Part shown: in pieces, positions 1-64,000 of the stretch
How positions within the stretch are numbered: the first letter of the stretch is position 1
Layout: every line of letters begins with the position of its first letter
Assembly (NCBI GenBank): GCA_964373675.1
Contig: CAYJVO010000002.1
Coordinates: 3,054 to 67,053 of the forward strand
Direction: 5' to 3'
Length of the DNA: 64,000 bases
Source: an uncultured Candidatus Saccharibacteria bacterium
GTDB taxonomy: Bacteria; Patescibacteriota; Minisyncoccia; UBA6257; WO2-44-18
Made by a program: the position numbers and the translations under genes
The notes under the pieces: generated by a model
The model's database searches: none
What the model was told of the DNA's origin: nothing
Seen by the model: the letters and a program-made list of their open reading frames with translations, nothing else

Positions 1-554
1 TCCCAACTCATCAGTCGGTGAGCCGCTTCCTTAATAATATGCTTCTGCAGCGCAGGATCGGACTGATAACACATCGTGCACATCAAATTGCAGGCTAACG
101 CCGATTCCACATAGAGAACCAGCGGAAAATCTTTGAGAGTAAACTCTTTCGGATACATCTTCATCTTGTAGCGATACGCCAGGTACCGCAGCGCATCTTT
201 AGGACTTTTGTCCAAATGATGCAAAGCGACGTCCAGTTCGCTTACCGCCAAAGAAAAACCCAATGTGTCTCTTCCGGCTTCATCCGTATTGGTAAAATCG
301 TAGCTCTGCAGATAAGCCAGCACCGCCAAAAGCGGCACTGCGTCCGAATGAATTGCGGATTCCAATTCTTTCTGAATACAATGGGTTAATTTACCAACGG
401 TTTCTTGATCTACTCGGCTGACATACCGATTTACCCGGTGATGCGCGCCGCCATGTTCTTTTGACCACTCAAAAATTTCTTCCGCACGCTTAGCGTGTTC
501 GGTCAGCGCTGATTCTCGCCTTTCTTTAAGTTTGCGGGTGCTTTCTTCACTCAT
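1..554 (-). CDS. radical SAM domain protein, N-terminal part (gene continues beyond window edge)
   Basis: Minus-strand ORF runs off coordinate 1. The ATG at 552-554 has AGGAG 6 nt upstream on the minus strand. Translation MSEESTRKLKERRES... contains CNLMCTMC, a CxxxCxxC radical-SAM cluster motif. Confidence 0.5.
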   Translation of the reverse strand, partial: MSEESTRKLKERRESALTEHAKRAEEIFEWSKEHGGAHHRVNRYVSRVDQETVGKLTHCIQKELESAIHSDAVPLLAVLAYLQSYDFTNTDEAGRDTLGFSLAVSELDVALHHLDKSPKDALRYLAYRYKMKMYPKEFTLKDFPLVLYVESALACNLMCTMCYQSDPALQKHIIKEAAHRLMSW

Positions 555-690
555 AGACACTCCTGTAAAATTACTACCCAAACAGTACCAAAAAAATGGA
601 CTTTAGGCAAAAACATACTTGAAAAAATGTGGGCTAATGCGCTAATGTAGCTTATAGAATCTTTAACAATGCTTTAGTAAAGGAGGGGCG

Positions 691-2769
691 ATGGATAAAA
701 AAATCGCCTACGTCAGCGATCTTACCCATACCCGACAAACGGTAGCGCTTAACACGATGCCGTTTCCGGTCGGCTGCCTAGTCAGTTACGCCAAAAAGTT
801 TGAACCGCTCAATCAGGCCTACGGATTTAAAATCTTCAAATATCCGGCAAAACTCATTGAGTCGCTACTGGCGCGGCTTCCGGACATCGCCTGCTTCAGC
901 AATTATTGCTGGAATTTTGACCTTGGTTACCAGTTCGCCGAACGGATTAAAAAGAAACGTCCCGAAACCATCATCATCTTTGGCGGGCCGAATTACCCCA
1001 CGGACCAATCGGAACAGCAAAAATTCTTTCTGGAACATCCGGCGATAGATTTTTACACCTATAAGGAAAGCGAAGCTGCCTTTTCCGAGCTCTTATTGAA
1101 ACTGACGGAAAACGAATTTAACGTTGAAGCGGTCAAACGCGTCAAGCCGCGCGGATGCCATTTCCTTATTGACGGCCAAATTGTCGCCGGCGAGCCGGCA
1201 GAACGAATCCGCAACTTGGATGAAATTCCCTCGCCGTATCTTACGGGCTTGATGGATGAATTTTTCGACCCGGTGCTGATTCCAATCATTCAAACCAATC
1301 GCGGCTGTCCTTTTGCCTGTACCTTCTGCGTTGAGGGCTTAACCTACTACAATAAAGTAAACAAACGTTCGGTGGATACGGTTCATCAAGAATTGTGCTA
1401 TATCGCCCAACGGCTCCCGCCAGCAGTTCACGATCTCCACATTACCGATTCCAATTTCGGGATGTATAAAGAAGACGAAGCGATCGGCGAAGCAATCGCC
1501 AAAGTTCAGGAAAAATACGGCTGGCCGCTCTATATCCATGTGGCAACCGGCAAGAATCAAAAAGAGCGCGTTCTTAAAGTGGCGAAAACCATTAATGGCG
1601 CCCTGCGCTTGGCCGGATCCGTGCAATCACTGACCGAAAAAGTTCTGGAAAACATCAAACGGGATAATATTTCCGCTGATGGACTGATGGAGTTAGCTAA
1701 AAAAGCCAATGAGTTAGGTGCCAATTCTTATTCAGAGATTATCACTTGCTTACCAGGAGAAACAAAGGAAAGCCACTTTAAAACTATAGAAACGGTGGTC
1801 AATGCCGGTTTCAAATGGGTGCGCATCTATCAACTGATGATGCTGATGGGCGTAGAAATTTCCGATCTGGCTACTCGTGATAAATTCGCAATGAAAACAA
1901 AATTCCGGGTACTGCCGCGCTGTTTCGGCGATTACGATTTCCAAAACCAAGATCCGATTCTTAGCGGCGAAATAGAAGAAATCTGCGTCGCCACTAATGA
2001 CATCTCTTTTGAAGAATACCTGGAGAGCCGACTCTTTCATCTAACCGTGGAAATTTTCTACAGCGACAGTATTTCCGCGGAACTGGTAGAATTTCTCAAA
2101 CTCAACGGGATTTCCGTCTATCGGTGGCTGAAATTCATCCATGACCATCGCGACGCCTTCCCGGAAGAAATTAAAAAGCTGTATCAGCAGTTTTACCAAG
2201 AAACCAAGAACGAACTTTGGGATTCCAAAGAAGCGCTGGAAAAATTTGTCCGAAACCGCGAGGTAATCCAAAAATATGTCTCCGGCGAATACGGCAGCAA
2301 TCTGATCTTCAAATACAAAGCGCTGGCGATGACCAAACACTTCACCGATATTAATTCGGTTGGCTTTGAAGCGGCCAAGAGTCTGCTTGCCGAAGTCAAA
2401 CCCGAAGCGCTGGAACACTACGCCAAATACCTTGCCAACCTTCAACGCTATACCGATTGCCGAAAAACCGATATCTTCAATGTCCGGCTCAGCTTCACTG
2501 AACGATTTGATTATGATTTTAAGGAATTAGACCGTAGAGGCTTCTTCCTGATGCCAGACGAAGCATACCGACCAGAAGGAGTTCTGCTGCACTTTGCTTG
2601 CACTAGCTGGCAGATGAAGATTGTAGATGACGGTTTCAGGCAATACGGAACAACGACAGTCGGAATCAGCCGAATGCTCAGCAAAGTGTTCGTTGCCAAG
2701 CTCTATCGGGAGGTAAATTACGTGCAACTGACAGAATCAACAAGCGAAACTGCGCCCAAGCCCTCATGA
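691..2769 (+). CDS. B12-binding-domain radical SAM protein
   Basis: 692-aa ORF with a strong SD (AAGGAGG at 679-685). N-terminal B12-binding-like region (IIIFGGPNYP) is followed by TNRGCPFACTFC, the CxxxCxxC radical SAM motif. Confidence 0.8.
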   Translation: MDKKIAYVSDLTHTRQTVALNTMPFPVGCLVSYAKKFEPLNQAYGFKIFKYPAKLIESLLARLPDIACFSNYCWNFDLGYQFAERIKKKRPETIIIFGGPNYPTDQSEQQKFFLEHPAIDFYTYKESEAAFSELLLKLTENEFNVEAVKRVKPRGCHFLIDGQIVAGEPAERIRNLDEIPSPYLTGLMDEFFDPVLIPIIQTNRGCPFACTFCVEGLTYYNKVNKRSVDTVHQELCYIAQRLPPAVHDLHITDSNFGMYKEDEAIGEAIAKVQEKYGWPLYIHVATGKNQKERVLKVAKTINGALRLAGSVQSLTEKVLENIKRDNISADGLMELAKKANELGANSYSEIITCLPGETKESHFKTIETVVNAGFKWVRIYQLMMLMGVEISDLATRDKFAMKTKFRVLPRCFGDYDFQNQDPILSGEIEEICVATNDISFEEYLESRLFHLTVEIFYSDSISAELVEFLKLNGISVYRWLKFIHDHRDAFPEEIKKLYQQFYQETKNELWDSKEALEKFVRNREVIQKYVSGEYGSNLIFKYKALAMTKHFTDINSVGFEAAKSLLAEVKPEALEHYAKYLANLQRYTDCRKTDIFNVRLSFTERFDYDFKELDRRGFFLMPDEAYRPEGVLLHFACTSWQMKIVDDGFRQYGTTTVGISRMLSKVFVAKLYREVNYVQLTESTSETAPKPS

Positions 2770-3768
2770 TGAGGGCTTTTTGTTAACGTTCAGAGACAAA
2801 AAATCGTTAGTATCATAACGAGGAATCAAAAAAGCGGAATCTTTGGGAGTAATGGAACGCCGCTCAATAGTGACCGCGTACCGGAAACCGATCTCATCCA
2901 GAAGATTAGCCGTTTCGGGGGCGTAACGGCCGTGGGGATAAGAAAAAACATCCACCCCCTTCCCCAAAAGTTCCTCCAAAATCTTTTTAGAAGTTTGCAG
3001 ATCGGCGCGCGCCTTTTCTACCGGTAATACCTCAAACGAATTATGACCATGCGAATGACTCCCGATCACCATACCCTCCGCATCAAGCTTGCGCACCTGG
3101 TCGGAGCCCATAAATAAAGCTCGGCATAAAACCTCTTCATCCAAACCGAATTTTTCAAAGTAAAAATGTAAAAACTGCTCCCTGGTAACCGAAGGCAAAG
3201 TAATCATCGCCTCTTTAAAATTATTTGTCAGCCTATCGCCGTGCTTCCGGCGATTATCAATGCTGCGATCTTTCGGAATCACGTAGGCTCCTTGCGACCA
3301 ACTGTTGAAAAGGTCAATCAGTTCGCTCGGCGACGAACGGGAAAAAAGGATGTGAAGCTTATGGGTTAAAGGCAGCTTGCCGCCGAAAATAGAAGTAATG
3401 ACAAAAAAAGTCCCGGTCGCCTTATATTTTTTTAAGATCGGCGCGGCATTTTCGTAGTTATCCCTGAATCCGTCGTCAAAGGTAAACGCGCAAAACTTAC
3501 CGGAACTTCCTTCTCGCGCGGCCTGGTATACCTCGGGCACCGAAACTATGCGGAAACGCTCGACTAACCATTGCACCTGCCGATCAAACTCCTTAATAGA
3601 GCATGGGTGAATCCCGCCCCAAGCCGGATCAGGATCCCGTACGTAGTGATAAGTAACGATGATGTAATTTTCTTTTTCCATAATGATCTTAGACGCCTGT
3701 AATCTGCGCCAAAAAATCCACGCTGCGTTTGTAGGATAATCCGTCGGTATACCGGACATGCGAAGCAA
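2764..3768 (-). CDS. polysaccharide deacetylase (NodB/CE4 family)
   Basis: FTFDDGFRDNYENAAPILKKYKATGTFFV matches the NodB motif. The true start may be the internal Met at 3681 (MEKENYIIV), which would remove the overlap with the upstream gene. Confidence 0.75.
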   Translation of the reverse strand: MLRMSGIPTDYPTNAAWIFWRRLQASKIIMEKENYIIVTYHYVRDPDPAWGGIHPCSIKEFDRQVQWLVERFRIVSVPEVYQAAREGSSGKFCAFTFDDGFRDNYENAAPILKKYKATGTFFVITSIFGGKLPLTHKLHILFSRSSPSELIDLFNSWSQGAYVIPKDRSIDNRRKHGDRLTNNFKEAMITLPSVTREQFLHFYFEKFGLDEEVLCRALFMGSDQVRKLDAEGMVIGSHSHGHNSFEVLPVEKARADLQTSKKILEELLGKGVDVFSYPHGRYAPETANLLDEIGFRYAVTIERRSITPKDSAFLIPRYDTNDFLSLNVNKKPSS

Positions 3769-5104
3769 CGATGCGCCGCCGCGCCTCGCCGTCCAGTTTT
3801 GGATTATCCAGATACAGGTTGATCAATTTCGGCAGATCTTCATCAGTTTTAGCCAAGCGCACTGCACCACTCTCGTAAATCGGTCGGTAATGGTTGAATT
3901 GGTATGCTAAGGCAAAACGATCAATATAGCCGATATTAATAATCGGTTTGTCAAAAATACAGGCCTCAATGGAAATGGTAGAAGCATAATTAATATTCAA
4001 ATCAGTATACTTTAAAGAATATTTCAAATTCAATAAATCGCCGTAATTCATTTCTACTTTCCCGTCGGTATATTTACCAGCCGGATCAATGCAAAGATCC
4101 GAAGTATTTAAAAATTCTTTGTAATGGTCGTAAACATCTAGCGGGTGGATACGAATGAATAAATTAACGTAAGGAATTATTTTATCTTCTCGCAAGCGGA
4201 TAAGATCGCGGATGTATTTTTTTTGAAATGGATACGCTTTAGTAACCGTGGTATGGAAAATTGTTTTATAAGCCGGATTTAGTCCTTTGGATTTTAAAAA
4301 CTCCTCCCTTGAGGGTATGTGATTCGAAATATCCGAATTCCATTCAAATAATTCTAAACCATCTTTGTTTTCGGATAATTCGGATGTATTAGAATTTTTT
4401 GAATCGCTTCTATCAAAGTAAGGATCAAAACGTGGCGTCCCGGAAACAAAAATCTTATCCGGCAGATAACGATGAATCTCAAGAACCTCTTTTTTAATAA
4501 TATCGTTCCAGGCAATCAAATAATCAGTTTTCCGGATATGTTTGGCATTGGTTGTCGGATTATCCCAAGAAGCGTTAATCGCAACAGTTGGAATCTTTAG
4601 CTTTTTAGCCGATAAAATAATTTCTGCCTCCCAGCTATCAAATCCCGGCGTTGCCGTAATCACCAAGGCTGGCTGATATTTCCCCGCTAATTCCAAAAAC
4701 CGCCGCGATCTTGGCAATAAGATTTCCTCCAGCCAAGTAAAAAAATCAGCGGTTAAAAACGGCGAAAAAGGCTTGCCGAAAAACCTCAAAATGCGCCGCT
4801 TCCAATTATTTTTATAATTCGGCCGCTTATACCAATGACGAATAGAGGCTAGATAATCAAACTCATTTACTAAGCTGATCCGTAAAAATTTAAAGAATTC
4901 CCAGAATTTCGGACTAGCCGCCCTCAGCTTTTCGTAAAAAACATTGGATGACTGCAGATAATTGCGCTGTTTCGCGATCTCGGCATCAATCATCGGAGTC
5001 AATACCACCGCACGGTATTTGCTTGAAAGGTATTCAATATATTTTGTCCGCAATAGGTCGCTGGTGGCAATATAATTGGGAAGCGCTAAAAAAACAGTTC
5101 GCAT
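3689..5104 (-). CDS. TagF-like CDP-glycerol glycerophosphotransferase family protein; carries an in-frame 89-bp repeat insertion
   Basis: 471 aa with a GTPRFD motif typical of the TagB/TagF family. An SD (GGAG) is supplied by the R1 repeat immediately upstream. Residues NSNTSELSENKDGLELFEWNSD are encoded by the MITE-like repeat at 4319-4407. Confidence 0.6.
   Translation of the reverse strand: MRTVFLALPNYIATSDLLRTKYIEYLSSKYRAVVLTPMIDAEIAKQRNYLQSSNVFYEKLRAASPKFWEFFKFLRISLVNEFDYLASIRHWYKRPNYKNNWKRRILRFFGKPFSPFLTADFFTWLEEILLPRSRRFLELAGKYQPALVITATPGFDSWEAEIILSAKKLKIPTVAINASWDNPTTNAKHIRKTDYLIAWNDIIKKEVLEIHRYLPDKIFVSGTPRFDPYFDRSDSKNSNTSELSENKDGLELFEWNSDISNHIPSREEFLKSKGLNPAYKTIFHTTVTKAYPFQKKYIRDLIRLREDKIIPYVNLFIRIHPLDVYDHYKEFLNTSDLCIDPAGKYTDGKVEMNYGDLLNLKYSLKYTDLNINYASTISIEACIFDKPIINIGYIDRFALAYQFNHYRPIYESGAVRLAKTDEDLPKLINLYLDNPKLDGEARRRIVASHVRYTDGLSYKRSVDFLAQITGV
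4319..4407. mobile_element. 89-bp MITE-like repeat, copy 1, in-frame inside the TagF-like CDS
   Basis: About 90% nucleotide identity to 10674-10762. The termini are inverted: GTGATTCGAAAT...TTTTTTGAATCGC. Confidence 0.65.
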
Positions 5105-5105
5105 A

Positions 5106-5215
5106 CTAAATTTTATTCTCCTTCGCCGAAAACCCCGGGCGGCCTACTCCGCCGAGTCTGACTCGGCTACGAAGGCTGGATAAGCCCGCGGGATGAAGGC
5201 GAGGAGCTTCATTTT
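5106..5215 (-). repeat. R1 structured repeat copy (supplies SD for the TagF-like gene and extends the dehydrogenase ORF)
   Basis: Reverse complement equals GAAGCTCCTCGCCTTCATCCCGCGGGCTTATCCAGCCTTCGTAGCCGAGTCAGACTCGGCGGAGTAGGCCGCCCGGGGTTTTCGGCGAAGGAGAATAAA, and ends 7 nt before the ATG at 5104. Confidence 0.7.
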
Positions 5216-6179
5216 CTAAATTCTTAATTGCCTTAACCACTAACTCGCTAATATAAACTTGAGTGCGTTCAGTGGCTTCCTCGGTAGAGCCGCCCAAATG
5301 CGGCAAAATGATCAAATTCTGATTTTTCCTGGCGTATTCCACCAACGGATTATTAATCAAATGGGCGCCGTCCGGGGATTCATCTGCCAACGTATCAATT
5401 CCCGCTCCGGCAATCCATCCTTTTTTTAAAGCCTCCAGCAATGCGACCTCATCAGTAATTTCCCCGCGGGCGGTGTTGATAAAAACGGCGGTTGGCTTCA
5501 TGAGTTTAAAATGTTCCTGTTTAAGCATTTTATAAGTAGAATCATTGTAAACAGCGTGAAGAGAAACAACATCGGATAATTTTAAAAGATTAGGCAGATC
5601 CGCCTTAACAGCTCCGTATTTTTTCATCTCGGCGGCGCCGACAAAAGGATCATAAGCCAACGCCCTCATTCCAAAGGCCGCGCTGTAGCCAGCCACCAGC
5701 CGTCCCAGCCGGCCAAAACCAATCAAACCGATAGTTTTTCCAGAAAGTTCCCGGCCGCTGTATTTAGCCCGATCCCATTCGCCTTTCTTAATCGCTTCAA
5801 ACCCCCAAGGAATTTTTCGCAACAGCGCCAAAATTAAAGCCATTGTTTCCTCAGCGGTAGAAGGAGTTTTGTGAAGAGCGGGAGCATCAGCTTTTATATT
5901 AACTATCTTAATGCCGCGCCGCCTGCACTCATCCAAATCCAAATACCTCAACTGGGTGGTGCGGGAACCGATCAGCTTTAATCTGCGCGCCCGATCCAAA
6001 ATAGGCTTATCAAACTTAACCTCCAAACCGGTCACTACCACATCGGCTTTTGACAAATTTCTAAAAAACTCCGCCCGCGATCCAAAATTAATCACCCGGC
6101 CGGATCGAGCAAGAATTTTTTTAGCTTTTGCGCTGAATTCTTTTTCCGCAATTAAAATATTAATTGATTTTTGAGCCAT
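5106..6179 (-). CDS. D-isomer-specific 2-hydroxyacid dehydrogenase (NAD-binding)
   Basis: GLIGFGRLGRLVAGY Rossmann motif and the typical family length. The last ~35 codons (RLHPAGLSSLRSRVRLGGVGRPGFSAKENKI) are read through the R1 repeat at 5106-5215, so the native C-terminus is probably earlier. Confidence 0.75.
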   Translation of the reverse strand: MAQKSINILIAEKEFSAKAKKILARSGRVINFGSRAEFFRNLSKADVVVTGLEVKFDKPILDRARRLKLIGSRTTQLRYLDLDECRRRGIKIVNIKADAPALHKTPSTAEETMALILALLRKIPWGFEAIKKGEWDRAKYSGRELSGKTIGLIGFGRLGRLVAGYSAAFGMRALAYDPFVGAAEMKKYGAVKADLPNLLKLSDVVSLHAVYNDSTYKMLKQEHFKLMKPTAVFINTARGEITDEVALLEALKKGWIAGAGIDTLADESPDGAHLINNPLVEYARKNQNLIILPHLGGSTEEATERTQVYISELVVKAIKNLENEAPRLHPAGLSSLRSRVRLGGVGRPGFSAKENKI

Positions 6180-6885
6180 ATTTTTTTATCAGCACCTCTG
6201 CCACCTCCCAATCAAAAGCGTCATTAATATCGTGAGCGGTCCAAGATTCAATGGGTAAACCAACTCGCTTTCCCACCTCAATCTTTTTTTCTTTTAAAAA
6301 AAGGTCTCTTCTAAAACAATAAACGCTGGCGAAAGCATATCGCTTGGGATCTGACTGTCTGGTTGGATGTTTATAATGAAGCTCCGGATTATCAAATTCC
6401 AAAAACCCATCGGCTGTTAAATGCCGCACGTGGTAGGGGTGAAAAGGTCTCGGCGCTTCAATGATGGTAATGCCCGAATCGGCTTTTTTATCACGGATAA
6501 GTTTAAATAATGCATCAATCTGTTCAGTAAGCACAAACGGCGAAGTAGGCTGGACCATAAAAACATATTCCGGACAATAATTTTCATTTTTTTCCAGCCA
6601 CTCAAGGGCGTGAAAAATAACCGGCGGCATCGGCGTGCCGTCTTCAGCTAATTCCGCCGGCCGCAAAAAAGGCGCTTCAGCGCCGTATCTTTTAGCGATC
6701 TCGGCGATTTTCTGATCGTCAGTGGTAATCACTACTCGGTCTACGAACCGGCTTTTTTTCAATGCTTTAATTGAATAAGCAATCAGCGGCTGGCCATTCA
6801 ATAATCTAATGTTCTTCCCCGGCAGTCCCTTAGAACCTCCTCTGGCAGGGACCAAACCCAAAAAACCAAATTTTTCCGATTGCAT
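6160..6885 (-). CDS. acylneuraminate (CMP-nonulosonic acid/CMP-Kdo) cytidylyltransferase family
   Basis: GLVPARGGSKGLPGKNIRLLNGQPLIAYSI is the N-terminal motif of CMP-NeuAc/Kdo synthetases. The longest ORF extends to 6930 as MCGFTW..., reading through an inverted-repeat cassette arm. Start at the Met at 6885 (MQSEKFG) is preferred. Confidence 0.7.
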   Translation of the reverse strand: MQSEKFGFLGLVPARGGSKGLPGKNIRLLNGQPLIAYSIKALKKSRFVDRVVITTDDQKIAEIAKRYGAEAPFLRPAELAEDGTPMPPVIFHALEWLEKNENYCPEYVFMVQPTSPFVLTEQIDALFKLIRDKKADSGITIIEAPRPFHPYHVRHLTADGFLEFDNPELHYKHPTRQSDPKRYAFASVYCFRRDLFLKEKKIEVGKRVGLPIESWTAHDINDAFDWEVAEVLIKKYGSKIN

Positions 6886-6921
6886 GGTAAAATTAATAAC
6901 ATAAAATAACAGCCAAGTAAA

Positions 6922-7134
6922 CCCGCACATAACTAGGACTGCAACAGCCTCGCTTCTCTGAAAAAAACGCCATCATTCACAATTTTTTATCAGCAAATCT
7001 TCGTAGCAATAGCAGTTTAACGCGTTAAACGCTTTGACGCGTCAAAGCACTATCCCATGGGATAGTGCTAGGAAATAACCCCACACAGCTTTGTCTCAGG
7101 CATTGAAGAAAGCGGAGTCCTAGTTATGTGCGGG
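6922..7134. mobile_element. inverted-repeat cassette, family A copy 1 (TIR CCCGCACATAACTAGGACT / AGTCCTAGTTATGTGCGGG)
   Basis: 19-bp perfect terminal inverted repeats at 6922-6940 and 7116-7134. The interior contains the perfect palindromes GCTTTGACGCGTCAAAGC and AGCACTATCCCATGGGATAGTGCT. The interior plus right arm is repeated at 45014-45174. Confidence 0.6.
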
Positions 7135-7206
7135 GCAAGCCCCGAGAAAATTAATAACTATATTAATAATTCCTAAATTAACTTAATAACCACTCAATAA
7201 CTACCA

Positions 7207-7297
7207 AACTATAACCTGTGCTATAACCTGTGCTATAAACTACATTATAAACTGTGCTATAAACTATACTATGCTATAAACTATACTATAAACTATT
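7207..7297. repeat. iteron-like tandem repeats (CTATAAAC/CTATAACCTGTG units, about 7 copies)
   Basis: Direct reading of 7207-7297 shows the tandem units. The block lies in a 710-bp non-coding region. Confidence 0.7.
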
Positions 7298-7303
7298 AAT
7301 AAA

Positions 7304-7343
7304 TCTTTCCGTTATAACCGCCATGGCGGTTATAACGGAAAGA
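7304..7343. repeat. 40-bp perfect palindrome TCTTTCCGTTATAACCGCC-ATGG-CGGTTATAACGGAAAGA
   Basis: Exact reverse-complement symmetry centred on CCATGG. Confidence 0.85.
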
Positions 7344-7346
7344 TTT

Positions 7347-7404
7347 CCGAAAATCCGAAAAAAATGAATCTCCAAAAAAATGAACCTCCGAAAATGAAAC
7401 TCCC
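7347..7404. repeat. tandem repeats of about 15 nt (AAAAATGAAYCTCC), 3-4 copies
   Basis: Direct reading of 7347-7404 shows the repeated unit. Confidence 0.6.
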
Positions 7405-7424
7405 CGGGCTTACCCTCGGCCTCG

Positions 7425-7608
7425 CTGTAAGCGGAGCCGAGTCTGACTCGGCGGAGCCCCACGCCTTTGGCAGGGCAATGCTCGCCCGTGGCAGGGCGTG
7501 ACGCCCGGGATATTCTTTGAATGAAGCTCCACGGCCTTATCTAGCCTTCGTAGCCGAGTCAGACTCGGCGGAGTAGGCCGCCCGGGGTTTTCGGCGAAGG
7601 AGAATAAA
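7425..7608 (+). repeat. R1 structured repeat family (one partial and one full copy) with GCCGAGTCWGACTCGGC hairpin
   Basis: CTTCGTAGCCGAGTCAGACTCGGCGGAGTAGGCCGCCCGGGGTTTTCGGCGAAGGAGAATAAA at 7546-7608 also occurs at 5106-5170 (reverse complement) and 56953-57024. A partial copy lies at 7425-7460. The local context is GC-rich. Confidence 0.7.
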
Positions 7609-7611
7609 CAA

Positions 7612-7640
7612 TAAAAAAAGCCGCGGTTTGATCGCGGCTG
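7612..7640 (-). terminator. rho-independent terminator of the sqd1-like gene
   Basis: On the minus strand, CAGCCGCG-ATCAAAC-CGCGGCTG is followed by TTTTTTT directly after the TAA stop. Confidence 0.7.
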
Positions 7641-8813
7641 TTATTTTTTCCTGTCCCAAGTAACTCTCGGCTGGATAATAGATATATCAATAAGGTGTTT
7701 GGCCTCCTTAATTTTCAAAAGCATGGAATTCACCAATTCCTCGGACAGCAATATCGGTTTTAACCCCAGTTTCAGCAAACTTTCGTTGGAAGGATTATAA
7801 TAGTGGTTCTCTTTTTCTACTCGGGGATTCTCTAATTTCTTAACAGCCACTGTCACTCCCAATTTGGCAGCTGAAGATTTTACTGTTTCTGCCAGCTGAC
7901 TGACGGAAAAAACTTCCGTAAATTGATTAAACACCCGAAACTCGCCTCTTTTAGCCGGATTTTCCACCGCTAACTGAACGCATTTTAAGGTATCACGAAT
8001 ATTCAGAAAACCCCGCTTCTGGCCGCCTAGACCGTAAACGGTCAGCGGTGTACCGACGACTGCTTGAACGCAAAATCTGTTTAATACTGTTCCAAAAACA
8101 TCGTCGTAATGAAAACTCGTCAAAAGATCGGGGTGAAGTTTGGTGCAATCGGTTTCAATTCCATAAACCACACCCTGATTAAGATCGGTAGCTCTCAACT
8201 TCCAAATACGGCAGGTAAATTCAATGTTGTGGCTGTCGTGAACCTTACTTAAATGATAAAACGAACCAGCACTTTTAGGATAAAGCATGCGGTCGTTACG
8301 TCCTTTATGATTAACATCTAACCAACCTTCTTCAATGTCTATATTGGGAGTGCCGTATTCGCCCATCGTCCCCAACTTCACTAAATGTGCGTCCGGAACA
8401 AATTTTTTCATCGCAAAAAGAACATTCAGGGTGCCGCTTATATTGTTTTCCTGCGTCAAAACGGCATTGCGTCGGCTGAACATTGAATAAGGCGCGGATG
8501 GCTGCTCGGCATAATGCACGATTGTCTGAGGACGAACTTCATCCATTATTTCAAAAAAGCGTCTTTCATTTTTCGCGATATCGGCAATAAAATATGAAAT
8601 TTTACGGCCGGCAACCTGCTCCCAAACATTTATCCGTTTCTGCAATGGAAGTGTAGACCAAAGAGGCATAGAACCAAACTCCGCTTCCCAAACTCTTTTT
8701 GCCATGCTATCAATGATTGCTACTTCGTAGCCAAGCGCGGAAAAATGCATTGCCGTCGGCCAGCCCAAATAGCCATCGCCGCCGAGAACGAGAATTTTAT
8801 GCGCTTCCATCAA
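7641..8813 (-). CDS. sqdB: UDP-sulfoquinovose synthase (SQD1/SqdB/Agl3 family)
   Basis: Near-collinear identity to SQD1 motifs: LGGDGYLGW, HYAEQPSAPYSM, VKLGTMGEYGTPNIDIEEGW, YPKSAGSFYHLSKVHDSHNI, ATDLNQGVVYG, LNRFCVQA and GEFRVFNQFTE. The protein is 390 aa. Confidence 0.85.
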   Translation of the reverse strand: MMEAHKILVLGGDGYLGWPTAMHFSALGYEVAIIDSMAKRVWEAEFGSMPLWSTLPLQKRINVWEQVAGRKISYFIADIAKNERRFFEIMDEVRPQTIVHYAEQPSAPYSMFSRRNAVLTQENNISGTLNVLFAMKKFVPDAHLVKLGTMGEYGTPNIDIEEGWLDVNHKGRNDRMLYPKSAGSFYHLSKVHDSHNIEFTCRIWKLRATDLNQGVVYGIETDCTKLHPDLLTSFHYDDVFGTVLNRFCVQAVVGTPLTVYGLGGQKRGFLNIRDTLKCVQLAVENPAKRGEFRVFNQFTEVFSVSQLAETVKSSAAKLGVTVAVKKLENPRVEKENHYYNPSNESLLKLGLKPILLSEELVNSMLLKIKEAKHLIDISIIQPRVTWDRKK

Positions 8814-8865
8814 CTCTCCTTGTAAGTTTGTTAAAGGACTAAAACCTATTCGTAAAGTTAATTTA

Positions 8866-8894
8866 AAAACAAAGGAGCGTCAATATTGACGCTC
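8866..8894 (-). terminator. rho-independent terminator downstream of the neuC-like gene
   Basis: On the minus strand, GAGCGTCAA-TAT-TGACGCTC is followed by CTTTGTTTTT. Confidence 0.6.
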
Positions 8895-8921
8895 TTTACA
8901 TAATTCATGCCCAGCAAGGGC

Positions 8922-10112
8922 TTAAATTCTAACATCGTTTTGAGAAATCAATTTCTTCCTAAAAAACCTGTCCTTATCTATTATAAAATTCTTCAAGACT
9001 TTAATTATTTTTTCTGATGCGCTTCCATCGCCAAACCCGTAACCGCAGCACGAGAGTTTCTTTTTAAACTGCGGATTTTGTAAAGCGTACTCCAACGCTC
9101 CCTTGATTGATTCAGGGGAAAGATCGGCATCAACAACATTTTCTTCCCGATCGCGTCCCATTTCTCTTTGGCCAATATTAATAGCTGGCAAATGGAAATA
9201 AGGCGCTTCCACAAAGGCACAAGAGGAATTGCCGATAATGGCTTTAGCATCCGCCATTAATCCAAGAAAATCCAAATTTTCAATATTTTTATAGACTGAG
9301 AACTGTTTATCGTTTTGGATTTCCGCAATCGCCTGCCGAATGCCTTCATAACCGGGATCCGAACACGGATAAATCACAATTGATCTGACGTTAGAGGGCC
9401 GGACAACGCTAAAAATATTTTTTGCTGTTTTATAATTTTCTTCCGTAGAGAGGTAAGTATCGGGATGGAAAATAACAATGAAATAATCGCTTTCATTAAG
9501 ACCGTATTTTTCTCTTGCTAATTTCGGATTAGTATACATCTTCTTTACAATCCGGTCTATATAAAGGGAGCCAACCATATAAATTCTCCACTGTTCTTCT
9601 CCAAGACCTATGATTCTTTGGGCTGCTTTTTCCGTCTCCGGAAAATGTATGTGGGCCAACTTTGTTATTGCGTGCCGCTGGATATCATCAATATTGCCGG
9701 AGGTCTCACCACCCTGCGTATGCGCAACAGCGATATTAAAATGAACCGCCGCCAATGCCATAACCAAATGCTCTCCCCTATCGCCGTGCACCATCAAAAT
9801 ATCCGGACGGAGTTTTTCTAAAACGCCGCCAGCCTGCTTAAGACATTCGCCAATATTCTCAACTCGGATTCTAGATGAATCTCCCCGTCCAGCGCCCATA
9901 GAAATTACCTCAATCAAACTATTTGGAAAATAGCTTCGAACCTCTCCTTGAGTCGCTCCAAATTCTTCCGAAGCGTGCATATCGCCCAAGAGAATCTGCA
10001 GTTCTAAATCCGAATCGTCATCAATAAGCCGCATTAAGGGCAAATAAGCGCCGAAGCCCCCCCGCTTACCGGAAAACACGCAGATCTTTCTTTTCGCCAA
10101 TTTTAAATACAC
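8922..10112 (-). CDS. neuC: UDP-N-acetylglucosamine 2-epimerase (hydrolysing), NeuC family
   Basis: HGDRGEHLVMALAAVHFNIAVAHTQGGETSGNIDDIQRHAITKLAH closely matches the NeuC signature HGDRFD...[22 protein letters not shown]. Confidence 0.75.
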   Translation of the reverse strand: MYLKLAKRKICVFSGKRGGFGAYLPLMRLIDDDSDLELQILLGDMHASEEFGATQGEVRSYFPNSLIEVISMGAGRGDSSRIRVENIGECLKQAGGVLEKLRPDILMVHGDRGEHLVMALAAVHFNIAVAHTQGGETSGNIDDIQRHAITKLAHIHFPETEKAAQRIIGLGEEQWRIYMVGSLYIDRIVKKMYTNPKLAREKYGLNESDYFIVIFHPDTYLSTEENYKTAKNIFSVVRPSNVRSIVIYPCSDPGYEGIRQAIAEIQNDKQFSVYKNIENLDFLGLMADAKAIIGNSSCAFVEAPYFHLPAINIGQREMGRDREENVVDADLSPESIKGALEYALQNPQFKKKLSCCGYGFGDGSASEKIIKVLKNFIIDKDRFFRKKLISQNDVRI

Positions 10113-10145
10113 TCAAACTGCTAATCGCAGTTTAGGCAAAAAGGA

Positions 10146-10871
10146 TTATTTTTGCAACACAAAAAAATAGTGATACTTATTCAATACCGGTTTTATTTCG
10201 CGCAAAATACGAAAATGCGAACCTAAAATTCGCCTGACCTTACCTAATCGGTAGTTCCAATAATCAATCTCCCAATAATGCTGACCAGAAACCTTGATGC
10301 CGCCGAACTTCAACGGAATACGCAGGAAAAAATCCAGAAAGGATTTTCTAAAAATAGTGCGTACGCCTGGAAATTTGAAAACCCATTCCCAACCAGTGGA
10401 TTTATAAGGCAAAGAAATCAAGGCGTAGCGCTTAGTCACGCGCCGTAATTCCGCCAGCGCCTTAGAAACCTCTTCAAACGGAATATGCTCTAAAACTTCA
10501 AAAGCCGTAACCACGTCAAATCCGCTTTCTTTAAATGGCAATGAGCGTATGTCTGCCACCACATCCGGATTTAAATTCTTATCAAAATCGCAGGTCGTCA
10601 AATTATAGCCCAGCTTTTTCATATAGTCCGAGAAAAACCCGCTGCCCTTCCCAATCTCCAAAATTTTAAATTTGCGATTCAAAACATCCGAATTCCATTC
10701 GAATGATTCTAAACCATCTTTGTTTTTGGATAATTCTAATGTATTCGAATTTTTTGAATCGCATTCCGCAATCTCTTGCACAAGACTAACTTGATAATAA
10801 TAAGAAATAAACCGCTCGAGGTCATCATACTTACGCCGAAAATAATGTTCTTTTTCAACTTGTGGGTTCAT
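10146..10871 (-). CDS. class I SAM-dependent methyltransferase carrying the in-frame 89-bp repeat
   Basis: ILEIGKGSGFFSDYMKKLGYNLTTCDFD is MTase motif I. Residues DSKNSNTLELSKNKDGLESFEWNSD are encoded by the repeat at 10674-10762. Confidence 0.6.
   Translation of the reverse strand: MNPQVEKEHYFRRKYDDLERFISYYYQVSLVQEIAECDSKNSNTLELSKNKDGLESFEWNSDVLNRKFKILEIGKGSGFFSDYMKKLGYNLTTCDFDKNLNPDVVADIRSLPFKESGFDVVTAFEVLEHIPFEEVSKALAELRRVTKRYALISLPYKSTGWEWVFKFPGVRTIFRKSFLDFFLRIPLKFGGIKVSGQHYWEIDYWNYRLGKVRRILGSHFRILREIKPVLNKYHYFFVLQK
10674..10762. mobile_element. 89-bp MITE-like repeat, copy 2, in-frame inside the methyltransferase CDS
   Basis: 11-bp terminal inverted repeats GCGATTCAAAA / TTTTGAATCGC. 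The host proteins are unrelated, but the repeat translates to nearly the same peptide in both. Confidence 0.65.
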
Positions 10872-10890
10872 GAAACCTATTGGCTAAACC

Positions 10891-11595
10891 CTAGTGGCTA
10901 TTGGCTTTGTGGATTATAAATGAATTCCCATGCCAAGAATATTTGTGGAACTCGGTCGCGCTGAATTGCGGATATTTCTTCAACCACTCTCGAAATGCCA
11001 GCTGCTCGCCGGCATTCGGGTTGCCCCGGAAAAGAAACCAATCATCAAAAACTATAACCGTCCCAGCAACTATATAATCCTTAACAAATTCCAGCACCGG
11101 CACCGTTGACTCATATAAATCGCAATCTACCCAAATCACGGCCGCAGATTTCATCGGCAGCTTTTTCCTGGTGTCCGCGGTTAGCGTTTCGTTAAACCAG
11201 CCGGGAATAATTTCCACTTTGCTAAAATCAACTCCTGCCGCTTTAAGGTTATTCTTGAAAAGACCCAGCGAGGCAGAATATTCGCCTTTAGAAAACTGAG
11301 TAAATTCCGCATCCTTTCCCCGTATATCCGGCAGCCCCTCAAAAGAATCGAAGGCGTAAAACCGCATTTCTTGAAGATGCTTATTTTTCTGCGCCCACCG
11401 GCAAGCCGCGGCAAAAGTCCCGCCTCGGAAAACCCCGAACTCCAAATAATCTCCGGGTAGGCGAGCTTCCGCGACATAGTTCATAATTTTACGCAAAATT
11501 TCCTGCTTATCCCGCTCTTTTGGAGATAAACGTAAAAATTCCAGCCCCGGAAATCGCCTTTCTAACCAATGAAAAATTGCTTTAAAGACGGCCAT
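10891..11595 (-). CDS. TylF/MycF-family (macrocin O-methyltransferase-like) SAM methyltransferase
   Basis: LPGDYLEFGVFRGGTFAAACRW and VIWVDCDLYESTVPVLEFV match the TylF family. Confidence 0.7.
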   Translation of the reverse strand: MAVFKAIFHWLERRFPGLEFLRLSPKERDKQEILRKIMNYVAEARLPGDYLEFGVFRGGTFAAACRWAQKNKHLQEMRFYAFDSFEGLPDIRGKDAEFTQFSKGEYSASLGLFKNNLKAAGVDFSKVEIIPGWFNETLTADTRKKLPMKSAAVIWVDCDLYESTVPVLEFVKDYIVAGTVIVFDDWFLFRGNPNAGEQLAFREWLKKYPQFSATEFHKYSWHGNSFIIHKANSH

Positions 11596-11812
11596 GCTTT
11601 TTTAATAAATTTTTAATGTCGCCGACATTTTTCACCTTCGCCATTTCCTCAATAACAATCTTCAATCCGTATTCCCTTTCCAGCGTCTCCCAAAGCTTTA
11701 ATCCGTTAAACGAATCCCAGCTTGATAAATTATCCGGACTGGTTTGATCCGTAATTTTTTCCGGCTTAACTCCAAAAACTCCCGCTAAAATTTCTTCTAA
11801 AGATTTATGCAT
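11582..11812 (-). CDS. acyl carrier protein
   Basis: 76 aa with LSSWDSFNGLKLWETLEREYGL, a DS phosphopantetheine-attachment motif in a helix II-like context. Confidence 0.65.
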   Translation of the reverse strand: MHKSLEEILAGVFGVKPEKITDQTSPDNLSSWDSFNGLKLWETLEREYGLKIVIEEMAKVKNVGDIKNLLKKHGRL

Positions 11813-11927
11813 CCCGTTAGAAGCAGATCGCGATCTGCGATTGGCTGGATATTATTTTATATAAACAATTTTTCATTTTTATAAGATTTTGGCAGTCTAT
11901 AAAGCGATCGCGGCTTCTAACGGGATC
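11810..11927. mobile_element. inverted-repeat cassette, family B copy 1 (CATCCCGTTAGAAGC...GCTTCTAACGGGATC) with internal promoter facing the ACP gene
   Basis: Arms at 11810-11832 and 11905-11927 are inverted repeats. The terminal CAT of the left arm is the ACP start codon. On the minus strand the interior reads TTATAA-17 nt-TATAAA about 35 nt upstream of the ATG. Confidence 0.6.
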
Positions 11928-11939
11928 TTGTTTCAAGAT

Positions 11940-13613
11940 TTATGATTCGTAATCTGCTGTAGAAAGATCGCCCAGATCGGCGCCAGTCTCCTGGGCCCGA
12001 AGCACTCGGCGCATAATCTTTCCGCTGCGAGTCTTGGGTAATTTACTGACGAACTCAATCTCTCGCGGCACTTCGTGTACTGATAAATGTTTTTTCACAA
12101 ATTGCATCAGCTCACTCTTCAACGCCTCACCGGCTTCCGAACCAGACTTGAGCATCACGAACGCCTTAACGACATTGCCATATAATTCGTGGGGCTTTCC
12201 GATCACGCCGGCCTCCGCCACCGCCGGATGGGCCACCAACGTGCTTTCAATTTCAAAAGGACTAATCCGTTCAGCGGCACTCTTAATCATATCGTCTTCC
12301 CGACCCTGGAACCAAATATATCCCTCCCCATCCTTATAGGCCGTATCGCCAGAAATATACCACCCATCCTCAAAATAGGAATCAAACTTTTTTGGATTGT
12401 TCCAAATTGTTTTCATCAACCCTGGCCATGGAATTTTTACCGCTAAGCGACCAACCTCACCGGGCGGCAGCTCTTTGCCTTGATGATCAATAATCGCAGC
12501 CACGATACCCGGAATTGGTTTTCCCATTGATCCTTTCTTAATAGGCAAACAACGATAGTTATTAATAAGCTGGTGGCCATTCTCCGTCATATACCAAGAA
12601 TCATGTATTGATATTCCTAAACTATCCATCGTCCAGTCAATTAAGCTCGGGTTCAGTGGCTCGCCAGCGCTCACAATATGACGCAACGCCGGATGGTTTT
12701 CTTTATTTATCGGTGTGTTGTAGTAACGGAGCAGACGAAAGGCGGTCGGCGTGCTGTACCAAACGCTGATCCTCATTTTTTCCATGAACTCCGCCCAAGC
12801 CAACGACTGAAATTGGCCTTCATAAATATGCGCCGCCACCCCGCAAAGAAGCGGGGCAAAAAAATTGTAGACCATCCCCGTTACCCACCCAGGATCTCCG
12901 GTATTCCAATACCGATCTTCCGCATGAAGGTCCAATACATATTTAGCAGTGACCAGATGGCCAATCATGGCGCGATTAACCAGCAAGACACCCTTTGGCT
13001 TGGCCGTAGAGCCAGAAGTGTAATGAATAATAAACGGTGTTTCCAGATCGCCAAAGTACAATGCTCTTGGGTCGATTGACGTTTTTACGGCTTCCGAAAT
13101 TTTTTCTGGCGTTAAAATATTTTTCAATGCCGGCAGCTTATTCAAGGGAACATTAGGCCGAAGTTTTTCAGTAGTATAAATCCAAGTGGCTGAACAGTCT
13201 CCTAACCGATCCTCAATAGCGTCGGCGCCAAAAGCCTCAAAAAGCGGCACCGCGATCGCGCCGCACTTAATAGTGGCATGCAATACCGCCACGTATTCTA
13301 TGGAACGCGGCGCGTACAAAGCAAAACGATCACCGGGCCGCAAACCGTTTTGGTAAAAAAAGGACGCCAGCCGATCGGTTTTCTCTGCCAGTTCCTGAAA
13401 AGTAATCTGCTGGGCGACTCCATCAGCGCGCTGGGAAATAATCGCCGGCCGATCGCCGTTTCCTTTAACTGCCTGAACATTCGTAATTTCGTAAGCGTAA
13501 TTTACTTTGCCGTTGGCGTGCCAAGAAAATTCTTGGTGCCAATCCTGCCAAGAAAATCGTTTATATTCCGCTTCGTAATCCTTAAAATTAGGAGCTAGAT
13601 CCATCTTTTGCAT
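11940..13613 (-). CDS. AMP-dependent synthetase/ligase (acetyl/acetoacetyl-CoA synthetase-like)
   Basis: IIHYTSGSTAKPKGV is the AMP-binding motif, and the protein has an Acs-like N-terminus. The long ORF to 13700 overlaps the upstream gene, so start at the Met near 13613 (MQKMDLAPNF) is preferred. Confidence 0.7.
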   Translation of the reverse strand: MQKMDLAPNFKDYEAEYKRFSWQDWHQEFSWHANGKVNYAYEITNVQAVKGNGDRPAIISQRADGVAQQITFQELAEKTDRLASFFYQNGLRPGDRFALYAPRSIEYVAVLHATIKCGAIAVPLFEAFGADAIEDRLGDCSATWIYTTEKLRPNVPLNKLPALKNILTPEKISEAVKTSIDPRALYFGDLETPFIIHYTSGSTAKPKGVLLVNRAMIGHLVTAKYVLDLHAEDRYWNTGDPGWVTGMVYNFFAPLLCGVAAHIYEGQFQSLAWAEFMEKMRISVWYSTPTAFRLLRYYNTPINKENHPALRHIVSAGEPLNPSLIDWTMDSLGISIHDSWYMTENGHQLINNYRCLPIKKGSMGKPIPGIVAAIIDHQGKELPPGEVGRLAVKIPWPGLMKTIWNNPKKFDSYFEDGWYISGDTAYKDGEGYIWFQGREDDMIKSAAERISPFEIESTLVAHPAVAEAGVIGKPHELYGNVVKAFVMLKSGSEAGEALKSELMQFVKKHLSVHEVPREIEFVSKLPKTRSGKIMRRVLRAQETGADLGDLSTADYES

Positions 13614-13659
13614 ATGTGCATATTGTAACGATTTTTTTGTATTTACGCAACAAAAAAGC

Positions 13660-14616
13660 CTACTCTTGAGTAGGCTCATACGAATACTTAATGATGTCAT
13701 AGTGAAGCGCCTTCATTAAGGAATAGAGGGTTTCGTTCACGGGCACACTAAGGCCATGCTTTCTTGCCAATTGGACGACTTTTCCCACAAAGCTTTCGTA
13801 CTCTAATTTTCGTTTCCGCAATCGTACATCTCTTTGGGTAGAGCTGACATATTCATTAAACGACTTCCCTGAATCTAAAACATAATTTACGTCATCCGGT
13901 GTTAAAACCACTCCTTCGGCTCGGCCAACCGCCACTACCTCCGCCATCAGCTTATCCAGCATTACCGCTGACTCGGAACATTCATGAAAACGATTAAAGG
14001 GAAGGTTGCAAACTGCCGTTGGAATATTGATGGTACAATTCCATAAAAATTTTCTCCACATCGCTCTTCGGATATCCGGCGGATTAAATACTGGTATATT
14101 GGCTTTTCTAAATGTGTCATTAATGGCTGAGACGCGTCTTGAAACTTCGCCATTCCATTCGCTAAAATAAATTTCCCCTTTACTGCCATGGTCAACTGTT
14201 CCTTCAGGATGGTTAACGGAAACGCCTACTAAAGTAAAGCCGGGCAAAACCTTTTCCTGGCCAATCACTGCTCCAATTCTCTCTGGATTGTCAATGCCAT
14301 TTTGAATCGTCAGAACCAATGTATCCTTCCCAACCACTGACTTAATCGCCTGCGCGGCTTCATCGGTGTCATGGGACTTAACTGTAAATAAAATAAGGTC
14401 GGCTTCTGGCAATCCATCAAGGGTGTCTCGGAAATTTGCCGGACTAATGTCAAAATTGCCAGTACGGCTGCGTACCCGAATCCCATGCCTGCGGAAATGA
14501 ACCAAATTCTGTCCGCGGGTAATAAAAGTTACATCGTATCCTGCCCGAACTAATAAGGCACCGAAATAAGCTCCGACTGCTCCGGCGCCCATTATATAAA
14601 TCCTGTTCATCAACAC
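13660..14616 (-). CDS. 2-dehydropantoate 2-reductase (PanE/ApbA)-family NAD(P) oxidoreductase
   Basis: MNRIYIMGAGAVGAYFGALLVRAGYDV is an N-terminal Rossmann motif. The 318-aa length matches the ApbA N- plus C-domain. Confidence 0.65.
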   Translation of the reverse strand: MLMNRIYIMGAGAVGAYFGALLVRAGYDVTFITRGQNLVHFRRHGIRVRSRTGNFDISPANFRDTLDGLPEADLILFTVKSHDTDEAAQAIKSVVGKDTLVLTIQNGIDNPERIGAVIGQEKVLPGFTLVGVSVNHPEGTVDHGSKGEIYFSEWNGEVSRRVSAINDTFRKANIPVFNPPDIRRAMWRKFLWNCTINIPTAVCNLPFNRFHECSESAVMLDKLMAEVVAVGRAEGVVLTPDDVNYVLDSGKSFNEYVSSTQRDVRLRKRKLEYESFVGKVVQLARKHGLSVPVNETLYSLMKALHYDIIKYSYEPTQE

Positions 14617-14655
14617 CTCGTATTCAAAGGATGCTCACTTTATCGTATAGAAAAA

Positions 14656-15114
14656 CTATTTCCTTGGCAAATTGATCCTATAAAAATTCGTCTCCGCTCT
14701 GGAAAACCCCATTGCTTGATACATCTTATTCGCCTCAACCCGCTTCGGATTGGTCCGCAAACTGATATGCTTAGCCCCGAATTTTTCCGCCGTTTCAATA
14801 GCGGTTTTCAAAATAGCCGGCCCGATACCAGTCAAACGATAATCGCGATCCGCTACTAAATCCTCCAGCTCGGCGATTAAACCAGTCGGCAATTGTGTAA
14901 AATAAAGAAATCCCATACCAACAATTTGGGGCCCATTTTTAACAACTAGAAGGCGGCCGCTGTCTTGATTCAACAACTTTATAAAATCGGTTTCACTAAG
15001 CGGCTTAGGAGGCACAGCGGTCAACCCTAGCTGACCTATTAAAATGTTTACATCGCGAAGCGCCTCGGCGCTATATTCTTTTAATTGTTCCACTTGCATA
15101 AAGGTTACCTTCAT
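14656..15114 (-). CDS. GNAT-family N-acetyltransferase
   Basis: 152 aa with a GNAT-like acetyl-CoA-binding region (QIVGMGFLY...RLTGIGPAILKTAIE). Confidence 0.6.
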   Translation of the reverse strand: MKVTFMQVEQLKEYSAEALRDVNILIGQLGLTAVPPKPLSETDFIKLLNQDSGRLLVVKNGPQIVGMGFLYFTQLPTGLIAELEDLVADRDYRLTGIGPAILKTAIETAEKFGAKHISLRTNPKRVEANKMYQAMGFSRAETNFYRINLPRK

Positions 15115-15177
15115 ATTCTAATGAATTTTATTCGTAAAATCAATGGAGTTTTCTAAAAATTATGGTAAATTAAGAAC

Positions 15178-15630
15178 ATGAAACTAAAGTTGTTTTTGGC
15201 ATTCTCCGCTCTTTTAGTCGGCTTTCTTTATATCCTGCCCCCGCTTTTTGTTAAAGCTCATCTGGAAAAATCCGGCCAGGTTTTCGCTCTGAATTTTGAT
15301 GTCTATCGCGATGAGCTCTTCTATTTATCCCGCGCTCGGGAAATCTATGACGGCCACTTCCCGCCCAGTGACCTCTACTACAATGGGAAAAAACCAACTG
15401 TTCAGAATCCGCTTCCCTCTTTAATTTTGGCCGGGCTCATCTATCTTTGGAAAGGCAATATAGTCATCGCCTACCTTACCGCTCAGTTCATCTTCACGCC
15501 AATCATCTTCCTGCTTCTGTATATTCTCGGCAAACAACTGTTTCAATCTCCGCTCTGGGCAATCGCTTTTGCCTACATTACAGTACTTACGCCAATGGCG
15601 TTGCGTGTTTTAAATTTCCATGGAGCTTAG
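15178..15630 (+). CDS. polytopic membrane protein, N-terminal segment (possible frameshift with following ORF)
   Basis: Hydrophobic 150-aa ORF that overlaps the next ORF by 11 nt in the +1 frame. Confidence 0.4.
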   Translation: MKLKLFLAFSALLVGFLYILPPLFVKAHLEKSGQVFALNFDVYRDELFYLSRAREIYDGHFPPSDLYYNGKKPTVQNPLPSLILAGLIYLWKGNIVIAYLTAQFIFTPIIFLLLYILGKQLFQSPLWAIAFAYITVLTPMALRVLNFHGA

Positions 15631-17083
15631 CTTCGGTCAAATTTTCACAGACACGAACAATGACGGCTTCCACGAGTCTCTCCGGGAATTTTTTGGCTAT
15701 TTCGTCAAACAATTTATACCGTTGGTCCAAACTCAAATAGAAAAACTTTATTTTGCCAGATTGGACTACCCTCTGCTGGTTTTTCCGTTATACCTCGCGG
15801 CCATCATCGGACTAATAGCTTTTTGGAAAAAACCTTCCTACAAAACCGCTATTCTGGCCGCCATTCCGGCCGGCCTGCTTTTTTATTCTTATTTCCACTA
15901 CTGGGTTTATTGGTGCATCGTGATCGGATTAATTACTCTGTATGCCATCATTTTTGAACGTCGGAATAAAACCCTAATTCGTTCATTGGCTATTCTCCTC
16001 GGCATTCTGGCAATAATTTCTATCCCTTACTTTGTAAATTATTTTTCTTTCAAAAATACCCCCGGAGCGTATGATTTGGCGTTAAGATTTGGTATTGCCT
16101 CAGGACGCTCTCTCGCCTTGGCAACGATGGGGTGGACTTATATTAGTTACGCAATACTGGCAATAGCAATCTACTTTGTATACTTCAGGAAAGGGCATAA
16201 AAATATCGCCGTGCTTTTTTGGATATTTTTAGTTGCCATGGTCACAATTTGGAACGTACAAATCATAATTGGATTTTCACCAACACCCAATAATTGGCGC
16301 AGAACAGTCAGCCCTATTTTATTCATCATCATCATCCATCTTATTTATACGCTTTCGCGGCGGGCAGAATTACGTTGGCCTCGTTTAAAACCAATTATTA
16401 TCGGGGTGTTGATATTAGCAACCTCGGGGGTCGCTCTTAAAAAGATTGTGAACGCCGTGCAAATTGTCCGTCAACCCGAACAACGAATCTTAACCGGCCA
16501 AACTCTGCCAAATGAACTTTTGGCCTCCTGGCAATGGCTGAACGGACAAACAATCCGCGAACCGAGAGTCGCTACAAATTCTTTCATGACTTCGCTTTAT
16601 CTCACCGCTTACACTGACGCGCGGCCAACCCTGCCCCATGCCGTTCTCTCATTACAATCTACTCAAGAACTCGAGAATCATTTTCTTGAAATGAACAAAA
16701 TTTTTGGTGTATCGCCTGAAACCTTGGAACAGGTGCTTTTAAAAACTTACATCCCGCCTTGCCATCCGGCTTGTACGCCTAATAGTGAAGACAACGTTCG
16801 CAAACCTACGTGGCACCTCTATGCGCACTTTTTCCGGACTGGTGACGTCAATGCCTATATCAATAATCCTAAAGATATTGATAGTGCCTATATTAAAAAA
16901 CTGCGGGGCAGATACGAAGCTATGAGAGTTAATCCTGAATCGGTATTAAAAGATGTAAAGTATATTTATTACGGCCCCTGGGAACAAGAACTAGGAGCAA
17001 AATTAACGACGGAGTTGAAAAAACGTTTCGAGCTGGTATATAAAAATAGTCTGGTAGAAATTTATCGCCGTAAAAAAACATGA
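15620..17083 (+). CDS. polytopic membrane protein (GT-C / O-antigen-polymerase-like fold plausible), C-terminal segment
   Basis: 487 aa with more than 8 predicted TM helices followed by a soluble C-terminal domain. Adjacent to glycan genes. Confidence 0.4.
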   Translation: MELSFGQIFTDTNNDGFHESLREFFGYFVKQFIPLVQTQIEKLYFARLDYPLLVFPLYLAAIIGLIAFWKKPSYKTAILAAIPAGLLFYSYFHYWVYWCIVIGLITLYAIIFERRNKTLIRSLAILLGILAIISIPYFVNYFSFKNTPGAYDLALRFGIASGRSLALATMGWTYISYAILAIAIYFVYFRKGHKNIAVLFWIFLVAMVTIWNVQIIIGFSPTPNNWRRTVSPILFIIIIHLIYTLSRRAELRWPRLKPIIIGVLILATSGVALKKIVNAVQIVRQPEQRILTGQTLPNELLASWQWLNGQTIREPRVATNSFMTSLYLTAYTDARPTLPHAVLSLQSTQELENHFLEMNKIFGVSPETLEQVLLKTYIPPCHPACTPNSEDNVRKPTWHLYAHFFRTGDVNAYINNPKDIDSAYIKKLRGRYEAMRVNPESVLKDVKYIYYGPWEQELGAKLTTELKKRFELVYKNSLVEIYRRKKT

Positions 17084-17931
17084 ACTGCGCTATTTGTTCC
17101 GGAACAATCAATCAAAGTTATATTAAAAGAAATGGGGTGACTTTAATGCGCTGCTTGAAGTGTAAATTTGTCTTTATACCACAACAACTATACGATACCA
17201 ATCCTGCCTTGCAATATTTAAATGATACAACTTCACCGTCAGCGTACTATTCGACCACCGCTACGGTTGATAAGAAAAATTTCCAACGTACATTATCTCG
17301 GCTGGAACAATACATCGCTCCTGGAACGATTTTAGATATTGGCGCAAGTGTCGGCACCTTTTTGGATGTTGCTAAAAAACGCGGCTGGCATGGAATCGGC
17401 ATTGAACCAAATCCTAAAGCCGTGGCTATCGCGCGCTCTAAAGGACTGGAAATGCTGCAAGGCTTTTTTAATGATCAATGCCTTAAGGAACTCCAAAAAC
17501 AATTCCCTTCGGGTTTTGACGCAGTCCATATGGGCGATATTATTGAACATGTCTTTGAACCGCTGGAACTCCTTAGATTGGCACGTGCCATCTTAAAACC
17601 CGGTGGCTACCTCGCGATCGTAACGCCGGATATTGATACCCTACTGGCCAAAAAATACCAGATAAAACCCAAAGAACATCTTGTTTACTTTAATCGCAGC
17701 TCAATGGAGGAAGCGCTGAATAATGGTGGATTTAAAAAACAAATCATCAAGCGACAGACCAAGTTTCGCGACATTGCCAATATAGGTAAAGGAACAGTTT
17801 ATTTGGATCCACTATCTCGAATGATTTCACTTATTGCCAAAATCAAACCAATTGGCTTGGTAATAAATTTTATTGTTAGTCTTTTTCCCGAAGAACTACT
17901 CGTTATAGCTAGAAAGCCAGGGCAGAACTAA
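17080..17931 (+). CDS. class I SAM methyltransferase with N-terminal zinc-ribbon
   Basis: CAICSG...CLKCKF zinc ribbon, and ILDIGASVGTFLDVA as motif I. Confidence 0.65.
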   Translation: MNCAICSGTINQSYIKRNGVTLMRCLKCKFVFIPQQLYDTNPALQYLNDTTSPSAYYSTTATVDKKNFQRTLSRLEQYIAPGTILDIGASVGTFLDVAKKRGWHGIGIEPNPKAVAIARSKGLEMLQGFFNDQCLKELQKQFPSGFDAVHMGDIIEHVFEPLELLRLARAILKPGGYLAIVTPDIDTLLAKKYQIKPKEHLVYFNRSSMEEALNNGGFKKQIIKRQTKFRDIANIGKGTVYLDPLSRMISLIAKIKPIGLVINFIVSLFPEELLVIARKPGQN

Positions 17932-19139
17932 TTAGGAAAAATGGCTACATCATCAAAATAAGCAGTCCCCGCAGCAGGATCAAATTCCATCCTCAATTCA
18001 TCAAACTTATCTGCTGTACCATTATTTTGGAAACTCTCTTCCGGCGTAAAAGGACCATTATCAATCCTTACCCGATATTTATCGGTTACTAAATCAAAAG
18101 ATATAAATAGAGTATGCCAGGTATTAGGAAAATATTGACCGGCCAAAGTGCCGCCACCACTCCCAACTTCGCCGGCTGGCCTCATATGCACTGAAGCCTT
18201 AGCAATACCATTTTCCCTTAAAATAGCCACAAATTTTCCGCTGCTACTAGTAGTGCGTCTCATTCTAACGCTTAAAATTCCCTTTCCCGTAATTGGGGTA
18301 AATCTTCTATCAGCGGTTGCGGTGATACCTTGGTTCTCAACGGCTTTTAGGCCCTCAAAAACAACACTGTTTTGAACATTGTATGCGTTTGAACTCCACG
18401 CATTAGTCCACCCCGCGCCACTATTATTTCCATTAAGCGGTCCAATATCATAAATATCAAAATCATCGGACACTAATGGGGTTGGCGGCGGTGGTAATGG
18501 CGGTTCTCCGGTACCGCAATCCACAGATATAGTATTAAGGATGCCAGCAGAATTTACCGTTACTTTATGACAATTAGAGCCGTCGGTATCTTTGAGAATA
18601 ACGTCATTTAAAGTACCGACTTTGGTTATTTTAGTAAAAGGCCCGACTAAAAGATCATCATTGGTAATTGTGTTATCACCGATTGTTCCTCCGGTTCCCC
18701 CATTGACCGCATTAAGAGTTGATAATATTCCCAGTCCTAAAGATAGCCGTCCCGCCACCGCATCCAAATTAGCAGAATCACCATCCCACTGCCTTCTTTC
18801 ATTAAAGGCGGTATCCCAACCAAAAGCTTTGGCGCTCAAATCCAATCCATCTATTAAGCCGGATAATTTTATATCACCGAGAACGGAAAGATTGCCAGCT
18901 ATGTCCACTTTTTCTACCGGGGCATTCGTTCCTATGCCAACTTGATCGGTTTGGGTGGTTAACCTCACAACCGTTCCGCTATCTGTCCATCCCGCTGGAC
19001 CACCTTGAGCCGGAGCGCCAGCAGGGGGCCCCTGGGCCTCGACCAACTGTGTCTCATCGTTGCGTGAAGGAAAATAAATAAACGCCGCCACAATCAAAAC
19101 TACGACAGCGAGAGCTAATAAAAAGGAGTTTTTGGTCAT
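17928..19139 (-). CDS. secreted/membrane-anchored hypothetical protein (N-terminal TM, Gly/Pro-rich linker, beta-rich C-domain)
   Basis: MTKNSFLLALAVVVLIVAAF signal anchor followed by GPPAGAPAQGGPAGW. No catalytic motif recognised. Confidence 0.4.
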   Translation of the reverse strand: MTKNSFLLALAVVVLIVAAFIYFPSRNDETQLVEAQGPPAGAPAQGGPAGWTDSGTVVRLTTQTDQVGIGTNAPVEKVDIAGNLSVLGDIKLSGLIDGLDLSAKAFGWDTAFNERRQWDGDSANLDAVAGRLSLGLGILSTLNAVNGGTGGTIGDNTITNDDLLVGPFTKITKVGTLNDVILKDTDGSNCHKVTVNSAGILNTISVDCGTGEPPLPPPPTPLVSDDFDIYDIGPLNGNNSGAGWTNAWSSNAYNVQNSVVFEGLKAVENQGITATADRRFTPITGKGILSVRMRRTTSSSGKFVAILRENGIAKASVHMRPAGEVGSGGGTLAGQYFPNTWHTLFISFDLVTDKYRVRIDNGPFTPEESFQNNGTADKFDELRMEFDPAAGTAYFDDVAIFPN

Positions 19140-20239
19140 GAATTTAATGATAGCATTTTATTGTAAATAACGTTGTATAGCTGGGCAGTTTTCCCCCAAC
19201 TCATTGAACGCGCAAAAGAAATCGAATTTTTCGACATATCAAACCTCAAATCGGGATTAGATAATATTTTCTCCATAGCGGCTGAAGCGCTCTTTGGGTT
19301 CTGCGGACTTACCAAAATGCCGTTCTTCCCGTCCCTAACCGCGTCTTCCGCGCTAGTTTCTTTAGTAGTAATCACCGGCAATCCGGCGGCCGCCGCCTCC
19401 AAGAAAACCAGTCCAAAACCTTCAATGTCTTTGTTAACATCCTGCGGCATTAATATAAAAAGCTCGGCGTTTTTATAAACCGATATCAATTCTTCCTCCG
19501 ATAAATTTTCTAAAAAAACAACCCGATCTTGATACTTGATACTTGATACTTGCCGCTGAAGCGCTTCGTACTCCGGCCCTTTCCCGACAATCACGTATTT
19601 CAAACCTGGAAACTTCTTGGCTACTTCCGCGAATGCCGCGATTGAATATTCGTATCCTTTTCGTTGCTTTAATGTTCCAACGCTTAATATATAAGGTTTC
19701 AATTTCTGGACTTCCGATGTCCCAATATTGACGTCAATGGTTTGGACATCGGAAGTCCCTGATATTGATTCGAATTTTGTAAAATCAACGCCGTGATTAA
19801 TAACAGAGATTTCCAAATCCGGCAAAAATTTCTGGATTTCTCTTTTGGTATTATTACTAACCGCTATTACCCTAAACGCTCTTTTATACGCCCATTTCAT
19901 AATCGGCCGTCTCCACCAGCTGTAAAACGGCTTAACCGCCCCGGTGCCAATGCCGGTTATAATTAGTTTTTTTCTTGATCCTAAAGATACTATGGCCGCA
20001 ATCACGCCATATGGCCAGCCATCCAAGGCATGAATAATATCGCAATATTTAAAGGCTCGACGAATACAGAAATAGAAAAAAGGTAATTGCCAACATTTTT
20101 TCGGCAAACCGCTATCATGAGTTAAAACTTCATATTGAAAATCTGGAACAATCTTTTCAAGAGCGCTGATTAGCGAATGATAAAACCGCCCGGCGCCAGT
20201 TTTATCGCTTAAATCATGATTAAGATAACAAATTTTCAT
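19136..20239 (-). CDS. GT4-family glycosyltransferase
   Basis: YVIVGKGPEYEAL...FGLVFLEAAAAGLPVITT is the GT4 C-domain signature. A heptamer-repeat-encoded loop (QVSSIKYQ) is present. Confidence 0.8.
   Translation of the reverse strand: MKICYLNHDLSDKTGAGRFYHSLISALEKIVPDFQYEVLTHDSGLPKKCWQLPFFYFCIRRAFKYCDIIHALDGWPYGVIAAIVSLGSRKKLIITGIGTGAVKPFYSWWRRPIMKWAYKRAFRVIAVSNNTKREIQKFLPDLEISVINHGVDFTKFESISGTSDVQTIDVNIGTSEVQKLKPYILSVGTLKQRKGYEYSIAAFAEVAKKFPGLKYVIVGKGPEYEALQRQVSSIKYQDRVVFLENLSEEELISVYKNAELFILMPQDVNKDIEGFGLVFLEAAAAGLPVITTKETSAEDAVRDGKNGILVSPQNPKSASAAMEKILSNPDLRFDMSKNSISFARSMSWGKTAQLYNVIYNKMLSLNS
19528..19552. repeat. heptamer tandem array (CTTGATA x3.5) inside GT4 CDS
   Basis: CTTGATACTTGATACTTGATACTTG. 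It is in-frame and encodes QVSSIKYQ. Confidence 0.8.
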
Positions 20240-20518
20240 CCCGTTAGAGACAGGGAGCGTTTTAATCGATTTTTGATATATCGCTTTCCCATGCCTGATT
20301 TTAAATATAGTTCCCTCGACTTTGCGTCTTGTTCATTTTCGCATGCTTCAAAATATATTAATTCCCAAGGTCCACGATTTTTAGTGAAGCCATGTAAATC
20401 ACTGTTGCGTTATTTAAAACGCTTCCGTAAATCTGCCGTATATCCTGTATACCATTGTCTATTCTTTTTGCTTTGTAAAACATAAACATAATAAAACATT
20501 ATTGTCTCTAACGGGATC
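20237..20518. mobile_element. inverted-repeat cassette, family B copy 2 (CATCCCGTTAGAGACAG ... TTGTCTCTAACGGGATC)
   Basis: Arms at 20237-20253 and 20502-20518. The left-arm CAT is the start codon of the GT4 gene. The right arm abuts the stop codon of the next methyltransferase gene. The interior is 248 bp and AT-rich. Confidence 0.6.
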
Positions 20519-21242
20519 ATCGTTGTAAAATATAAATAATCTTTGCCCCCCAGCGGTTTTCTAAATAATTCCTCAATGGTCTGCTGAAAGAGACCAATCG
20601 GTAAACCAATTTCCGCAATCGTCCTCTAAGCCCGTCAAAAATCCGTGGAGTGATAAAATACTCTCTGTCCACTAATTGAAAATATTTAAGAACTGTCTTT
20701 TTAAAAATTGCCGGGGTTAAAATCGTAATATGATTATTACGTTCATGATAAGCGGGAAACTCGCCATGCTGTAAAAAATATTGGCGATTTACGGGAGAAG
20801 CCACATTGATAGAGGACATTATCAGCAAACCGCCGGGCTTGAGAACCCGCCGCGCTTCGCGGATAAAATTATGAGGATTTTCCAAATGCGGGATCAAACA
20901 CCAGCCAGTAACCACATCAAAAAATTTATCCGGCCAAGGAATAGATTGAAAGCTTAAATCAGCAGTTTTAAATTCTTTTAAAAAACTAACTCTTTCCGGA
21001 TTGAGATAATTACCGATATCCACGCCATAAATATTTCGGTAACCAGCTCCATGAACAGCCGAGATGAATCCGCCGCTCGCCGCGCCGCAATCCAAAACCG
21101 CGGCTCCATAGAGAGGGCCGACATATTTTTGAAAAACCTCTAAGCCCCTGCCGCGGCGAATGGTCGGCCCGGTAAATTTACTTAGCCGTTCTTTAACTGT
21201 TTCATGATGCTTTTTAAGTTCTTCAGGAGATAGGTACTGCAT
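20517..21242 (-). CDS. class I SAM-dependent methyltransferase
   Basis: VLDCGAASGGF is motif I. It is paralogous to the next gene. Confidence 0.7.
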   Translation of the reverse strand: MQYLSPEELKKHHETVKERLSKFTGPTIRRGRGLEVFQKYVGPLYGAAVLDCGAASGGFISAVHGAGYRNIYGVDIGNYLNPERVSFLKEFKTADLSFQSIPWPDKFFDVVTGWCLIPHLENPHNFIREARRVLKPGGLLIMSSINVASPVNRQYFLQHGEFPAYHERNNHITILTPAIFKKTVLKYFQLVDREYFITPRIFDGLRGRLRKLVYRLVSFSRPLRNYLENRWGAKIIYILQR

Positions 21243-21252
21243 AGATTCTAAA

Positions 21253-21933
21253 TTACTTCTTTCTTAACACATAATAAATATAGCGGCCAAACCATTGATT
21301 TGCCGGAAGGATTTTTTTAAGCAGTTTATTCAAAAATAAAAATTTAAATTCTGATTTTGAATATTCGGTTGTCACTAAATCAAAATACTTCAAAAAAGTC
21401 TTTTTAAAAATTGCGCGGGTAAAAAATGTAATGTGATTATCGCCTTCCAAAAAATGATAAATATCGCCGCGCCAGAAAAAGAGCAGCCGATTCAAAATAT
21501 GAAATGGGTTTGGAGTGGAAATAATAAATATCCCGCCCGATTTTAAAACCCGAAACACTTCCCGTCCGAAAAAATAAGGATTCTCTAGGTGCTCAACCAG
21601 TTGGGAAGCTATTACTCCGTCAAAATGACTATCCGGCCACGGCAATTTATCCAAGCATAAATCAGCTTTAGAAAATTCGAATTTCTTGGCCGGCTCAGAA
21701 CGATAATCATCAATGTCCGCGCCAGTCAAATTCTGATAACCGGCTTCCGAAAACTGCGAAAGCAGGGAGCCATCGGCTGATCCGCAGTCTAAAATCGGCC
21801 GCGAACGATCGGGCAAATATTTTTCCGCTAAACCTAAAATCTTGCCGCTGCGAATATCCCAACTGGAACGCTGCTGCAGATGCAATAGCTCATTTTGTCT
21901 ATTTTTTATTTCATCTGGATCAAGGTATTTCAT
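21253..21933 (-). CDS. class I SAM-dependent methyltransferase (paralog of 20517-21242)
   Basis: ILDCGSADGSLL is motif I. The conserved C-terminal block (LENP...GG...I.S, NHIT...AIFKKT.LKYF.LV..EY) is shared with the neighbour. The longest ORF starts MCGM... inside the cassette arm, so the Met at 21933 is preferred. Confidence 0.7.
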   Translation of the reverse strand: MKYLDPDEIKNRQNELLHLQQRSSWDIRSGKILGLAEKYLPDRSRPILDCGSADGSLLSQFSEAGYQNLTGADIDDYRSEPAKKFEFSKADLCLDKLPWPDSHFDGVIASQLVEHLENPYFFGREVFRVLKSGGIFIISTPNPFHILNRLLFFWRGDIYHFLEGDNHITFFTRAIFKKTFLKYFDLVTTEYSKSEFKFLFLNKLLKKILPANQWFGRYIYYVLRKK

Positions 21934-22042
21934 CCCGCACATAACTAAGACTGCAGCAACGCTGCAATCCTATTTTAACTTTTTAACTTTTTTCACCATA
22001 ATATATCTAATTTTTAAAATAGTCTTAGTTATGTATGGGATG
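21931..22042. mobile_element. inverted-repeat cassette, family A copy 2 (CATCCCGCACATAACTAAGACT ... AGTCTTAGTTATGTATGGGATG)
   Basis: 22-bp terminal inverted repeats with a 68-bp AT-rich interior that has promoter-like hexamers. Both termini present an outward ATG. The left one is the MTase start codon. Confidence 0.65.
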
Positions 22043-23383
22043 CAATATAAGATTGGCCAAGCGTTCTCCTGATTTGCCATCCAACCATACACAGGCATTT
22101 TTAGCAATTGCACTATTTCCTTCTCTGCCAATAGAAGGATTGGCTAAATAATATCTTGCCAACTCAACTAATTCCTGCGGACTGCGGGCAATTTTAAGCG
22201 AGCCCTGATTAATAACTGCTTGCTGATGTTCATATTCATAATACCGTCTTAAACTGTCCCAAAAGGGCTTTGGTTTTTCTCCGTCAAGGCCAATTAGCAC
22301 GATGGGTTTATTGAAAATCGCGGCGTCCAAAACAATGCTTGAGGGGCTTGTGACTGCCACATCGCTATGGTAGATCAGATCGGCCAGATGTTCATCATCG
22401 CCGCGGCGTAGTAAGGATTCTTCCAATCGGGCCGCGCTTTTAGGAATGTCAAAAACCATATACGGCGGCGGAGTAAAATCGCTTATTTCCGCTCCTCCAA
22501 AAATCGGAAAGCGCACCACTACCTGTTCTCCAACGCCGGCTAAAATCTTCAATAAATATTTATTAAAAGAAGTGTCGCCGGTCCAAATATCACTCGGCGG
22601 AGTCACAAAAATCAATTTCCGATTCGGATCTAATTTCAGTTTTTCAAAAAATTCTTTGCGAGGCGTTCGTTTTCCTAAAATGTAATGATCGTAGTGAGGA
22701 TACCCCACCACTGCTGTCACATCAGCAGGCACACTGTGATATTTAACAGCCCAATCTTTAATCTGATTATTCTGCACCGCTAAGATATCTGGTAAGGTAC
22801 GCAGCAATCCCTTAGTTGTCATGGCGTCCCAAGAACGACTCATCGCAATGCTTTTAATACCTTTTCTTCTAGATTCTCTGACTAAATAAGTGTCACTGTA
22901 CTCCTGAACTCGCAAATCCTGAATGTCAGTAGCAAAAACTAACTGCGGCTGGTATTTGGCAAACAGGGCGTCATAGCCGCCAGCCGGTACTAACCAATAA
23001 TCAAGCCAGCGAAAAAATTTTCTGACTAATCCAAAACTGCCCAACCAGCTCAGAAAAGAAGTGAACCAATAGCGCAAATAATTGCGATCTTTCCCTAACT
23101 GCACCAGCTTATGAATTTTTTTGCTGCGATTATGCAGTAAATTCCACGATAAAACGTGAAATAAGAGATTGATTTTAGAGAGAGGACGAAACGGCACTTC
23201 CTCCACAATTATATTGCCTCCCCCAAACTCTTTTTGAAAAAATTCTCCCTTTTTCTCTGGTACTAAAAGTACAATTCTAAGATTTGGCTGACTTTTTAAC
23301 AAAGCAAAGGCGTCGGTCTCCAGTATATTACGGACAACCAGATTGAAAAAACCGGTAAAGAAAATTGTTTTGGGAGGATTCAT
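22025..23383 (-). CDS. TagF-like/capsule-biosynthesis glycerophospho- or glycosyl-transferase family protein
   Basis: 452 aa, paralogous in architecture to 3689-5104 (FNKPIVLIG vs FDKPIINIG C-terminal block). Confidence 0.5.
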   Translation of the reverse strand: MNPPKTIFFTGFFNLVVRNILETDAFALLKSQPNLRIVLLVPEKKGEFFQKEFGGGNIIVEEVPFRPLSKINLLFHVLSWNLLHNRSKKIHKLVQLGKDRNYLRYWFTSFLSWLGSFGLVRKFFRWLDYWLVPAGGYDALFAKYQPQLVFATDIQDLRVQEYSDTYLVRESRRKGIKSIAMSRSWDAMTTKGLLRTLPDILAVQNNQIKDWAVKYHSVPADVTAVVGYPHYDHYILGKRTPRKEFFEKLKLDPNRKLIFVTPPSDIWTGDTSFNKYLLKILAGVGEQVVVRFPIFGGAEISDFTPPPYMVFDIPKSAARLEESLLRRGDDEHLADLIYHSDVAVTSPSSIVLDAAIFNKPIVLIGLDGEKPKPFWDSLRRYYEYEHQQAVINQGSLKIARSPQELVELARYYLANPSIGREGNSAIAKNACVWLDGKSGERLANLILHPIHN

Positions 23384-24765
23384 TTGCCTATAAATAACTT
23401 CTTACCGATGCGCCAAAAATTTAATAAAAACTCCTTATCTTTATGCCCAAAAACAAACAGATTTTTAGCTTTAAAACGGAACTCCGGGTATTTTTTAATC
23501 AATTCCGAATAAAAAAAGACAGTGCGCTCCAAATAAGTTGCGGCATAAACTAAGCCGGATCCCACAACCCCAAAAATAGGCAAGAAAATAACAGACCCGA
23601 CGGGAATAACCAGCACCTCGTTGATAAACCGCATCGCCAGCACCCGGTGTTCACGAAGGACGCTAAGCAACATTTTTAGAATTTTATATACGCCAAACAA
23701 AGGCAAAGCAAAAAGCATAACGCGGAAAATTGGAATCGCGGGCGCGTATTGTGGAAAAACCCATACCACTAAAGGAGGAACGGCTACTACGCCGATGATC
23801 AAAAAACTAATACCGAGCCAAACAGCGTACTTGGCTGACTGTTTAAAAATGTAGCTTAACTCATCGCGACGATCGGCTTTAAGCGCCACGATAGGCGCAA
23901 GCCCATCCAAAGGCATCAAACCCTCCATAAAGGCTACTAGATTTACGGCCAGCGAGTAAAAAGCGACCGCCTCGGTGTTAATAAAGACTTTTACGAACCA
24001 AGGCATGGTATTTTTTGTTACTCGGGAAAACGCGTAGCGGAGCATCGCCCATTTGCCGTAAGTCTTCATCAGGGGGCCTATAATGCCCTGAGAATAAATT
24101 TTCACCGAACTGAAAGCGGCGCGATATCTCTTTATAAATGCCGAAAAGAAAAGCACCGTAAACGCCGCCGCTTCTCCGATTACATGGATCGCAATTACTT
24201 CCACAATGGTAAACTGATACCAGAAAATGGCGGCGATAATTAAAATTAGTTTGGCCGCTTCGCGAACAGCCGGCACGCTCTGATACGAGAAAGAAATTAC
24301 TGATTTTAAAAAAGTAGCGGTGACGCCTTCCAGCGCCCTGATAAGAATTAGGGCGCTCACAATCTTTACAAAAAGGGCAATATCTTGATCGTACCAATGC
24401 GCAATTATTTCCGAGCCGAAAAATACCGCAACGGTCATCAAGGCCGCAAAACCAACCTTAAAAATTACCAATTCCCCAAAAAGACGCTTTGCCCGATCCG
24501 GCTGCTCCGTGTTGAAATAACGCCGAATGTCCACCCCCACCACCGAATCAATAAACTGAAAAATATTCACGCTCTGAAGAATAGCAACGAACGAAAGCAA
24601 CAGCTGATAAAGGCCAAATTGGAAAATACTTAAGGACTTAATGATAAAAAATGAATTTAATAATCCGGCTGCTGTCGCGGCAGTACCATAAAACCGTTTC
24701 AGTGTTTCACCTTTAAGAAAATAATGCGAAAGCGGCTTTTTTTGATCTTTGGGATTAATAATCAT
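23380..24765 (-). CDS. polysaccharide flippase (Wzx-like, MOP superfamily)
   Basis: 461 aa with about 12-14 predicted TM helices. Sits among GT genes. Confidence 0.6.
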   Translation of the reverse strand: MIINPKDQKKPLSHYFLKGETLKRFYGTAATAAGLLNSFFIIKSLSIFQFGLYQLLLSFVAILQSVNIFQFIDSVVGVDIRRYFNTEQPDRAKRLFGELVIFKVGFAALMTVAVFFGSEIIAHWYDQDIALFVKIVSALILIRALEGVTATFLKSVISFSYQSVPAVREAAKLILIIAAIFWYQFTIVEVIAIHVIGEAAAFTVLFFSAFIKRYRAAFSSVKIYSQGIIGPLMKTYGKWAMLRYAFSRVTKNTMPWFVKVFINTEAVAFYSLAVNLVAFMEGLMPLDGLAPIVALKADRRDELSYIFKQSAKYAVWLGISFLIIGVVAVPPLVVWVFPQYAPAIPIFRVMLFALPLFGVYKILKMLLSVLREHRVLAMRFINEVLVIPVGSVIFLPIFGVVGSGLVYAATYLERTVFFYSELIKKYPEFRFKAKNLFVFGHKDKEFLLNFWRIGKKLFIGK

Positions 24766-25836
24766 TTATACGAAAACTTTTATTAGTTTTTCTATGAGGG
24801 TGGGTAAATTATGCCTCTCAATGATTAAGGTCCTCAGGCGTTTACCTATTTGTTTACGCTCTTCTTCGTTCAATATTATTAAATTTAAAATTTTATGCGC
24901 TAAATCAATCGGGTCCTGCGACTTAAACATTAATAAACGATCAAGATCGTGCGGGAAAATTTCTTTAAACGTCTCATTAGTTACTAATACCGGCAATTCG
25001 CAAGCCATCGCCTCTAAAGTAGTCTTATCAAAACTGCCAGTGCGCGTCAGGTTTACAAAAAGGTCGTGTTCATTGTAGATAATAACAGTCTGATAATTGG
25101 GGACCTTCGGACGAAATTCCACTAATGCCGGGAGATTCAATTCTTGTATTAAATTTTTAATTTTTTCATAATATTCTTTTTCATCCGGTTTGCCCGGCGT
25201 CGGCTCGCCAACGATCGTCAAACTAACATCTGACTTTGACTGTTGAATTATTGCCAGAGCGCGCAATAAAGTCTCTAAATCCTTTACCGGCGCAATCCTC
25301 CCTAAAAAAAGAACTTTGAACTTTGAACTTTGAACTTTGAACTTGAGCGGCTCAAACCGCTCTGTGTCTATTCCCTGCTGCAAAATCGTTAATTTTTTAC
25401 TTCTCAGCGGATAAGCCAGCCGAGTTGAGGTAACGATTTGATCTGCGAGCCAAGCGGCAAGCCGTAGTTTTAAATTAGCAAGATAATGCGCATACCACAG
25501 AATTATTTTTTTACCCCACAACTTCCAGAAAACTCCGCCTAAAATAATATATTCTGGATTCATATGCACAAAAACAGCGTCGTAATCATTCCTCAATCGC
25601 CAAATATATTTATAAAATCTCAAAATATAAATTAACCGTCGCATCCAATTCCTAATTCCTTCTTTACCCAACGAATACACCTTTACACTCTCCGGTAATT
25701 CCGCTCGGCCACGATAAAGACAAATCACCGAGATTTGTTTAACTCGCTGTGCCAATTCCTCAATCCAACGGTGATAGATGCCTAAAACATCATCATCTTT
25801 GTCTACTTTTTGGGTGATGAATAACAATCTTGCCAT
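24766..25836 (-). CDS. GT4-family glycosyltransferase
   Basis: FLGRIAPVKDLETL...NLPALVEFRPKV. A heptamer-encoded loop (KFKVQSSKFK) is present. Confidence 0.75.
   Translation of the reverse strand: MARLLFITQKVDKDDDVLGIYHRWIEELAQRVKQISVICLYRGRAELPESVKVYSLGKEGIRNWMRRLIYILRFYKYIWRLRNDYDAVFVHMNPEYIILGGVFWKLWGKKIILWYAHYLANLKLRLAAWLADQIVTSTRLAYPLRSKKLTILQQGIDTERFEPLKFKVQSSKFKVLFLGRIAPVKDLETLLRALAIIQQSKSDVSLTIVGEPTPGKPDEKEYYEKIKNLIQELNLPALVEFRPKVPNYQTVIIYNEHDLFVNLTRTGSFDKTTLEAMACELPVLVTNETFKEIFPHDLDRLLMFKSQDPIDLAHKILNLIILNEEERKQIGKRLRTLIIERHNLPTLIEKLIKVFV
25311..25346. repeat. heptamer tandem array (GAACTTT x5) inside GT4 CDS
   Basis: GAACTTTGAACTTTGAACTTTGAACTTTGAACTTGA. It is in-frame. Confidence 0.85.
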
Positions 25837-26975
25837 GATTTTTTAATTGCATCTAAATACTGCTGCTTAGTTGGCCAATTTTTTAAAAGGTTATTCTGCC
25901 CATCAATAACTCTCCTTCGTTCCGCGGGATTGGCTATTAACTCTTCTAAAACCTCGATGAGCCGCTTTTTGTCGCCTACCGGCACCACTCGGCCAATAGC
26001 CGCACCGACATCGGTCATAACCACCGGCAGACCGGCCGCCGCCGCCTCAACCGCCGCCAGACCGTAACCTTCGTAGTTGGAGGTCAATAAAAATAAATCC
26101 GCGGTCTTGTAATAAGAAATCAGATCATCCGTCCAGGGCTCAATAATTGCGTTATTTTGCAATTTTAAATTTTCAATTTTAAATTTTAAATTTTGGCGTT
26201 CCGGACCATCGCCAACGATCAATAACAAAGGATTTCCGACGCTTGATGCCTGACGCTTGACGCGATTAAACGCCTCGATTGCTAATCCGATATTTTTCTC
26301 TCGCGACAATCGAGAGGCCACGAGAATAATAAAATTGTGGCTCGGATATTTTCTGTGAAGATCGATCTTGATTGGAGATTTTTTTATTTTTTTAACGTCA
26401 ACAAAAATTGGCCGCACTTCAATTTTGGACTCGGGATAATCAATTTGCGAAATAACGGATTTTTTAATCCGATCACTAACTACCCGCAGGCGGTCGGCCT
26501 TTTTAATTAAAAACTTCGCCAGCAAAACCCGGATTTTATTCTTTAATGACTCCTTCGCGAAATACGGGCTTAAAAAATCCGTATGCGCTTGAAGCTCTAA
26601 CGGAATTTTGAATTTCTTTTTCAGAGGATAGCCCACTAAGCCGGTCTCAAAAGGATCCTGCGCCGTTACTAGATAATCCGAATGCTTCAAGCTTTTATCC
26701 GAATTATCCGAACTCAAAATATATTTGGCGATTTTGTAGGCATCCCAAAAATAAAAAGGCTTGAGGCGCGTATTGGTGGAATAAATCCAAGCGTTCGCAG
26801 TTATTGCTTTTTTGTTCGGGGCATTCGGATAGCGGTTCGTATTATTCGGATTATCTTTTGTGTAAACTATGATGTGCAGCTCCTCGACAAGTTGAGCGTA
26901 CTCAATCATCCTCTGCCGAACAGCCGAGTTTTCTTTAAAAATATTTGAATCTGCTGATAACATTAAAAGCCGCAT
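25803..26975 (-). CDS. GT4-family glycosyltransferase
   Basis: LLLIVGDGPERQNL...GYGLAAVEAAAAGLPVVMTDVGA is the GT4 signature. Confidence 0.75.
   Translation of the reverse strand: MRLLMLSADSNIFKENSAVRQRMIEYAQLVEELHIIVYTKDNPNNTNRYPNAPNKKAITANAWIYSTNTRLKPFYFWDAYKIAKYILSSDNSDKSLKHSDYLVTAQDPFETGLVGYPLKKKFKIPLELQAHTDFLSPYFAKESLKNKIRVLLAKFLIKKADRLRVVSDRIKKSVISQIDYPESKIEVRPIFVDVKKIKKSPIKIDLHRKYPSHNFIILVASRLSREKNIGLAIEAFNRVKRQASSVGNPLLLIVGDGPERQNLKFKIENLKLQNNAIIEPWTDDLISYYKTADLFLLTSNYEGYGLAAVEAAAAGLPVVMTDVGAAIGRVVPVGDKKRLIEVLEELIANPAERRRVIDGQNNLLKNWPTKQQYLDAIKKSWQDCYSSPKK
26161..26194. repeat. heptamer tandem array (AATTTTA x5) inside GT4 CDS
   Basis: AATTTTAAATTTTCAATTTTAAATTTTAAATTTTG. It encodes LKFKIENLKLQN. 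Confidence 0.85.
26240..26264. repeat. degenerate heptamer array (GCTTGAT/GCCTGAC/GCTTGAC) inside GT4 CDS
   Basis: GCTTGATGCCTGACGCTTGACGCG. Confidence 0.6.
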
Positions 26976-26981
26976 ATTTAA

Positions 26982-27003
26982 AAGCCTAGCAATTGCTAGG
27001 CTT
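26982..27003 (-). terminator. hairpin terminator downstream of 27028-28128 gene
   Basis: AAGCCTAGCAATTGCTAGGCTT is followed by TTTAAAT on the minus strand. Confidence 0.5.
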
Positions 27004-27027
27004 AATTGATTCTAGCCTATTTTAAGA

Positions 27028-28128
27028 CTATTTCACAATCTTAACAGAATCTTTACCTTCGAAAGAAAGATTATTCAACGTTTTTCCCTTAACAATACCT
27101 TCTGTATCTCCGGGCCGCAAATTAGTTCTCCGTGTATCAAAGTGGCAAATCAAATCCAAAAAGCCATCATTATTTATATCCTCTCCATTTTTATTACAAA
27201 ACACCAAGCTTTTTTCTTCACCTGTTTTACCAAACGTTAAGGAAATTGTATCCACAACACGAGGTGCATCAAAATTACCATCCGATAATAGAGCTATGGG
27301 AATCATACCATGGCTTTTACTATTAATTGCATTAGGATCGCTACCGGGTTTGATGTCTATATTAATTTGCTTTATAAGCGGATCACCTAAAAATCTAAAA
27401 GCTAAGTCGTTAAGAGCTCCAATAAACTGCCATTGCCCTTGTTTAAAATACATTAAATGGCCGTTTGGATAAATGTCTATGAAATCCGGGGGGTCCCAGG
27501 CACGAATCAAAGTGTTGTCACTCTCAATCACCATGGCGTAGGGAACATTTGCCGCCAGAACAAGGGGGGCTGTGGTAATATCTAGTACTGTAACAAATGA
27601 AGTAAGATCGCACGGGACGCCAGAAATTGTATATGAAGCCAGCGAAGCGCCGAAAGGAAAATCTGGGAAAGTGCTGATGGTGTCAATCTGATAAAAATGG
27701 ATGTTGAATAAAGAACCGCAAACGGGCATTTGAATCTTCGACACCCGGCCTCCTTTTTTACCCTTAACGCCTTTAAATTTAACATCAACATCTTTTGGTT
27801 CGGGCATCCCTTCCCAAGAATCAAAAAGCCAAATATCTCTATTTCTGGCGACCCTTGCTATAATCCCAGCGCTTCCTCCATTCCAAACACCACACTCCAC
27901 AAAACTGCCCTCAATACCATTCTTTTCTAGATTAAGAGCTTGCTCGTAGAGATTAGAAAGTCTTCGATAAGAGAGCAATGTATACGGTTTAACTTTTAAA
28001 ATAAGTATTATTTTTTTGAGCTGGAATAAGTCACTGGGCTTAATTCCAGCAAAAAATTTTCTTGTGGCTTTTATCTTCAGATACAGCCATTGAGTCAAAG
28101 CATTGCTTTTTAATAATTTTTTGATCAT
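27028..28128 (-). CDS. TylF-like SAM methyltransferase domain fused to a C-terminal domain of unknown function
   Basis: SFVECGVWNGGSAGIIARVA...IWLFDSWEGMPEP matches the TylF family. The C-terminal ~200 aa show no recognised motif. Confidence 0.5.
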   Translation of the reverse strand: MIKKLLKSNALTQWLYLKIKATRKFFAGIKPSDLFQLKKIILILKVKPYTLLSYRRLSNLYEQALNLEKNGIEGSFVECGVWNGGSAGIIARVARNRDIWLFDSWEGMPEPKDVDVKFKGVKGKKGGRVSKIQMPVCGSLFNIHFYQIDTISTFPDFPFGASLASYTISGVPCDLTSFVTVLDITTAPLVLAANVPYAMVIESDNTLIRAWDPPDFIDIYPNGHLMYFKQGQWQFIGALNDLAFRFLGDPLIKQINIDIKPGSDPNAINSKSHGMIPIALLSDGNFDAPRVVDTISLTFGKTGEEKSLVFCNKNGEDINNDGFLDLICHFDTRRTNLRPGDTEGIVKGKTLNNLSFEGKDSVKIVK

Positions 28129-28179
28129 AGACTTTTTATTATACAGTTTAAGGTTTTTTTCTCAACTTGTTGTTGCCTT

Positions 28180-30477
28180 TCAATAATTGAGTGTGTTTAA
28201 AATTTCTACTAGCTTTGTCATACAATTTCCTATTGAAAATTGTTTGGCCTTTTCTTTGGCATTTCTTACTATCTTTTCTCTAAAATTCTTATCACTGCCA
28301 ATTTTTCTAATAGCGGCCAGAATTTGTTCTTTGCGGTTGGGCTCAACCAAAATCCCTTCTTTGCCGTCATCAATGATTTCGGCTAAATTGCCGATCTTGG
28401 TAGTTATAACCGGCAGGCCGGCATTCATTGCTTCCACCACCTGAAATGAAAAACTCTCAAAAGAAGTATTTAAGACAAAAACCGTCACGCTATGCAATAA
28501 TTCCAATAATTTTTCTCGTGGAACGGCATCCAAGAAATCAACTTTATTTTTGACACCTGACACCTGACACTTGACACCGAGCGCTTCACGCTCTGGCCCG
28601 TCTCCCACAATCACCAATTTCCAGTCCGGCAAATCCCGCATTAAGTCAATCAAAACATCGAACCCCTTCCACGGCACCAGACGGCCAGCCGATAGAATGG
28701 TTTTGAGTTGATGAGTTGATGAGTTGATGAGTTTTTTGGATGGCGGATTATCTAGCTGTATGCCGTTGTAGATGACTTTCACTTTTTCCGGATTTTTTAT
28801 CCAGCCGCCGACTAGTTTTTGGAAGTACTGGCTGGGAGTGATAATTATCTTGGCCTGATTGGCAACAAACTTTTGCACGCTGCGCAATAATTCTGTTCGC
28901 AATCCATATCTTTTTTGCTGAAACTCATCAATAGAATCTTTAACCCCAAAACGCTGGGCCGCCTGCTCCCAAGCATAATCGCCGGCAACTCTCATAATAA
29001 AGGGCTTTCTCAAAACCTTGGCTGCCAGCATTGCCGGCAATCCTACGCTGACTGGATCCTGCGAATAAACAATGTCATTCCTCCGCGCCCTTAACAGACA
29101 TTTGAAAAAATAAATCAAATGGCGAATGCCAATCGGCCAGCGCCTGACAACCCGAAAGGGCAGAACCGCGATGCTCATTCCGTGCTTCGGCAATTCTTTT
29201 TCCAAAAGAGCGGTGTAAGTTGCCGGACCGCCGATCTCCGGAGGATAAATTCCGGTAGCTACTAAAAGTCGTGTAATTGGTAATTTGTAATTGGTAATTA
29301 GAGCTTGGAAAATATTTTTAATTTTTGATGCAATTTTGTCCCAGGAATAATTTTCTAAAACTAGCTTTCTTCCATTTTCAGCTATTTTGTTTCTTAGAAT
29401 ATCATTTTCCATCAAACCTTTTATCTTTCCAGCCACATCCTTAAAGTCATCAACTTGACAAAAAAGGCCCGTCTCGCCATCCTTTAAGAAATCAGAAATT
29501 CCCCCAACTGGAGTTCCGATAATTGGCAAGCCGGCCGCCATGGCTTCCAAAAAAGAATTGCCTAATCCTTCGGAACGAGATGGTCTTACAAAAATATCTG
29601 CCCCAGCCAAATAATTCGGTATCTTGTCCGGATCAACGTGGCCCAGAAACTCAATTTTGTCGGCTACTCCTAAATCCGAGGCTAGCTTTTTTAACTTTTC
29701 TTCATCTGGTCCAGAACCTAAAACCTGACACCTGATACTTGACACCTGATACTTCTTTAATTCTGCTACAGTTCGAATTAACGTATCAATGCCATTTTTA
29801 TGAACTAACCGCGAAGTTGTTATAAGGGTATAGGGTTTAGCGTTTAGGGTTTTAGATTTTTCACTATACGCCATACGCTTAACGCTAAACGCTTCAACAT
29901 TCACGCCATTCGGCACTACTTCAATCGGACACCTGGCTCCGTGCCGTCGCGCAAAATCCATCAGATAATTGCTGATTACTTGAATATAATCGGCCTTTTT
30001 GAATAAAAACCGCCACAAAGGATAAAAAATCCCCACCCGCCTCAAAATATGCGATTCGCTATCCCCCTCCTGCAGCGTAAGAAGAAGCGGGATGGACGGA
30101 TGCCGCAACTTGAAAAAAAGCGCGGCCATGCCGCCATAAGAAGCCATTATTGCCCAAATTAACTTAAAGGACTTTTTTTTGTGTTCTTGCTCTGCCGTTC
30201 GCCAAGCGCGAAAAGCGTACAAAATTTTTTTAAAAAAGTGGCCGTAATAATCGTGCTGGTTGAGGCCGCCGCTCCCGATCCTAATTACCTCAACATTGCT
30301 TATCTTTTCCCGCGAAAGCCAATGCCGGTCAAATTTGTAGGTAAAACAAAAAAAATTATCATCCGGCAGCCGATCAGTAATTTCTTTAACTGCCACTTCC
30401 GCGCCTCCCACGAAAGGAAAATAAGCGGTGCTGAAAATAACGATTTTAGGACTCATAAATCTTTTCTGTTTCTTCAA
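28180..30477 (-). CDS. tandem double GT4 glycosyltransferase (two GT-B units, 765 aa)
   Basis: Two GT4 signatures: VLGSGPDEEKL...GLGNSFLEAMAAGLPIIGT and VIVGDGPEREAL...SFQVVEAMNAGLPVITT. The gene contains five heptamer/octamer arrays in loop positions. Confidence 0.75.
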   Translation of the reverse strand: MKKQKRFMSPKIVIFSTAYFPFVGGAEVAVKEITDRLPDDNFFCFTYKFDRHWLSREKISNVEVIRIGSGGLNQHDYYGHFFKKILYAFRAWRTAEQEHKKKSFKLIWAIMASYGGMAALFFKLRHPSIPLLLTLQEGDSESHILRRVGIFYPLWRFLFKKADYIQVISNYLMDFARRHGARCPIEVVPNGVNVEAFSVKRMAYSEKSKTLNAKPYTLITTSRLVHKNGIDTLIRTVAELKKYQVSSIRCQVLGSGPDEEKLKKLASDLGVADKIEFLGHVDPDKIPNYLAGADIFVRPSRSEGLGNSFLEAMAAGLPIIGTPVGGISDFLKDGETGLFCQVDDFKDVAGKIKGLMENDILRNKIAENGRKLVLENYSWDKIASKIKNIFQALITNYKLPITRLLVATGIYPPEIGGPATYTALLEKELPKHGMSIAVLPFRVVRRWPIGIRHLIYFFKCLLRARRNDIVYSQDPVSVGLPAMLAAKVLRKPFIMRVAGDYAWEQAAQRFGVKDSIDEFQQKRYGLRTELLRSVQKFVANQAKIIITPSQYFQKLVGGWIKNPEKVKVIYNGIQLDNPPSKKLINSSTHQLKTILSAGRLVPWKGFDVLIDLMRDLPDWKLVIVGDGPEREALGVKCQVSGVKNKVDFLDAVPREKLLELLHSVTVFVLNTSFESFSFQVVEAMNAGLPVITTKIGNLAEIIDDGKEGILVEPNRKEQILAAIRKIGSDKNFREKIVRNAKEKAKQFSIGNCMTKLVEILNTLNY
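28551..28578. repeat. heptamer tandem array (TGACACC x4) inside double-GT4 CDS
   Basis: TGACACCTGACACCTGACACTTGACACC. It encodes GVKCQVSGVK. Confidence 0.85.
28704..28733. repeat. octamer tandem array (TGAGTTGA x3.5) inside double-GT4 CDS
   Basis: TGAGTTGATGAGTTGATGAGTTGATGAGTT. It encodes LINSSTHQLK. Confidence 0.8.
29274..29301. repeat. heptamer tandem array (TAATTGG x4) inside double-GT4 CDS
   Basis: TAATTGGTAATTTGTAATTGGTAATTAG. Confidence 0.8.
29724..29754. repeat. heptamer tandem array (CCTGAYA x4.4) inside double-GT4 CDS
   Basis: CCTGACACCTGATACTTGACACCTGATACTT. It encodes KYQVSSIRCQV. Confidence 0.85.
29832..29858. repeat. heptamer tandem array (AGGGTTT x4) inside double-GT4 CDS
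   Basis: AGGGTTTAGCGTTTAGGGTTTTAGATT. Confidence 0.7.
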
Positions 30478-31537
30478 CCATGTTATCCAAATTCAGTTTC
30501 GTTTTTCTAAAATTACTTGCTTCCAGCGAAAATTTTTGAGCTTCTTTTGGATTGTCTAAAAGAAATTTAATCGCCCTCGCCAGTTCCGCCGGTTCTCTCG
30601 GCGGCATCACCAAACCGCGTCCGCTTATAATTTCCGTCATGCCGCCGATTCTGGTAACAACTATCGGCAGCTGAGCCGCCATTGCTTCAATCATTGTATA
30701 AGGCAGACCTTCCTTTATTGAAGAAAGCACAAAAACATCAAAAGCTTTTAAATAGTGTGCGGCCGGAGCAATGTCTTGAATAATAAAGACCCGATTGTCC
30801 AATCCTAACTTTTTGATTTTTGATTCCAGATTTTTTCTTTGATACCCAGAACCCAAAATAATAAAATGCGTCTCGGGTACCAAGGCGGCCGTCTCAACTA
30901 GAGTGCGGTAATCCTTTTCCGCAACCAAACGGCCAATTGACCCTATCCAGACTGCTTCGGCGTCTAGTAATTTGCCGCTAATGGTTTTAATTGCTTTGCG
31001 GGCATCTTTTTTGCTCAAAAAAGAAAGTTCGGAAATCCCATTATGAATGGTCGTTAGCTTTTCCGGCGGAGCGATACGGCATTTCATTGCCAACTGACGG
31101 TCATATTCGGAAACATTAATGATTTTGTCCTGAAATAGAGCGGCTAATTTGTGAAGTAAAATATAAAACCGGCGGCGCCAAAAGCTAAAATCGTTATCAG
31201 GATTAAACACCCAGCCGTGAGCGGTAAAAATTACTCTTGGCACCCCAGCTAATTTGGCGGCGATTGCTCCGATAACTCCGGCTTTGGAACTGTTTAAATG
31301 AATGATTTCCGGTTTTTCCTTACGAAGTTTAAAGATAAGTTCCAACAAAGCCGCAATGTCATTAACAAAAAGCAAATGCGGCCAAAAAACGTTGGACAAG
31401 AATCGGACTCCGCCTTTTCCACCGGTAAGAATCTTAATTTCAAACTTTTTCGGATCCAAGCTCTCAACAAGATCCTTTACATACTTTTGAGCTCCGCCAA
31501 CATCGTCTTTGGTAATGACGAATAATATTTTAGTCAT
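30446..31537 (-). CDS. GT4-family glycosyltransferase
   Basis: IILGSGYQRKNL...EGLPYTMIEAMAAQLPIVVTRIGG is the GT4 signature. Confidence 0.75.
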   Translation of the reverse strand: MTKILFVITKDDVGGAQKYVKDLVESLDPKKFEIKILTGGKGGVRFLSNVFWPHLLFVNDIAALLELIFKLRKEKPEIIHLNSSKAGVIGAIAAKLAGVPRVIFTAHGWVFNPDNDFSFWRRRFYILLHKLAALFQDKIINVSEYDRQLAMKCRIAPPEKLTTIHNGISELSFLSKKDARKAIKTISGKLLDAEAVWIGSIGRLVAEKDYRTLVETAALVPETHFIILGSGYQRKNLESKIKKLGLDNRVFIIQDIAPAAHYLKAFDVFVLSSIKEGLPYTMIEAMAAQLPIVVTRIGGMTEIISGRGLVMPPREPAELARAIKFLLDNPKEAQKFSLEASNFRKTKLNLDNMVEETEKIYES

Positions 31538-32219
31538 TAAGTCGCGGGATTTCTGTTTTCACAGCTGTATCATTCGGATTAAATTCCAATACTTTTTTAT
31601 AATACTCAATCGCCTTTTCTTTGAATCCAAAATCGCGATAAAAATTGGCCAGCGTATAATAGGAACCGTAGATATTATTAAAGTCTCGCTGAACAGCGGC
31701 CAAATAATTAGCTTCCGCTTTTTTAAAATCGTTCAAATAATAGCCGTATAAATTAGCTAAGTTTAAATAAGGCAAAACCGGCTCCGGAGAAAGCAATTTC
31801 GCGTATTCCCAGGCATCGCGAGCGCCTTGGTAATTATTAAAAAACTTTTTGTGGATACCTACTGCCATCCAGCTTTCAAAATCTCCCGGTTTATTTTTTA
31901 AAATTTCGGCTAAATCGGCTAAATACTGTTTTTGTTTTTTCAGAGCCGACTGCGGCAGTTGAGAAATGATCGGATCGCTGCCAATAAAATTAATTGGTTC
32001 TCCGGCATAAACCGGCAATTTACTTGCCGGATTCTCTTGCGCAACTTTTTTTTCTTCTGCCGTCTCTAAATTTTGAGCTACCGGCGTAAACTCTGTATCT
32101 TTTCCTTTTATTAAAAGGTGGCTTGCGGCTACTATTGATAAAGCCAAAAGAGGAATTCCAACAAAGAAAATCAGCTTTCTCATATCAGCTAACTTATCAA
32201 ATTTAACTGATAAAAACAA
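31530..32219 (-). CDS. TPR-repeat protein with N-terminal membrane anchor
   Basis: N-terminal TM helix and TPR-like motifs (WEYAKLL, AIEYYKKVLEFNPND). Confidence 0.55.
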   Translation of the reverse strand: MFLSVKFDKLADMRKLIFFVGIPLLALSIVAASHLLIKGKDTEFTPVAQNLETAEEKKVAQENPASKLPVYAGEPINFIGSDPIISQLPQSALKKQKQYLADLAEILKNKPGDFESWMAVGIHKKFFNNYQGARDAWEYAKLLSPEPVLPYLNLANLYGYYLNDFKKAEANYLAAVQRDFNNIYGSYYTLANFYRDFGFKEKAIEYYKKVLEFNPNDTAVKTEIPRLND

Positions 32220-32300
32220 TCCCGCCCTCGCTGGTGCGAGGGCGGGACGCTAACTAATTAAGATCTCAAGCTCGTCCGCCTTTGGCGGAGATTACCCTAA

Positions 32301-35300
32301 TTAGAAGCTAAGCACTTCGGATGACATAGATACGGTTGGCAAGCCAGACAACAGGAATCCGGTGAACCAATCATCAGAAGCAATGGATTGCGTGGTGTTG
32401 GTAGCGTTATCTGACCAGATGAAGTCTTCATCAGCTTCAACCAAGGCGTCAATCAATGAAGCCGTAGCAGCAAATCTGCCAGCCGCGCTTGAAGCAGCAG
32501 CAGTTTGCGAGTAATCGCAAGCGCTGACAACGTTTTCAGTCGCCGCCGCATCGCACTGTACTGCGTTCCAAGCCGCATCACCCAATAGTTTAGTTGTAAT
32601 CGTTGGCGTGCTGGAAGCGCCAGTCACGTCAGCTTTCAACTCAAACCATCGAGTTTCGCCAGCCGGAATTCTGATTGCCGCAGCAGTTGCGCCGCTGGTA
32701 TCAGTCGGGTTAAAGAGCACTGGCACATCAACATCTGAATCAGCATCGGTTACTGTGCCGTCGCCGCCGCTAGCGTCAAAATCTCTGTTAGCTTCATTGC
32801 CATCAGCAATTGCCAAACCAAATTGGTTCAACAATCCGCTGGAGCTGCCGCAAGAACCCAAGCTAAATCCAGAATCGGAGTAGCAAAAAGCTCTGAGGTT
32901 AGTTACAGCGAATACCGCAGTGTCAGAAGGCTGAGTTACTGACGTAGTATTCGTTGAAAGATTAAAGGTGAACTTGTACAAGCTAACACCATTAGTGCCA
33001 GCCGGCGCTTCAACCTTGAAGCGGTACAAGATCTGATCAGAGGTATTGCTGAACTTACCGGAAGTAGCCAGTTTGGTAAGCGTTGGAATCGCTTTCACGA
33101 TTCTTCCGCCACTAGAGTTGGTGTCAGCATCAACGGCATCATCATCAGCGCCGTTGTAGATCGTGCTGCCAGAAGAGATACCAGTGGCTTTAAGGCCTTG
33201 TTCGCCTTCAGCCGCGTCATCATCTGGAGCATCGCCCCAACCGCCATCCCAGTTAATTGTTAGCAAATGACCGGGAACGGCTTGGGAAAGATTAACGCCA
33301 ATCGGAGCGATATCGGCTTTAACCGTCAAGAGCTTCTGAGTATCCTTCGGAACCGTAAAGCCAGTCAAAGTGGCGGTGGCATAATCGCTGGAAAAGATTG
33401 CTTCACCAACTTTGGTTGCGCCATCCCACAAGGTCACTTTGGTTAGATCAGAAGGAGAATTGGAAGCGTTAGCTTGACCGTTATCAGACGAGGAGCTTGC
33501 GATTTGAAGACCTATCTGATCCAAACGAATATCCTCATAAATCGCATCAAGTCTGAAGACTGCTAAGGTTTGATCAACCGTGCCTGCCTGTACGAGTTTC
33601 AGACCCGGACTAGCTGAATCAAGAGAAAGCGTTAAGGTTCCGGAAGTTTGCGGTATAATCGTTCGGCCGTTATCCGCGGTAATGGTCTCTGAAAGAGAAG
33701 TACCGGAAGTAACGCCGGTAGAAACTATCGTACTAGCTGCATTAATCAGACCCCAACCGACAAACTCGCTAGTGCCGCCGGCAGTCAAGTTACACTTAAG
33801 AGTTAAAATCTTAGAGGTGCCTTTCGGAATCACTAAGCCAGTATCAAGAGTGAAGGTCTTGTCTGCGCCAGCTGCGTCGTCATTGGTCGGATTAACGGTA
33901 TTTGATCCGCTAGTAATTACAGTAGCGCCATCAAACAGCTGACAATTAGATAATTCATCAGCCGTGTTGGCCGGATATGATGTCGTCAAATCCAGCACCA
34001 TTTGCGTTACCTTGACATCCTCTCCGGATTCGGTGGCGTCTAACACATATTTAGCAAACGAATAAGCGTTAGTGCCCCGAACCACATTTTGGTCAGGAGA
34101 TGTCGTAGCCGTGTCCGTTGAAATGGTAACCCTCAAATCAGCGGTCTTCATTGTCATTGCGCTCATCGTTACCGTGCCGCCGCCTGGAGTAATGGTCTGG
34201 GCCGTGCTTAGACCCCGAACCGTTGTCCAGTCGCCATTCGCTGTGGTAGAAGCCTGGATCTGATCGTTCTGGCTGAAGTCAGTGCCAAGTTTACCAACAA
34301 GTTTGTAAACATGGCGGCCGACTTTCAGAGTAACAGTGTCAGTAAAGCGGATGGCATTATTGTAGCCAGCCTGGCCGTCAACTGGACCAGCAATGACATT
34401 ACCGTTTTCATCAAGCAGTTTGATGTTAGTAATATCGTTGGTATCAATGGAACCGCCGGTGCCGGCCGCTTCAGTCAAAGCAACATCAAAGTTCATGGCC
34501 GCAGTCGTAATATCTTCGCCCTTAACATCAGCCAAGAAGCCGCCTAACGGCTGGTCTCCTAGGTTTTCTGCAATATTTTGAGAGACAACTGCGGTGGCTT
34601 TTTCCACTGTCAGAGTGCCAGCGCCGATAGTAGCCTGCGAAGCATCGTATCGTGGATTATTGGTCTGGAAATCGTTATCATCGTCAGTGCTATCAGCAGC
34701 TGCCTCGCCGCTGCCGATTGGCAAAATGTCATAGCCGTAAGTCAAACCAGTAACTTTAACGTCTGCGAGACGATAAAGATCAAAGTCAATGGTTCGGTTA
34801 GAACCGCTGAGAATATCTCCTTTGATATAGACCTCCTTGTTAAGACCTTTTTCAATCTTAACGCCGCTGCCGAATTTAGCGGTGTAATACTTACCGTCAG
34901 AGCTGATCTCAACATCGTAGGCAACGCCGTCAAGATAAATCTTTGTATTACCCAAATCGGAGGTTGCCGCCGAACCGGATTGGTTTAATCTAACAGACTT
35001 AACCAAAACGTCTTCATTAGAACCGGCAGTCATTTTCAAGGCCGTAAAGATATAACCTTTTGTGCCGATTTCTTTGGTAACGTTGTTGCGCGGATCCAAT
35101 GGACCGACATCCAATGTTACGCTGCCGATTGTCAGAGTGCTGTTAACGGTCATTACGTTTCCCGTCAACGGAAAAGTGGCATTCACAGCCGCTCCATTAG
35201 TCTCTACTCCAACCAAGGTCAAAGTAATTAATTGGCCGTTATAGTCGTTCTGGTCGCTATCAGAATCACCGGCTAAGGTAATCGTCCGAGTCTGACCAGC

Positions 35301-36083
35301 TTTAACTACAAAAGAATCGGTGAGTTTTAGACGGTGGTCGGATCCAAAGGTTTTGGCATCGCCAATGCGAACGCCGTCTTCATCCAAATGAACTACTCCG
35401 CTAAAAGCGGCATCATTACCCTGACCAGTCCTCTCAACTGTCAAAGACTTAACGGTAACATCGCCATCAGCCGATGCAGTTAATAATAATTTAGTAAATG
35501 GTCGGCTGGCGAATGATTCGCCGAATAGTCCTGAAACTGGTTGATCAGGAGCCAAAGTAACAGTCAAACCAGTACCCGTACCCGGCGTTGGAGCCGGAGC
35601 TGGGGCTGGAGCCGGAGCTGGGGCTGGAGCCGCTGCCAGCGAAGCATACTTAGCCCGAGATTTAGAACCAAAGTATCCTGCCGCTGGAGAAACGGCGCTA
35701 GCCGCCTGCCACTTGGCAACAGCAGATTGAGACAACGAACCAAAATAGGTCGTCTCATTGCCGGACGAACCAGAGCCGCTTGACGCTACCGGATATCCGG
35801 ATGCGTTAAGATATTGCTGCAAGCATTTCACGTCATCCCCTCTTACACCCACGGTGAGGTCGCGAGTGAAATTGCAAGAAACAGAAACGCCTGCGCCGGC
35901 CTGAGCCGTGGCTAATTTTGCCTGCAATTGCTGAATCTGAGCTAACAAGGCATTAATTTGAACTTGCAGCTCAGACACGCTCTGCGCGTGAGCTATTGGA
36001 ATCAGCATCGCTGATCCAGATAGCCAAATCGCCGTTGTCGCTGAAAGGACAACAGACGAAATTTTCTTAGTTAAATTACTCAT
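32301..36083 (-). CDS. large cell-surface protein (signal anchor, coiled-coil, peptidoglycan-binding domain, (PA)n linker, long Thr/Ser/Gly/Asp-rich beta domains)
   Basis: 1260 aa with an N-terminal hydrophobic anchor and a coiled-coil segment (LQVQINALLAQIQQLQAKLATAQAG). A PG-binding-like segment follows (GDDVKCLQQYLNASGYPV...FGSLSQSAVAKWQAA), then PAPAPAPAPAPAP. The remainder is low-complexity and beta-rich. Confidence 0.7.
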   Translation of the reverse strand: MSNLTKKISSVVLSATTAIWLSGSAMLIPIAHAQSVSELQVQINALLAQIQQLQAKLATAQAGAGVSVSCNFTRDLTVGVRGDDVKCLQQYLNASGYPVASSGSGSSGNETTYFGSLSQSAVAKWQAASAVSPAAGYFGSKSRAKYASLAAAPAPAPAPAPAPAPTPGTGTGLTVTLAPDQPVSGLFGESFASRPFTKLLLTASADGDVTVKSLTVERTGQGNDAAFSGVVHLDEDGVRIGDAKTFGSDHRLKLTDSFVVKAGQTRTITLAGDSDSDQNDYNGQLITLTLVGVETNGAAVNATFPLTGNVMTVNSTLTIGSVTLDVGPLDPRNNVTKEIGTKGYIFTALKMTAGSNEDVLVKSVRLNQSGSAATSDLGNTKIYLDGVAYDVEISSDGKYYTAKFGSGVKIEKGLNKEVYIKGDILSGSNRTIDFDLYRLADVKVTGLTYGYDILPIGSGEAAADSTDDDNDFQTNNPRYDASQATIGAGTLTVEKATAVVSQNIAENLGDQPLGGFLADVKGEDITTAAMNFDVALTEAAGTGGSIDTNDITNIKLLDENGNVIAGPVDGQAGYNNAIRFTDTVTLKVGRHVYKLVGKLGTDFSQNDQIQASTTANGDWTTVRGLSTAQTITPGGGTVTMSAMTMKTADLRVTISTDTATTSPDQNVVRGTNAYSFAKYVLDATESGEDVKVTQMVLDLTTSYPANTADELSNCQLFDGATVITSGSNTVNPTNDDAAGADKTFTLDTGLVIPKGTSKILTLKCNLTAGGTSEFVGWGLINAASTIVSTGVTSGTSLSETITADNGRTIIPQTSGTLTLSLDSASPGLKLVQAGTVDQTLAVFRLDAIYEDIRLDQIGLQIASSSSDNGQANASNSPSDLTKVTLWDGATKVGEAIFSSDYATATLTGFTVPKDTQKLLTVKADIAPIGVNLSQAVPGHLLTINWDGGWGDAPDDDAAEGEQGLKATGISSGSTIYNGADDDAVDADTNSSGGRIVKAIPTLTKLATSGKFSNTSDQILYRFKVEAPAGTNGVSLYKFTFNLSTNTTSVTQPSDTAVFAVTNLRAFCYSDSGFSLGSCGSSSGLLNQFGLAIADGNEANRDFDASGGDGTVTDADSDVDVPVLFNPTDTSGATAAAIRIPAGETRWFELKADVTGASSTPTITTKLLGDAAWNAVQCDAAATENVVSACDYSQTAAASSAAGRFAATASLIDALVEADEDFIWSDNATNTTQSIASDDWFTGFLLSGLPTVSMSSEVLSF

Positions 36084-36261
36084 TTTTGTTTAATTAATTT
36101 TTCGACTTTATGTTTATTTAATTTTTATGCTATCGACCAGTATATTTTTAATTTAATTTAGGATTACCTCCCCTTGTCGTCGACCTTGCCGCTAATCATT
36201 CAGTGAGGATGATGACTTTAAGCGGAAGCACAAGAGTATAATCTTTCTGGTTGCCTGTTAA

Positions 36262-36292
36262 AGTAAAAAATTCAGCCGTAATGAGGCTGAAA
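36262..36292 (-). terminator. rho-independent terminator (downstream of regulator gene, upstream of surface-protein gene)
   Basis: On the minus strand, TCAGCC-TCATTAC-GGCTGA is followed by ATTTTTTAC. Confidence 0.6.
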
Positions 36293-36467
36293 ATAATGCA
36301 CATCGATATCTCAAAAATATCGATCATATCATGCGGTTCAGCCTCACACTGAACCTCCCTGCCATCAGCAGAGAAACTTATTCAGTTTTCTGTAAAATAT
36401 AACGAATATCTCGGCTTTTCATTACGGCAATTTTAATTGCCGAATTAGTGAGGAAATCCGGCAAAAA

Positions 36468-37070
36468 TCATAAGTTCGCCTTTGCCGTATAATAAGTAGC
36501 TGGTCCGCCATTACCAATTCGCTCAGCTAATCCCTGATTGCATAGTTTTTGAAGGTCATATCTTATGGTTCTCTCACTTACCTCTGGAAATTCGGCAATA
36601 ATGTCTTTTAAAGCAATTTTGCCTGATTGCCGAATCTTTTCAATAATGGCACTTTGCCGAATTGCCATATTAATTGCCGAATTGCCGTTTCCATTGCCGT
36701 TGCCATTATTACTATCAATTTGGTTATCCTGACTTTTTATTACTTCAGGAACTTTAGAAAACTCGTTTTCTAAATTCGGTGATTGCTCTAATCCGGTAAC
36801 TTGCCTGATTGCCGAATCTAAGATCCCTAATTGATGAATAATAATAGTTGCATTTGCCGGATCAATCTCATAAATATTCTTGGCAAGCTCTACCACTCCA
36901 GTTAATACTGCGATGAATCCTGCCGCTTGTTCATATTGACGGCTAAGCACTTCTTCTAAAAGCTGAAAAGATAATTTCTCCAATCGGTTCTTTAATTCCG
37001 GCCGGCGGACGTAGGCCGCAATTTTGACAATCGCCGAACTAATTTCTTTTACTTTCTGATTTACAAACAT
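36468..37070 (-). CDS. transcriptional regulator with C-terminal DeoR-type HTH; contains (NG)n low-complexity insert
   Basis: C-terminal IALKDIIAEFPEVSERTIRYDLQKLCNQGLAERIG is a DeoR-like HTH. NGNGNGNGNS is encoded by GGCAAY hexamer repeats. Confidence 0.5.
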   Translation of the reverse strand: MFVNQKVKEISSAIVKIAAYVRRPELKNRLEKLSFQLLEEVLSRQYEQAAGFIAVLTGVVELAKNIYEIDPANATIIIHQLGILDSAIRQVTGLEQSPNLENEFSKVPEVIKSQDNQIDSNNGNGNGNGNSAINMAIRQSAIIEKIRQSGKIALKDIIAEFPEVSERTIRYDLQKLCNQGLAERIGNGGPATYYTAKANL

Positions 37071-37083
37071 TAGTAATAAGTTT

Positions 37084-37165
37084 ATCCGTATCAGGTATCA
37101 AGTGTCAAGAATTGAAATTTGCTAATGTTATAAAAAAATGTAAACCTGATACTTGAAACATGAAA
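37084..37165. promoter_or_regulatory. divergent intergenic region: inverted heptamer arrays (GTATCAGGTATCAAGTGTCAAG / CCTGATACTTGAAACATGAAACC) flanking a 33-bp AT-rich core
   Basis: The two arrays are in opposite orientation around AATTGAAATTTGCTAATGTTATAAAAAAATGTA, which carries TTGAAA and TATAAA hexamers, between the regulator and galU. Confidence 0.5.
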
Positions 37166-37984
37166 CCCGCAACTAAAGTATCAACTGCCGTTCTACCGGT
37201 TGCCGGACTGGGAACCAGATTAATGCCTTTAACACTCCACCAGCCAAAAGCCATGGTCGGTATTATTGATCGGCCGGTTATTCATTATGTAATTGACGAG
37301 GTGTTGACTGCTGGCATCAAAAACATTGTTATCGTGATCGGGCCCAAACAAAAAGAATTTAAAAAATATATTCAATATCTCAAAAAATGCGATCCGGAAT
37401 GGCAAAAATTGAAAATTCATTTTGATTTTGCAATCCAAAAGATGCCCCGCGGAAACGGAGAGGCGATTTTATGCGCAGAAAGATTTATTAAAAAACAACC
37501 CTTCTTGCTTTGTTTCGGCGATGAGATTTTAGCAGCTAAAGAATCGCCGCTCAAAACCATGCTTCAATTATTTTATAAAACCAATCTCCCCGCCCTAATC
37601 GTGGAACCGGTTCCTAAAAAACTGATTCCTCAATACGGGATAGTGAAAATCAAAGATGGCGAAATTTTAGACATTGTGGAGAAGCCAAAAATTAAAGAAG
37701 CTCCCTCAAATCTGGCCATTATCGGTCGTTATATCATTACGCCGGAAATCCTGCCTTTTATCAAAAAATTGGCTGCTCAAACGCCGCTAGACCAAGAAAT
37801 ATATTTAGCAGACGCCCTTCGGCTCTATTTAAAAAATAGTGGGCGAATTCTTGGCTGGAGATTTACCGGACAAAGATTTGACGCTGGTTCCAAGCTCGGC
37901 ATCCTTAAAGCGCAAGCTTATTTTGGTATCCATCATAAAAAGCTTGGCAAAGAATTTAGAAAATTTCTTAAACGGAGTTTATGA
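37160..37984 (+). CDS. galU: UTP--glucose-1-phosphate uridylyltransferase
   Basis: LPVAGLGTRLMPLT...PKAMVGIIDRPVIHYVIDE is the GalU N-terminal signature. 274 aa. Confidence 0.8.
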   Translation: MKPATKVSTAVLPVAGLGTRLMPLTLHQPKAMVGIIDRPVIHYVIDEVLTAGIKNIVIVIGPKQKEFKKYIQYLKKCDPEWQKLKIHFDFAIQKMPRGNGEAILCAERFIKKQPFLLCFGDEILAAKESPLKTMLQLFYKTNLPALIVEPVPKKLIPQYGIVKIKDGEILDIVEKPKIKEAPSNLAIIGRYIITPEILPFIKKLAAQTPLDQEIYLADALRLYLKNSGRILGWRFTGQRFDAGSKLGILKAQAYFGIHHKKLGKEFRKFLKRSL

Positions 37985-38004
37985 GATCGGATTTCATAAT
38001 GACA

Positions 38005-38718
38005 CTAAATACTCCACTGCGAAGTTAAAAAGATGACTATGCTTAATAAAATAAAAACTGTCAGATCCTGGAAAACGACTTTCGGATTTAAAACTTTTTG
38101 ACGGTATTTAAAAATTAAATCACTCAGCAGCCAGGCGATTAAAAAGGCGAGGTTGGTTTGTTGTAAAAATCCAATCGGCAAAAAAGCGATGGCTGCCGCG
38201 CTCTGAGTTAATAAAAATGACGGAACCCAACTCCAAATCGGGCTTCCTTTTAAAATGCCGTTAAACAAAAATAATGAAACGACAAAAAATCCTAGCAGAT
38301 TAAAAATAAACCGATCGCTCGGCGTCGCCAATACAAAGAAAACCAATAAGGTCAGATAAAACAGCCCTAAATAAAAAAGCCAGCCTGCGCGCTGGCGGTC
38401 AACAAAAACCAAATTTTTAATTCCCAGCAACAGATAAAAAAGCGCGGCAGAAGCTAAAATCGCTAACGGCGCAAATCTAGAAAGCTCCCAATTCAACAAC
38501 AAGCTTACCAACAACAAAACTATGAGCTGGCTGCCGTAATGAAAAGTCTGAAAAATCGGCCGCAAATATAAAATCAGCGCTGCCGCCAGAAAAACTGCCG
38601 TTGGCAGCAAGGCAAAATTGCTGAATTTTACCAAAGCCAAAAGTCCGCCGAAAATCAACGCCTTAAACGCTAATCGCGATTGCGGATTCTTTAAGACTAA
38701 CCTTAACTTTATCGCCAT
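38005..38718 (-). CDS. polytopic membrane protein, hypothetical
   Basis: 237 aa with about 7 hydrophobic segments and no catalytic motif. Confidence 0.35.
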   Translation of the reverse strand: MAIKLRLVLKNPQSRLAFKALIFGGLLALVKFSNFALLPTAVFLAAALILYLRPIFQTFHYGSQLIVLLLVSLLLNWELSRFAPLAILASAALFYLLLGIKNLVFVDRQRAGWLFYLGLFYLTLLVFFVLATPSDRFIFNLLGFFVVSLFLFNGILKGSPIWSWVPSFLLTQSAAAIAFLPIGFLQQTNLAFLIAWLLSDLIFKYRQKVLNPKVVFQDLTVFILLSIVIFLTSQWSI

Positions 38719-41353
38719 CTTTAATTTGTCCCTTAATCATCCAGTCAGCCAGCTGATCAAGAACAGCTTTTTGGATCAAGCGCTTAATCGGCCGCGCGCC
38801 GTAATCGGGATCAAATCCGTTTTTTATAATGTACTTTTTCGCCGCTTCGTCAACAGCGATTTTAATGTTACGCTCGGCTAATTTTCTTCTCACCAAATCC
38901 AATTGAATATCCACGATTTTTCCAATATCCTCCGGTTTCAATGAATTAAACACAATTATCTCATCCAGCCGGTTCAAAAATTCCGGTTTAAAGGTCTGTT
39001 TTAATGAAGTCAACGCCCGTTCTTTAAAATCGGCTTCCTTATTAAGAAATTCGTTCTGGTCGCCATTGCCAAAACCCATTTGCGCCATCTCCTTAAAATA
39101 CTGACTGCCGACATTGGAGGTCAAAATAATAATAGTATTTTTAAAATTCACCGTTCGTCCTTTGGCGTCAGTCAACCGGCCGTTATCCAAAATCTGAAGC
39201 AGAATGTTAAAAACCTCCGGATGAGCTTTTTCAATCTCATCAAACAAAATCAAACTGTACGGCCGGTGGCGAATAGCTTCCGTTAATTGTCCGCCCTCTT
39301 CAAAACCAACGTATCCGGGTGGGGAACCAATCAACCTTGCTACGGCGTGCTTTTCCATGTACTCCGACATGTCAATTCTCACCAGCGCTTTTTCATTGTT
39401 AAACATAAATTCCGCCAATGCTCTGGCTAATTCGGTTTTGCCGACACCGGTCGGCCCCAGAAACATAAAGGAGCCGAGGGGGCGATTTTCATCCGCTAAT
39501 CCGGCGCGGGCTCGCCGCAAAGCGTTGGCAACAGCGCCCAGCGCTTCTTTTTGACCAACCACGCGATCAGATAAAACTTCTTCAATTTTGGAAAGTTTTT
39601 CGCTTTCCGTCTCTAACATTTTTGTTATTGGAATGCCGGTCCAACGCGAAACCACTGCCGCAATATCCTCTTCATCCACCGCTTCTTTAATAAATCCTTC
39701 TCCACCTCCGGTTCGGTACGGGGCATGCTTTTGACCCCGCACCAGAACCTCCGGTTCGGTACGGAGCATACTTTTGGTAAAGTGTTTCTTCTCAAACACT
39801 TTATAATCTTTCTCTGCCGCCGGCAGTTTGCCATAAATAATCTGCGCCACTCGTTCCAAATCGCCTCCCCTTTCTGCCAACTCTGCCTCGCGCCGCAAAT
39901 CTTCAATTTTTTTGCGCAAATTATGCAAATTTTCAAAAGCTAATTTTTCCGAATGCCAAACTGCCGAAAGTTCGTCATTCTTTTCTTTTAATTTCGCTGC
40001 CTCCTTGTCAATCGTTTTAATCCGCTCTTTGCTTTTAGCTAATGATTCTTTGTTTAAGGCCGACCGTTCCACCTCCAATCGGGTAATATCACGCCTGATT
40101 TTATCTATCTCCGCCGGCAGGCTTTCGGTCTCCAGTCTTCGAGCGGCCGCCGCCTCGTCAATCAAATCCACTGCCTTATCCGGCAAAAAGCGATCCGAAA
40201 TGTACCGGGCAGAGAGATTAACTGCGGCCATTAAAGCTTCTTCGCTGATCCGCAAGCCGTGATGAATTTCGTATTTTTCTTTCAAGCCGCGCAAAATCGC
40301 CAGCGCATCTTCAATGCTTGGTTCCTCTACCATAACCGGCTGGAAACGCCGCTCCAACGCCGGGTCCTTTTCAATATGACGCTGGTATTCTCTGATGGTG
40401 GTAGCGCCAATGCAATGAAGTTCTCCCCGCGCTAGCGGCGGTTTTAAAATATTGGAAGCATCCACCGCTCCCTCGGCAGCTCCGGCGCCGACGATCATAT
40501 GAATCTCGTCAATAAACAAAATCAATCGGCCGGCTGAATTCTGAATTTCCTTAATAAACGCCTTTAAACGATCTTCAAATTCACCGCGGAATTTCGTGCC
40601 GGCGATCAAAGAGCCGAGATCCAGCATGACAATCTCCCTGTCTTTTAAAGTCTCTGGAACATCGCCGCTAACAATCCGCTGAGCTAATCCTTCAACAATT
40701 GCCGTTTTGCCAACGCCCGACTCGCCGATTAAGACCGGGTTATTTTTAGTGCGCCGAGACAACACCTGGATTAAACGACGCAATTCGTCTTCACGGCCGA
40801 TTACCGGATCCAATTTGCCTTCTTTAGCCTTGTCAGTAAGATTAACGGCATATTTATCCAAAACCTGAAATTTGCTTTCCGGCATCTCGTCGGTTATATG
40901 CATAGAACCCCGAAGTTGTGCCAGCGTCCTAAACGCCGATTCCCGGTGTAAACCGAACTTATCCAAAATCCGCTTTGCGCTGGAAACCACTTCCATAATG
41001 CCCACCAACAAATGCTCGCAGGAAATATACTCATCTTTTTGAGATAAAGCGATTTTGCCGGACCGGTCTAAAATCTGCATCAGCTCTTGAGAAAGGTACA
41101 ACTGTCCGACAGCTGAATGTGCCGACAAAATCTTCGGCATTTTTCGCATCTCCTCCTCAATTTCCGCATCCAAAGCTTCCAAATTAATCCCGGATTTAAT
41201 CAAAATCGGGCGAACCAGCGACTGTTCGTCAGTAATTAAAGCGGAAAGTAAATGGACGGCCTTGAATTCGCCGTGGTTTTTCCGAGCGGCCAAATCTTGA
41301 GCATTTTGCAATGCTTCTTGGGCCTTAATGGTAAAACGATTAAAATTTCTCAT
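38663..41353 (-). CDS. clpB: ATP-dependent chaperone ClpB
   Basis: 896 aa with Clp N-domain, two AAA+ modules (GESGVGKT; [15 protein letters not shown]) and a coiled-coil middle domain. Confidence 0.9.
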
Positions 41354-41464
41354 GCTAACGCAAATAATGCTAACCTACGAATTTACACGAATGCCACGAA
41401 TTATTTGCGTATTCGCATATATTCGCATTGTTTGCATTATTTAATTTAGTTTAATAATAACAAA

Positions 41465-41491
41465 TTAGCACTCCCATTGCAAGAGTGCTAA
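41465..41491. promoter_or_regulatory. CIRCE operator (HrcA-binding inverted repeat) upstream of clpB
   Basis: TTAGCACTC-CCATTGCAA-GAGTGCTAA is a perfect match to the CIRCE consensus TTAGCACTC-N9-GAGTGCTAA. It lies about 115 nt upstream of the clpB start and overlaps the stop of the cysteine desulfurase gene. Confidence 0.8.
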
Positions 41492-42822
41492 CAAGATTTT
41501 TCGCCAACTATTTTTTCTAATATTTTCACAAAATAATCAATTTCCTTTTTAATTGTCTGCCGTCCAAAAGTAATCCGCAAACTTCCCAGAGCTCGCTCAT
41601 CCAAAAATCCCATTGCCTTCAGCACCGGCGATGGCTGAACAACTCGTGCTGAACAGGCGACGCCGGAAGAAACCGCAATGCCGACCAGGTCCAATTTTAT
41701 AACCAATTCATGCGCCTTTTGGCCGGGAAAATAAATATTCAAATTATTGGGAACGCGTTTCTCTAAAAAACCGTTAAGCTGGACCGCTGGGGCTTTTTTT
41801 AACTTTTTCCAGCAATAATCCCGTAATGTCCGAACTCGCTTTGCTTCTCTATTTCTTAGCGCTCTAGAAATCTCTACGGCTTTACCAAAACCGACTATTG
41901 AAGGCGTATTTGGCGTTCCGGACCACAAACCGCCCGGCTCCTGTCCCCCGCCGGTAACTATAGGCAAAATGGGTAATGTAAAATGCGACCTGGAATTTTT
42001 ATTCTGTTCTTGTCGCTTGTCGCTTGTCTCATTAAACATTTTCCCAACATACAACGCTCCAATTCCCTTAGGACCGTAAATCTTGTGCGCCGACAAAGTC
42101 ATTAAATCAACGCCCAGCTGATCAACATTGCAGTTTAAATACTGAAAGGCCTGAACGGCGTCGGTGTGGAGAAGGGGGTAGAATGTAGAATTTTGAATAT
42201 TGAATTTAGGATTTTTATTTTTCCAATATTCTATATTCTGTATTCTATATTCTTGAATCGCTTCGGCGATTTCCGCAATTGGCTGAATGGTCCCCACCTC
42301 ATTATTCACATACATCACTGAAACCAAAACCGTCCGCTCGTTGAGGGCGGTTTCTAATTTTTTCAAATCAACGAAGCCATCGCGCGAAACCGGAATATAA
42401 ACCACTTCCACGCCTTCTTTTTCCAAATCTTTCGCCGTTTCCAAAACCGACGCGTGTTCAAAAGCTGAAATGATAAGGCGAGGAGTTAGAATATGGGATT
42501 TAGAATCTAGGGATTTTTTATTTTTAGAAAGAGCCCCGTTCCTCAATCCTATATTCTGAATTCTAAATTCTTTTATTGCTCCCCGCAGCGCCAAATTATT
42601 CGCTTCCGTCGCCGACCCCGTAAAAATTATTTCATCGTATTTAGCGCCAATCGCTTCGGCAATTGTCTTGCGGGCCTTAAAAATAGCGGCCGACGCCTCT
42701 TGTCCAAGTTGGTGTACTGATCCTGCGTTCCCATAAACTTCGCTAAAATACGGGTTCATGGCCGCTTTAACATGTTTATCCACCGGTGCTGACGCCGCGT
42801 AATCTAAATACATACGTTTCAT
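41488..42822 (-). CDS. cysteine desulfurase (IscS/NifS family) with three low-complexity insertions
   Basis: Class V aminotransferase fold with SAHKIYGPKGIGALYV (PLP-Lys region) and the C-terminal SSGVACS active-site Cys loop. Three insertions are encoded by heptamer arrays at 41993-42030, 42178-42258 and 42486-42573. Confidence 0.8.
   Translation of the reverse strand: MKRMYLDYAASAPVDKHVKAAMNPYFSEVYGNAGSVHQLGQEASAAIFKARKTIAEAIGAKYDEIIFTGSATEANNLALRGAIKEFRIQNIGLRNGALSKNKKSLDSKSHILTPRLIISAFEHASVLETAKDLEKEGVEVVYIPVSRDGFVDLKKLETALNERTVLVSVMYVNNEVGTIQPIAEIAEAIQEYRIQNIEYWKNKNPKFNIQNSTFYPLLHTDAVQAFQYLNCNVDQLGVDLMTLSAHKIYGPKGIGALYVGKMFNETSDKRQEQNKNSRSHFTLPILPIVTGGGQEPGGLWSGTPNTPSIVGFGKAVEISRALRNREAKRVRTLRDYCWKKLKKAPAVQLNGFLEKRVPNNLNIYFPGQKAHELVIKLDLVGIAVSSGVACSARVVQPSPVLKAMGFLDERALGSLRITFGRQTIKKEIDYFVKILEKIVGEKSC
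42178..42258. repeat. palindromic pair of heptamer arrays (GTAGAAT... / ...ATATTCT) inside cysteine desulfurase CDS
   Basis: GTAGAATGTAGAATTTTGAATATTGAAT ... AATATTCTATATTCTGTATTCTATATTCT around a TTTTATTTTTCC centre. It is in-frame. Confidence 0.8.
42486..42573. repeat. second palindromic heptamer-array pair (TAGAATA/TGGGATT ... ATTCTGA/ATTCTAA) inside cysteine desulfurase CDS
   Basis: TAGAATATGGGATTTAGAATCTAGGGATT TTTTATTTTTAG ... AATCCTATATTCTGAATTCTAAATTC. It is in-frame. Confidence 0.8.
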
Positions 42823-42888
42823 ACAAGTATCTTATTATCTTTGACAAGCATTACAAAATAGTATAATTTATCTGTAAAATCAATTCTT

Positions 42889-43371
42889 ATGCAATTATTG
42901 TTTAACAATTCCCTTGGCGCCAAACTAACCCCTGATGATGTCATCGGCGAAATAATCAAATTCATGAACGCTGATCCTCATCGCTGTTATAAAGTCATCA
43001 TCGGAACTGATTCGGAGCGTTCCGCTGACAACACCGCCGATTTTGTAACGGCAATTGTCATTCACCGCTTAGGAAATGGCGGGCGATACTTTTGGCGACG
43101 GATTGAACCAAAAACCAAATATCACACCTTAAGGGGCCGCATCACTGGAGAAGTTTTGATGTCTTTGGACATTGCCCGGGAATTACTTCAGGCTATGAAA
43201 AATTACCAAGTTCCGAAATTTGATTTTGAAATTCATGTGGATGTTGGGGAAAACGGCGCGACTAAAACAATGATTCAGGAACTAGTCGGCATGATTCGGG
43301 CTAATAATTTTGAAGCCAAAACCAAACCCGAAAGCTACGCCGCCAGCAAAGTCGCGGACCGCCATATTTAG
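42889..43371 (+). CDS. RNase H-like fold protein (YkuK/DUF458-like)
   Basis: 160 aa. The KVIIGTDSE strand with a catalytic-type Asp resembles the DUF458 family. Assignment is from memory of the family motif. Confidence 0.35.
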   Translation: MQLLFNNSLGAKLTPDDVIGEIIKFMNADPHRCYKVIIGTDSERSADNTADFVTAIVIHRLGNGGRYFWRRIEPKTKYHTLRGRITGEVLMSLDIARELLQAMKNYQVPKFDFEIHVDVGENGATKTMIQELVGMIRANNFEAKTKPESYAASKVADRHI

Positions 43372-43398
43372 TTTCAAGTTTCAGGTGTCAGGTATCAA
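43369..43398. repeat. heptamer array (reverse orientation; AGTTTCAGGTGTCAGGTATCAAG) 5' of four-helix-bundle gene
   Basis: Reverse complement is CTTGATACCTGACACCTGAAACT. Confidence 0.75.
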
Positions 43399-43402
43399 GT
43401 AA

Positions 43403-43759
43403 ATGGAAAAGGGTTATAAAAAATTGATGGCCTACCGCGAAGGTCACAAATTAGTTCTGCAAACTTATCTTGCAACTAGTAAGTTTCCTAAGTCAGAATT
43501 ATTCGGACTTGTTTCTCAAATGCGTAGGGCGGCGGTGTCTGTGGTGGCAAACATCTTAGAAGGCCAGGCCAGAATAAGTAAAAAGGAATTTAAAAATTTC
43601 ATCTCTATCACTAATGGATCCCTTGTTGAATTGGAATATTATCTTGAACTATCACGAGAATTGAATTACATTAACAGGAACGATTATGAGGAAGTAGAAA
43701 AGCAAAGAGCTCTTACTGGCTCTTTATTGGGTGGATTACTTCGTTACCTTAAATCTTAA
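43403..43759 (+). CDS. four-helix-bundle protein (23S rRNA intervening-sequence protein family; Avd-like)
   Basis: 118 aa. YREGHKLVLQTY...LVSQMRRAAVSVVANILEG...NGSLVELEYYLELS matches the TIGR02436-type four-helix-bundle family. Confidence 0.7.
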   Translation: MEKGYKKLMAYREGHKLVLQTYLATSKFPKSELFGLVSQMRRAAVSVVANILEGQARISKKEFKNFISITNGSLVELEYYLELSRELNYINRNDYEEVEKQRALTGSLLGGLLRYLKS

Positions 43760-43830
43760 CTTGACACCTGACACCTGATACCTGATACCTGACACATAAC
43801 ACCTGACACCTGATACATGATACATGACAC
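43759..43830. repeat. heptamer array, about 10 units (CTTGACA CCTGACA CCTGATA ... CATGACA), 3' of four-helix-bundle gene and overlapping start of next ORF
   Basis: Direct reading of 43759-43830. This is the longest array in the window, in the opposite orientation to 43369-43398. Confidence 0.85.
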
Positions 43831-44386
43831 TTTAGTAATTGATATTGAAACCAAAAATACCTTCGCCGAAGTCGGCGGTCAAGAAAATGTCAAAAAGTTA
43901 GATGCCTCTTTTGTGGGCGTCTATTCGTATAATCAAAACAAGTACCTGTCATTTTTTGAAAATCAATTTGGCGAACTTAACAAGTTTTTAAAAACTGCCG
44001 GATTAATAATTGGCTTTAGTATTAACCGCTTTGACATTCCGGTTTTAGAAAAATATTTAGACTTTAATATTTGGTCCATTCCCCGTCTAGATCTTTTAGA
44101 AGAAATTGAAATTGGTTTTGGCAATCGGATTAGTTTGGATGTGCTGGCGAAAACTAATTTAGGCATCGGCAAAACCCACCACGGCCTAGAAGCGATCAAA
44201 TTTTATAAAGAGCGAAATTGGAAAGAGCTGGAAAGCTACTGCCTTAATGACGTGAAAATCACCAAGGAACTTTACGAACTCGCCAAAAAACAAAAGCACC
44301 TCTCCATCCCCGACCGCACCACCGGCGTTTTAACAAAGGTGAACTTTAACTTTCCCGAAATCATCTTCCCGCAAACGCTTTTATAA
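43817..44386 (+). CDS. DEDDy-type 3'-5' exonuclease domain protein
   Basis: LVIDIETKN is Exo I (D-x-E), and YCLNDVKITKELYE is the Exo III Y-x3-D. 189 aa. Confidence 0.5.
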   Translation: MIHDTLVIDIETKNTFAEVGGQENVKKLDASFVGVYSYNQNKYLSFFENQFGELNKFLKTAGLIIGFSINRFDIPVLEKYLDFNIWSIPRLDLLEEIEIGFGNRISLDVLAKTNLGIGKTHHGLEAIKFYKERNWKELESYCLNDVKITKELYELAKKQKHLSIPDRTTGVLTKVNFNFPEIIFPQTLL

Positions 44387-44411
44387 AAAACCCCAACCGG
44401 GCTAGTTGGGG
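44384..44411. terminator. bidirectional hairpin terminator
   Basis: AAAAAA-CCCCAAC-CGGGCTA-GTTGGGG. On the minus strand the hairpin is followed by TTTTTTAT. Confidence 0.6.
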
Positions 44412-44607
44412 TAGATGAGAATGAGGTTTTGGTCTCCGTTTTTTATTTGTTCGGCTGTTCCGCTTATGAAAGTTTGGCGGGCTACCGTTTTTTTTTGAAT
44501 TTTGGCCTTACTAAACAGAGACCGGGCTCTTAAAGAGAAACTATCAAGGGACTAAATTAATAATATAAAAACCTGCCAGAATCACCAGGTGGGGGATGTG
44601 GATAATT

Positions 44608-44937
44608 CTAATCGTCGCAGTGATGGTTGCCGTGCCCATGGCAATGTCCGCAATGATTACATGGCGTATGCTGATGAGTCTGGCTCTGATTCTGGTTTTG
44701 ATTTTGACTCTGAGACTGCTTAACGCTAACACTGTTTCTTACTTCCACGCGTGTCTGATTAATGACGGGCGGCGGCACATAAACATTGCTATTAGTAAGA
44801 CCCAATGCAATTCCCACATTCCAGCCCACATTCCCGTCCTGATCGCCATTAACGCCGGCATAAGGCGTCATTCCGTAATGCCAACCCTGACAGCCAATAG
44901 TCGCTGCCAGCAAAACCGCGACTGGCACAAATCTCAT
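44608..44937 (-). CDS. small secreted His/Cys-rich (metal-binding?) lipoprotein-like protein
   Basis: Good SD (AGGAGA 6 nt upstream). N-terminal signal with LAATIGC lipobox-like sequence, a QSQSQNQNQNQSQ linker and C-terminal CNHCGHCHGHGNHHC. The fully overlapping plus-strand ORF lacks these features. Confidence 0.5.
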   Translation of the reverse strand: MRFVPVAVLLAATIGCQGWHYGMTPYAGVNGDQDGNVGWNVGIALGLTNSNVYVPPPVINQTRVEVRNSVSVKQSQSQNQNQNQSQTHQHTPCNHCGHCHGHGNHHCDD

Positions 44938-45013
44938 GATTTTCTCCTGTAAAAAGCCGGCTGGTATAATATCACATCTACAAAATAATGCAAGCCCCCA
45001 CGCCTAATAAGCG

Positions 45014-45174
45014 CTTCCACAATTTTTTATCAGCAAATCTTCGTAGCAATAGCAGTTTAACGCGTTAAACGCTTTGACGCGTCAAAGCACTATCCCATGG
45101 AATAGTGTTAGGAAATAACCCCACACAGCTTTGTCTCGGGCATTAAAGAAAACAAAGTCTTAGTTATGTGCGGG
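45014..45174. mobile_element. partial copy of family A cassette (interior plus right arm AGTCTTAGTTATGTGCGGG)
   Basis: About 95% identical to 6975-7134. It is flanked by a 23-bp direct repeat GCAAGCCCCCACGCCTAATAAGC (44989-45011 and 45175-45197) and followed by a 16-bp-stem hairpin. Confidence 0.6.
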
Positions 45175-45226
45175 GCAAGCCCCCACGCCTAATAAGCACC
45201 TCTTTTATTAGGTGTGGGGGCAAGCC

Positions 45227-46162
45227 TTATCCGGAGATTAATTTTTTAAATTCTTTCAGTTTGGCTAAAAAGGTTTTTTTATCCTTAGCTTCTAAGTTCA
45301 GGCGCAGGAGGTCTTCGGTCTGTGATGGCCGCACATTAAACCACCAGGCCCCAAATTCCATTTTCAGACCATCTAGATGAGAAAGTCTTTGGGCTTCTTT
45401 TTTATATTTCTGTTCAATCTTTGTTAAAATTTTTTCTTTGTCGCTGACTCTAAAATTTATCTCTCCGGAACGATGATATTTTGGTAAGCCATCAATCCAC
45501 TCACCCAAACTCAAGCCTTGATACCTGATACCTGATATCTGATTCATAAAATAAATCGCCGTCAAAATTCCTGAATCCCAAACCGCGCTGAATTCCTTAA
45601 ACTTAAAGTAGTAATGCCCGGAAGTTTCGGCAGCAAAATCAATTTTCTTTTTATTCATCAGTTTTTTAATAAAGTAATGGCCAACTCGCGAATTAATAAT
45701 TTTTTTGCCATCGGCTGAAATCAATTCTCTGGCTAAATAGCCGGCGCGAACATCTAAAATCAAGGGTCCTTTAAAACTTCTACTTATCAACACTGCCACC
45801 GCATCCGGCGCCACCGGCTGGCCACGATCGTCTAAGAAAAATACCCGATCACCATCCGCGTCAAAAATAATGCCGAGGTCGGCTTTATGTTTACGCACTG
45901 CTGTCCGCAAATCATTAAACGCATCTCTCCTCCATGGATCCGGCCCATGCGCCGGAAAACGACCATCAGGTCTATCATTAATTAAAATAGGCTTAACTCT
46001 TGATACTTGACGCTTGACACTTGATACTCGGAAAAGTTCTTTAAGAACTTTTCCGGTGGTTCCATTAGAGCAATCAAAAACAACTTTTAAAGCTCTTTCT
46101 AGCTTTAAAAACTTTTTCAAAAAATTTATGTATAACTCCAAATAATCCATGTCGCATTTCAC
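45227..46162 (-). CDS. phosphoglucomutase/phosphomannomutase, C-terminal domains II-IV (split from N-terminal ORF; GTG start)
   Basis: 311 aa starting at a GTG that overlaps the stop of the upstream ORF (AAAATGTGAAATGC). Contains in-frame heptamer arrays at 45527-45546 and 45999-46028. Confidence 0.65.
   Translation of the reverse strand: MKCDMDYLELYINFLKKFLKLERALKVVFDCSNGTTGKVLKELFRVSSVKRQVSRVKPILINDRPDGRFPAHGPDPWRRDAFNDLRTAVRKHKADLGIIFDADGDRVFFLDDRGQPVAPDAVAVLISRSFKGPLILDVRAGYLARELISADGKKIINSRVGHYFIKKLMNKKKIDFAAETSGHYYFKFKEFSAVWDSGILTAIYFMNQISGIRYQGLSLGEWIDGLPKYHRSGEINFRVSDKEKILTKIEQKYKKEAQRLSHLDGLKMEFGAWWFNVRPSQTEDLLRLNLEAKDKKTFLAKLKEFKKLISG
45527..45546. repeat. heptamer array (CCTGATA x3) inside PMM CDS
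   Basis: CTTGATACCTGATACCTGATATCTGATT. It encodes QISGIRYQG. Confidence 0.75.
45999..46028. repeat. heptamer array (CTTGAYR x4) inside PMM CDS
   Basis: CTTGATACTTGACGCTTGACACTTGATACT. It encodes VSSVKRQVSRVK. Confidence 0.75.
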
Positions 46163-46614
46163 ATTTTGCCTTTTACCATCGATAAAATTTCCTTGCCGCT
46201 GATTGGCGCTGCTTTCGGCCCAACAATTTTTAACCCGTTGTATTCTTTTGGGTTATGGGAAGCCGTGATTATAATCCCGCCAATTGCCTTAAAATGGTTT
46301 ACCAAAAAATAAAGCATTGGCGTGGTGATCATTCCCGCTTCCACAATCTTGACACCTGATACCTGACACATGACACGCACCATCGTTTCATACAACGCCG
46401 GCGAGCTCAATCTCGCGTCGTGTCCCACCATTACAACTTTTGACTTTTGACCTTCCCTCGACCTGAGCTCGGGACGAAGGTTGGCTTTTGACTTGAAAAA
46501 ATAGCGACCCAACGCGTAGGCAATTCTAGCCGCTATTTTTTCATTTATCTCCTCCGGATACCGACCGCGGATGTCGTATGCTTTGAATATTGCTTTATTT
46601 ATCATTAGTTTCAT
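46159..46614 (-). CDS. phosphoglucomutase/phosphomannomutase, N-terminal domain I (contains active-site TASHNP)
   Basis: GGIIITASHNPKEYNGLKIVG is the PGM/PMM phosphoserine loop. 151 aa, ending 4 nt into the next ORF. Confidence 0.7.
   Translation of the reverse strand: MKLMINKAIFKAYDIRGRYPEEINEKIAARIAYALGRYFFKSKANLRPELRSREGQKSKVVMVGHDARLSSPALYETMVRVMCQVSGVKIVEAGMITTPMLYFLVNHFKAIGGIIITASHNPKEYNGLKIVGPKAAPISGKEILSMVKGKM
46339..46368. repeat. heptamer array (CTTGACA CCTGATA CCTGACA CATGACA) inside PMM N-domain CDS
   Basis: It encodes VMCQVSGVKI. Confidence 0.8.
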
Positions 46615-46629
46615 TTTATTATAAAAGCG

Positions 46630-48735
46630 ATGTCCAGGTCCAAAAAAAATATTGACGACTCAAAAAAACCTAAAATCCGTCCGGAAACCAAAAACAGTAT
46701 TGTTGCTATCTCCCTTATCGGTCTGGCGGTCATATTATTGCTGGCCAGCTTTGAAAAAGCCGGACCGGCTGGTCAGCTTATTTATTTACTTTTTAACAAA
46801 GCTTTTGGCGCCGGTTATTACATTTTGCCGGCGATCTCCCTTATTATTGCTTTCGCCTTTATTTTTTCTTCTCAGAAAAAATTTTTTGGGGTCACTTTTA
46901 TCGGGGCGACTGTTTTCCTAATCTTCGGTTTGGGGCTATTAGACATTTTGTTGCCGAAGCAAGCCGGCCTTGTCGGATCATCAGTCGGGGCCATTGAGTT
47001 AATACTCGGCTATCCGGCCTCTCTAGTTCTTACCGCTACTTTTATTATCGCTGGCCTTCTATTGACGCTCAATGCCTCAATCCGATTCGCAATCAGAAAG
47101 AAAAAAGAGGGGGAATCCTCCTTTGCTAAAGCTACGGCGGGCGAAGAAAAACCACTAGTCATAAAAACTCCGGAACCGATTGTCGCTCAACCGACCGCTG
47201 CCGCGGAGACCAAACCGGCTAAATCGGAATCCTCCTTTGCTAAAGCTTCGGAGGACGAGGAAAAACCGGATTTTGATCTGCCGATGCCGAAAGGTAGAAT
47301 AAAATCTTTTAACGCCAAAAATTATGTCGCCCCGCCGCTTTCGCTTTTAAAATCTTCTACGGAAAAACCGACTGCCGGCGATCTTCGCGCTAATGCCAAC
47401 ATCATTAAAAGAACCTTGGACAGTTTTGGCATTCCGGTGGAAATGGGAGAAATCAACATCGGACCAAAAGTCACCCGCTACACCCTCAAGCCGGCGGAGG
47501 GCGTAAAGCTCTCACGCATTGTCGCCCTGAACTCGGATCTGGCGTTGGCGCTCGCCGCCCATCCGATCCGTATTGAGGCGCCAATCCCCGGCAAATCATT
47601 GGTTGGCATTGAAGTTCCCAACAAATCCGCTGCTCTAGTCCGGTTAGGAAGTCTAATGGCTTATCAAGATTTTCAAAATGCCGGACCGCTCGCTTTTATC
47701 GTCGGCCGCGATGTAACTGGCGAACCAATTATTGCCGATGTTGAAAAAATGCCTCATCTTCTGGTTGCCGGCGCCACCGGATCGGGAAAATCAGTAATGA
47801 TCCACTCAATGATCGTTTCGCTTCTTTATAAAAACTCGCCCGACATCCTCAAATTAGTACTCATTGACCCCAAAAGAGTTGAATTGACCGCTTATGATGG
47901 CGTGCCTCACTTGATTACTAAAGTGATTACTGACGGCAAAAAAACCATTAGCGTATTTAGATGGGTGATTCAGGAAATGGAACGCCGCTACGAACTTCTT
48001 CAAAATGCCGGCTCGCGCGACATCCACAGTTTCAACAAAATGGCTGACCAGCCAATGTCTTATATATTAATAGTAGTTGACGAACTGGCTGACTTAATGG
48101 CAGCTTATGGCCGAGAAATAGAAAGCTCCGTTGTCCGTCTGGCGCAAATGGCCCGCGCCACTGGAATTCATTTGGTGGTCTCTACTCAACGACCGTCAGT
48201 AGAAGTGATTACCGGCCTTATCAAAGCAAACATCACCAGCCGCGTTGCTCTTCAAGTCGCCAGCCAAGTAGACTCGCGAACTATTTTGGATTCTGCCGGA
48301 GCGGAAAAACTTCTGGGCGGAGGCGATCTTTTATTTATCTCTTCAGAATTCTCCAAGCCCAAACGGATCCAAGGCGCCTACATTTCCGAAGAAGAAATCA
48401 ATAAAGTCGCCGATTTCATCAAGGATAATAACGGATTCGCCGGCGAATCCGAGATAACCGTAATGCCCGGCTCCCCTGCTTTGCCAAATGATTGGTCTGC
48501 TGACGAAGAAGATGAACTCTTTGATGAAGCTATTCAGGTGGTCAAAGAAGCGAAAAAAGCATCGGCCTCGCTGCTCCAGCGCCGCCTTAAAGTCGGCTAT
48601 GCTCGGGCCGCCCGACTACTAGACTTGATGGAGGCCAAAAATTTAATTGGGCCGGGCGAAGGAGCCAAACCAAGGGAAATTCTTATGGATCTAGGCGATG
48701 ACAGCATAGACAACAAAGATGGTGATGCTATATAA
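46630..48735 (+). CDS. ftsK: DNA translocase FtsK/SpoIIIE
   Basis: N-terminal TM segments, a linker, a motor domain (LLVAGATGSGKSV Walker A; VVDELADL Walker B) and a C-terminal gamma wHTH. Confidence 0.9.
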   Translation: MSRSKKNIDDSKKPKIRPETKNSIVAISLIGLAVILLLASFEKAGPAGQLIYLLFNKAFGAGYYILPAISLIIAFAFIFSSQKKFFGVTFIGATVFLIFGLGLLDILLPKQAGLVGSSVGAIELILGYPASLVLTATFIIAGLLLTLNASIRFAIRKKKEGESSFAKATAGEEKPLVIKTPEPIVAQPTAAAETKPAKSESSFAKASEDEEKPDFDLPMPKGRIKSFNAKNYVAPPLSLLKSSTEKPTAGDLRANANIIKRTLDSFGIPVEMGEINIGPKVTRYTLKPAEGVKLSRIVALNSDLALALAAHPIRIEAPIPGKSLVGIEVPNKSAALVRLGSLMAYQDFQNAGPLAFIVGRDVTGEPIIADVEKMPHLLVAGATGSGKSVMIHSMIVSLLYKNSPDILKLVLIDPKRVELTAYDGVPHLITKVITDGKKTISVFRWVIQEMERRYELLQNAGSRDIHSFNKMADQPMSYILIVVDELADLMAAYGREIESSVVRLAQMARATGIHLVVSTQRPSVEVITGLIKANITSRVALQVASQVDSRTILDSAGAEKLLGGGDLLFISSEFSKPKRIQGAYISEEEINKVADFIKDNNGFAGESEITVMPGSPALPNDWSADEEDELFDEAIQVVKEAKKASASLLQRRLKVGYARAARLLDLMEAKNLIGPGEGAKPREILMDLGDDSIDNKDGDAI

Positions 48736-48744
48736 TCTTTCAAA

Positions 48745-49392
48745 ATGGAAAAGTCTCTAAAAGAACTCCTTAAAGAACAGCTAGAACTAAAAGGAATCTC
48801 CATGCAACGGCTGCATCAGTTAACCAGCGTCCCGGAAAGATATCTTGCCGGCATTTTAGAAATTGACCCGCGCAACATTCCTGCCTTGCCATATGTAAGG
48901 GGTTATTTAATAAAAATCGGGGAGATATTGGGTTTAGACGGCGAAGAGCTTTGGAAAAAATACAAAAAAGAAACGGAGATTAAAAGCTCAGGAGAAAAAG
49001 ATTGTCTGCCAGAGAATCGCTACGCCATTAAAACAATAAACAGGCGCTGGACGATTCTGGTCGTCATTGTGGTGTTGGCGATTGGCTATGCCACTCTGAA
49101 TGCCGGCAGAATTCTTGGAAGACCGGAATTAACAATCCATTCACCAATCCAAGACCAAACTATAACGGCGAATACGATTTACAATCTCTCTGGGAAAATT
49201 AATCCCCGGGACACTCTTAAAATTAACGGTGAGGAAGTTGTGGTAGAAACTGACGGACAATTTGATAAATTCTACAGTCTCCAGCCCGGCTTAAACACTT
49301 TTGTATTTAGCGTCAAACGGCTTTTAGGAAAAGAGGCCCGAGTCGTAAAACAACTGATTTACCAACCACAACAACAAGTTGGCAATAAATAA
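48745..49392 (+). CDS. RodZ-like protein (N-terminal XRE-type HTH, single TM, C-terminal domain)
   Basis: [22 protein letters not shown] is HTH-like, followed by TM helix [17 protein letters not shown]. Confidence 0.45.
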
Positions 49393-50386
49393 CATGGCTA
49401 AAAAAGAGCTGGAACCAAAAAACGATCTGAATCGGCTTCTGGAAACCCTGCAGGAAAAGTACGGCGAGGGTGCCATTATGAAGCTGGGTGAAACTAAAAA
49501 AGCCAGCGTGGAGGTGGTTCCTACCGGTTCTTTCTCGCTGGATCTTGCTTTGGGAGTCGGCGGACTGCCAAGGGGTAGAATCGTGGAAATTTTTGGACCC
49601 GAAAGCAGCGGAAAAACTACTTTAGCGCTTAATGTCATTGCCCAGTCCCAAAAACGGGATGGGAAGGCCGCATTTATTGACGCGGAGCATGCCTTGGACC
49701 CTGACTATGCCACGAAGTTAGGGGTAAAAATCAAAGAACTGCTTATTTCTCAGCCGGACAACGGCGAAGAGGCCCTGAATATCCTTGAAAGTCTTGTGCG
49801 CTCCGGAATGATTGATGTTGTAGTGGTAGATTCGGTAGCGGCTTTGACGCCCAAAGCGGAAATTGAGGGAGAAATGGGAGCCCAATTCATCGGCTTGCAA
49901 GCCCGACTAATGTCCCAAGCATTAAGAAAACTGACTGCTATTGCCGCCAAATCCAACACTCTCATCGTTTTTATCAATCAGCTTAGAGAAAAAATCGGAA
50001 TAATGTTCGGCAATCCCGAAACCACCCCCGGCGGCCGAGCTTTAAAATTTTATTCCTCGGTACGCATTGATATCCGGCGAATAGCTCAGTTGAAAAAAGG
50101 CGATCAGGTAACCGGCAATCGCGTAAGAGCTAAAGTGGTGAAAAACAAAGTGGCGGCACCGTTTAGACTTGCTGAATTTGACATCTATTATAATGAAGGT
50201 ATTTCTTATGAAGCTGATGTGATCAATGCTGCGCTAAAATATGGCGTTATCACAAAAAGCGGCGCCAGCTACAGTTTTAACGGTGAAAAATTAGGCATTG
50301 GCATTGAAAATGTAAAAAATAAATTAACCGAAGATAAAAAACTTTTAAAAGAGATTGAGAAAAAAATCTTGGAGATAACTAAATAA
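49379..50386 (+). CDS. recA: recombinase RecA
   Basis: [19 protein letters not shown] is Walker A; also [14 protein letters not shown]. 335 aa. Confidence 0.95.
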
Positions 50387-50910
50387 TGGTTTTTTTGCTG
50401 AAAACTGCCGTTCTTTTATCTTTATTGACTGGTTTCTATGGCTGGCTTACTAATCAGCCGGCGATTGCGGTTCCCTACGGCATTATTAATCCGCTGATCC
50501 TTCTTGCCATCTCTTGGTTGGCTCAAAAAACCTCTCATCGCCAAAGCGTTGAAACTTTGGCGGCGGCTATTTTATTAATTAACATTCCCGGTAGCGTTTA
50601 TCTCCACAAAATTGGGATCCAATATGATGTCCCGCTCCATTTTTTGGTGTCTTTTTGGAGTTTTGAAATTTTGGCTTTATTTCTAAAAGATTTTTTTCCC
50701 AATAGCCGGTTCGTTTATTCAACTGCTTTTGCTTTAATAATAGTGGGCGGTTTAGGATTTGAGGGATTACAGAAAAGTTCTGATTTAATTTTCAACACCC
50801 AACTATTTTTTGACGCAGCGCAACCGATATCGCTGGATTTTACCGTTGATTTGATAATGGATACGCTTGGAGGGCTGGCGGGCTGGCTGAAAATCAAATC
50901 AACATTTTAA
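50386..50910 (+). CDS. small polytopic membrane protein, hypothetical
   Basis: 174 aa with 4-5 hydrophobic segments. Confidence 0.3.
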   Translation: MVFLLKTAVLLSLLTGFYGWLTNQPAIAVPYGIINPLILLAISWLAQKTSHRQSVETLAAAILLINIPGSVYLHKIGIQYDVPLHFLVSFWSFEILALFLKDFFPNSRFVYSTAFALIIVGGLGFEGLQKSSDLIFNTQLFFDAAQPISLDFTVDLIMDTLGGLAGWLKIKSTF

Positions 50911-51859
50911 CTGTTTTAGCCAGCTTTTCGGAATCGTGACGAATCAAACCGGAAGTTCTAATAAGATTTGCTGTAATCGGGGTGGGGCCTTTGGGAAAAT
51001 TTTCTAGATCCGGCTCTACAAATTCCGATTTTTCCCGAATATAAGGTTTAAAGCGCATAGCGCTCGGCTTGGTTTTGTTCACTGCCACAAAATCAATGGC
51101 GCTTTTGCCAAGATAATATTCCATTACCTCAACAAAGTCCGAAGCGCGAAAGCCGGAAGTTTCGCCCTGTTTGGTCATTAAATTAACAAAATAAATCACT
51201 TTGCCCCGAGCTTGTCTAACGGCTTCTTTTAATCCCCCTACCAGCAGATTAGGAATCAAACTTGTATAAAGATCGCCTGGTCCGATAATAATGGCGTCCG
51301 CTTCTAAAATTGCCTTTCTGGCTTCCGGGTTAACTGACACATTGGGCTTAAGCCAAACCCGACGGATTTTTTTAACACCATCATGTTTAGGAATATCAAT
51401 GTTCGTTTCGCCTTTTATAATCTTCCCATCCTCCAGCTCGGCCATTAAATAAGTAGTTTTTAGGGTAACTGGCAGCACTCTTCCTTTAACCGATAAGATT
51501 TTAGAAACTTCCCCAATAGCCTTGCTGAAACCGCCGGTAATTCTTTCCAGAGCGATGATCATTAAATTTCCAAAGCTGTGGCCAGAAAGCCCGCTACCTT
51601 CAATAAAACGGTAATTAAAAAGCTGGGACAAGATCTTATTATCCGAATCGGATAACGCAATCAGAGCGCGGCGGATATCTCCGGGCGGCAGAATCCCGAA
51701 TTCTTCCCGCAAAATTCCGGTTGATCCGCCGTCATCCGACATCGTCACAATCGCAGTTAAATCATTAAAATAATGCTTCAAACCCGAAAGTACCGTAAAA
51801 ACGCCCGTCCCTCCGCCGATAACAACTATTTTTTTATTGATTTTCTTTGATGGATTCAT
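50894..51859 (-). CDS. YvcK-like gluconeogenesis factor (UPF0052/CofD-like family)
   Basis: KIVVIGGGTGVFTVLSGLK...LTAIVTMSDDGGSTG is the family signature. Confidence 0.8.
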   Translation of the reverse strand: MNPSKKINKKIVVIGGGTGVFTVLSGLKHYFNDLTAIVTMSDDGGSTGILREEFGILPPGDIRRALIALSDSDNKILSQLFNYRFIEGSGLSGHSFGNLMIIALERITGGFSKAIGEVSKILSVKGRVLPVTLKTTYLMAELEDGKIIKGETNIDIPKHDGVKKIRRVWLKPNVSVNPEARKAILEADAIIIGPGDLYTSLIPNLLVGGLKEAVRQARGKVIYFVNLMTKQGETSGFRASDFVEVMEYYLGKSAIDFVAVNKTKPSAMRFKPYIREKSEFVEPDLENFPKGPTPITANLIRTSGLIRHDSEKLAKTVKMLI

Positions 51860-51861
51860 TT

Positions 51862-53355
51862 TTATGCTCCTCTTTGCTCCGGCTGTCCACCGCGAATCTG
51901 ACGATACTGCTCTTTGTACTTTTCAATCATTTTTTCGACTTCCTCATGGGGAATTTCAACTCTTAAAAGATCAATCGCATTGATTGTATCATAAATATCA
52001 AATTTATTTTTCAACTTATAAATTGCGTCGCGCCAAAGAATTGCTTTTTCATATTCGCCTTTTTTGACTGCCTTTTTTTCCAGCTTTCCCATTATATCAA
52101 GAAAAGCGTAATAAACTCCTTTTTCGGCGCCGCCCCGGCCAATGGTCCGGTCTTTGAAAGGAATGCGCAGAATCGCTTTTTGCTCACGCATCATTTGCCT
52201 AACCTTGCCTGCCCGCTGCCACTGAAATCCTGTTGAGATGATATTCTCATACCAGGTCCGGGCTTTTTCCAGTTTTTCTTTGTCTAAATTAGGAATCGCC
52301 CGCATAAAATCCAGCAAGCGGTAAGCGCCGTCTTCAATCATTTCCAAACTCCACCACGGCTTGGCCGAAGCCCACCAAATGTGATCGCTGGCCAGCGCTA
52401 TATCCATCTTCTTCCGGACCAAGGAATAAGCGGGGTGATTTTTATCAAGAGCGTAAACTTCGTTCAACGCGAACTTAACAAACTCCCACTGCCAGTGATG
52501 AATCATATTTTCCGGATCAGACCAGGAAAGAAACTGAATTTCTTTATTAATATCCTCCTGACTGGAGGCCCAGGTGGATTTAAGCGGCATTGCCTCTTCA
52601 ATTTCTTGGTAATACTCCGGGATTTCTGATACTTTTATTAATTCAAATTCGGGCGCCTCAAAAATCTCAAATAGCATTTTTTCAAGGCCCGGCCGGTGAT
52701 GACCGAAGGTCTCGCCATCCATTGCCGTTACCAAATATCGCCCGCTTTTTAAGTCATCTTTCATTGCCTCAACCAACGTTTCGCGCGATCTGACCACCGC
52801 GCTCATTATCAAATTACTCAATCTTCTTTCCCTGAAAAAAATTTTTAGATTTGTGCCTTTAATCCGATAAATTTTTTTGTAATCAACACTGCCAACCCGG
52901 CCATTTAAGGCAATTTCATCTAGGATTATCCATTTAAAACCGAGGTCGTTAATAATCGGCGCTAATTTCTCATGATAAGCCATCTCCGGCGGAAAAAATC
53001 CCTCGGGATTATAAGCGTCGCCCAGAAAAAATCGGCAAGTTTCGTCGTTGATTTTAATCTGCCGGACAATTTCCTGTTCTTCCAAAAATGGCAAAAAAGC
53101 ATGGTACTTGGCCGAACTAGTGTATTCAACCCGTCCTTCTTTGCCTAATTCCCGCAAAATATCAATGAGTCCTTGATATTTATATTTATCAAAAACTTCC
53201 AAAAGCGCCCCACTTACATTAAAAGTAAGACGAACCCGCTTATGCTTCTTAATGCCCTCCAGAATCGGCCGGTAACTTTGGGCGACAATCGCTTCCAAAA
53301 TATCCGGCTGCTGCTCGGCCGGCTGATAGATGTGTAAAAAATTAGCCCAGTACAT
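51862..53355 (-). CDS. glycoside hydrolase family 57 protein (alpha-glucan branching/amylopullulanase-like)
   Basis: The N-terminus MYWANFLHIYQP matches the GH57 HxHQP start. 497 aa. Confidence 0.75.
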   Translation of the reverse strand: MYWANFLHIYQPAEQQPDILEAIVAQSYRPILEGIKKHKRVRLTFNVSGALLEVFDKYKYQGLIDILRELGKEGRVEYTSSAKYHAFLPFLEEQEIVRQIKINDETCRFFLGDAYNPEGFFPPEMAYHEKLAPIINDLGFKWIILDEIALNGRVGSVDYKKIYRIKGTNLKIFFRERRLSNLIMSAVVRSRETLVEAMKDDLKSGRYLVTAMDGETFGHHRPGLEKMLFEIFEAPEFELIKVSEIPEYYQEIEEAMPLKSTWASSQEDINKEIQFLSWSDPENMIHHWQWEFVKFALNEVYALDKNHPAYSLVRKKMDIALASDHIWWASAKPWWSLEMIEDGAYRLLDFMRAIPNLDKEKLEKARTWYENIISTGFQWQRAGKVRQMMREQKAILRIPFKDRTIGRGGAEKGVYYAFLDIMGKLEKKAVKKGEYEKAILWRDAIYKLKNKFDIYDTINAIDLLRVEIPHEEVEKMIEKYKEQYRQIRGGQPEQRGA

Positions 53356-54868
53356 TTCTTGTCAATGCTTTGGCCGCTTCAAATATCTTTAAATAATCGG
53401 CAGCTGAACGCTTCCAGGAAAAATCTTTTGCCATGGCCCTTTTTTTAATTTCCTGCCAGGTTTTCAAATCACGATAAACTTCAAACGCTCGGGAAACGGC
53501 AACCACTAAAGACATCGGGTCAAAGGCCTCAAAAACAAAACCAGTCCCGCTCTCGTTAACTGGATCGTAGTCTTCTACCGTATCAGCTAAACCGCCGGTT
53601 TTACGAACAATGGGAATCGCTCCGTAACGCATTGCTTCCATCTGTATTAAGCCCGATGGTTCAAACTTGGAAGGAATCAAAATCGCATCCGCGCCGGCAT
53701 AAACCAAATGCGGCAAATCTTTGTCAAAACTCAAATGAGCAGCCGCCTGTCCTTTAAACCGACTTTCCAAATCCTGAAAAAAAGACATGTACTTTGATTC
53801 TCCGGTTCCTAAAATAACTAGCTGAAATTTCAATTCCTTCAAGAGCTGGTCAACGACCGGAAACAACAAATCAAACCCTTTTTGTTCCATTAAACGGGAA
53901 ACGATTCCTACTAAAAATACTTTCTCATCTTGAGGCAAACCGAAGCGCGACTGCAAATGAAGTTTATTTTTAACTCTTTTATCCAAACTATCAAGATTGT
54001 AACGCTCGGCTAAATTAGGATTGGTTTCCGGATTAAAAATTTTGTAATCAATCGCATTCAGTATGCCGTAAAGCCGCGAACGGCGCTCCCTTAGCAAACC
54101 ATCCAACCCCTCGCCAAATTCCGGCGTAGTGATCTCTCTAGCGTAATTCTGGGAAACGGTGGTAATGATGTCCGCATACAAAATGCCGCGGCGCATGCCA
54201 TTAATTTTTAAAAGCCGCGGATTGAAAAATGACGGGATTGAGGACTGACCGTCATCATAATCCAATTCGGAAATAAAACGGTGATCAAACATTCCCTGAT
54301 AATACAAATTATGAATAGTGAAAACGACGGCAATTTTGTTCAGTTTACCGTCGTTTTTATAGACGGTTTTTAAATAATTCGGCAGAAACCCGGTCTGCCA
54401 ATCGGAGGCCACGATTATATCCGGCTGCCATTTAGATACCCGAAGCCATTCCAAGGCGCCGCGGCACAAAAGCGTCCAGCGAACTGCGTCGTCGGCATAA
54501 CCGTAGACATTCGCCCGCTGCTCATAATATTCCATGTTTTCCAAAAAATAAGTCGTTGCCGGTGACCGCGGCACAGTTCCTTCTGTAAATTTTTTGACAT
54601 TGCAGGTCAAATATTTCGGTTCTGTATCCCCTTCAGCGTCAGTCGGCACCTGCAAACCCTCTAGTTCCATTTCCAATTTGAATTGCTGAAGATCAATGCC
54701 GGCATAACGCGGCACCAATACTCGCGCGTCATGGCCGATTTTCTTTAAGGCCCGGGGCAAAGAAAACATCACCTCTCCCAGCCCTCCCACCTTCATAAAT
54801 GGAGAACACTCCGGCGTAACAAAAAGAATTTTCAGCGGCGGTTTTTTGACAAAAAATGGAAATGCCAT
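53342..54868 (-). CDS. glgA: glycogen synthase (GT5, GlgA-like)
   Basis: KILFVTPECSPFMKVGGLGEV is the GlgA N-terminal ADP-glucose-binding motif. Confidence 0.85.
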   Translation of the reverse strand: MAFPFFVKKPPLKILFVTPECSPFMKVGGLGEVMFSLPRALKKIGHDARVLVPRYAGIDLQQFKLEMELEGLQVPTDAEGDTEPKYLTCNVKKFTEGTVPRSPATTYFLENMEYYEQRANVYGYADDAVRWTLLCRGALEWLRVSKWQPDIIVASDWQTGFLPNYLKTVYKNDGKLNKIAVVFTIHNLYYQGMFDHRFISELDYDDGQSSIPSFFNPRLLKINGMRRGILYADIITTVSQNYAREITTPEFGEGLDGLLRERRSRLYGILNAIDYKIFNPETNPNLAERYNLDSLDKRVKNKLHLQSRFGLPQDEKVFLVGIVSRLMEQKGFDLLFPVVDQLLKELKFQLVILGTGESKYMSFFQDLESRFKGQAAAHLSFDKDLPHLVYAGADAILIPSKFEPSGLIQMEAMRYGAIPIVRKTGGLADTVEDYDPVNESGTGFVFEAFDPMSLVVAVSRAFEVYRDLKTWQEIKKRAMAKDFSWKRSAADYLKIFEAAKALTRNVLG

Positions 54869-54923
54869 ATCAAAAATTATAACATCTTAAAACCTATCTC
54901 AATAATATCTCAATAGGTTCTAT

Positions 54924-55529
54924 TTAGATATTATTATTGAGATGAGTTCCGATTTTCTTAGAAAAAATTTTCTTTAAAAGATACTCTCCGCCGATAAATA
55001 ATACCAGCGATCCGATGATAACCCACTCCATTTTACGGACAAGCCAACGCGCGCCCTCCGGGCCAACAAAATAGCCGGCGGTAAAAGTTAAAATTCCCAT
55101 AACCGCTACCCACAGACAGCCGGCGAAAAAATGAATTTTAAAAAACTTCTTGAATGCCAATCCCTGCCAGCCGGCAATTAAAGGGGTGAGGCGGTTAATG
55201 TAGTACATAAATTTGGCAAAAAAGGCCATTCTGGAATACCGGCTCATAAAATTTTTATCCAGCCACTCGTGATAAGTGCTGAAACGAACGGTTAAAAGAA
55301 AACCCAGTTTAGTGCTTCGCACATATTTCCCCAGCGAATACCACAAAATATCGCCTAAAACTGCGCCTCCTAAAATTACTCCTAGAATGATTGACCAATT
55401 CAACTGTCCCTGCCAGGCAAAAATTGCTGCCAGCAGAAAAATCAAATCCCCCTCAATAAACATTCCGCCAAAAATGATCGCGTAAGCCCAGAAAGGGTTA
55501 TTCGCAACAAAACTTTCCAAACCAGTCAT
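54924..55529 (-). CDS. DedA-family membrane protein
   Basis: 201 aa with a DedA/SNARE-associated topology and motif (GxxxVxxGRxxP-like region FFAKFMYYINRLTPLIAG). Confidence 0.65.
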   Translation of the reverse strand: MTGLESFVANNPFWAYAIIFGGMFIEGDLIFLLAAIFAWQGQLNWSIILGVILGGAVLGDILWYSLGKYVRSTKLGFLLTVRFSTYHEWLDKNFMSRYSRMAFFAKFMYYINRLTPLIAGWQGLAFKKFFKIHFFAGCLWVAVMGILTFTAGYFVGPEGARWLVRKMEWVIIGSLVLFIGGEYLLKKIFSKKIGTHLNNNI

Positions 55530-55544
55530 TCTTTTATTTTAACA

Positions 55545-55581
55545 TCTTATTAATAAAACAACCCCGCAAGGCGAGGTTGTT
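55545..55581 (-). terminator. rho-independent terminator
   Basis: On the minus strand, AACAACC-TCGCCTTGCGG-GGTTGTT is followed by TTATTAATAA. Confidence 0.5.
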
Positions 55582-55589
55582 TTATCGGG

Positions 55590-55790
55590 CTATAGATTCT
55601 GCAAATCAACGTCTATATCAGAGAATTCCTTGTCCACCTCTCCCAAATCTAATCCGCTCAATTCTGATTCTATGGCTTGTTCTGCCGTATTAGCCGGCGG
55701 AGAAACTTGGCCACCTTGTCTTAAATAGTACCAGCCTAATAAGGCAATAATGATAATGCCGATAATAATCCAAATGAGATTTTTAGTCAT
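55590..55790 (-). CDS. small membrane protein, hypothetical
   Basis: 66 aa with a single TM (LIWIIIGIIIIALLGWYYL). Confidence 0.3.
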   Translation of the reverse strand: MTKNLIWIIIGIIIIALLGWYYLRQGGQVSPPANTAEQAIESELSGLDLGEVDKEFSDIDVDLQNL

Positions 55791-55795
55791 GTTAT

Positions 55796-56614
55796 TTATT
55801 GAGTTGAATTAGTTGCTGGCTCCGACTCTTCCGGCTTTTCCGGCCTAGGAACCGCTTTTAACGCCTTCAACGCATCCCTTACGGCTTCGCGAGCCGCATG
55901 AATTTTCTCCCGAACCGCCTTCAAGTCGTTATTTAAAGCTCTTCGCGCCGCCGATACCGCTTCACCTAACTTAGTCTCATCGGTAAAAGTAATGGTATAA
56001 GTCTTGGCTAATTGAGCTTCAATAGCTGATCGCGCCTCGGTAATCAATTTCCGGGCAGCATCAATAGCTGTTCTAACGGAACCGACTTCTACGCCTTCCG
56101 CCGCAAGCTTATTGACACGATCCTCAACCTTATTCAAAGCTTCTTCAATTCGTCTCAAAACTTCTCCCCAATGCTTAGTTAGCTTCTCATTGATTTCATC
56201 AAAACGTTTATCCAAGCGCTCAACGATCTGCTTTTTACGTTCGTCGCGAACCTTCGCCAACCGCTCTTTGAGCTCTTCGCGCTTCTTTTCCGTGTCTTCT
56301 TTCATCTTGACGCGAGCCGCTTCTACTCTTTGCTTAAACTGTTCTTGCGCAGCGCGGATCGCTTCGCGCTTCTGGTCCGACGCTTTACGAATCGCTTCTT
56401 TCTGCTCATCGGTTAAAGCGCGGGTCGCCTCTCGTTTTTGTTCAGCGACCTTTTGAATCGCTTCTCTTTTTTCTTCCGCCGTTTGGCGAACTTCTTCCCC
56501 CACTCGCTCGCGAGTAGGCGTCGGAGAAGTAGTCTGCGCGACCGTCACTAGGCCATTACTCAAGATCAGGCCTAGCACCAAAGAAATATGGGTTAATTTT
56601 ATGTTGACCTTCAT
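55796..56614 (-). CDS. secreted coiled-coil repeat protein, hypothetical
   Basis: Signal peptide and repeated EQKREAIRKA/EQKREATRAL motifs. Confidence 0.45.
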   Translation of the reverse strand: MKVNIKLTHISLVLGLILSNGLVTVAQTTSPTPTRERVGEEVRQTAEEKREAIQKVAEQKREATRALTDEQKEAIRKASDQKREAIRAAQEQFKQRVEAARVKMKEDTEKKREELKERLAKVRDERKKQIVERLDKRFDEINEKLTKHWGEVLRRIEEALNKVEDRVNKLAAEGVEVGSVRTAIDAARKLITEARSAIEAQLAKTYTITFTDETKLGEAVSAARRALNNDLKAVREKIHAAREAVRDALKALKAVPRPEKPEESEPATNSTQ

Positions 56615-56655
56615 GGTATTAATTATACGAAAAGTAAAAATTCAATCAAGTACGG

Positions 56656-56727
56656 GGTGCCCACCGGGAATCGGACCCGGGCCACTCCGGCCACAGCGGA
56701 GAGCTCTACCACTAAGCTATGGGCACC
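56656..56727 (-). tRNA. tRNA-His (GUG) with encoded G-1
   Basis: Reverse complement G-GTGCCCATAGCTTAGTGGTAGAGCTCTCCGCTGTGGCCGGAGTGGCCCGGGTTCGATTCCCGGTGGGCACC folds as a cloverleaf. The anticodon loop is CTGTGGC and the G-1:C73 pair is present. Confidence 0.85.
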
Positions 56728-56924
56728 ATATAAATTAAAATCTAAATTACAAAATCCAAATAACAAAACTAGTAATCACTTCTGCCGGATTTCCACCTAT
56801 ACAATACAACTGTTCAATGCGACTCGCAACATTAACACATTCCGCATCGCGTTCAGTTCATGTCATTCGGGTTGTATATTTAATGTTCGTATCATTCGGA
56901 TATAAGTTCCCGTTATTCGGATTA

Positions 56925-57025
56925 TCTATGTGCAGGGTTCATCCCGCGGGCTTATCCAGCCTTCGTAGCTGAAGCTACTTCGGCGGAGTAGGCCGCCCGG
57001 GGTTTTCGGCGAAGGAGAATAAAAG
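56925..57025 (+). repeat. R1 structured repeat copy (variant hairpin GTAGCTGAAGCTAC)
   Basis: ATCCCGCGGGCTTATCCAGCCTTCGTAGC...GGCGGAGTAGGCCGCCCGGGGTTTTCGGCGAAGGAGAATAAA is shared with 5106-5215 and 7535-7608. Confidence 0.7.
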
Positions 57026-57420
57026 TGCCCCGCAAGGCGATCCCTTGCGGGGCGAGAAATAGGAGAATGCGCCCCCCCTCTGGCGGCGATCCCGCCAGCA
57101 GGAAGCTTGGCTATCCGCCAAATCCGAGGATTCTCCGAACAATGAAATCCTTCAGCGCCCGGAGTGCGGACCTGATCCTCCTCAAGAAAGACGGCTTCGG
57201 TTCGCGAATGTCACCCACCGCTCCGAATCCAGCCGCCTCCTCAAGAGAAATAGGCGGCGCGTAGGTCCTGGCGACAAACCAGGATGGCGCCTTCTTGGAA
57301 CGCAGAAAGCGCCGCGCGCCCCGATTCCAATGAAATCTGGCATGAGAGTTAAGAAACCTTTGGCCCACGGACTTTTCACACCGAATGCAGAACGCCATGG
57401 CTCCTCCTTTCAAATCCTGG
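57025..57420. other. GC-rich (~60%) island of unknown nature adjoining an R1 repeat; contains a basic 94-100-aa ORF on the minus strand with a strong SD
   Basis: GC is about 20 points above the flanks. Minus-strand ORF 57111-57413 (MAFCIRCEKSVGQRF..., Arg-rich) is preceded by GAAAGGAGGAGCC. No RNA-family consensus could be matched by eye. Confidence 0.3.
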
Positions 57421-57449
57421 AAATTTTGAACTAATAAAAAGATATCATA

Positions 57450-58133
57450 CTATTGATCTTTTGTCAATAGCAGCCATTTGAGATCTTCCGAAGCCTCAAT
57501 TTCCAACTCCCCCGGCACCCGCAGCACCACTAAGTCGTCCCAGCTTGCCACCACCCAGCGCCGGCCGCGATAATTCTTGTTTTCCATGAAGTACCGAAGC
57601 GGCACTTCTTCTATTCCGCGTTTCTGGGTGGCGTGAATAACCGAACCTCTGCTGCCTTCTGCTTCAATGACTAAACCAACGTGACCGACGGTCAAATCAG
57701 GATCGTCAAAATAATAATTTACCCTCCCTTTTTTAAAAATCAGATCGCCGACCTGAAAATCGCCTCCCTCAATTCCCGAACTGTTAGCAAAACCAAATTG
57801 GGCAATAGAACGGCGGGGCAACCAGATGCCAATCCGGCCATACAGCCACTTAGTTAAACCAGAACAATCAAAATATTCCGGCGCCTCGCTCATTTGCGCC
57901 CGCCGCTTGTATTTTGATTTTCCCGCCAGCTGCCGGGCATAAAACCGAAGCAATTCTTGAGGCGTTAAGGGCATTATTTCAATTCCTAAATTCCTGATAG
58001 CTTTTTTAGTTTCCTCAACGGAAAGTCCGGACACCGATGATAAACTCAATGCCAATCTATCGCCTACCAATCTATACATGCTTGCTTTCCAAAAAACTTC
58101 CGGTATTCTACAATAAAAGTCTATGAAAATCAA
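57450..58133 (-). CDS. NlpC/P60-family cell-wall peptidase
   Basis: DCSGLTKWLYGRIGIWLPRRS is the catalytic Cys motif of the C40 family. Confidence 0.7.
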   Translation of the reverse strand: MIFIDFYCRIPEVFWKASMYRLVGDRLALSLSSVSGLSVEETKKAIRNLGIEIMPLTPQELLRFYARQLAGKSKYKRRAQMSEAPEYFDCSGLTKWLYGRIGIWLPRRSIAQFGFANSSGIEGGDFQVGDLIFKKGRVNYYFDDPDLTVGHVGLVIEAEGSRGSVIHATQKRGIEEVPLRYFMENKNYRGRRWVVASWDDLVVLRVPGELEIEASEDLKWLLLTKDQ

Positions 58134-58980
58134 AACTATAATTCTATTAGCGTCCCTTACCGGCCTAATCCTCGCCGCCGGTTATTATATCGGCGGGCAA
58201 AACGGACTTTGGACGGCTTTGATAATCGCCGCGATAATGAATTTCGGCTCTTACTGGCTTTCCGACAAAATTGTTCTCGCGATGTACCGCGCGAAACCGG
58301 TTTCAGAAAACGAGAGCCCGCGGTTCCATCAAATTGTCCGACGCTTGGCGGAAAAATCCGGTCTCCCCCAGCCGCGGCTTTATATTGTAAACCTGCCAAT
58401 TCCGAACGCTTTTGCCACTGGCCGAAATCCCAAGCATGCCGCCGTGGCTGTAACGCCCGCATTAATGGAAATATTAGACGATGAAGAACTGGAAGGCGTT
58501 CTTGCCCATGAACTTTCTCACGTCAAAAACCGAGATATTTTAATTTCCAGCATCGCCGCCACTCTAGCCGGAGCGATTTCTATGCTCGCCCAAATGGCTT
58601 ATTTCGCCGCAATGTTTGGCGGACGGCGCGATAACAGAAACGGCGGGAGTCCGTTTGGTATGCTCGCGCTGGTAATTCTAACCCCGCTTATTGCTACCCT
58701 GCTTCATCTTGCCATTTCCCGTTCGCGTGAATTTCTTGCCGATGAAACCGGCGCCAAAAATTCCGGCAAACCGGCGGCGCTTGCCCGAGCTTTAGAAAAA
58801 ATCCATGCCGCTTCTTTGCGCCGACCATTAATTGCCGAACCGCGTTACGAAGCCACCGCCCATCTTTTTATCTCTAATCCTTTCCGTCCGTCGCTTTTAA
58901 TGAAGCTTTTCTCTACCCACCCGCCAGTAGAGGAACGGGTAAAACGCTTAAGTAAAATGAATATAGAAAAAAGCGGCTAA
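58123..58980 (+). CDS. htpX: protease HtpX (M48 zinc metalloprotease)
   Basis: HELSHVKNRD is the HExxH motif, and there are N-terminal TM helices. 285 aa. Confidence 0.9.
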   Translation: MKIKTIILLASLTGLILAAGYYIGGQNGLWTALIIAAIMNFGSYWLSDKIVLAMYRAKPVSENESPRFHQIVRRLAEKSGLPQPRLYIVNLPIPNAFATGRNPKHAAVAVTPALMEILDDEELEGVLAHELSHVKNRDILISSIAATLAGAISMLAQMAYFAAMFGGRRDNRNGGSPFGMLALVILTPLIATLLHLAISRSREFLADETGAKNSGKPAALARALEKIHAASLRRPLIAEPRYEATAHLFISNPFRPSLLMKLFSTHPPVEERVKRLSKMNIEKSG

Positions 58981-59270
58981 GTGCCGCTTTTTGATTTTAA
59001 CTGGTTGAATTTTTTAATTTCGGCAACTCTTGCTTCGTCAAGATCGTGCCAACTACCGCAAGCGCAAGCACCATCTATAACATCACAGCGAATGCCGCCA
59101 TTACTTCCCAAATCAACATATTTGCTGTGGGCGTCTAATAACCCGGAGTCAATCGCTCCGTTTATCATAGAACAAGCCATCAGTGCATCCATGTTATGAA
59201 TGTGGTTTTCGGGATGGTCTTTAATATCTTCCAAAACTACCGCGTAAATCCGCTCCATAACAACAACCAT
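58977..59270 (-). CDS. hypothetical protein
   Basis: 97-aa ORF with a CDVIDGACACGSWHD cluster and no recognised family. Confidence 0.3.
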   Translation of the reverse strand: MVVVMERIYAVVLEDIKDHPENHIHNMDALMACSMINGAIDSGLLDAHSKYVDLGSNGGIRCDVIDGACACGSWHDLDEARVAEIKKFNQLKSKSGT

Positions 59271-59417
59271 TAAAAAACTAATACTAGTTTATCAAAAAAG
59301 ATATTAATTTACAAATTTGTGCAGTGGTACATTCAACTCTGAAGTTGCAACACCCGTTAACTCATAACAAAAACGAAGAGCCGACCTCTTATAGAGCGTC
59401 GGCTTTGAGCTATTAAG

Positions 59418-59489
59418 TGTCCCCATGTGGAATCGAACCACAATCTCATCCTTCGCAGGGATACGCTCTATCCATTGAGCTATGGGGAC
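59418..59489 (-). tRNA. tRNA-Arg (anticodon GCG)
   Basis: Reverse complement GTCCCCATAGCTCAATGGATAGAGCGTATCCCTGCGAAGGATGAGATTGTGGTTCGATTCCACATGGGGACA folds as a cloverleaf with anticodon loop CTGCGAA. The D-arm is Arg-like. Confidence 0.75.
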
Positions 59490-59640
59490 AACGCCTATCA
59501 AAGTTTAAGCTTAATATAGCCGTCTTTGATCATCTTCTCAATATAATCTTTACGTTTTAAATCCTTAATCTTTCTTTCAATCCTACGAGCCTCGGGTAGA
59601 GCGTCGGCTTTGAGCTATGGGCGCGTTATTCGCGTGTTCT

Positions 59641-60090
59641 CTAAAATCTCAAAATTCTTGCCAGATGATCAATTAAGGATTCTTCGTATTCAATCTCTGC
59701 CAGATGGTTGCTTAAAAAACTTTTGATTCTTCCAATATCTGATTCGCTCGCCAGTATTTTTAAATACGGGGTTAAACGACGCTTTTGCTTAAAAATCACT
59801 TCGCTGTCGCGGACAGCAAAACCGGAAAAATCTTCGTAAGGATAAAATTTTTTGTCCTCCATGGCAAGCCCTTTTTCATCCAGTTTAAACTCCAGCTCCC
59901 GAGGCAATTGGCGCGCCCAAAATATCACTACCAGTTCGGCAATTACGACAAACAAAGCGAATAAAAAATTCCCGAACCACAAAGCGACTGCCACTACCAA
60001 AATTGCAATGATCGCTGTCAGCCAATACCAAGAAACGCCTTTTGTCCGATATTCAAACTCCGGCGCGCGCCACCGAACCTCTTTTAACAT
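59641..60090 (-). CDS. membrane protein with N-terminal TM pair, hypothetical
   Basis: 149 aa with hydrophobic segment WYWLTAIIAILVVAVALWFGNFLFALFVVIAELVVIFWA. Confidence 0.3.
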   Translation of the reverse strand: MLKEVRWRAPEFEYRTKGVSWYWLTAIIAILVVAVALWFGNFLFALFVVIAELVVIFWARQLPRELEFKLDEKGLAMEDKKFYPYEDFSGFAVRDSEVIFKQKRRLTPYLKILASESDIGRIKSFLSNHLAEIEYEESLIDHLARILRF

Positions 60091-60102
60091 AACTAAATTA
60101 TA

Positions 60103-61005
60103 CTATAGGGCCGTTTCAATTATATAATCTAAAAGTTTCTGAAAACTTATCCCAACTGCTTTCGCCCCCTGCGGCAACAAACTCATCTCTGTCATTCCCG
60201 GCAAGGTATTAATCTCCAAAACGTATAAATTACTGTTCTCTATACTCTTTCCTCTATCCTCTAAAATAAAGTCTGTCCGTGAATATCCCTTCGCCCCAAT
60301 CGCTTTATGGGCCTTCAGTGCCGCCTGCTGGATTTTTTTAATCATCGGCGGCGGCAATTTCGGCGGCGTAATTTCCCGCGACGCGCCTTTTACGTATTTC
60401 GCTTTATAATCAAAAAACTTTGATTTAGAAATAATCTCCGTTGGCAAAAGCGGCCTCAACTGGCCGCCGACTTCCAGCACTCCGCAAGTCAGCTCACGGC
60501 CGGCAATATATTCCTGTGCCATGATTTTCCTGGAATGACCCGCGGCATTTTTCACTGCCATTTCCAATTCTTTAAAATTTCTGGCGATATTCACGCCGAC
60601 GCTGGATCCCCGATCCGCCGGTTTTATTACTATAGGAAAACCATTTGGCCGACCGGGCACCAGCAATCCGACTTTTTTAAAAACTGCTTCGGAGGCCAAC
60701 TTATCCATCCCTAACTCACTGGCCTGACTGCCGGATCCCGTAAAAGGAATTTCCAGTTTTTCCAAAATCCGCTGAACCGTCCCATCTTCACCATATTCTC
60801 CGTGCATAGCGATAAAAACCACATCAAAATTTTTCTTAAGCTGATCAAAGGTAATTGGCCACTTGCAGGATTTAGAAACCCTTATCGGTCTGGCATCATA
60901 CTTGGCGTGATCTAAAAATTTCAGCACCATTTGGCCACTCTTTAAAGAAATAGCGTGCTCTGCCGACGGCCCGCCCATTAAAACGGCGACGCGAATTTTC
61001 TTCAT
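60103..61005 (-). CDS. ddl: D-alanine--D-alanine ligase
   Basis: MKKIRVAVLMGGPSAEHAISLKSG at the N-terminus, an ATP-grasp core, and LEINTLPGMT at the C-terminus. Confidence 0.9.
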   Translation of the reverse strand: MKKIRVAVLMGGPSAEHAISLKSGQMVLKFLDHAKYDARPIRVSKSCKWPITFDQLKKNFDVVFIAMHGEYGEDGTVQRILEKLEIPFTGSGSQASELGMDKLASEAVFKKVGLLVPGRPNGFPIVIKPADRGSSVGVNIARNFKELEMAVKNAAGHSRKIMAQEYIAGRELTCGVLEVGGQLRPLLPTEIISKSKFFDYKAKYVKGASREITPPKLPPPMIKKIQQAALKAHKAIGAKGYSRTDFILEDRGKSIENSNLYVLEINTLPGMTEMSLLPQGAKAVGISFQKLLDYIIETAL

Positions 61006-62123
61006 AATTTCTTCTCAATAAGCCGCCTTACTACTTTATTCCATTTTCTCAACGGCTCATTAATAAACAAAGCTACGGCTTTTTCTCTTGAGTAGCCGAA
61101 TTCCTCCAATGTTTTAATTGCGCCAACCGCGTCATGTATCAACTGTTCGTACTCAGATTTTAAAACATTTTCAGCGGCCTCTTTTACTAAGCCGGGGAAA
61201 GATTTTTCCAACCGCTTTTCCAAAAATGGAATCTCCCGCTCTCTGATCTCCCGGAAATAATCATACCTGCCTTCGCCCGGCTTTAGCCGCAATAAAATTC
61301 TTCTCGGCTCCTCGCCTGTGGAAAAATAAGCTAAAATTTCATCCTTGGCGCGCGATTCCGCCCATTCTCGCTGTTCCCTCAAATAACGCTCGGCCAAATT
61401 CTTTGCTTCGCTTCTGGTCTGCGCCGGTTTTTCATTTAATAAAATAGTGCGATCTCTTTCTTCTTTAAATAAATGATTAATGGCGTGCTGTTCTTCGTGG
61501 ATTAGTGTCTGCGGCTTTTCGTTTTCTGGAACTTTTGCCGCGTTTTCAGCAATAATTGTTCCTTCAAGCTCGGGTATTAAAGATTTACGAATGTGAGCTC
61601 CTCTACTGACCTCGGCTGCTGCCAAATCGCGTTCTGTTAAAACCCGCTTTTCCGCAAAGGCCTGACTGCGTATTAAAGCATAATCTCTCAAATCATAGCA
61701 TCTAAAATACACAGTCATCGGTCCTTGAACCACCTCTACTTTGCCTTTTGGCGCTTGCCCGAATACTGCCTTAAAAAGGTCAGAGGGGTCAGGAATTCCT
61801 TCTGCCGCCTTTTTCACTGCCTCATGTTTAAGTCTATAACGGGCCAAAATAGTTCTAGTGATCAGTTTTTGTTCTTCTGTAAGACCGAATCTTTCCCCCA
61901 TTTCCTCAATAATGCTGTTTAACTCTTGAGGACCTATATCAGGATTGGCCCTGATGTTTGCTATAAGTTTTAATTCCAAATCAGCGATTCCTTCTTTTTG
62001 CGCCGCCAGCTTTTCTTTAAATTCTTCTAACTTGACTCGTTTCTCCTCTTTTGGGGCCTTTCTAACTTTTTCCAATTCCTCTTTAGACGAAAACTGTTCT
62101 GAAAACTCCAGCTTCTCTTTCAT
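61002..62123 (-). CDS. hypothetical protein
   Basis: About 373 aa and charged/helical. The longest ORF begins MCGM inside a cassette arm, so the Met at 62123 (MKEKLEF) is preferred. Confidence 0.4.
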   Translation of the reverse strand: MKEKLEFSEQFSSKEELEKVRKAPKEEKRVKLEEFKEKLAAQKEGIADLELKLIANIRANPDIGPQELNSIIEEMGERFGLTEEQKLITRTILARYRLKHEAVKKAAEGIPDPSDLFKAVFGQAPKGKVEVVQGPMTVYFRCYDLRDYALIRSQAFAEKRVLTERDLAAAEVSRGAHIRKSLIPELEGTIIAENAAKVPENEKPQTLIHEEQHAINHLFKEERDRTILLNEKPAQTRSEAKNLAERYLREQREWAESRAKDEILAYFSTGEEPRRILLRLKPGEGRYDYFREIREREIPFLEKRLEKSFPGLVKEAAENVLKSEYEQLIHDAVGAIKTLEEFGYSREKAVALFINEPLRKWNKVVRRLIEKKL

Positions 62124-62195
62124 CCCACACATAACTAAGACTGCAGCAACGCTGCAATCCTAATACTAGTCTGACCTTTTAACTTTTTAACTTGT
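62121..62195. mobile_element. partial family A cassette (left arm CATCCCACACATAACTAAGACT plus about 50 bp shared with copy 2; no right arm)
   Basis: CATCCCACACATAACTAAGACTGCAGCAACGCTGCAATCC...TTTTAACTTTTTAACTT matches 21931-21995. The arm CAT is the start codon. Confidence 0.55.
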
Positions 62196-62250
62196 TTCAT
62201 CTTTCCCAATTTAACAAAAAACCGAGCGGATAACCAGTTAAATGCTCGGT

Positions 62251-63075
62251 TTATAATGAAATGCTGCTGGTGAAAAGCTCGTCTCTTTTGACTTCTTTAA
62301 TACCCAATAACCTCAGCCATCGCCAGCAAACAGCGCAAGGAGCAGTGTGGCCGCTGAAAATTAACCGGGCGCCGCAAAGCGTCTTTCTTTCTTTCGAAGT
62401 GAACAGCTCACGGATTAGCTTCGCTGTTGGCTTGGTTGGATTAAAACATTTTGCGAAATCCGCCGGATCACGGTTGGGACGCACATTCAGCAAAGCGTCA
62501 ACTGCGTCGTGGATCGTACCGCAAAGTTCCTGCTGAACGCCGCTTGGCAAATCGCGCCGCCGGCAACCTTCCAGAGTCTCCATCGCCGCGCAATGGTTTG
62601 CCCCGCGGCTGATGATTCTTCCATACCGATCAACCAGCACCGCGCCAACAGAAGCCCGCTCGCAGCTGGCCAACGCGCGGCACTTCCTAGCTTCCTGAAG
62701 TAAATTCTTTTCGTGAATCTTTAAAAGCCAATTTTCTAATTGACCTTCCGTCCGTCTAAGCTGCTCCGGATTAATAATCTCAATGGGTTTTCTTAATAGC
62801 TTCCACATGGCAAACCATATTCCCAGATTAAAAATTGATGTCGTGGTTGTTCCAGACCAACAAACAGCGACTCTATCGCATTCTCTCATGACAGAAAATG
62901 TTCTACTTAGAAAATTAAAATCCCAATAATTTATTAGCGACAAATCTTCCCAGAGCCAATAAACCTTGTTGCCTTTCGCCTCTTCGGACTTGATATATTG
63001 CGCGCAGAGCTTGTGGAAACTGCTGCCCTCCAAAAGATCTTCTGTTAACGGCAATAAAAAAATCTTTGTCATCAA
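62251..63075 (-). CDS. protein with C-terminal cytidine/deoxycytidylate-deaminase-like zinc motif
   Basis: NHCAAME...SGHTAPCAVCW resembles the H(A/C)E...PCxxC deaminase zinc site. The N-terminal ~130 aa are unassigned. Confidence 0.35.
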   Translation of the reverse strand: MMTKIFLLPLTEDLLEGSSFHKLCAQYIKSEEAKGNKVYWLWEDLSLINYWDFNFLSRTFSVMRECDRVAVCWSGTTTTSIFNLGIWFAMWKLLRKPIEIINPEQLRRTEGQLENWLLKIHEKNLLQEARKCRALASCERASVGAVLVDRYGRIISRGANHCAAMETLEGCRRRDLPSGVQQELCGTIHDAVDALLNVRPNRDPADFAKCFNPTKPTAKLIRELFTSKERKTLCGARLIFSGHTAPCAVCWRWLRLLGIKEVKRDELFTSSISL

Positions 63076-63420
63076 CTATTCCATTAAATTCTCATATTCC
63101 AGCGGCCCCCGAGGATAGGGTTCGGCCGGAGGGCTGGTACGCTGATAAACCGGCTGAAAATAATCATCAGTCTTAAAGAATTGCCGGCATTTATTGCAAT
63201 GAACTTGCATCAGAACGCCATTTTGCCAAGTGCAGGCCGCTACTTGATGGCAGGCTCGGCAAACTGCGTAAGTACCGCACGCTTCTTCATTCGGTCGGTC
63301 TTTTGAATAAGCTGAGCCGTTGAATTCAGAAAACGGAGCAAAACGCAAAAGCTTGCCGCGATTTTTAAAATAAGCTGTCGCTGCCTTAAGCTGATCATTA
63401 GTTAATCTCAAATCCGCCAT
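63076..63420 (-). CDS. Cys-rich zinc-finger-like hypothetical protein
   Basis: CGTYAVCRACHQVAAC...HCNKCRQFF. Confidence 0.3.
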   Translation of the reverse strand: MADLRLTNDQLKAATAYFKNRGKLLRFAPFSEFNGSAYSKDRPNEEACGTYAVCRACHQVAACTWQNGVLMQVHCNKCRQFFKTDDYFQPVYQRTSPPAEPYPRGPLEYENLME

Positions 63421-63490
63421 ATTCTTCTCTAAAAAAGCTGCCTCTAAATTAACATAAATATAGGAAAAAATGAAGCCCCGTGGAGCGGGG

Positions 63491-63928
63491 TCATTTATTT
63501 AATTCTTTCTCAAAGTCCTCGCGGTAGACGATCCAGCTATTATCATTTTGAAAATCGTAATTATGCATCGCATCTAGTGGCGGAGCGTAAACATGAATAG
63601 ATTTAGCAGGTTTCTTGTTTGAAACATTGCCCATCTGGTGAATAATGTCCGGCGTTTCCAAAATCACATCGCCTGCCTTATAAGTCTTGTGGAACAGAAA
63701 TTTTTTAGTTTTCTTATCATAAACTTTCTGAAAAATTTTTCCTTCCAGCACCATAATCATTCCGCACGAAATACCATGGTCGTGAAATTCACTTTTCGCT
63801 CCCGGCGGCCAAGTTACTTCTAGAACTTCGTACTTTCCTTTATCCAAGAGCAGCTGCCTGCGATTGTACGATCCAAGCCTCATCTCATTCGCCAATCTTT
63901 TCAAAATACTGTTCAGATTATAACGCAA
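63491..63928 (-). CDS. cupin-domain protein (cysteine-dioxygenase-like)
   Basis: EFHDHGISCGMIMVLEGKI...HVYAPPL has cupin His motifs. Confidence 0.5.
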   Translation of the reverse strand: MRYNLNSILKRLANEMRLGSYNRRQLLLDKGKYEVLEVTWPPGAKSEFHDHGISCGMIMVLEGKIFQKVYDKKTKKFLFHKTYKAGDVILETPDIIHQMGNVSNKKPAKSIHVYAPPLDAMHNYDFQNDNSWIVYREDFEKELNK

Positions 63929-64000
63929 GTTGAGAAAATAAAAAAATAGGGCGGGAGAGTAGTGCCTTTTTGTAAACCTCTAAATTTTCAAAATCAAACA

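Follow-up and report, generated by a model that had tools for sequence, protein, structure and literature searches.

What is the 213-bp cassette at positions 6922–7134 of this DNA, and how did it come to stand there? The first-pass annotation described inverted arms of 19 bp around a palindrome-rich interior, with a second, partial copy elsewhere between direct repeats, and took the presence of two copies in different contexts as a sign of mobility. We have followed this up across the window (the whole 64-kb stretch that was analysed) and in related public contigs. We favour, at a probability of roughly 0.65, a reading in which this cassette, termed cassette A, belongs, as an enlarged and probably defunct copy, to a family of small non-coding insertion elements found in Patescibacteria (Parcubacteria-like). 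The same figure also covers two proposals made below, namely that paired arms loop the insert out of the mRNA in concert with a micro-ORF, and that the second copy, A′, originated by template switching.

Cassette A is set in a nonulosonic-acid/glycan gene cluster, within a 755-bp intergenic region (6886–7640), and the proteins closest to those of the window come from Patescibacteria/Parcubacteria MAGs. Tandem repeats, a perfect palindrome of 46 bp and members of a different repeat family share this intergenic region with the cassette. The parts of the cassette are as follows.

6922–6940, minus strand: gene-side arm, which reads AGTCCTAGTTATGTGCGGG toward the cytidylyltransferase gene and contains an ATG at 6930.
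6941–7010, minus strand: remnant of the ATG-side module (small hairpin and micro-ORF region), recognised by profile and alignment.
7015–7069, no strand assigned: three abutting perfect palindromes of 16, 18 and 24 bp, inside about 105 bp of DNA (7011–7115).
7116–7134, plus strand: far arm, with two derived substitutions common to both arms.

The inverted arms are real: CCCGCACATAACTAGGACT (6922–6940) is the exact reverse complement of AGTCCTAGTTATGTGCGGG (7116–7134). Since both arms carry the same two derived substitutions, their pairing remains perfect, and the stem potential of the cassette is strong (z -5.1 to -5.6). The three perfect palindromes described earlier were likewise recovered, at 7015–7030 (GTTTAACGCGTTAAAC), 7031–7048 and 7046–7069; the first measures 16 bp, not 12 bp as claimed. 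Perfect palindromes of at least 14 bp number 14 in the window, against 4.3 in shuffles. The distance of 45 nt given to the cytidylyltransferase needs amending, as it refers to the ATG inside the arm (6930), at which a public gene call (P0001, 256 aa, MCGFTW...) also starts. The likely start is the ATG at 6885, which is backed by the N-termini of homologues and puts the distance at 36 nt.

The arm sequence recurs. With up to three mismatches, the 19-mer has six matches in the 64-kb window (starting at 6922, 7116, 21934, 22021, 45156 and 62124) against 0.01 expected, and none of 100 shuffles reaches six. The window holds four family loci: cassette A, its partial copy A′, and two further elements.

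21934–22039, minus strand: element B, 106 bp, between a Glyphos_transf gene and a methyltransferase gene.
62124–62200, minus strand: element D, a solo ATG-side module made up of an arm (62124–62142), a small hairpin and a micro-ORF.

In element B, the far arm contains the stop codon of the upstream gene (22025–22027), the Glyphos_transf ORF continuing five codons into the arm and ending at its TAA, and the near arm adjoins the ATG at 21933; the micro-ORF is truncated by a 14-nt deletion. Element D carries an intact 21-codon micro-ORF (62135–62200) and adjoins the ATG of the ORF at 61002–62123.

Outside the window, inverted pairs of the 19-mer were found in Patescibacteria/groundwater contigs (L010/L014, L015, L033, L047, L099, L129 and L131), where they enclose 122–129 bp (67 bp in L015), and contig L144 carries two elements within 9.8 kb. 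Canonical elements thus far retrieved measure 106–135 bp, normally about 125 bp, with cassette A at 213 bp and the L015 element at 67 bp, and the longest ORF inside any of them has 24 codons. Scans of public genomes and metagenomes with the 19-mer gave, among the matches listed, at least 136 occurrences, at least 130 of them outside three viral contigs. By far the most frequent type (127 of the 136 listed; 121 of the 130 without the viral contigs) is a chance match encoding SLSYVWE in a multicopy TnpB-like gene of gut Lachnospiraceae, and was rejected as unrelated. In the viral contigs (L139–L141) the repeats are direct, not inverted, and occur at chance-level frequency. Apart from these, all listed hits come from the Patescibacteria/groundwater contigs named above, and in each of these the 19-mer forms part of an inverted pair. 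Phage and plasmid BLAST searches gave no match to the element. With Rfam, the window's sole matches above the gathering threshold are two tRNAs, and nothing credible appears at E ≤ 1 within 6850–7700.

Alignment A1 and a profile search reveal a common architecture which, read toward the downstream gene, comprises (T)AAT, CCCACACATAACTAAGACY, an AT-rich stretch, a small GC hairpin, RGTCTTAGTTATGTGTGGG and the ATG. The loop between the arms is about 87 nt long and conserved. In the alignment, a conserved TAnnAT adjoins the small hairpin. One pair of this hairpin has changed in a compensatory way: some copies read CGGCTTTGCCG and others GCAGCGTTGCTGC, and a G-T intermediate also occurs. Cassette A matches the family profile over about 70 nt (6941–7010 against profile positions 37–128; nhmmer E 0.004). 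Its other features depart from the pattern: the approximately 105 bp at 7011–7115, including the three palindromes, have no counterpart among the other family members compared, the micro-ORF has no start codon, the flanks read GCTTGC and TTTACT and not the canonical AAT and ATG, and no direct repeat flanks the cassette. Judged by these comparisons, cassette A is an enlarged, atypical and degenerate member of the family, not its prototype, and is probably a rearranged, defunct relic.

Canonical copies lie flush between (T)AAT, in which the TAA is usually the upstream stop codon, and the ATG of the next gene. The junctions occupied include infA–rpmJ, rplQ–rplM, ssb–rpsR and rpsM–rpsK, several of them inside ribosomal-protein operons. 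The ATG-side arm abuts a methyltransferase gene and one gene of unassigned function in the window, mltG-like, hisS, rpmJ, Mur ligase, rpsR and rplM genes in the Hainich contigs, and the start of rpsK in L151. Homologous element DNA is found directly upstream of non-homologous genes (rpmJ, rplM, rpsR, rpsK, hisS, mltG-like and methyltransferase). At the other end, the far arm directly follows the TAA+T of an upstream stop codon in seven cases, and the left flanks of the nine full elements read TAAT in seven, AAT in eight and AT in all nine. Polarity is uniform: at 10/10 loci the near arm is flush with the ATG and the hairpin/micro-ORF module faces it (two-sided binomial ~0.002 under random orientation).

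A core that is a conserved, non-mobile region would be present at orthologous sites in all relatives; the orthologous sites proved to be empty. At the A site, relative L138 has the same gene order and a cytidylyltransferase 77% identical to that of the window, with an intergenic region of 85 bp versus 755 bp; this gap has no cassette, tandem repeats, 46-bp palindrome or other repeats. At the B site, the Glyphos_transf and methyltransferase genes of L136 and L137 overlap by ATGA. Similarly, the infA–rpmJ element of L144–L148 is absent from L151, L154 and L156, the rplQ–rplM element of L144 is absent from L154 and L151, and the rpsM–rpsK element of L151 is absent from L144. A profile search of L136–L138, L142, L143 and L154–L156 returned no family match.

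The rplQ–rplM junction gives the clearest view of an insertion. Its empty allele in L154 reads TTTAAT^ATGGAATAT, and the filled allele in L144 reads TTTAAT, then 125 bp (CCC...GGG), then ATGGAATAT, so that the two differ by exactly the element. No target duplication is seen at this site, which is the single informative filled/empty pair and has flanks only ~80% identical. A 2-bp AT duplication at TAATG junctions had been considered from the flanks; the L154/L144 pair led us to withdraw it, since the empty site in L154 already reads TAATATG. Element B is an exception, in that its ancestral site is more sensibly reconstructed with a 2-bp AT duplication, and L015 has a possible 6-bp flank repeat (GTCAAT/GTCAAC). 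Being multi-copy and absent at orthologous sites in relatives, the family is, on the comparisons made here, insertional. The earlier proposal that the arms are those of a mobile element is upheld to this extent: with six copies in the window against 0.01 expected, they belong to an insertional, multi-copy family.

A further conserved feature of the family is an ATG-started micro-ORF of 21–24 codons. It is present in nine of ten full-size or solo elements, drawn from three diverged lineages, namely those of window D, of the Hainich type and of the L151 type. It starts in the AT-rich part and stops inside the ATG-side arm, 9–11 nt before the ATG of the gene, and intact copies differ in length by multiples of three. 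Of the nine micro-ORFs, eight are longer than those in 96–99% of composition-matched shuffles; the shorter one of window D is matched by 16% of shuffles. The antisense strand of the elements has nothing comparable, and the micro-ORF is absent from cassette A and L015.

The arms themselves co-vary. Aligned as a 21-bp stem over nine distinct elements, 95.8% of cells are paired and 10/21 arm pairs have changed on both sides; 0/500 shuffles reach any of five co-variation measures. Eight arm positions differ in the L151 subfamily (CCCTCACCCTTAAAGAACG, AGTTCTTTAAGGGTGAGGG), all of them compensated, and the outer CCCNCAC and GTGNGGG are invariant. At infA–rpmJ, one Hainich population has two alleles, with a mismatched pair in L047 and the pair restored by a second change in L144–L148. 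Taken from the alignment, this pattern is consistent with selection on pairing or with hairpin-templated correction. It is also expected if the two ends were bound by one protein, such as a transposase, so that co-variation alone does not decide between a stem and protein-bound repeats.

Based on these features, we propose that the 19–21-nt inverted arms are the ends of the element and are able to pair in one long stem. In the mRNA, the arms would pair as a stem of 19–21 bp with the insert looped out, and the base of the stem would set UAAU beside AUG, as at the empty site, thus reuniting stop and start. Translation of the micro-ORF, from a start in the AU-rich loop, would unfold the stem and permit initiation or re-initiation at the start of the gene. 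Whether it is ending the upstream gene or reading the micro-ORF, a ribosome would melt the 3′ arm and so free the AUG of the gene. Such coupling would account for the exact position, the fixed polarity, the complementarity of the arms and the conservation of the micro-ORF, and because the far arm would stop the upstream reading frame, the element would be tolerated inside operons. On the favoured reading, cassette A kept the arms and the ATG-side module, gained about 105 bp of palindrome-rich DNA, and lost its micro-ORF and canonical flanks.

A scan with the sigma-70 consensus found no sense-strand promoter (-35/-10 pair) in the elements. This result, along with the copies in ribosomal-protein operons, makes co-transcription with neighbouring genes the simplest reading; given that no such promoter was found, it is by this route that we infer transcription and all RNA-level steps. 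Two other roles for the arm were considered and rejected. As a -10 box of a leaderless mRNA, it offers no hexamer with A2 and T6 at the right distance, and as a Shine-Dalgarno sequence it would abut the ATG with zero spacing and is not complementary to the usual 3′ tail of 16S rRNA.

The first-pass annotation had suggested looking for an autonomous partner; no transposase, HUH enzyme, recombinase or reverse transcriptase was found among the approximately 50 ORFs of the window, and no arm pair encloses a gene in any locus retrieved. Paired ends, the absence of duplication and the fixed 5′ target TAAT fit better with HUH-type systems that recognise single-strand hairpins, or with site-specific systems, than with cut-and-paste DDE transposition. 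The likeness to REPIN/RAYT or IS200/IS605 systems is limited, as the arms are not self-palindromic and there is one subterminal hairpin only. A more far-reaching version of the proposal, which we put forward tentatively and with considerable doubt, is that of a self-neutralising element of tightly packed Patescibacteria operons, in which site-specific delivery between stop and start without duplication is combined with arm pairing and micro-ORF coupling. As part of this version, the in-frame ATG of the arm (ATG TGY GGG ATG) may add Met-Cys-Gly to host proteins.

The partial copy A′ requires a separate explanation, for which the following features are relevant.

6978–7143, plus strand: unit copied between the A loci, comprising interior, arm and the 9-bp flank GCAAGCCCC.
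45018–45174, plus strand: A′, the partial second copy, with the interior and one arm, differing from A by eight transitions.
44990–45017, plus strand: left copy of the 28-nt duplication (23 nt exact) that brackets A′.
45175–45202, plus strand: right copy of the same duplication, beginning with 9 nt identical to the flank of A.

The copy itself is genuine, 6978–7143 matching 45018–45183 at 158/166 identity, and the match extends 9 bp past the right arm (GCAAGCCCC). The direct repeats around it also exist, with the left one at 44990–45012 and not 44989–45011, and extend to 28 nt with two transitions (44990–45017 and 45175–45202). The hairpin noted 3′ of A′ was located as well (arms 45174–45195 and 45205–45226); it is a 22-bp stem directly after the stop codon of the phosphoglucomutase (PGM) gene, and the right copy of the duplication forms its 5′ half.

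The repeats had been likened to a target-site duplication, and this interpretation is not supported. A′ is without one arm and shares 9 bp of the flank of A, the left 28-nt repeat gives way to homology with A precisely at 45018, and canonical members of the family, judged by the one informative pair, show no target duplication. Read from the sequence, this geometry points to a microhomology-mediated copy, not to arm-dependent transposition with target-site duplication. Most likely, A′ arose secondarily from an A-type element, as a partial copy made by template switching in replication or repair. Copying would have left the target after ...CTTC, taken up the donor at 6978–7143 and re-entered the target at the 9-nt GCAAGCCCC, and this return to the target through microhomology would give rise to the 28-bp duplication. 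RNA-mediated copying would yield the same picture. All eight differences between A and A′ are transitions, and in seven the pair is GC in A and AT in A′, which marks A′ as the decaying copy; it would since have decayed through GC-to-AT transitions. The argument for mobility from two copies survives in part, in that the arms belong to an insertional multi-copy family; A′ as a product of arm-dependent transposition is not supported.

Orthologous conservation of the A′ site was also considered, and rejected. The closer relatives L142 and L143 (PGM 60–61% identical) have an empty site without arms, and the distant L015, whose PGM is only 47% identical, has an unrelated 67-bp arm pair just after PGM. 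This suggests an independent insertion or a hotspot, not inheritance.

Several alternative explanations for cassette A and its copy have to be weighed. According to one, the core common to A and A′ is a non-mobile regulatory module, whose palindromes (TTTAACGCGTTAAA, TTTGACGCGTCAAA and the 24-bp one) would serve a dimeric regulator as operators and lie upstream of two minus-strand genes, those of the cytidylyltransferase and of a small secreted protein. Palindromes 1 and 2 are indeed variants of one 14-bp motif spaced 17 bp apart, and both copies lie ~125–137 nt upstream of a minus-strand ATG. Moreover, all eight changes between the copies fall in the second 83 nt of the A/A′ match; the first 83 nt, in which lie the whole of palindromes 1 and 2 and the larger part of palindrome 3, show none (Fisher p 0.007). 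This identity may reflect constraint on the palindromes or recent gene conversion. We nevertheless regard the operator reading as unlikely. Within the 64 kb the motif is confined to the two A copies, the orthologous cytidylyltransferase genes of L138 and L136 do not have it upstream, there is no adjacent regulator gene, and perfect palindromes are also seen in other minus-strand intergenic gaps (e.g., 8875–8894, 11823–11838 and 26982–27003).

Cut-and-paste transposition offers a further explanation, and a quite unlikely one in our view: the element would be a MITE, its arms the terminal inverted repeats bound by a transposase, and A′ a transposed copy with a 23-bp target-site duplication. The resemblance to MITEs is evident in the small size (under ~500 bp; 213, 106, 122–135 and 67 bp here) with no transposase gene, in the terminal inverted repeats (arms of 19–21 bp), and in several non-orthologous copies with presence or absence among relatives (empty sites in L136, L138, L142, L143, L144, L151 and L154). 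Joint changes at the two ends, as in the L151 subfamily, are likewise what a single protein that binds to both would produce. A flanking target-site duplication is, however, used as a diagnostic of MITEs (PMC10969869), and here canonical copies have none, as judged from one informative pair with flanks ~80% identical. A′ is without one arm, carries 9 bp of the flank of A and has a duplication of 28 bp. Target duplications made by transposases are typically shorter than this. The compensatory changes of single arm pairs away from the consensus also speak against this explanation, and no cognate transposase was found in the window.

Target-primed reverse transcription could be invoked for A′, a transcript ending in ...GCAAGCCCC having annealed to the nicked target and been incompletely copied, with a 5′-truncated copy and a long, variable duplication as the outcome. 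What is seen does include a truncated copy, 9 nt of homology at the 3′ junction and a duplication of 28 bp, and reverse transcriptases are common in the Patescibacteria phylum. An ORF of L015 about 1.5 kb from the orthologous site is a putative reverse transcriptase by eye, and a bAvd-like gene lies 1.3 kb from A′. We consider this route very unlikely. The window yielded no reverse transcriptase, bacterial elements other than introns are not known to be copied in this way, and template switching at the DNA level accounts for the same features.

Lastly, that the arm pairs are vertically inherited host structures (operon punctuation, terminators or processing sites) would agree with their position at gene junctions, strong stem potential and arm co-variation, but is highly improbable, as the same junctions are without arms in close relatives, the genes downstream are functionally unrelated, and the interiors are homologous between unrelated loci.

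Among known systems, the Correia elements (CREE) of Neisseria bear some resemblance to the family, being non-coding, ~100–150 bp long, intergenic, bounded by inverted repeats and co-transcribed with their neighbours, as we propose here. [quoted passage not shown] Their ends pair in RNA and affect the expression of neighbouring genes, a pairing that for the present family is a prediction. The differences are that CREE belong to an unrelated phylum, and that the family described here lies flush with stop and start codons, has a fixed polarity and possesses a conserved micro-ORF. Correia elements duplicate TA, and no such duplication was seen at the family loci inspected. The terminal-repeat sequence of the family is, we assume, unrelated to the Neisseria Correia terminal repeat.

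REPINs consist of two short inverted units that form one hairpin of ~100 nt, are extragenic and make up within-genome populations (PMC8049555). The present elements are likewise extragenic inverted doublets able to form a single hairpin, here without target duplication, and their arm co-variation is consistent with recognition of a hairpin in single-stranded DNA. We know of no target duplication reported for REPINs. They differ, however, in that a REP is itself an imperfect palindrome whereas the 19-mer has no internal self-complementarity, in that the loop here is long (~87 nt) and conserved, and in that no RAYT (Y1 HUH) gene is found in the 64-kb window. Elements derived from IS200/IS605 use a fixed short 5′ target without duplication, to which TAAT in 7/9 flanks and one junction without duplication may be compared; they have separate subterminal hairpins at each end, whereas here there is one hairpin and the ends are complementary to each other.

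RUP, at ~107 bp, and ERIC, at ~127 bp, are similar in size to the family. Repeats of the RUP/BOX/ERIC type and the Rickettsia palindromic elements share with the family inverted ends and a transcribed intergenic location (the transcription of the family being predicted), and are tolerated inside operons or genes (PMC2229807, PMC3184786, PMC10969869). In contrast to the present elements, none is reported exactly between a stop codon and the next ATG, or with a micro-ORF that ends in the terminal repeat. Putative mobile promoters (PMC3488235) resemble the family in placing homologous intergenic DNA directly upstream of non-homologous genes, but no sense-strand promoter of the sigma-70 type was detected here, and the ribosomal-protein operons in which several copies are found have no need of a new promoter. 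Integron attC sites fit neither in sequence, since the arms read ACATAAC and GTTATGT and do not match the cores (RYYYAAC ... GTTRRRY), nor in context, the hosts here being housekeeping operons and not cassette arrays.

Patescibacteria, whose genomes are very small and densely packed with genes, are generally regarded as poor in mobile elements, and full-text literature searches gave nothing relevant that links MITEs to Patescibacteria or the candidate phyla radiation. One practical consequence concerns annotation: gene callers start at the ATG inside the arm, producing MCG... N-termini (P0001 and L144), so that the neighbouring annotations are systematically a few codons too long. For cassette A itself the lesson is modest, that of a rearranged relic whose second copy illustrates microhomology-mediated duplication and not transposition. 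For the family, if the proposal is true, an element that colonises zero-length junctions of ribosomal operons without obvious harm would show how selfish DNA can persist in streamlined genomes, and would be a case from nature of an insertion that leaves translational coupling intact.

Database searches with the 19-bp arm, the inverted end of the element family to which cassette A (6922-7134) belongs, were dominated by two sets of matches, both unrelated to the element. The first comprises chance matches in a TnpB-like gene present in multiple copies in gut Lachnospiraceae (Anthropogastromicrobium), at L003-L013 and at least about 110 metagenome loci (L016-L135). The second comprises three IMG/VR contigs (L139-L141), where a near-match to the 19-mer occurs as a direct repeat with 1.4-kb spacing.

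The intergenic region that holds cassette A spans 755 bp, vs 85 bp in the syntenic relative L138. Also within it are tandem repeats and a perfect palindrome of 46 bp whose centre is CCATGG. The window carries a second repeat family, distinct from the arm elements, with units of 80-87 nt at 88-96% identity, a GC-rich palindrome (CGGAGCCGAGTCTGACTCGGCGGAG) and the terminus GGCGAAGGAGAATAAA. Its copy at 5111-5197 contributes both the C-terminal codons of ORF 5106..6179 and the ribosome-binding site of ORF 3689..5104.

7216-7294 and 7301-7346, CTATAAACT-type repeats in tandem, with 46-bp perfect palindrome, in the intergenic region of cassette A
5111-5197, minus strand, copy of the 80-87-nt repeat
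7529-7608, plus strand, copy of the 80-87-nt repeat
56938-57024, plus strand, copy of the 80-87-nt repeat
7432-7456 and 7549-7573, short copies of the 80-87-nt repeat family

Heptamer arrays (ACCTGAT, ACTTGAC) occupy eleven sites in the window, among them 43371-43403, 43756-43840, 19527, 28548, 29716, 37144, 45516, 45998 and 46347. The first two flank, in inverted orientation, a 23S_rRNA_IVP/bAvd-like ORF (43403..43759), and the whole resembles a small cassette. A 23S_rRNA_IVP/bAvd-like gene is likewise inserted in L138, within its glycan cluster.

A 90-nt stretch shared at 90% identity by a Glyphos_transf-like ORF and a methyltransferase gene (4318-4407 and 10673-10762) may represent an in-frame repeat insertion. 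The phosphoglucomutase/phosphomannomutase gene is divided into two ORFs (45227..46150 and 46159..46614), separating domain I from domains II-IV, and is split in several relatives as well (L015, 1665..2564 and 2582..3028; L143).

At five sites the longest ORF opens with an in-arm ATG (ATG TGY GGG ATG) and encodes a protein with an MCG N-terminus: window 6930, L144 4939, L033 672, L099 3573 and L129 815 (minus strand). Public gene calls also start there at window 6930 (P0001, the cytidylyltransferase beside cassette A) and at L144 4939. Unless the in-arm ATG is truly used, annotated N-termini beside arm elements are probably at least three codons too long. Window-wide, many genes carry TATAAT 7-9 nt upstream of the ATG and lack a Shine-Dalgarno sequence (for example 53342..54868, 55796..56614, 27028..28128 and 48745..49392), a sequence pattern which suggests that leaderless or near-leaderless mRNAs are frequent in this organism.

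Arm elements are absent from L154, a close relative of the Hainich groundwater genome. There, a different, arm-less repeat of ~125 nt is inserted immediately downstream of two stop codons, the TAA of infA and that of rpsM (L154 2126-2250 and 2828-2955). More than one element family is colonising operon junctions in these bacteria.

What the first reader, a model, noticed from the sequence alone, without database searches (positions are those of the whole stretch)
7200..7410. Iteron-like tandem repeats plus a 40-bp perfect palindrome in a 710-bp non-coding gap
There are about 7 tandem copies of CTATAAAC/CTATAACCTGTG at 7207-7297. They are followed at once by the perfect 40-bp palindrome TCTTTCCGTTATAACCGCCATGGCGGTTATAACGGAAAGA at 7304-7343, and then by three or four AAAAATGAAYCTCC repeats. 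Iterons, an AT-rich stretch and a large palindrome are the signature of a replication origin or partition site, for example of an integrated plasmid or phage. It could also be a complex regulatory region. It sits between family A cassette copy 1 and R1 copies, so the whole 6922-7610 segment looks like a composite mobile insertion within the glycan island.
Basis: inference. Interest (0 to 1): 0.6.

Follow-up and report, generated by a model that had tools for sequence, protein, structure and literature searches.

The report
Repeat-built spacer, not a replication origin
The tandem repeats and the big palindrome are real, but they lie in a roughly 700-base non-coding insertion made of small repeat elements and copying-slippage products inside a sugar-coat operon of an uncultured groundwater-type bacterium, and nothing marks it as a plasmid or phage origin.

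Summary
There are seven 12-nt units at 7207-7297. The perfect palindrome is 46 bp (7301-7346), not 40. Three AAAATGAANCTCC copies lie at 7361-7403.

The origin, partition or prophage reading is not supported:
- The window is chromosomal DNA of a Parcubacteria-type CPR (Candidate Phyla Radiation) bacterium.
- No rep, par, integrase, transposase or phage gene was found.
- There is no DnaA box or parS, and GC skew does not switch.
- There is no plasmid or phage similarity.

Four relatives with the same gene order have only 26-85 bp between the epimerase and cytidylyltransferase genes. Here the gap is 755 bp, so about 700 bp is a lineage-specific insertion. It is a stack of repeats:
- a terminator;
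- two R1 foldback elements; the "AAAATGAANCTCC" repeats are R1's duplicated 5' end;
- the palindrome;
- a degenerate AT-rich 12-nt minisatellite;
- the family A element, which abuts a candidate promoter next to the ATG.

A palindrome with matching arms occurs at least 8 times in one Saccharibacteria genome, so it looks like a REP-like dispersed hairpin element. A regulatory or phase-variation role remains possible but untested.

Seen in passing: dispersed (TGAYACN)n heptamer arrays and perfect 7-8-nt repeats inside glycosyltransferase genes. These may be more interesting than the finding itself.

The parts
7641..8813 (-). Upstream gene: NAD-dependent epimerase/dehydratase
   Evidence: Pfam PF01370. 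It has the same position in the operon as in relatives L053, L088 and L091.
7608..7648 (-). Intrinsic terminator T1 of the epimerase gene (stem 7619-7639, T-run on the minus strand)
   Evidence: Terminator scan, inverted repeat I6. Relatives also have a hairpin plus T-run right after this gene.
7518..7608 (+). R1b: a full copy of the R1 foldback element (GAATGAAGCTCC...GCCGAGTCAGACTCGGC...GGCGAAGGAGAATAAA)
   Evidence: Alignment to the R1 copy at 5100-5215 scores 151 and is nearly identical over about 90 nt.
7390..7500 (+). R1a: a second, degenerate R1 copy in tandem with R1b. Its 5' end is the third 'AAAATGAAACTCC' repeat.
   Evidence: Local alignment to R1 (score 63) with shared ends and central palindrome; direct repeats D3 and D10.
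7346..7389 (+). Slippage duplicates of the R1 5' end (AAAAAAATGAATCTCC, AAAAAAATGAACCTCC) and TCCGAAAA x2
   Evidence: TRF period 16 and period 8; families D2 and D9; identity with the R1 terminus GAAAATGAAGCTCC.
7301..7346 (.). 46-bp perfect palindrome holding two GTTATAAC 8-mers (7311-7318 and 7329-7336) around CGCCATGGCG
   Evidence: The arms AATC(N)TTTCCGTTATAAC match an 8-copy palindrome family in Saccharibacteria MAG CAYLWL01.
7207..7297 (+). Degenerate 12-nt minisatellite: 7 units of CTATAAMC plus 4-5 variable nt. On the minus strand it reads YRYAG-KTTATAG.
   Evidence: Neighbouring units are the most alike (units 1 and 2 identical; units 5-7 near-identical). Nested periods of 12, 17 and 24 nt are present.
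7144..7206 (+). AT-rich flank with decayed WAATAAC motifs (TTAATAAC, TTAATAAT, TTAATAAC, TCAATAAC) that grade into the array
   Evidence: Read directly from the sequence; TRF period 11 at 7181-7201; 24-27% GC.
6922..7143 (+). Family A element: perfect 19-bp terminal inverted repeats (6922-6940 and 7116-7134), three consecutive perfect palindromes (7015-7069), terminal GGGGCAAGCCCC hairpin
   Evidence: Other copies lie at 45018-45183, 21934-22039 and 62124 onwards.
6886..6921 (-). Candidate core promoter for a leaderless mRNA: TTTACT (6921-6916), 17 nt, TATTAA (6898-6893), 7 nt, then ATG at 6885
   Evidence: Inference from the sequence only. It is a weak consensus match and there is no Shine-Dalgarno sequence before the ATG. 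It was not detected by the promoter scan.
6160..6885 (-). Downstream gene: acylneuraminate/CMP-sugar cytidylyltransferase, first of four co-oriented genes
   Evidence: Pfam PF02348; homologues named CMP-legionaminic or CMP-NeuAc synthase.

Best explanation
The segment 7200-7410 is the AT-rich middle of a roughly 700-bp lineage-specific non-coding insertion. The insertion splits an otherwise tight junction between the epimerase and CMP-sugar cytidylyltransferase genes in a surface-glycan operon on the chromosome of a Parcubacteria-type CPR bacterium. It is not a replicon origin or partition site.

It was built in two ways. First, small non-autonomous repeat elements were inserted: two R1 foldbacks, the family A element, and a hairpin-forming palindrome of a REP-like dispersed family. 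Second, replication slippage produced the degenerate 12-nt minisatellite and the duplicated R1 ends, which are the 'AAAATGAANCTCC' repeats.

The anatomy, the insertion status, the repeat-family membership of the flanks and the absence of replicon features are shown. The rest is inferred. As DNA or RNA the region is a string of strong hairpins: T1, the R1 foldbacks and the 46-bp palindrome. These would stop or process read-through from the upstream genes. The downstream four-gene block would then be expressed from a short promoter abutting family A next to the ATG, or from -10-like hexamers in the AT-rich array. Any effect of the array on expression would come through changes in its length.

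The confidence of 0.55 is for this whole statement. The negative part alone, that this is not an origin or partition site, I put at about 0.9.
For: 1. Insertion status. Four relatives with the same gene order have gaps of 85, 54 and 26 bp containing only a terminator and a short AT-rich stretch. Here the gap is 755 bp.

2. Flanks are dispersed repeats. The family A inverted repeat has 6 matches in the window against 0.01 expected. The R1 central palindrome occurs at three places, 5151, 7436 and 7553. The R1 copy at 5100-5215 is an insertion relative to the orthologue.

3. The three 14-16-nt repeats equal the R1 5' terminus.

4. The array has the marks of slippage. Neighbouring units are the most alike, periods of 12, 17 and 24 nt are nested, one spacing is 17 nt, and it grades into decayed motifs on its left.

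5. Palindrome family. Eight copies with an invariant 36-bp core sit in intergenic DNA of Saccharibacteria MAG CAYLWL01. Their arms match ours beyond the searched pattern, and the outer 5 nt covary symmetrically.

6. Replicon features are absent.

7. No Rfam family matches, and there is no credible ORF in the gap.
Against: - The 7144-7346 module is unique in the 64-kb window, so its own mobility or copy number in this genome is unknown. The rest of the source genome could not be retrieved.
- A perfect 46/46 palindrome implies very recent origin, homogenisation or selection. Pure neutral junk would decay, as one family A palindrome has in the 45-kb copy.
- The TATAA core is invariant in all 7 units, and GTTATAAC in the palindrome resembles GCTATAAC in the units. 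This could reflect a DNA-binding protein.
- The link to the Saccharibacteria family rests on about 8 extra matching bases per arm. My rough estimate is that such a match has a chance probability of 0.001-0.01.
- The promoter assignment is a weak consensus match, and the promoter scan found no excess of sites.
Confidence: 0.55

Rival explanations
1. Expression switch. The 12-nt array and the adjacent long hairpin form a length-variable regulatory leader or upstream region. Slipped-strand changes in unit number, together with RNase III processing of the 21-23-bp duplex, would tune or phase-vary expression of the CMP-sugar genes. The model is the hmw1A repeat tract and 5'-UTR hairpin of Haemophilus influenzae.
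For: - The region lies upstream of surface-glycan genes, behind a terminator.
- The same island carries perfect 7-8-nt tandem repeats inside four glycosyltransferase ORFs, which must frameshift on gain or loss of a unit.
- The hairpin is a perfect duplex of more than 20 bp.
- The known precedent is described in PMC12721329.
Against: - The array is degenerate (73-80% identity, only two identical adjacent units), which lowers slippage rates.
- It sits 320-410 nt from the ATG, with the 222-bp family A element in between.
- No population data could be obtained.
- No promoter was detected that would put it in a transcript.
Confidence: 0.2
2. Protein-binding array. The GCTATAAC/CTATAAAC units and the two GTTATAAC sites in the palindrome are operators for one DNA-binding protein, such as a transcription factor or nucleoid protein, that polymerises along the array.
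For: - The TATAA core is invariant in 7 of 7 units, while the 4-5-nt linkers vary.
- The palindrome carries the related 8-mer twice.
- The TTTCCGTTATAAC arm is shared with a distant CPR genome while the palindrome centre differs.
- Short contiguous repeats are known to act as operators or centromeres for ribbon-helix-helix proteins (PMC9499535).
Against: - No candidate regulator gene is adjacent. The only helix-turn-helix proteins found are 29-42 kb away.
- The motif cluster occurs once in the window.
- The spacing is irregular (one 17-nt step), and the 12-nt period is off the helical repeat.
- In the Saccharibacteria genome all 36 core positions are identical in 8 copies. That looks like a recently spread repeat rather than a set of operators.
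Confidence: 0.12
3. One reading: an iteron-type replication origin or partition site of an integrated plasmid or phage.
For: Direct repeats, an AT-rich stretch (24-27% GC) and a large palindrome occur together. From memory, not tested here: seven 12-bp repeats resemble the tubC centromere of pBtoxis in number and size.
Against: No Rep, Par, TubZ, integrase or phage genes were found. There are no DnaA boxes, no parS, no GC-skew switch and no plasmid or phage similarity. The flanks are syntenic chromosomal operon genes.
Confidence: 0.03
4. Guide-RNA array (TIGR-like or CRISPR-like) or another small-RNA gene.
For: TIGR arrays occur in CPR bacteria and are hard to recognise (PMC12045711). The region folds much better than shuffles, z = -7.1.
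Against: TIGR units are 36 nt, with two alternating 8-12-nt repeats and 9-nt spacers, next to a Nop-domain Tas gene. Here the unit is 12 nt with 4-5 nearly identical linker bases, and there is no such gene. No Rfam family matches. The fold z-score is driven by the palindrome alone.
Confidence: 0.02
5. Assembly artefact, such as a fold-back chimera or a mis-assembled repeat.
For: The source is a metagenome-assembled contig. Tandem repeats can be collapsed or expanded by assemblers.
Against: Both flanks continue in the order seen in four relatives. The palindrome is short and internal, and its flanks are not inverted duplicates of each other. A related palindrome exists in an independent assembly.
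Confidence: 0.03

Closest known systems
REP/BIME-type repetitive extragenic palindromes
   Same: A short hairpin-forming palindrome in intergenic DNA. The related family has at least 8 dispersed copies with an identical core in one genome, mostly downstream of gene ends, with symmetric (compensatory) variation in the outer stem.
   Different: It is perfect and longer, 46 bp with a self-complementary centre. It lacks the 5' GTAG motif (recalled from memory, not tested). No RAYT (REP-associated tyrosine transposase) was seen. Only one copy lies in this 64-kb window, and copy number in this genome is unknown.
MITE-like miniature foldback elements, for example Rickettsia palindromic elements and Neisseria Correia elements (recalled from memory)
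   Same: R1 (about 100 nt) and family A (about 220 nt) have terminal inverted repeats, several copies, no coding capacity and insertions next to or inside genes. The R1 copy at 5100-5215 is read through in frame and adds 36 aa to a dehydrogenase, as Rickettsia palindromic elements do.
   Different: No target-site duplication was identified. No transposase partner is known. The sequences have no match in plasmid, phage, viral or JGI metagenome collections.
Promoter or 5'-UTR simple-sequence-repeat switches, for example H. influenzae hmw1A (ATCTTTC)n with an RNase III hairpin (PMC12721329)
   Same: A tandem repeat tract and a long hairpin lie upstream of a surface-structure gene. Other frameshift-prone repeats occur in the same gene island.
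   Different: The units are 12 nt and diverged. The tract is more than 300 nt from the start codon. Transcription of the tract and length polymorphism are not shown.
Plasmid or phage iteron origins and repeat-type centromeres (pSC101/R6K/P1 iterons, recalled from memory; pSM19035 heptad parS, PMC9499535)
   Same: A cluster of short direct repeats next to AT-rich DNA and an inverted repeat.
   Different: There is no initiator or partition gene, no DnaA boxes and no replicon context. The unit size and phasing are atypical, and the repeats are degenerate rather than contiguous identical sites.

Membership tests
Iteron-type plasmid/phage replication origin | Several direct repeats of about 17-22 bp with regular, helically phased spacing | tested here: not met
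   Units are 12 nt with 73-80% matches; spacing is 12, 12, 12, 12, 17, 12.
Iteron-type plasmid/phage replication origin | Adjacent gene for the initiator (Rep) protein | tested here: not met
   Pfam scans of all ORFs of at least 120 aa, plus a subset of the smaller ORFs, found no Rep, primase or helicase-loader.
Iteron-type plasmid/phage replication origin | AT-rich unwinding region beside the repeats | tested here: met
   24-27% GC at 7150-7300. This feature is non-specific.
Iteron-type plasmid/phage replication origin | DnaA boxes, and location on a plasmid or prophage | tested here: not met
   There is no TTATCCACA-like site (1 mismatch allowed) in 6886-7640. There is no plasmid or phage similarity. 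The flanks are chromosomal operon genes.
Chromosomal oriC | GC-skew sign change with dnaA/dnaN and clustered DnaA boxes | tested here: not met
   Cumulative GC skew falls almost monotonically over 64 kb; 31 of 32 2-kb bins are negative. There is no dnaA or dnaN gene, and the 23 DnaA-box-like matches are scattered.
Partition site (parS/ParB, parC/ParR, tubC/TubR, heptad parS/omega) | Cognate centromere sequence plus an adjacent NTPase and centromere-binding-protein genes | tested here: not met
   No parS with up to 3 mismatches. No ParA, ParM, TubZ or ribbon-helix-helix gene was found.
REP-like dispersed palindrome | Hairpin-forming extragenic palindrome | tested here: met
   A 46-bp perfect palindrome in a non-coding gap, z = -9.6.
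REP-like dispersed palindrome | Many dispersed copies in the same genome | tested here: inconclusive
   One copy in the window. Eight copies of a related version occur in another CPR genome. The rest of the source genome was unavailable.
REP-like dispersed palindrome | Associated RAYT/IS200-type transposase and a conserved 5' tetranucleotide | not testable with these tools
There is no GTAG at the arm ends.
Simple-sequence contingency locus | Long, near-identical tandem tract | tested here: inconclusive
   Only units 1-2 are identical and units 5-7 near-identical; overall matches are 73-80%.
Simple-sequence contingency locus | Tract-length polymorphism within the population | not testable with these tools
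The closest homologues in the database are 77% (cytidylyltransferase) and 86% (RecA) identical.
TIGR guide-RNA array | 36-nt units of two alternating repeats with 9-nt spacers, next to a Nop-domain Tas gene (PMC12045711) | tested here: not met
   The unit is 12 nt with 4-5-nt near-identical linkers. There is no Nop-domain gene.
Intrinsic terminator (for the palindrome) | Stable hairpin immediately followed by a U-tract | tested here: not met
   The terminator scan did not call it. Only UUU follows the stem on either strand. The real terminators at 7619-7639, 8875-8894 and 26982-27003 have T-runs.

The most novel reading that the evidence does not exclude
The palindrome (TTTCCGTTATAAC...GTTATAACGGAAA) would be a cis-element shared across CPR classes and recognised by an unknown protein or nuclease. 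Together with the 12-nt array it would form a length-variable hairpin switch for surface-glycan genes. This would be one part of a wider repeat-based variation system in this episymbiont-type bacterium. The other parts would be the perfect 7-8-nt repeats in four glycosyltransferase genes and the dispersed (TGAYACN)n heptamer arrays, which also co-occur with the palindrome family in the Saccharibacteria genome. My literature searches found no report of phase-variable loci in Patescibacteria.
Probability: 0.12. Interest if true: 0.65.

Novelty: new member of a known kind. Interest (0 to 1): 0.28.

Why it matters
As an origin or partition site it does not hold up, so the finding does not reveal an integrated replicon.

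Its value is descriptive. A streamlined CPR genome tolerates a 755-bp repeat-laden gap inside a glycan operon. At least three kinds of small repeat element (R1, family A and a REP-like palindrome) are active or recently active there. None of them matched anything in the plasmid, phage, viral or JGI metagenome collections searched.

If the array and hairpin, or the in-gene 7-8-nt repeats, prove length-variable in the population, that would be direct evidence for contingency-type surface variation in CPR bacteria. My searches of the held literature found no such report.

Tried and rejected
- Retrieving the source contig or genome. Exact-protein look-ups failed. The genome scan did not return the source. 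Cluster look-up gave no names.
- Metagenome scans for the palindrome family and for the family A core: 0 hits each. Viral scans for the same patterns: 0 hits.
- Viral scan for three phased YTATAAMC motifs: 50 hits. The three multi-match loci I inspected (L032, L043, L045) are unrelated AT-rich or coding 12-nt repeats. One temperate-phage contig (L032) has 9 units of CTATAACCTACA in an 800-bp gap, but its neighbours are uninformative and the match is largely forced by the pattern.
- Derivation of the array from the ancestral promoter seen in L053 (TATAGTTTATAAT). Not significant: 90 of 300 shuffles score as well.
- Derivation of the palindrome centre from the L091 terminator, which shares CCGCCATGGCGG. 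Marginal only: 3 of 300 shuffles.
- A 12-bp direct repeat, AAAATTAATAAC (6889 and 7147), as a target-site duplication. Rejected: it does not abut the inverted repeats, and by my estimate it is expected by chance in AT-rich DNA.
- Bacillaceae hits to CGTTATAACC-N8-GGTTATAACG. This is a conserved hairpin upstream of a small kinase-like gene, with no regulator identified and no Rfam match. I treated it as unrelated.
- Rfam at permissive threshold: only sub-threshold noise.
- Promoter scan: one site against 2.0 expected.
- Literature search for GTTATAAC: nothing relevant.
- TIGR array: features not met.
- dif/Xer site for the Saccharibacteria palindrome. Rejected: the arms would leave a 2-nt spacer, and there are multiple copies.

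Full report
**1. What is there**

Reading 6600-8000 and running TRF and the repeat finder confirm all three features.

- **Array.** A 12-nt array lies at 7207-7297, with seven units CTATAAMC plus 4-5 variable bases and spacing of 12, 12, 12, 12, 17, 12. Seven of the eight window matches to the unit lie here, against 2.35 expected.
- **Palindrome.** It is perfect over 46 bp (7301-7346), not 40, and is the longest in the window. It folds at -23 kcal/mol as single-stranded DNA, z = -9.6.
- **Third repeat.** Three AAAATGAANCTCC copies lie at 7361-7403.

The array-plus-palindrome module occurs only once in the window.

**2. Context**

Both flanking genes are on the minus strand. The upstream gene is an epimerase/dehydratase (7641-8813). 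The downstream gene is a CMP-sugar cytidylyltransferase. Its real start is at 6885, because the longer ORF start at 6930 lies inside a repeat. The gap is therefore 6886-7640, or 755 bp. It holds no credible ORF and no Rfam family.

The window encodes a large glycan-synthesis island plus ClpB, RecA, FtsK, a cysteine desulfurase-type aminotransferase, D-Ala-D-Ala ligase, glycogen synthase and two tRNAs. The closest named RecA homologues (about 82-83% identical) are from Candidatus Harrisonbacteria and Giovannonibacteria. The organism is therefore a Parcubacteria-type CPR bacterium.

**3. Test of the origin, partition or prophage reading**

- No Rep, Par, integrase, transposase or phage gene was found among the ORFs of at least 120 aa or the small ORFs that were scanned.
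- GC skew is negative in 31 of 32 2-kb bins and its cumulative curve falls almost monotonically.
- The 23 DnaA-box-like matches in the window are scattered, and none is in the gap.
- There is no parS.
- The finding region and the whole gap have no significant similarity to plasmid or phage records.
- Twelve-nucleotide, irregularly spaced, 73-80% identical units are unlike classical iterons.

This reading is not supported.

**4. The gap is a lineage-specific insertion**

Homologues of the cytidylyltransferase led to four independent contigs with the same operon order: TylF, Epimerase_2, Epimerase, CTP_transf_3, 2-Hacid_dh, Glyphos_transf, Polysacc_deac_1, and a reversed radical SAM gene. The epimerase-to-cytidylyltransferase gap in these contigs is 85 bp (L053), 54 bp (L088-L090) and 26 bp (L091). 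Each gap holds only a terminator hairpin and a short AT-rich stretch.

None of those loci contains the family A inverted repeat, R1, the palindrome arm or the 12-mer array. About 700 bp has therefore been added in this lineage. No closer relative exists in the searched databases: the next cytidylyltransferase is 77% identical and the next RecA 86%.

**5. Anatomy of the insertion, read in the direction of transcription (minus strand)**

1. **Terminator T1** (stem 7639-7619 plus a T-run).
2. **Two tandem R1 elements.** R1 is a foldback of about 100 nt: GAAAATGAAGCTCC ... GCCGAGTCWGACTCGGC ... GGCGAAGGAGAATAAA. The copy R1b (7518-7608) is nearly identical to the copy at 5100-5215. R1a (7390 to about 7500) is degenerate.
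3. **The 'AAAATGAANCTCC' repeats.** These are the 5' terminus of R1. One is the true end of R1a. Two more (7358-7373 and 7374-7389) are solo tandem duplicates, merging into TCCGAAAA x2. This reassigns the third part of the observation to the R1 family.
4. **The 46-bp palindrome.**
5. **The 12-nt array.** Neighbouring units are the most alike, periods of 12, 17 and 24 nt are nested, and the left side decays into WAATAAC motifs. This is the pattern expected from repeated slippage.
6. **Family A** (6922-7143). It has perfect 19-bp terminal inverted repeats and three consecutive perfect palindromes. Further copies lie at about 45018-45183, 21934-22039 and 62124.
7. **The last 36 nt before the ATG.** These can be read as TTTACT, 17 nt, TATTAA, 7 nt, ATG, which is a candidate promoter for a leaderless mRNA. 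This is inference only, and the promoter scan gives no support.

**6. The palindrome has relatives**

A genome-collection scan for CGTTATAAC-N10-GTTATAACG did not return the source genome. It did return eight copies in one Candidatus Saccharibacteria MAG, CAYLWL01. All eight have the same 36-bp core, TTTCCGTTATAACATAATATTATGTTATAACGGAAA.

Outside the searched pattern they share TTTC/GAAA, and mostly AATC(N)/(N)GATT, with our palindrome. The central 10 nt differ. The outer five positions vary between copies in a symmetric, compensatory way: AATCA/TGATT, AATCT/AGATT, TCTCT/AGAGA, GATCG/CGATC.

The copies are intergenic and mostly lie just downstream of gene ends. Three sit about 95 nt upstream of a shared TTTGCTATAAT promoter cassette. 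This behaviour resembles REP-like dispersed hairpin elements.

The same family pattern had no match in the JGI metagenome or viral collections. Other intergenic perfect palindromes in the window (8875-8894 and 26982-27003) are ordinary terminators with T-runs. The 46-bp palindrome has only a UUU tail, so it is not a canonical terminator.

**7. Origin hypotheses that did not hold**

The resemblance of the array unit to the predicted promoter of L053 (TATAGTTTATAAT) is not significant: 90 of 300 shuffles score as well. The identity of the palindrome centre CCGCCATGGCGG with the L091 terminator is marginal: 3 of 300 shuffles.

**8. Function**

What can be said is limited. T1 should end upstream transcription, as the equivalent hairpins presumably do in relatives. 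The downstream four genes therefore need a promoter in or next to the gap.

The string of strong hairpins would block or process read-through. The 21-23-bp perfect duplex is of the size that RNase III cleaves. This invites comparison with the hmw1A repeat-plus-hairpin leader of Haemophilus influenzae (PMC12721329).

The array is degenerate, lies 320-410 nt from the ATG behind family A, and has no demonstrated transcript or polymorphism. A protein-binding reading is possible, because the TATAA core is invariant and GTTATAAC occurs twice in the palindrome. It lacks a candidate protein, however.

TIGR arrays, which occur in CPR genomes, have a quite different unit structure and need a Nop-domain gene (PMC12045711).

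**9. Verdict**

The origin, partition or prophage interpretation is not supported. The 'composite insertion' remark is right in the sense of a lineage-specific stack of small repeats and slippage products. Novelty is modest: new members of known kinds of element, in a poorly studied phylum.

**10. Seen in passing**

*In-gene repeats.* The island contains perfect 7-8-nt tandem repeats inside four glycosyltransferase ORFs.

*Heptamer arrays.* A dispersed family of (TGAYACN)n arrays occurs at nine loci, against 0.17 expected. These arrays:
- coincide with small insertions in a split phosphoglucomutase gene;
- flank, in inverted orientation, a 23S-rRNA-IVP/bAvd-like four-helix-bundle gene;
- recur three times in the loci of the Saccharibacteria MAG that carries the palindrome family, and not in the four syntenic relatives;
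- occur as direct or inverted arrays in 28 viral contigs, in several cases immediately upstream of a start codon.

In arrangement they recall the heptad operator/centromere arrays of pSM19035 (PMC9499535). These observations are unexplained and may deserve their own follow-up.

Noticed in passing
window 19528-19552, 25311-25344, 26154-26194, 28704-28733: Perfect or near-perfect tandem repeats of 7-8 nt (CTTGATA x3.6, GAACTTT x4.9, AATTTTA/C x4.9, TGAGTTGA x3.8) lie mid-gene in four GT4 glycosyltransferase ORFs. Gain or loss of one unit must shift the reading frame, so these are candidate phase-variable (contingency) genes in a CPR bacterium. The relatives' loci have no perfect 7- or 8-nt tandem repeat.
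   Followed up: partly
window 19530-19550, 28551-28578, 29726-29753, 37087-37107, 43370-43397, 43762-43831, 45519-45546, 46001-46028, 46350-46377: A dispersed family of heptamer tandem arrays (TGAYACN), 3-10 units each, occurs at nine loci against 0.17 expected. Most lie inside ORFs, where 21 nt adds 7 aa. In the phosphoglucomutase gene they coincide with small insertions relative to solved homologues. The units contain -35-like TTGACA/TTGATA and resemble the WATCACW heptads of pSM19035.
   Followed up: partly
L065 4641-4668, L067 997-1024, L076 5610-5637; viral loci L092-L119: The same heptamer arrays occur three times in 60 kb of the Saccharibacteria MAG, which was fetched only for its palindrome copies, and not at all in 60 kb of the four syntenic relatives. 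They also occur in 28 viral contigs of 26-67% GC, in several cases immediately upstream of a start codon or as inverted arrays around a short spacer. Co-occurrence with the palindrome family in two distant CPR genomes is unexplained.
   Followed up: partly
window 43361-43831: A 118-aa 23S_rRNA_IVP / bAvd-like four-helix-bundle gene (43403-43759) is flanked by inverted heptamer arrays: (..GGTGTCAGGTATCA) upstream and (TGACACC)x10 downstream. It sits between two RNase H-like genes. A homologous gene in relative L053 (4839-5222) is likewise flanked by inverted short repeats (AGCTTTTTAG / CTAAAAAGCT) and is an insertion in the same glycan operon. This looks like a small insertion cassette bounded by stem-forming repeats.
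   Followed up: partly
window 5100-5215: An R1 foldback element is inserted at the 3' end of the 2-hydroxyacid dehydrogenase gene. The ORF reads through it, adding 36 aa relative to the orthologue. Its outer end supplies an AAGGAG Shine-Dalgarno sequence 13 nt before the next gene's ATG.
   Followed up: yes
window 6922-7143, 21934-22039, 45018-45183, 62124-62165: Family A repeats. The 19-bp terminal repeat CCCRCACATAACTARGACT abuts the start codons of two genes (21942 and 62132), and its internal ATG is in frame with the gene in all three cases. The 21934-22039 copy is just two inverted repeats around 68 bp between two genes, an arrangement that resembles an invertible promoter. The long copies carry three consecutive perfect palindromes.
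   Followed up: partly
window 44990-45012 and 45175-45197: A 23-nt direct repeat, GCAAGCCCCCACGCCTAATAAGC, flanks the 45-kb family A copy. A hairpin CCCCCACGCCTAATAAG...CTTTTATTAGGTGTGGGGG follows. The left copy supplies a TTGCAT -35-like hexamer for the minus-strand gene starting at 44937.
   Followed up: no
window 45227-46614: The phosphoglucomutase/phosphomannomutase gene is split into two ORFs, domain I (46159-46614) and domains II-IV (45227-46162), overlapping by 4 nt. This could be a frameshift, a pseudogene or a sequencing error. The gene also carries three heptamer arrays.
   Followed up: partly
L059, L063, L070, L071, L072, L080, L081, L085 (Bacillaceae genomes): A conserved hairpin AAGGCGTTATAACC-N8-GGTTATAACGCCTT lies just after a terminator and upstream of a 190-216-aa kinase-like gene in eight Bacillaceae species. 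It has no Rfam match. It shares the CGTTATAACC arms with the window palindrome, probably by chance.
   Followed up: partly
L032 9711-9810 (IMG/VR UViG 2896308868): A temperate-phage contig with integrase and anti-repressor genes has nine 12-nt units (A/C)YTATAACCTAC in an 800-bp non-coding gap. The unit is close to the window's CTATAAACTACA. Its function is unknown and the match is largely imposed by the search pattern.
   Followed up: partly

Follow-up and report, generated by a model that had tools for sequence, protein, structure and literature searches.

A cassette on the start codon of an ACP gene is probably a non-autonomous copy of a small palindromic mobile element common in Patescibacteria

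The stretch of DNA analysed here (64,000 nucleotides; hereafter the window) carries a glycan cluster in which a short cassette bounded by inverted repeats ends exactly on the start codon of an ACP gene. Is such a cassette a switch, a mobile element or a chance palindrome? A preliminary description had favoured an invertible promoter (inverton) or a promoter-delivering MITE. On the evidence below, the cassette, here called A1, is probably a non-autonomous deletion derivative of a small palindromic mobile element common in Patescibacteria, and neither a switch nor a chance palindrome. The ClpB encoded in the window is 73–76% identical to ClpB of named CPR MAGs, and the host is Paceibacterota-like. 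The features at the locus are as follows:

11812–11925, minus strand: A1 from tip to tip, 114 bp, an ORF-less MITE-like copy and the cassette under study; on the coding (minus) strand it reads 5'-T CCCGTTAGAAGC CGCGATCGC ... GATCGCGATCT GCTTCTAACGGG A-3'
11812–11824, minus strand: gene-proximal terminal inverted repeat, GCTTCTAACGGG plus tip A on the coding strand
11913–11925, minus strand: gene-distal terminal inverted repeat, tip T plus CCCGTTAGAAGC on the coding strand
11822–11837, unstranded: perfect 16-nt palindrome GCAGATCGCGATCTGC, adjoining the proximal repeat
11817–11876, minus strand: internal short ORF, MKNCLYKIISSQSQIAICF followed by a stop, with its ATG 64 nt and its TAA 7 nt upstream of the ACP ATG
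11856–11884, minus strand: promoter-like string, TTATAA (11879–11884), 17 nt, TATAAA (11856–11861)
11582–11812, minus strand: ACP, 76 aa, PP-binding, the host gene downstream of A1
11940–13700, minus strand: acetate-CoA-ligase-like AMP-binding enzyme, the host gene upstream of A1
11800–11809, unstranded: first copy of a 10-bp direct repeat, CATAAATCTT on the coding strand
11935–11944, unstranded: second copy, bracketing A1 asymmetrically with the copy at 11800–11809

The arms of A1 consist of ATCCCGTTAGAAGC at 11811–11824 and its exact reverse complement at 11913–11926 (14 nt, 100% complementary, 88 nt apart), and the RNA fold adds 7 bp across a 4-nt bulge, for ~21 bp in all. The coordinates of the 'near-perfect 23-nt arms' first described therefore hold and 14 nt are indeed perfect, but the wording was slightly generous, as the remainder pairs solely across the bulge, where the 16-nt palindrome meets 11904–11911 (GCGATCGC). 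This asymmetry of the interior, with the palindrome on one side and GCGATCGC on the other, is a mark of the subfamily and of its orientation. Allowing up to two mismatches, the 14-mer occurs four times in the window against 0.36 expected; the two occurrences outside A1 are the arms of a second cassette at 20238–20517. A1 is small and has no protein-coding capacity, its sole ORF being 19 codons long and closed by a TAA (11817–11819) within the proximal repeat; this ORF is probably a remnant of the 3' end of the nuclease gene described below. In a search of Rfam 15, A1 matched no family at gathering or E-value thresholds (the best match in 11700–12050 scored 15 bits, with E = 8.7, where the threshold is 55 bits), and the window yielded only two tRNAs. 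The cyanobacterial HIP1 repeat was considered for GCGATCGC in the right arm and rejected, the sequence not being enriched (two copies against 1.45 expected).

Comparison with relatives indicates that A1 is inserted DNA. Two related loci (L001 and L237) have the same ApbA–ligase–ACP order as the window and an empty ligase–ACP junction, and because the ligase stop and ACP start are separated by 2 nt in L001 and 4 nt in L237 against 127 nt in the window, we take the difference to be an insertion, which would have split a tightly coupled ligase–ACP gene pair of the glycan cluster. The true start of the ligase is probably near 13613, and its C terminus (...GDLSTADYES) is without the EMNP tail found in its 37 closest homologues. 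On the other side, CAT at 11810–11812 is the reverse complement of the ACP ATG, the last A of A1 on the coding strand is the A of that ATG, and in an alignment with L001 this ATG falls on the start codon of the orthologous ACP gene. The flanks ...GAATCATAA and ATGCATAAA would be joined in the empty allele. At A1 itself, a clean 4-bp duplication is missing and the 10-bp direct repeat stands displaced in its place (p about 0.0075), which leaves no clean record of how this copy inserted; the target duplication was probably blurred by later rearrangement.

Copies of the same element are widespread. The family termini read YCCCGTTAGA...TCTAACGGGR, and the pattern CCCGTTAGAAN{70,100}TTCTAACGGG matches at least 120 stretches in GTDB representative species genomes (chance expectation estimated at about 30), most of them from Patescibacteria and others from Omnitrophota, Planctomycetota and Desulfobacterota; 103 metagenome loci of the family were also collected, and the window holds two A-type and four B-type copies. 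The terminal inverted repeat comprises 12 nt, CCCGTTAGA(A/G)NN, plus a complementary Y/R tip. Tips are complementary in 95–97% of copies, and repeat positions 11 and 12 are variable yet match between arms in 92% and 90% of copies. A U before the element and a G at its end were also seen, a combination suggestive of a self-splicing intron. With the element taken as Y-CCCG...CGGG-R, an exact 4-bp flanking duplication is present in 60% of gene-adjacent, 56% of other and 63% of nuclease-encoding copies; the target consensus is R, the duplicated 4 bp T-N-W-A, and then Y. Near-identical copies occur at different genes of one genome (L118, L014 and L115), and arms near-identical over ~20–25 nt are found in unrelated genomes beside unrelated genes. 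The 'MITE' part of the earlier proposal is thus borne out, A1 being an insertion and a member of a large family with conserved terminal inverted repeats and target duplications, and the same features uphold the suggestion that one machinery is shared by the cassettes.

Family members fall into two main size classes, ORF-less copies of 90–130 bp and copies of 260–290 bp with a GIY-YIG nuclease ORF, but samples were drawn with patterns fixing the termini and the size range, so these classes and their proportions are biased. Innermost repeat pairs in 1.57 Mb of loci spanned 20–60, 60–140 and 260–300 bp, with two odd ones at about 190 and 250 bp. No pair exceeded 300 bp in these loci, and the search for an IS-sized parent found none, with only about 14 solo ends seen. 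In one subfamily, RTAG is followed by a 7-bp hairpin with compensatory changes.

The position of A1 on a start codon is a property of the family. In 80 of 147 copies (~55%), an ORF of at least 50 codons begins at the base after ...CGGG, against 2.4% at random positions, and host start codons are ~20 times commoner at the element edge than expected by chance. The rebuilt ATG or GTG consists of the terminal purine of the element and the TG of the duplication, so that the start codon is, as had been proposed for the ACP gene, built from the element terminus (its last base plus the duplicated TG), and this is true family-wide. Survival bias together with a target consensus that fits ATGAAY could account for the association. 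In-frame read-through and a conserved leader peptide were considered and rejected, since element lengths show no 3-nt periodicity.

The longer form is represented in the window by the second cassette:

20239–20516, minus strand: A2 from tip to tip, 278 bp, a nuclease-encoding member of the A1 family
20236–20499, minus strand: GIY-YIG nuclease pseudo-ORF in A2, 87 codons

A2 lies between a methyltransferase gene, whose TGA extends onto the distal tip, and a gene for a GT4 glycosyltransferase, whose ATG starts on the proximal tip; the reconstructed pre-insertion junction, CGATGAAAA, is a stop/start ATGA overlap. The pseudo-ORF, the sole nuclease copy in the 64-kb window, has a single in-frame TAA (20410–20412) in place of a Gln codon, and its terminal TGA overlaps the host ATG. 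A2 aligns over its full length with two relatives (L122 and L065), and the ORFs of these (E = 4e-16 and 6e-14) and the repaired A2 ORF (7e-15) all match Pfam GIY-YIG (PF01541). The catalytic ORF is thus present in A2 and its ~280-bp relatives and lost in A1.

The ~280-bp form has one ORF, which encodes an 84–90-aa UPF0213 (YhbQ/YazA/Slx1-type) GIY-YIG nuclease and is carried by 48 of 107 elements of 257–287 bp; among the fetched elements, the nuclease was the only ORF between family termini and no transposase was found. The nuclease evolves under purifying selection (median dN/dS 0.11). In most cases the stop of its ORF is either a TAA within the terminal repeat, with 4 nt between it and the host ATG (in L123, too, 4 nt separate the nuclease stop from the host gene), or a TGA that shares bases with that ATG; the last two codons of the ORF and its stop lie in the terminal repeat. 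Forms of 92 aa begin MNPVRD..., a captured host ATG followed by the terminal repeat read in frame. The closest solved structures are the UPF0213 proteins 1zg2 (BH0048, E = 4e-8) and 1ywl (EF2693), and similarity to NCBIfam group I intron endonucleases is weak (E = 6e-5, below cut-off). An identical-protein look-up of one nuclease (P0143) returned one locus across many samples and no multiple insertion sites. These genes are currently annotated 'excinuclease ABC subunit C'. To our knowledge, bacterial UPF0213 proteins have no assigned function and have never been described as mobile-element genes. [quoted passage not shown] By analogy with Slx1, the structure selectivity suggests that the element nuclease may prefer branched or hairpin DNA such as its own palindrome.

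Four further copies in the window belong to a second family, B:

6922–7134, minus strand: B1, 213 bp, with a 19-nt perfect repeat CCCGCACATAACTAGGACT, ~37 nt upstream of a likely cytidylyltransferase start
21933–22040, minus strand: B2, of the second family, with repeat CCCGCACATAACTAAGACT and YCCCG...CGGGR tips as in the family of A1
62124–62200, minus strand: B3, a 5'-truncated B-family copy whose proximal arm, ...GTTATGTGTGGG, abuts ATGAAAGAG
45010–45174, minus strand: B4, B1-like, of which one terminus can be recognised; a 23-nt direct repeat GCTTATTAGGCGTGGGGGCTTGC lies on either side

The proximal tip of B2 is the A of a methyltransferase ATG (21931–21933), its distal arm contains the stop of the upstream gene, and ATGAAAGAG at B3 (62121–62123) is the likely true start of the gene ending at 61002. 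The terminal ATCCCG that had been thought common to the cassettes is shared by those at 20238–20517 and 21933–22040, and at 6922–7134 CCCG alone is shared. The B-family repeat CCCGCACATAACTARGACT had no matches in the scan of GTDB genomes, which shows as well that the window does not come from a GTDB representative, and none in the fetched loci.

How a host gene might remain active behind such an insertion is suggested by short ORFs inside the elements. An ORF with an internal ATG that ends at −7, at an ATGA overlap or in frame was present in 73% of the A1 subfamily, against 28% after shuffling (200 shuffles, maximum 50%) and 37% with the element flipped, and in 54% against 23% of all 80 oriented copies; because the copies are related, the shuffle controls overstate independence. 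In A1 itself this ORF runs from −64 to −7. These frequencies suggest translational coupling of an element ORF to the host gene. Ribosomes would translate the nuclease ORF or, in short copies, its remnant (in A1, the 19-codon ORF 11876–11817), melt the stem hiding the host AUG, terminate 4 nt upstream and re-initiate, and the host gene would stay expressed and the insertion be tolerated.

Several other explanations of A1 were weighed against that of a mobile element copy. A1 resembles fimS and the Bacteroides CPS promoters in having short inverted repeats around an AT-rich segment directly upstream of surface-glycan genes, and Correia elements are reported to invert (PMC10969869), as would be expected if a site-specific recombinase flipped the segment between the 14-nt repeats to switch ACP/glycan modification. 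We nevertheless regard the inverton first proposed as very improbable and do not retain it. The nearby tyrosine or serine recombinase that it implied was not found by Pfam in 25 window ORFs lying between 0.7 and 55 kb, the ten nearest to the cassette included, although the enzyme could be encoded elsewhere. Across different genomes and independent assemblies, the arms and asymmetric interior of the A1 subfamily have one orientation relative to the adjacent gene in 24–30 of 24–30 copies, with none of the orientation polymorphism of a switch, and flipping would destroy the ORF of the protein-coding members, whose nuclease ORFs are co-oriented with the host gene 22:0. Target duplications, found across the family, and empty sites, found in two relatives, belong to insertions and not to a resident switch. 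Orientation could also have been kept if the AT-rich interior (median 65% A+T) transcribed ACP and the downstream glycan genes, and the TTATAA-17-TATAAA string does point at ACP, as the preliminary description noted; Correia elements and Neisseria REP2 repeats are precedents for promoter-supplying repeats (PMC10969869; PMC3184786). A cassette kept as a promoter is nonetheless rather improbable: the string is weak and overlaps the start of the conserved short ORF, with its −10-like hexamer inside it, and a sigma-70 consensus scan of 11500–12100 gave 0 sites, although such scans are weak tests as CPR promoters are not characterised. A1 scores 8/12 in either direction, and among the 80 oriented copies promoter-like matches faced the gene in 23 and away in 13, which is not significant, and 4 against 4 at a stricter cut. 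The string of the proposed outward promoter is present; the promoter itself is only putative.

A regulatory RNA hairpin that evolved locally in the ligase–ACP spacer, serving as a processing site, attenuator or stabiliser, would explain why the 146-nt region folds into a very stable stem that sequesters the AUG (−40 kcal/mol against −21.0 ± 3.3 in shuffles; z = −5.8), and long perfect stems are typical RNase III substrates. Such a hairpin may be a real side-effect of the insertion; as the origin of A1 it is hardly credible in view of the near-identical arms beside unrelated genes in unrelated genomes, the target duplications, the empty sites and the lack of an Rfam match. A coincidental palindrome, to which we give the same minimal weight, is excluded by the count of the 14-mer in the window, where 0 of 100 shuffles reached four. 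Two other candidates were rejected. Integron attC sites are imperfect palindromes downstream of a cassette ORF that open with the core site R'' (RYYYAAC) and close with R' (GTTRRRY), but here the order is reversed on either strand, with GTTAGAA first and TTCTAAC last. A group I or other self-splicing intron does not fit elements of 92–120 nt, which are too small, have no Rfam match and can have C/G tips.

Given that A1 is probably a mobile element copy, what moves it? We infer that the element is mobilised by its own nuclease, which may act on a hairpin or cruciform formed by the repeats. It is possible, although we hold this only tentatively, that the ~280-bp elements are autonomous and form a new class of minimal prokaryotic mobile element that parasitises start codons, with an 84-aa Slx1/YhbQ-type GIY-YIG nuclease, whose coding sequence runs into the terminal repeat of the element, as sole gene and the 90–130-bp cassettes as non-autonomous derivatives. 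Such an element would borrow host initiation signals and be translated first, the ribosome being handed back by termination and re-initiation 4 nt upstream of the rebuilt start codon. However, GIY-YIG enzymes are hydrolytic nucleases, and we know of none that performs strand transfer or makes repeat-bounded insertions with target duplications, so an unseen transposase acting in trans is a live alternative. Terminal inverted repeats with a fixed-length duplication are the classical footprint of DDE transposition, and the 4-bp duplications fit it; the short and 280-bp copies would then be classical MITEs, moved by a DDE-type transposase that recognises the CCCGTTAGA termini, with the GIY-YIG gene as passenger or addiction-type hitch-hiker. 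The B family is in keeping with this, sharing only the YCCCG tips, the duplication and the start-codon behaviour and being without a nuclease remnant. We still think it unlikely: the 1.57 Mb of loci, a small and biased sample, held no repeat pair above 300 bp, and the overlap of the nuclease ORF with the terminal repeat, the strong purifying selection on it (dN/dS 0.11) and its strict orientation (22:0) argue that it is an integral gene rather than cargo.

The family is apparently a mobile element not previously described: full-text literature searches, including with the terminal sequences themselves, found no description of it, and a 2024 MITE review and a survey of 183,232 genomes make no mention of start codons, GIY-YIG or CPR. 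It is alike to REP/REPIN sequences in its ~25-nt conserved arms, variable spacer and long hairpin, and by analogy with RAYT and REPINs one small nuclease gene may serve many short copies. REPINs are not known to duplicate their target, and the gene that their repeats flank encodes an HUH Y1 transposase (RAYT), whereas the A1 family has a 4-bp duplication and is associated with a GIY-YIG gene in place of an HUH one. Free-standing GIY-YIG homing endonuclease genes (T4 Seg proteins; I-TevI-type intron endonucleases) are, as is the ~280-bp form, small selfish GIY-YIG-only genes between host genes. Homing endonucleases have added DNA-binding domains and spread by double-strand-break repair into one cognate site, and they are not known to be bounded by terminal inverted repeats, to duplicate their target or to leave derivatives without the ORF; the ~280-bp form, in contrast, encodes a bare 84-aa UPF0213-type catalytic domain, and its family has terminal repeats, duplications and many unrelated insertion sites.

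Prokaryotic MITEs (Correia/NEMIS in Neisseria, Chunjie in Geobacter and Nezha in cyanobacteria) are ~100–230 bp, A+T-rich and non-coding, and Chunjie was reported within an operon that it did not disturb (PMC3184786; PMC10969869). They share with the A1 family terminal inverted repeats, flanking direct repeats, many copies, empty sites, stable hairpins and positions beside or between genes. The duplication differs (4 bp, T-N-W-A, in the A1 family; TA in Correia; 9 bp in Chunjie), and unlike MITEs the A1 family is registered precisely on start codons rebuilt from the element tip, spans several phyla and has as its sole ORF-bearing relative an element encoding a GIY-YIG nuclease, not a transposase. 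Neisseria REP2 and Borrelia IR-A/B are dispersed repeats that directly precede ORFs and provide them with expression signals and an ATG initiation codon (PMC3184786). Both REP2 and the A1 family supply the start of the downstream gene, but REP2 has a promoter and ribosome-binding site and is without terminal inverted repeats or target duplication, whereas no promoter or Shine-Dalgarno site is evident in the A1 family and its ATG is composed partly of the element and partly of the duplicated target. Rickettsia palindromic elements (RPEs) are palindromic selfish DNA whose insertion in compact genomes is compatible with host expression (PMC10969869). RPEs and the A1 family have in common their persistence as such DNA in such genomes, but RPEs lie in frame inside ORFs and are translated in the host protein, whereas the A1 family lies at the first codon and leaves the host protein unchanged.

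CPR genomes are tiny and gene-dense, and almost any insertion should be harmful; the A1 family appears to avoid harm by landing at the first codon, rebuilding the start codon and keeping an ORF open up to the host AUG. Should the element be moved by its 84-aa GIY-YIG protein, few known self-contained mobile elements would be as small, and it would represent a new enzymatic route to repeat-bounded insertions and would give UPF0213 (YhbQ/YazA), found across bacteria, a first functional context; were the ~280-bp elements autonomous, a nuclease type would be added to the known transposase chemistries. For CPR genomes more generally, copies of the family lead to upstream start codons that are false, to gene starts called in the wrong place, to N-terminal extensions such as MNPVRD... 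and to breaks in assemblies. In the glycan cluster of the window, the irregular intergenic spacers would be parasitic insertions and not phase-variation switches.

Cassette A1 fills the gap between a ligase gene and an ACP gene, in a window that has a G+C content of 43%. The ClpB encoded in the window shares 73-76% identity with its counterparts in Paceibacterota, Harrisonbacteria and Parcubacteria MAGs, which places the host among the CPR/Patescibacteria. The near-perfect inverted repeat of the preliminary description was confirmed at 11810-11927: as RNA the region folds into a stem of 14 perfect base pairs, a 4-nt bulge and 7 more base pairs (-40 kcal/mol, z = -5.8), and its repeat motif occurs four times in the window with ≤2 mismatches, versus 0.36 expected. 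A window-wide repeat search and reading of the sequence identified sibling elements, A2 and the four copies of family B.

11582-11812, minus strand: ACP gene, a 76-aa PP-binding ORF whose ATG overlaps the left end of A1
11811-11824 and 11913-11926: perfect 14-nt inverted repeat of A1, ATCCCGTTAGAAGC, with 88 nt between the arms
11876-11817: internal ORF of A1, 19 codons, with its stop at -7 relative to the ACP ATG
11940-11975: 3' end of the gene upstream of A1, an acetate-CoA-ligase-like AMP-binding enzyme
20239-20516: A2, with repeat CCCGTTAGAGACA
6922-7134, 21933-22040, 62124-about 62200 and 45010-45174: family B (B1, B2, B3 and B4), with repeat CCCGCACATAACTARGACT

In A2, B2 and B3, the ...CGGG end runs straight into the ATG of the downstream gene. 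The TGA of the gene upstream of A2 ends on the distal tip of the element (far from the downstream gene), and before insertion the junction can be reconstructed as CGATGAAAA, a stop/start overlap of the common ATGA type. Family B carries the same YCCCG...CGGGR tips as the A family around a different interior with nested palindromes, and no exact copy of its repeat turned up in GTDB representative genomes or the fetched loci. B1 lies in a 710-bp repeat-rich intergenic region (6931-7640) that also holds a 12/24-nt tandem array (7208-7296), a perfect 46-bp palindrome (7301-7346), 16-nt repeats (7354-7394) and a perfect 17-nt inverted repeat (7436-7452 / 7553-7569).

Comparison with related loci indicates that A1 is inserted DNA. 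The ligase-ACP gap is 127 nt in the window, 2 nt (TAA CC ATG) in L001, whose ligase is 71% identical to the window ligase, and 4 nt in L237, which has the same ApbA-ligase-ACP gene order. Because the ACP N-termini line up residue for residue (MKPPFEQILA versus MHKSLEEILA), the ATG fused to the A1 repeat represents the ancestral ACP start position. The flanks of A1 are irregular, with no 4-bp duplication around it. The two copies of a 10-bp direct repeat, CATAAATCTT, are found 9 nt beyond the distal tip and 3 nt into ACP (p about 0.0075 by shuffling), 16 of 23 positions are alike between the 23 nt upstream of A1 and the first 23 nt of ACP, and a 23-nt flanking repeat at B4 resembles this situation. 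In addition, the window ligase ends in ...GDLSTADYES and has lost the ...ST[LM]D[AV]EMNP tail that, followed by 0-15 residues, is conserved in its 37 closest homologues. The replaced tail looks like part of the A1 proximal arm (GCAGATTACGA versus GCAGATCGCGA), which points to either the remains of an earlier element or a deletion, and we take the odd flanks and lost tail together as post-insertion rearrangement.

Outside the window, L001 carries two related cassettes, and a scan of one genome per GTDB species with the pattern CCCGTTAGAAN{70,100}TTCTAACGGG matched at least 120 stretches, compared with about 30 estimated for chance. Those listed came mostly from CPR MAGs, among them Saccharibacteria and Paceibacterota/Parcubacteria; Omnitrophota, Planctomycetota and Desulfobacterota contributed some. 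Family statistics were based on 143-147 elements from the scanned loci and the window. The bases before CCCG and after CGGG are complementary in 95-97% of these copies, and the element is therefore Y-CCCG...CGGG-R. With this definition the 4 nt flanking each side agree in 60% of the copies next to a gene and in 56% of the rest, versus 0-15% in other registers, except for a nested 2-nt core and palindromic AT flanks. The target consensus is R|T-N-W-A|Y. The terminal repeat is 12 nt long; positions 11 and 12 vary, but the two arms agree at them in 92% and 90% of copies, respectively. Near-identical copies occur at different genes within one genome (L118, L014 and L115), and tandem arrays share a regenerated target (L023, L105, L092 and L122). 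Such features characterise a transposable element. The tandem pile-ups on a single start codon (L023 7674-7895, L105 894-1053, L092 434-642 and L122 3882-4164), with nothing but the regenerated 6-nt target between copies (for example, ...CGGGATTCATCCCG...), argue for a real target preference beyond survival bias alone. Minimal versions of ~30 nt, consisting of two terminal repeats with few bases between (for example, ACCCCGTTAGAAGTTACTTTTCTAACGGGGT), were observed at L060 about 6010-6041, L066 1263-1290 and L095 about 3950-3979; these could be extreme deletion derivatives or excision footprints.

The proposal of a start codon made from the element terminus holds for A1 and across the family. 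An ORF of ≥50 codons begins at the very base after ...CGGG in 80 of 147 copies, compared to 2.4% of random positions in the same loci. The typical gene-oriented junction is ...ATGAA|T-CCCGTTAGAA...TTCTAACGGG-A|TGAAA..., in which the downstream start codon comprises the terminal purine of the element plus a duplicated TG. Duplications at start codons are TGAA, TGAG, TGGA or similar, and several elements show ATA, ATT or ACG where the upstream copy of the ATG has decayed.

Some relatives encode a nuclease. A2 aligns end to end at 69% identity with L122:3889-4164 (Parcubacteria RAAC4_OD1_1) and L065:6920-7198 (Omnitrophota), which contain intact ORFs of 84 and 89 aa matching Pfam GIY-YIG (E = 4e-16 and 6e-14); in A2 this ORF is interrupted by one in-frame TAA (E = 7e-15 once repaired). 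The closest solved structures are the UPF0213 proteins BH0048 (1zg2) and EF2693 (1ywl), of the YhbQ/YazA family, which is represented in eukaryotes by Slx1, a structure-selective nuclease (PMC7017083). CPR genomes contain hundreds of relatives with 80-89% identity, labelled 'GIY-YIG nuclease family protein' or 'excinuclease ABC subunit C'. The 92-aa versions begin MNPVRD or MDPVRD, representing a captured host ATG and the terminal repeat in frame. Gene callers stretch the ORF to the upstream host ATG copy (P0139, P0183, P0133, P0167, P0223 and P0226), so that N-termini such as MNPVRDYL, MDPVRDHL and MVPLEIH are translated terminal repeat; many of these copies bear the excinuclease annotation. 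In the L123 element, ATGGAT|CCCGTTAGAGATTACTTATG...TCCTATCTCTAACGGG|ATGGAA, the nuclease TAA lies within the terminal repeat and the host gene starts 4 nt on.

A metagenome scan for A1-like termini at larger spacing (CCCGTTAGAAGN{235,265}CTTCTAACGGG) yielded 107 elements in 103 loci: 48 with a GIY-YIG ORF, 51 tandem or nested short copies and 8 others. An exact 4-bp duplication flanks 30 of the 48 nuclease-bearing elements, all 22 that sit on a host start codon are co-oriented with the host gene, the nuclease stops at -7 in 21/30 ATG-started ORFs, and median dN/dS is 0.11. Innermost repeat pairs in the 1.57 Mb of fetched loci measured 20-60 bp (24 seen), 60-140 bp or 260-300 bp; two exceptions measured about 190 and 250 bp, and none exceeded 300 bp. 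Hence no protein other than the nuclease was seen between these termini. In L226 the proximal arm (AAAACGCTCCCTGCTTCTAACGGG, coding ...KRSLLLTG and a stop) resembles that of A2 and agrees with the A1 proximal arm (GATCGCGATCTGCTTCTAACGGG) at 16 of the last 20 nt, which connects the short copies with the nuclease gene at its 3' end.

The MITE-type identity suggested earlier is thus supported by the insertion relative to L001 and L237, the duplications seen in the wider family, the terminal repeats and the dispersed copies, and we regard A1 with high confidence as a non-autonomous copy of a CCCG-tipped mobile family. Its subfamily pairs the proximal arm GATCGCGATCTGCTTCTAACGGG with the distal arm CCCGTTAGAAGCCGCGATCGC, and nearly identical arms are present in MAGs labelled Paceibacteria, Levyibacteriota, Kerfeldbacteria and other taxa. 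A1 behaves as MITEs do and shares most of their characters, but a transposase-encoding parent is missing. Tentatively, the GIY-YIG nuclease may be what mobilises the family. Free-standing homing endonuclease genes have the same nuclease type, although their spread, unlike that of these elements, is free of repeats and duplications. GIY-YIG enzymes are hydrolases, and we know of none that makes insertions bounded by repeats and flanked by duplications; a trans-acting transposase of conventional type is therefore a serious rival to the nuclease, if a rather improbable one. A1 matched no Rfam family and did not pass the tests for attC or REPIN/RAYT identity. Full-text literature of incomplete coverage, searched also with the terminal sequences, yielded no description of the family; it included a 2024 review of MITEs and a survey of them across 183,232 genomes.

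Orientation bears on the suggested inverton, which we consider very unlikely: A1 does not pass the tests for one, and in its subfamily every one of the 24-30 gene-adjacent copies turns the bulged arm towards the gene. Since either orientation would rebuild the ATG, this bias implies selection on the transcript or strand-specific insertion. Better candidates for switching in this locus than the inverted-repeat cassettes are tandem repeats of 7- or 8-nt units (92-100% matching) within glycosyltransferase and neighbouring ORFs of the glycan clusters, whose unit lengths, not divisible by three, suit slipped-strand phase variation.

19528-19552: CTTGATA x3.6
25311-25344: GAACTTT x4.9
26161-26194: AATTTTA x4.9
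28704-28733: TGAGTTGA x3.8

Elsewhere in the window, a 118-aa ORF (43403-43759) is bracketed by a 7-nt array (TGACACC x9.9) and its inverted copy (43371-43403 and 43756-43830). An imperfect 49-nt inverted repeat (26671-26856; 73% complementary, 88-nt spacer), inside or adjoining ORF 25803-26975, is unrelated in sequence to the CCCG-tipped families.

As for expression, the TTATAA-17-TATAAA of the proposed outward promoter is present in A1 but fails a sigma-70 consensus scan, leaving the promoter unproven. Of the frames entering TTCTAACGGGATGA, one stops at TAA (-7), one at a TGA overlapping the ATG, and the third is in frame with the host gene.

Copies with an internal ATG ORF reaching the terminus in one of these three ways
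A1 subfamily (30 copies): observed 73%; interior shuffled 28% (maximum 50% in 200 shuffles); flipped 37%
All oriented copies (80): observed 54%; interior shuffled 23% (maximum 36%); flipped 33%

We consider the chances evenly balanced that translation is coupled through the remnant ORF. Ribosomes would load in the unstructured A/U-rich loop of A1, or arrive from upstream, and translate the remnant ORF, opening the stem that hides the ACP AUG; they would then terminate 4 nt before this AUG and re-initiate. As a side-effect, the long stem could plausibly be cleaved by RNase III. Like Neisseria REP2 and Borrelia IR repeats, these elements supply the start of the downstream gene, and like Rickettsia RPEs they persist through compatibility with host expression. 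At A1, re-initiation would return the ligase-ACP pair to its pre-insertion coupling. A1 is an ordinary-looking member; it is the family itself that appears unusual and undescribed.
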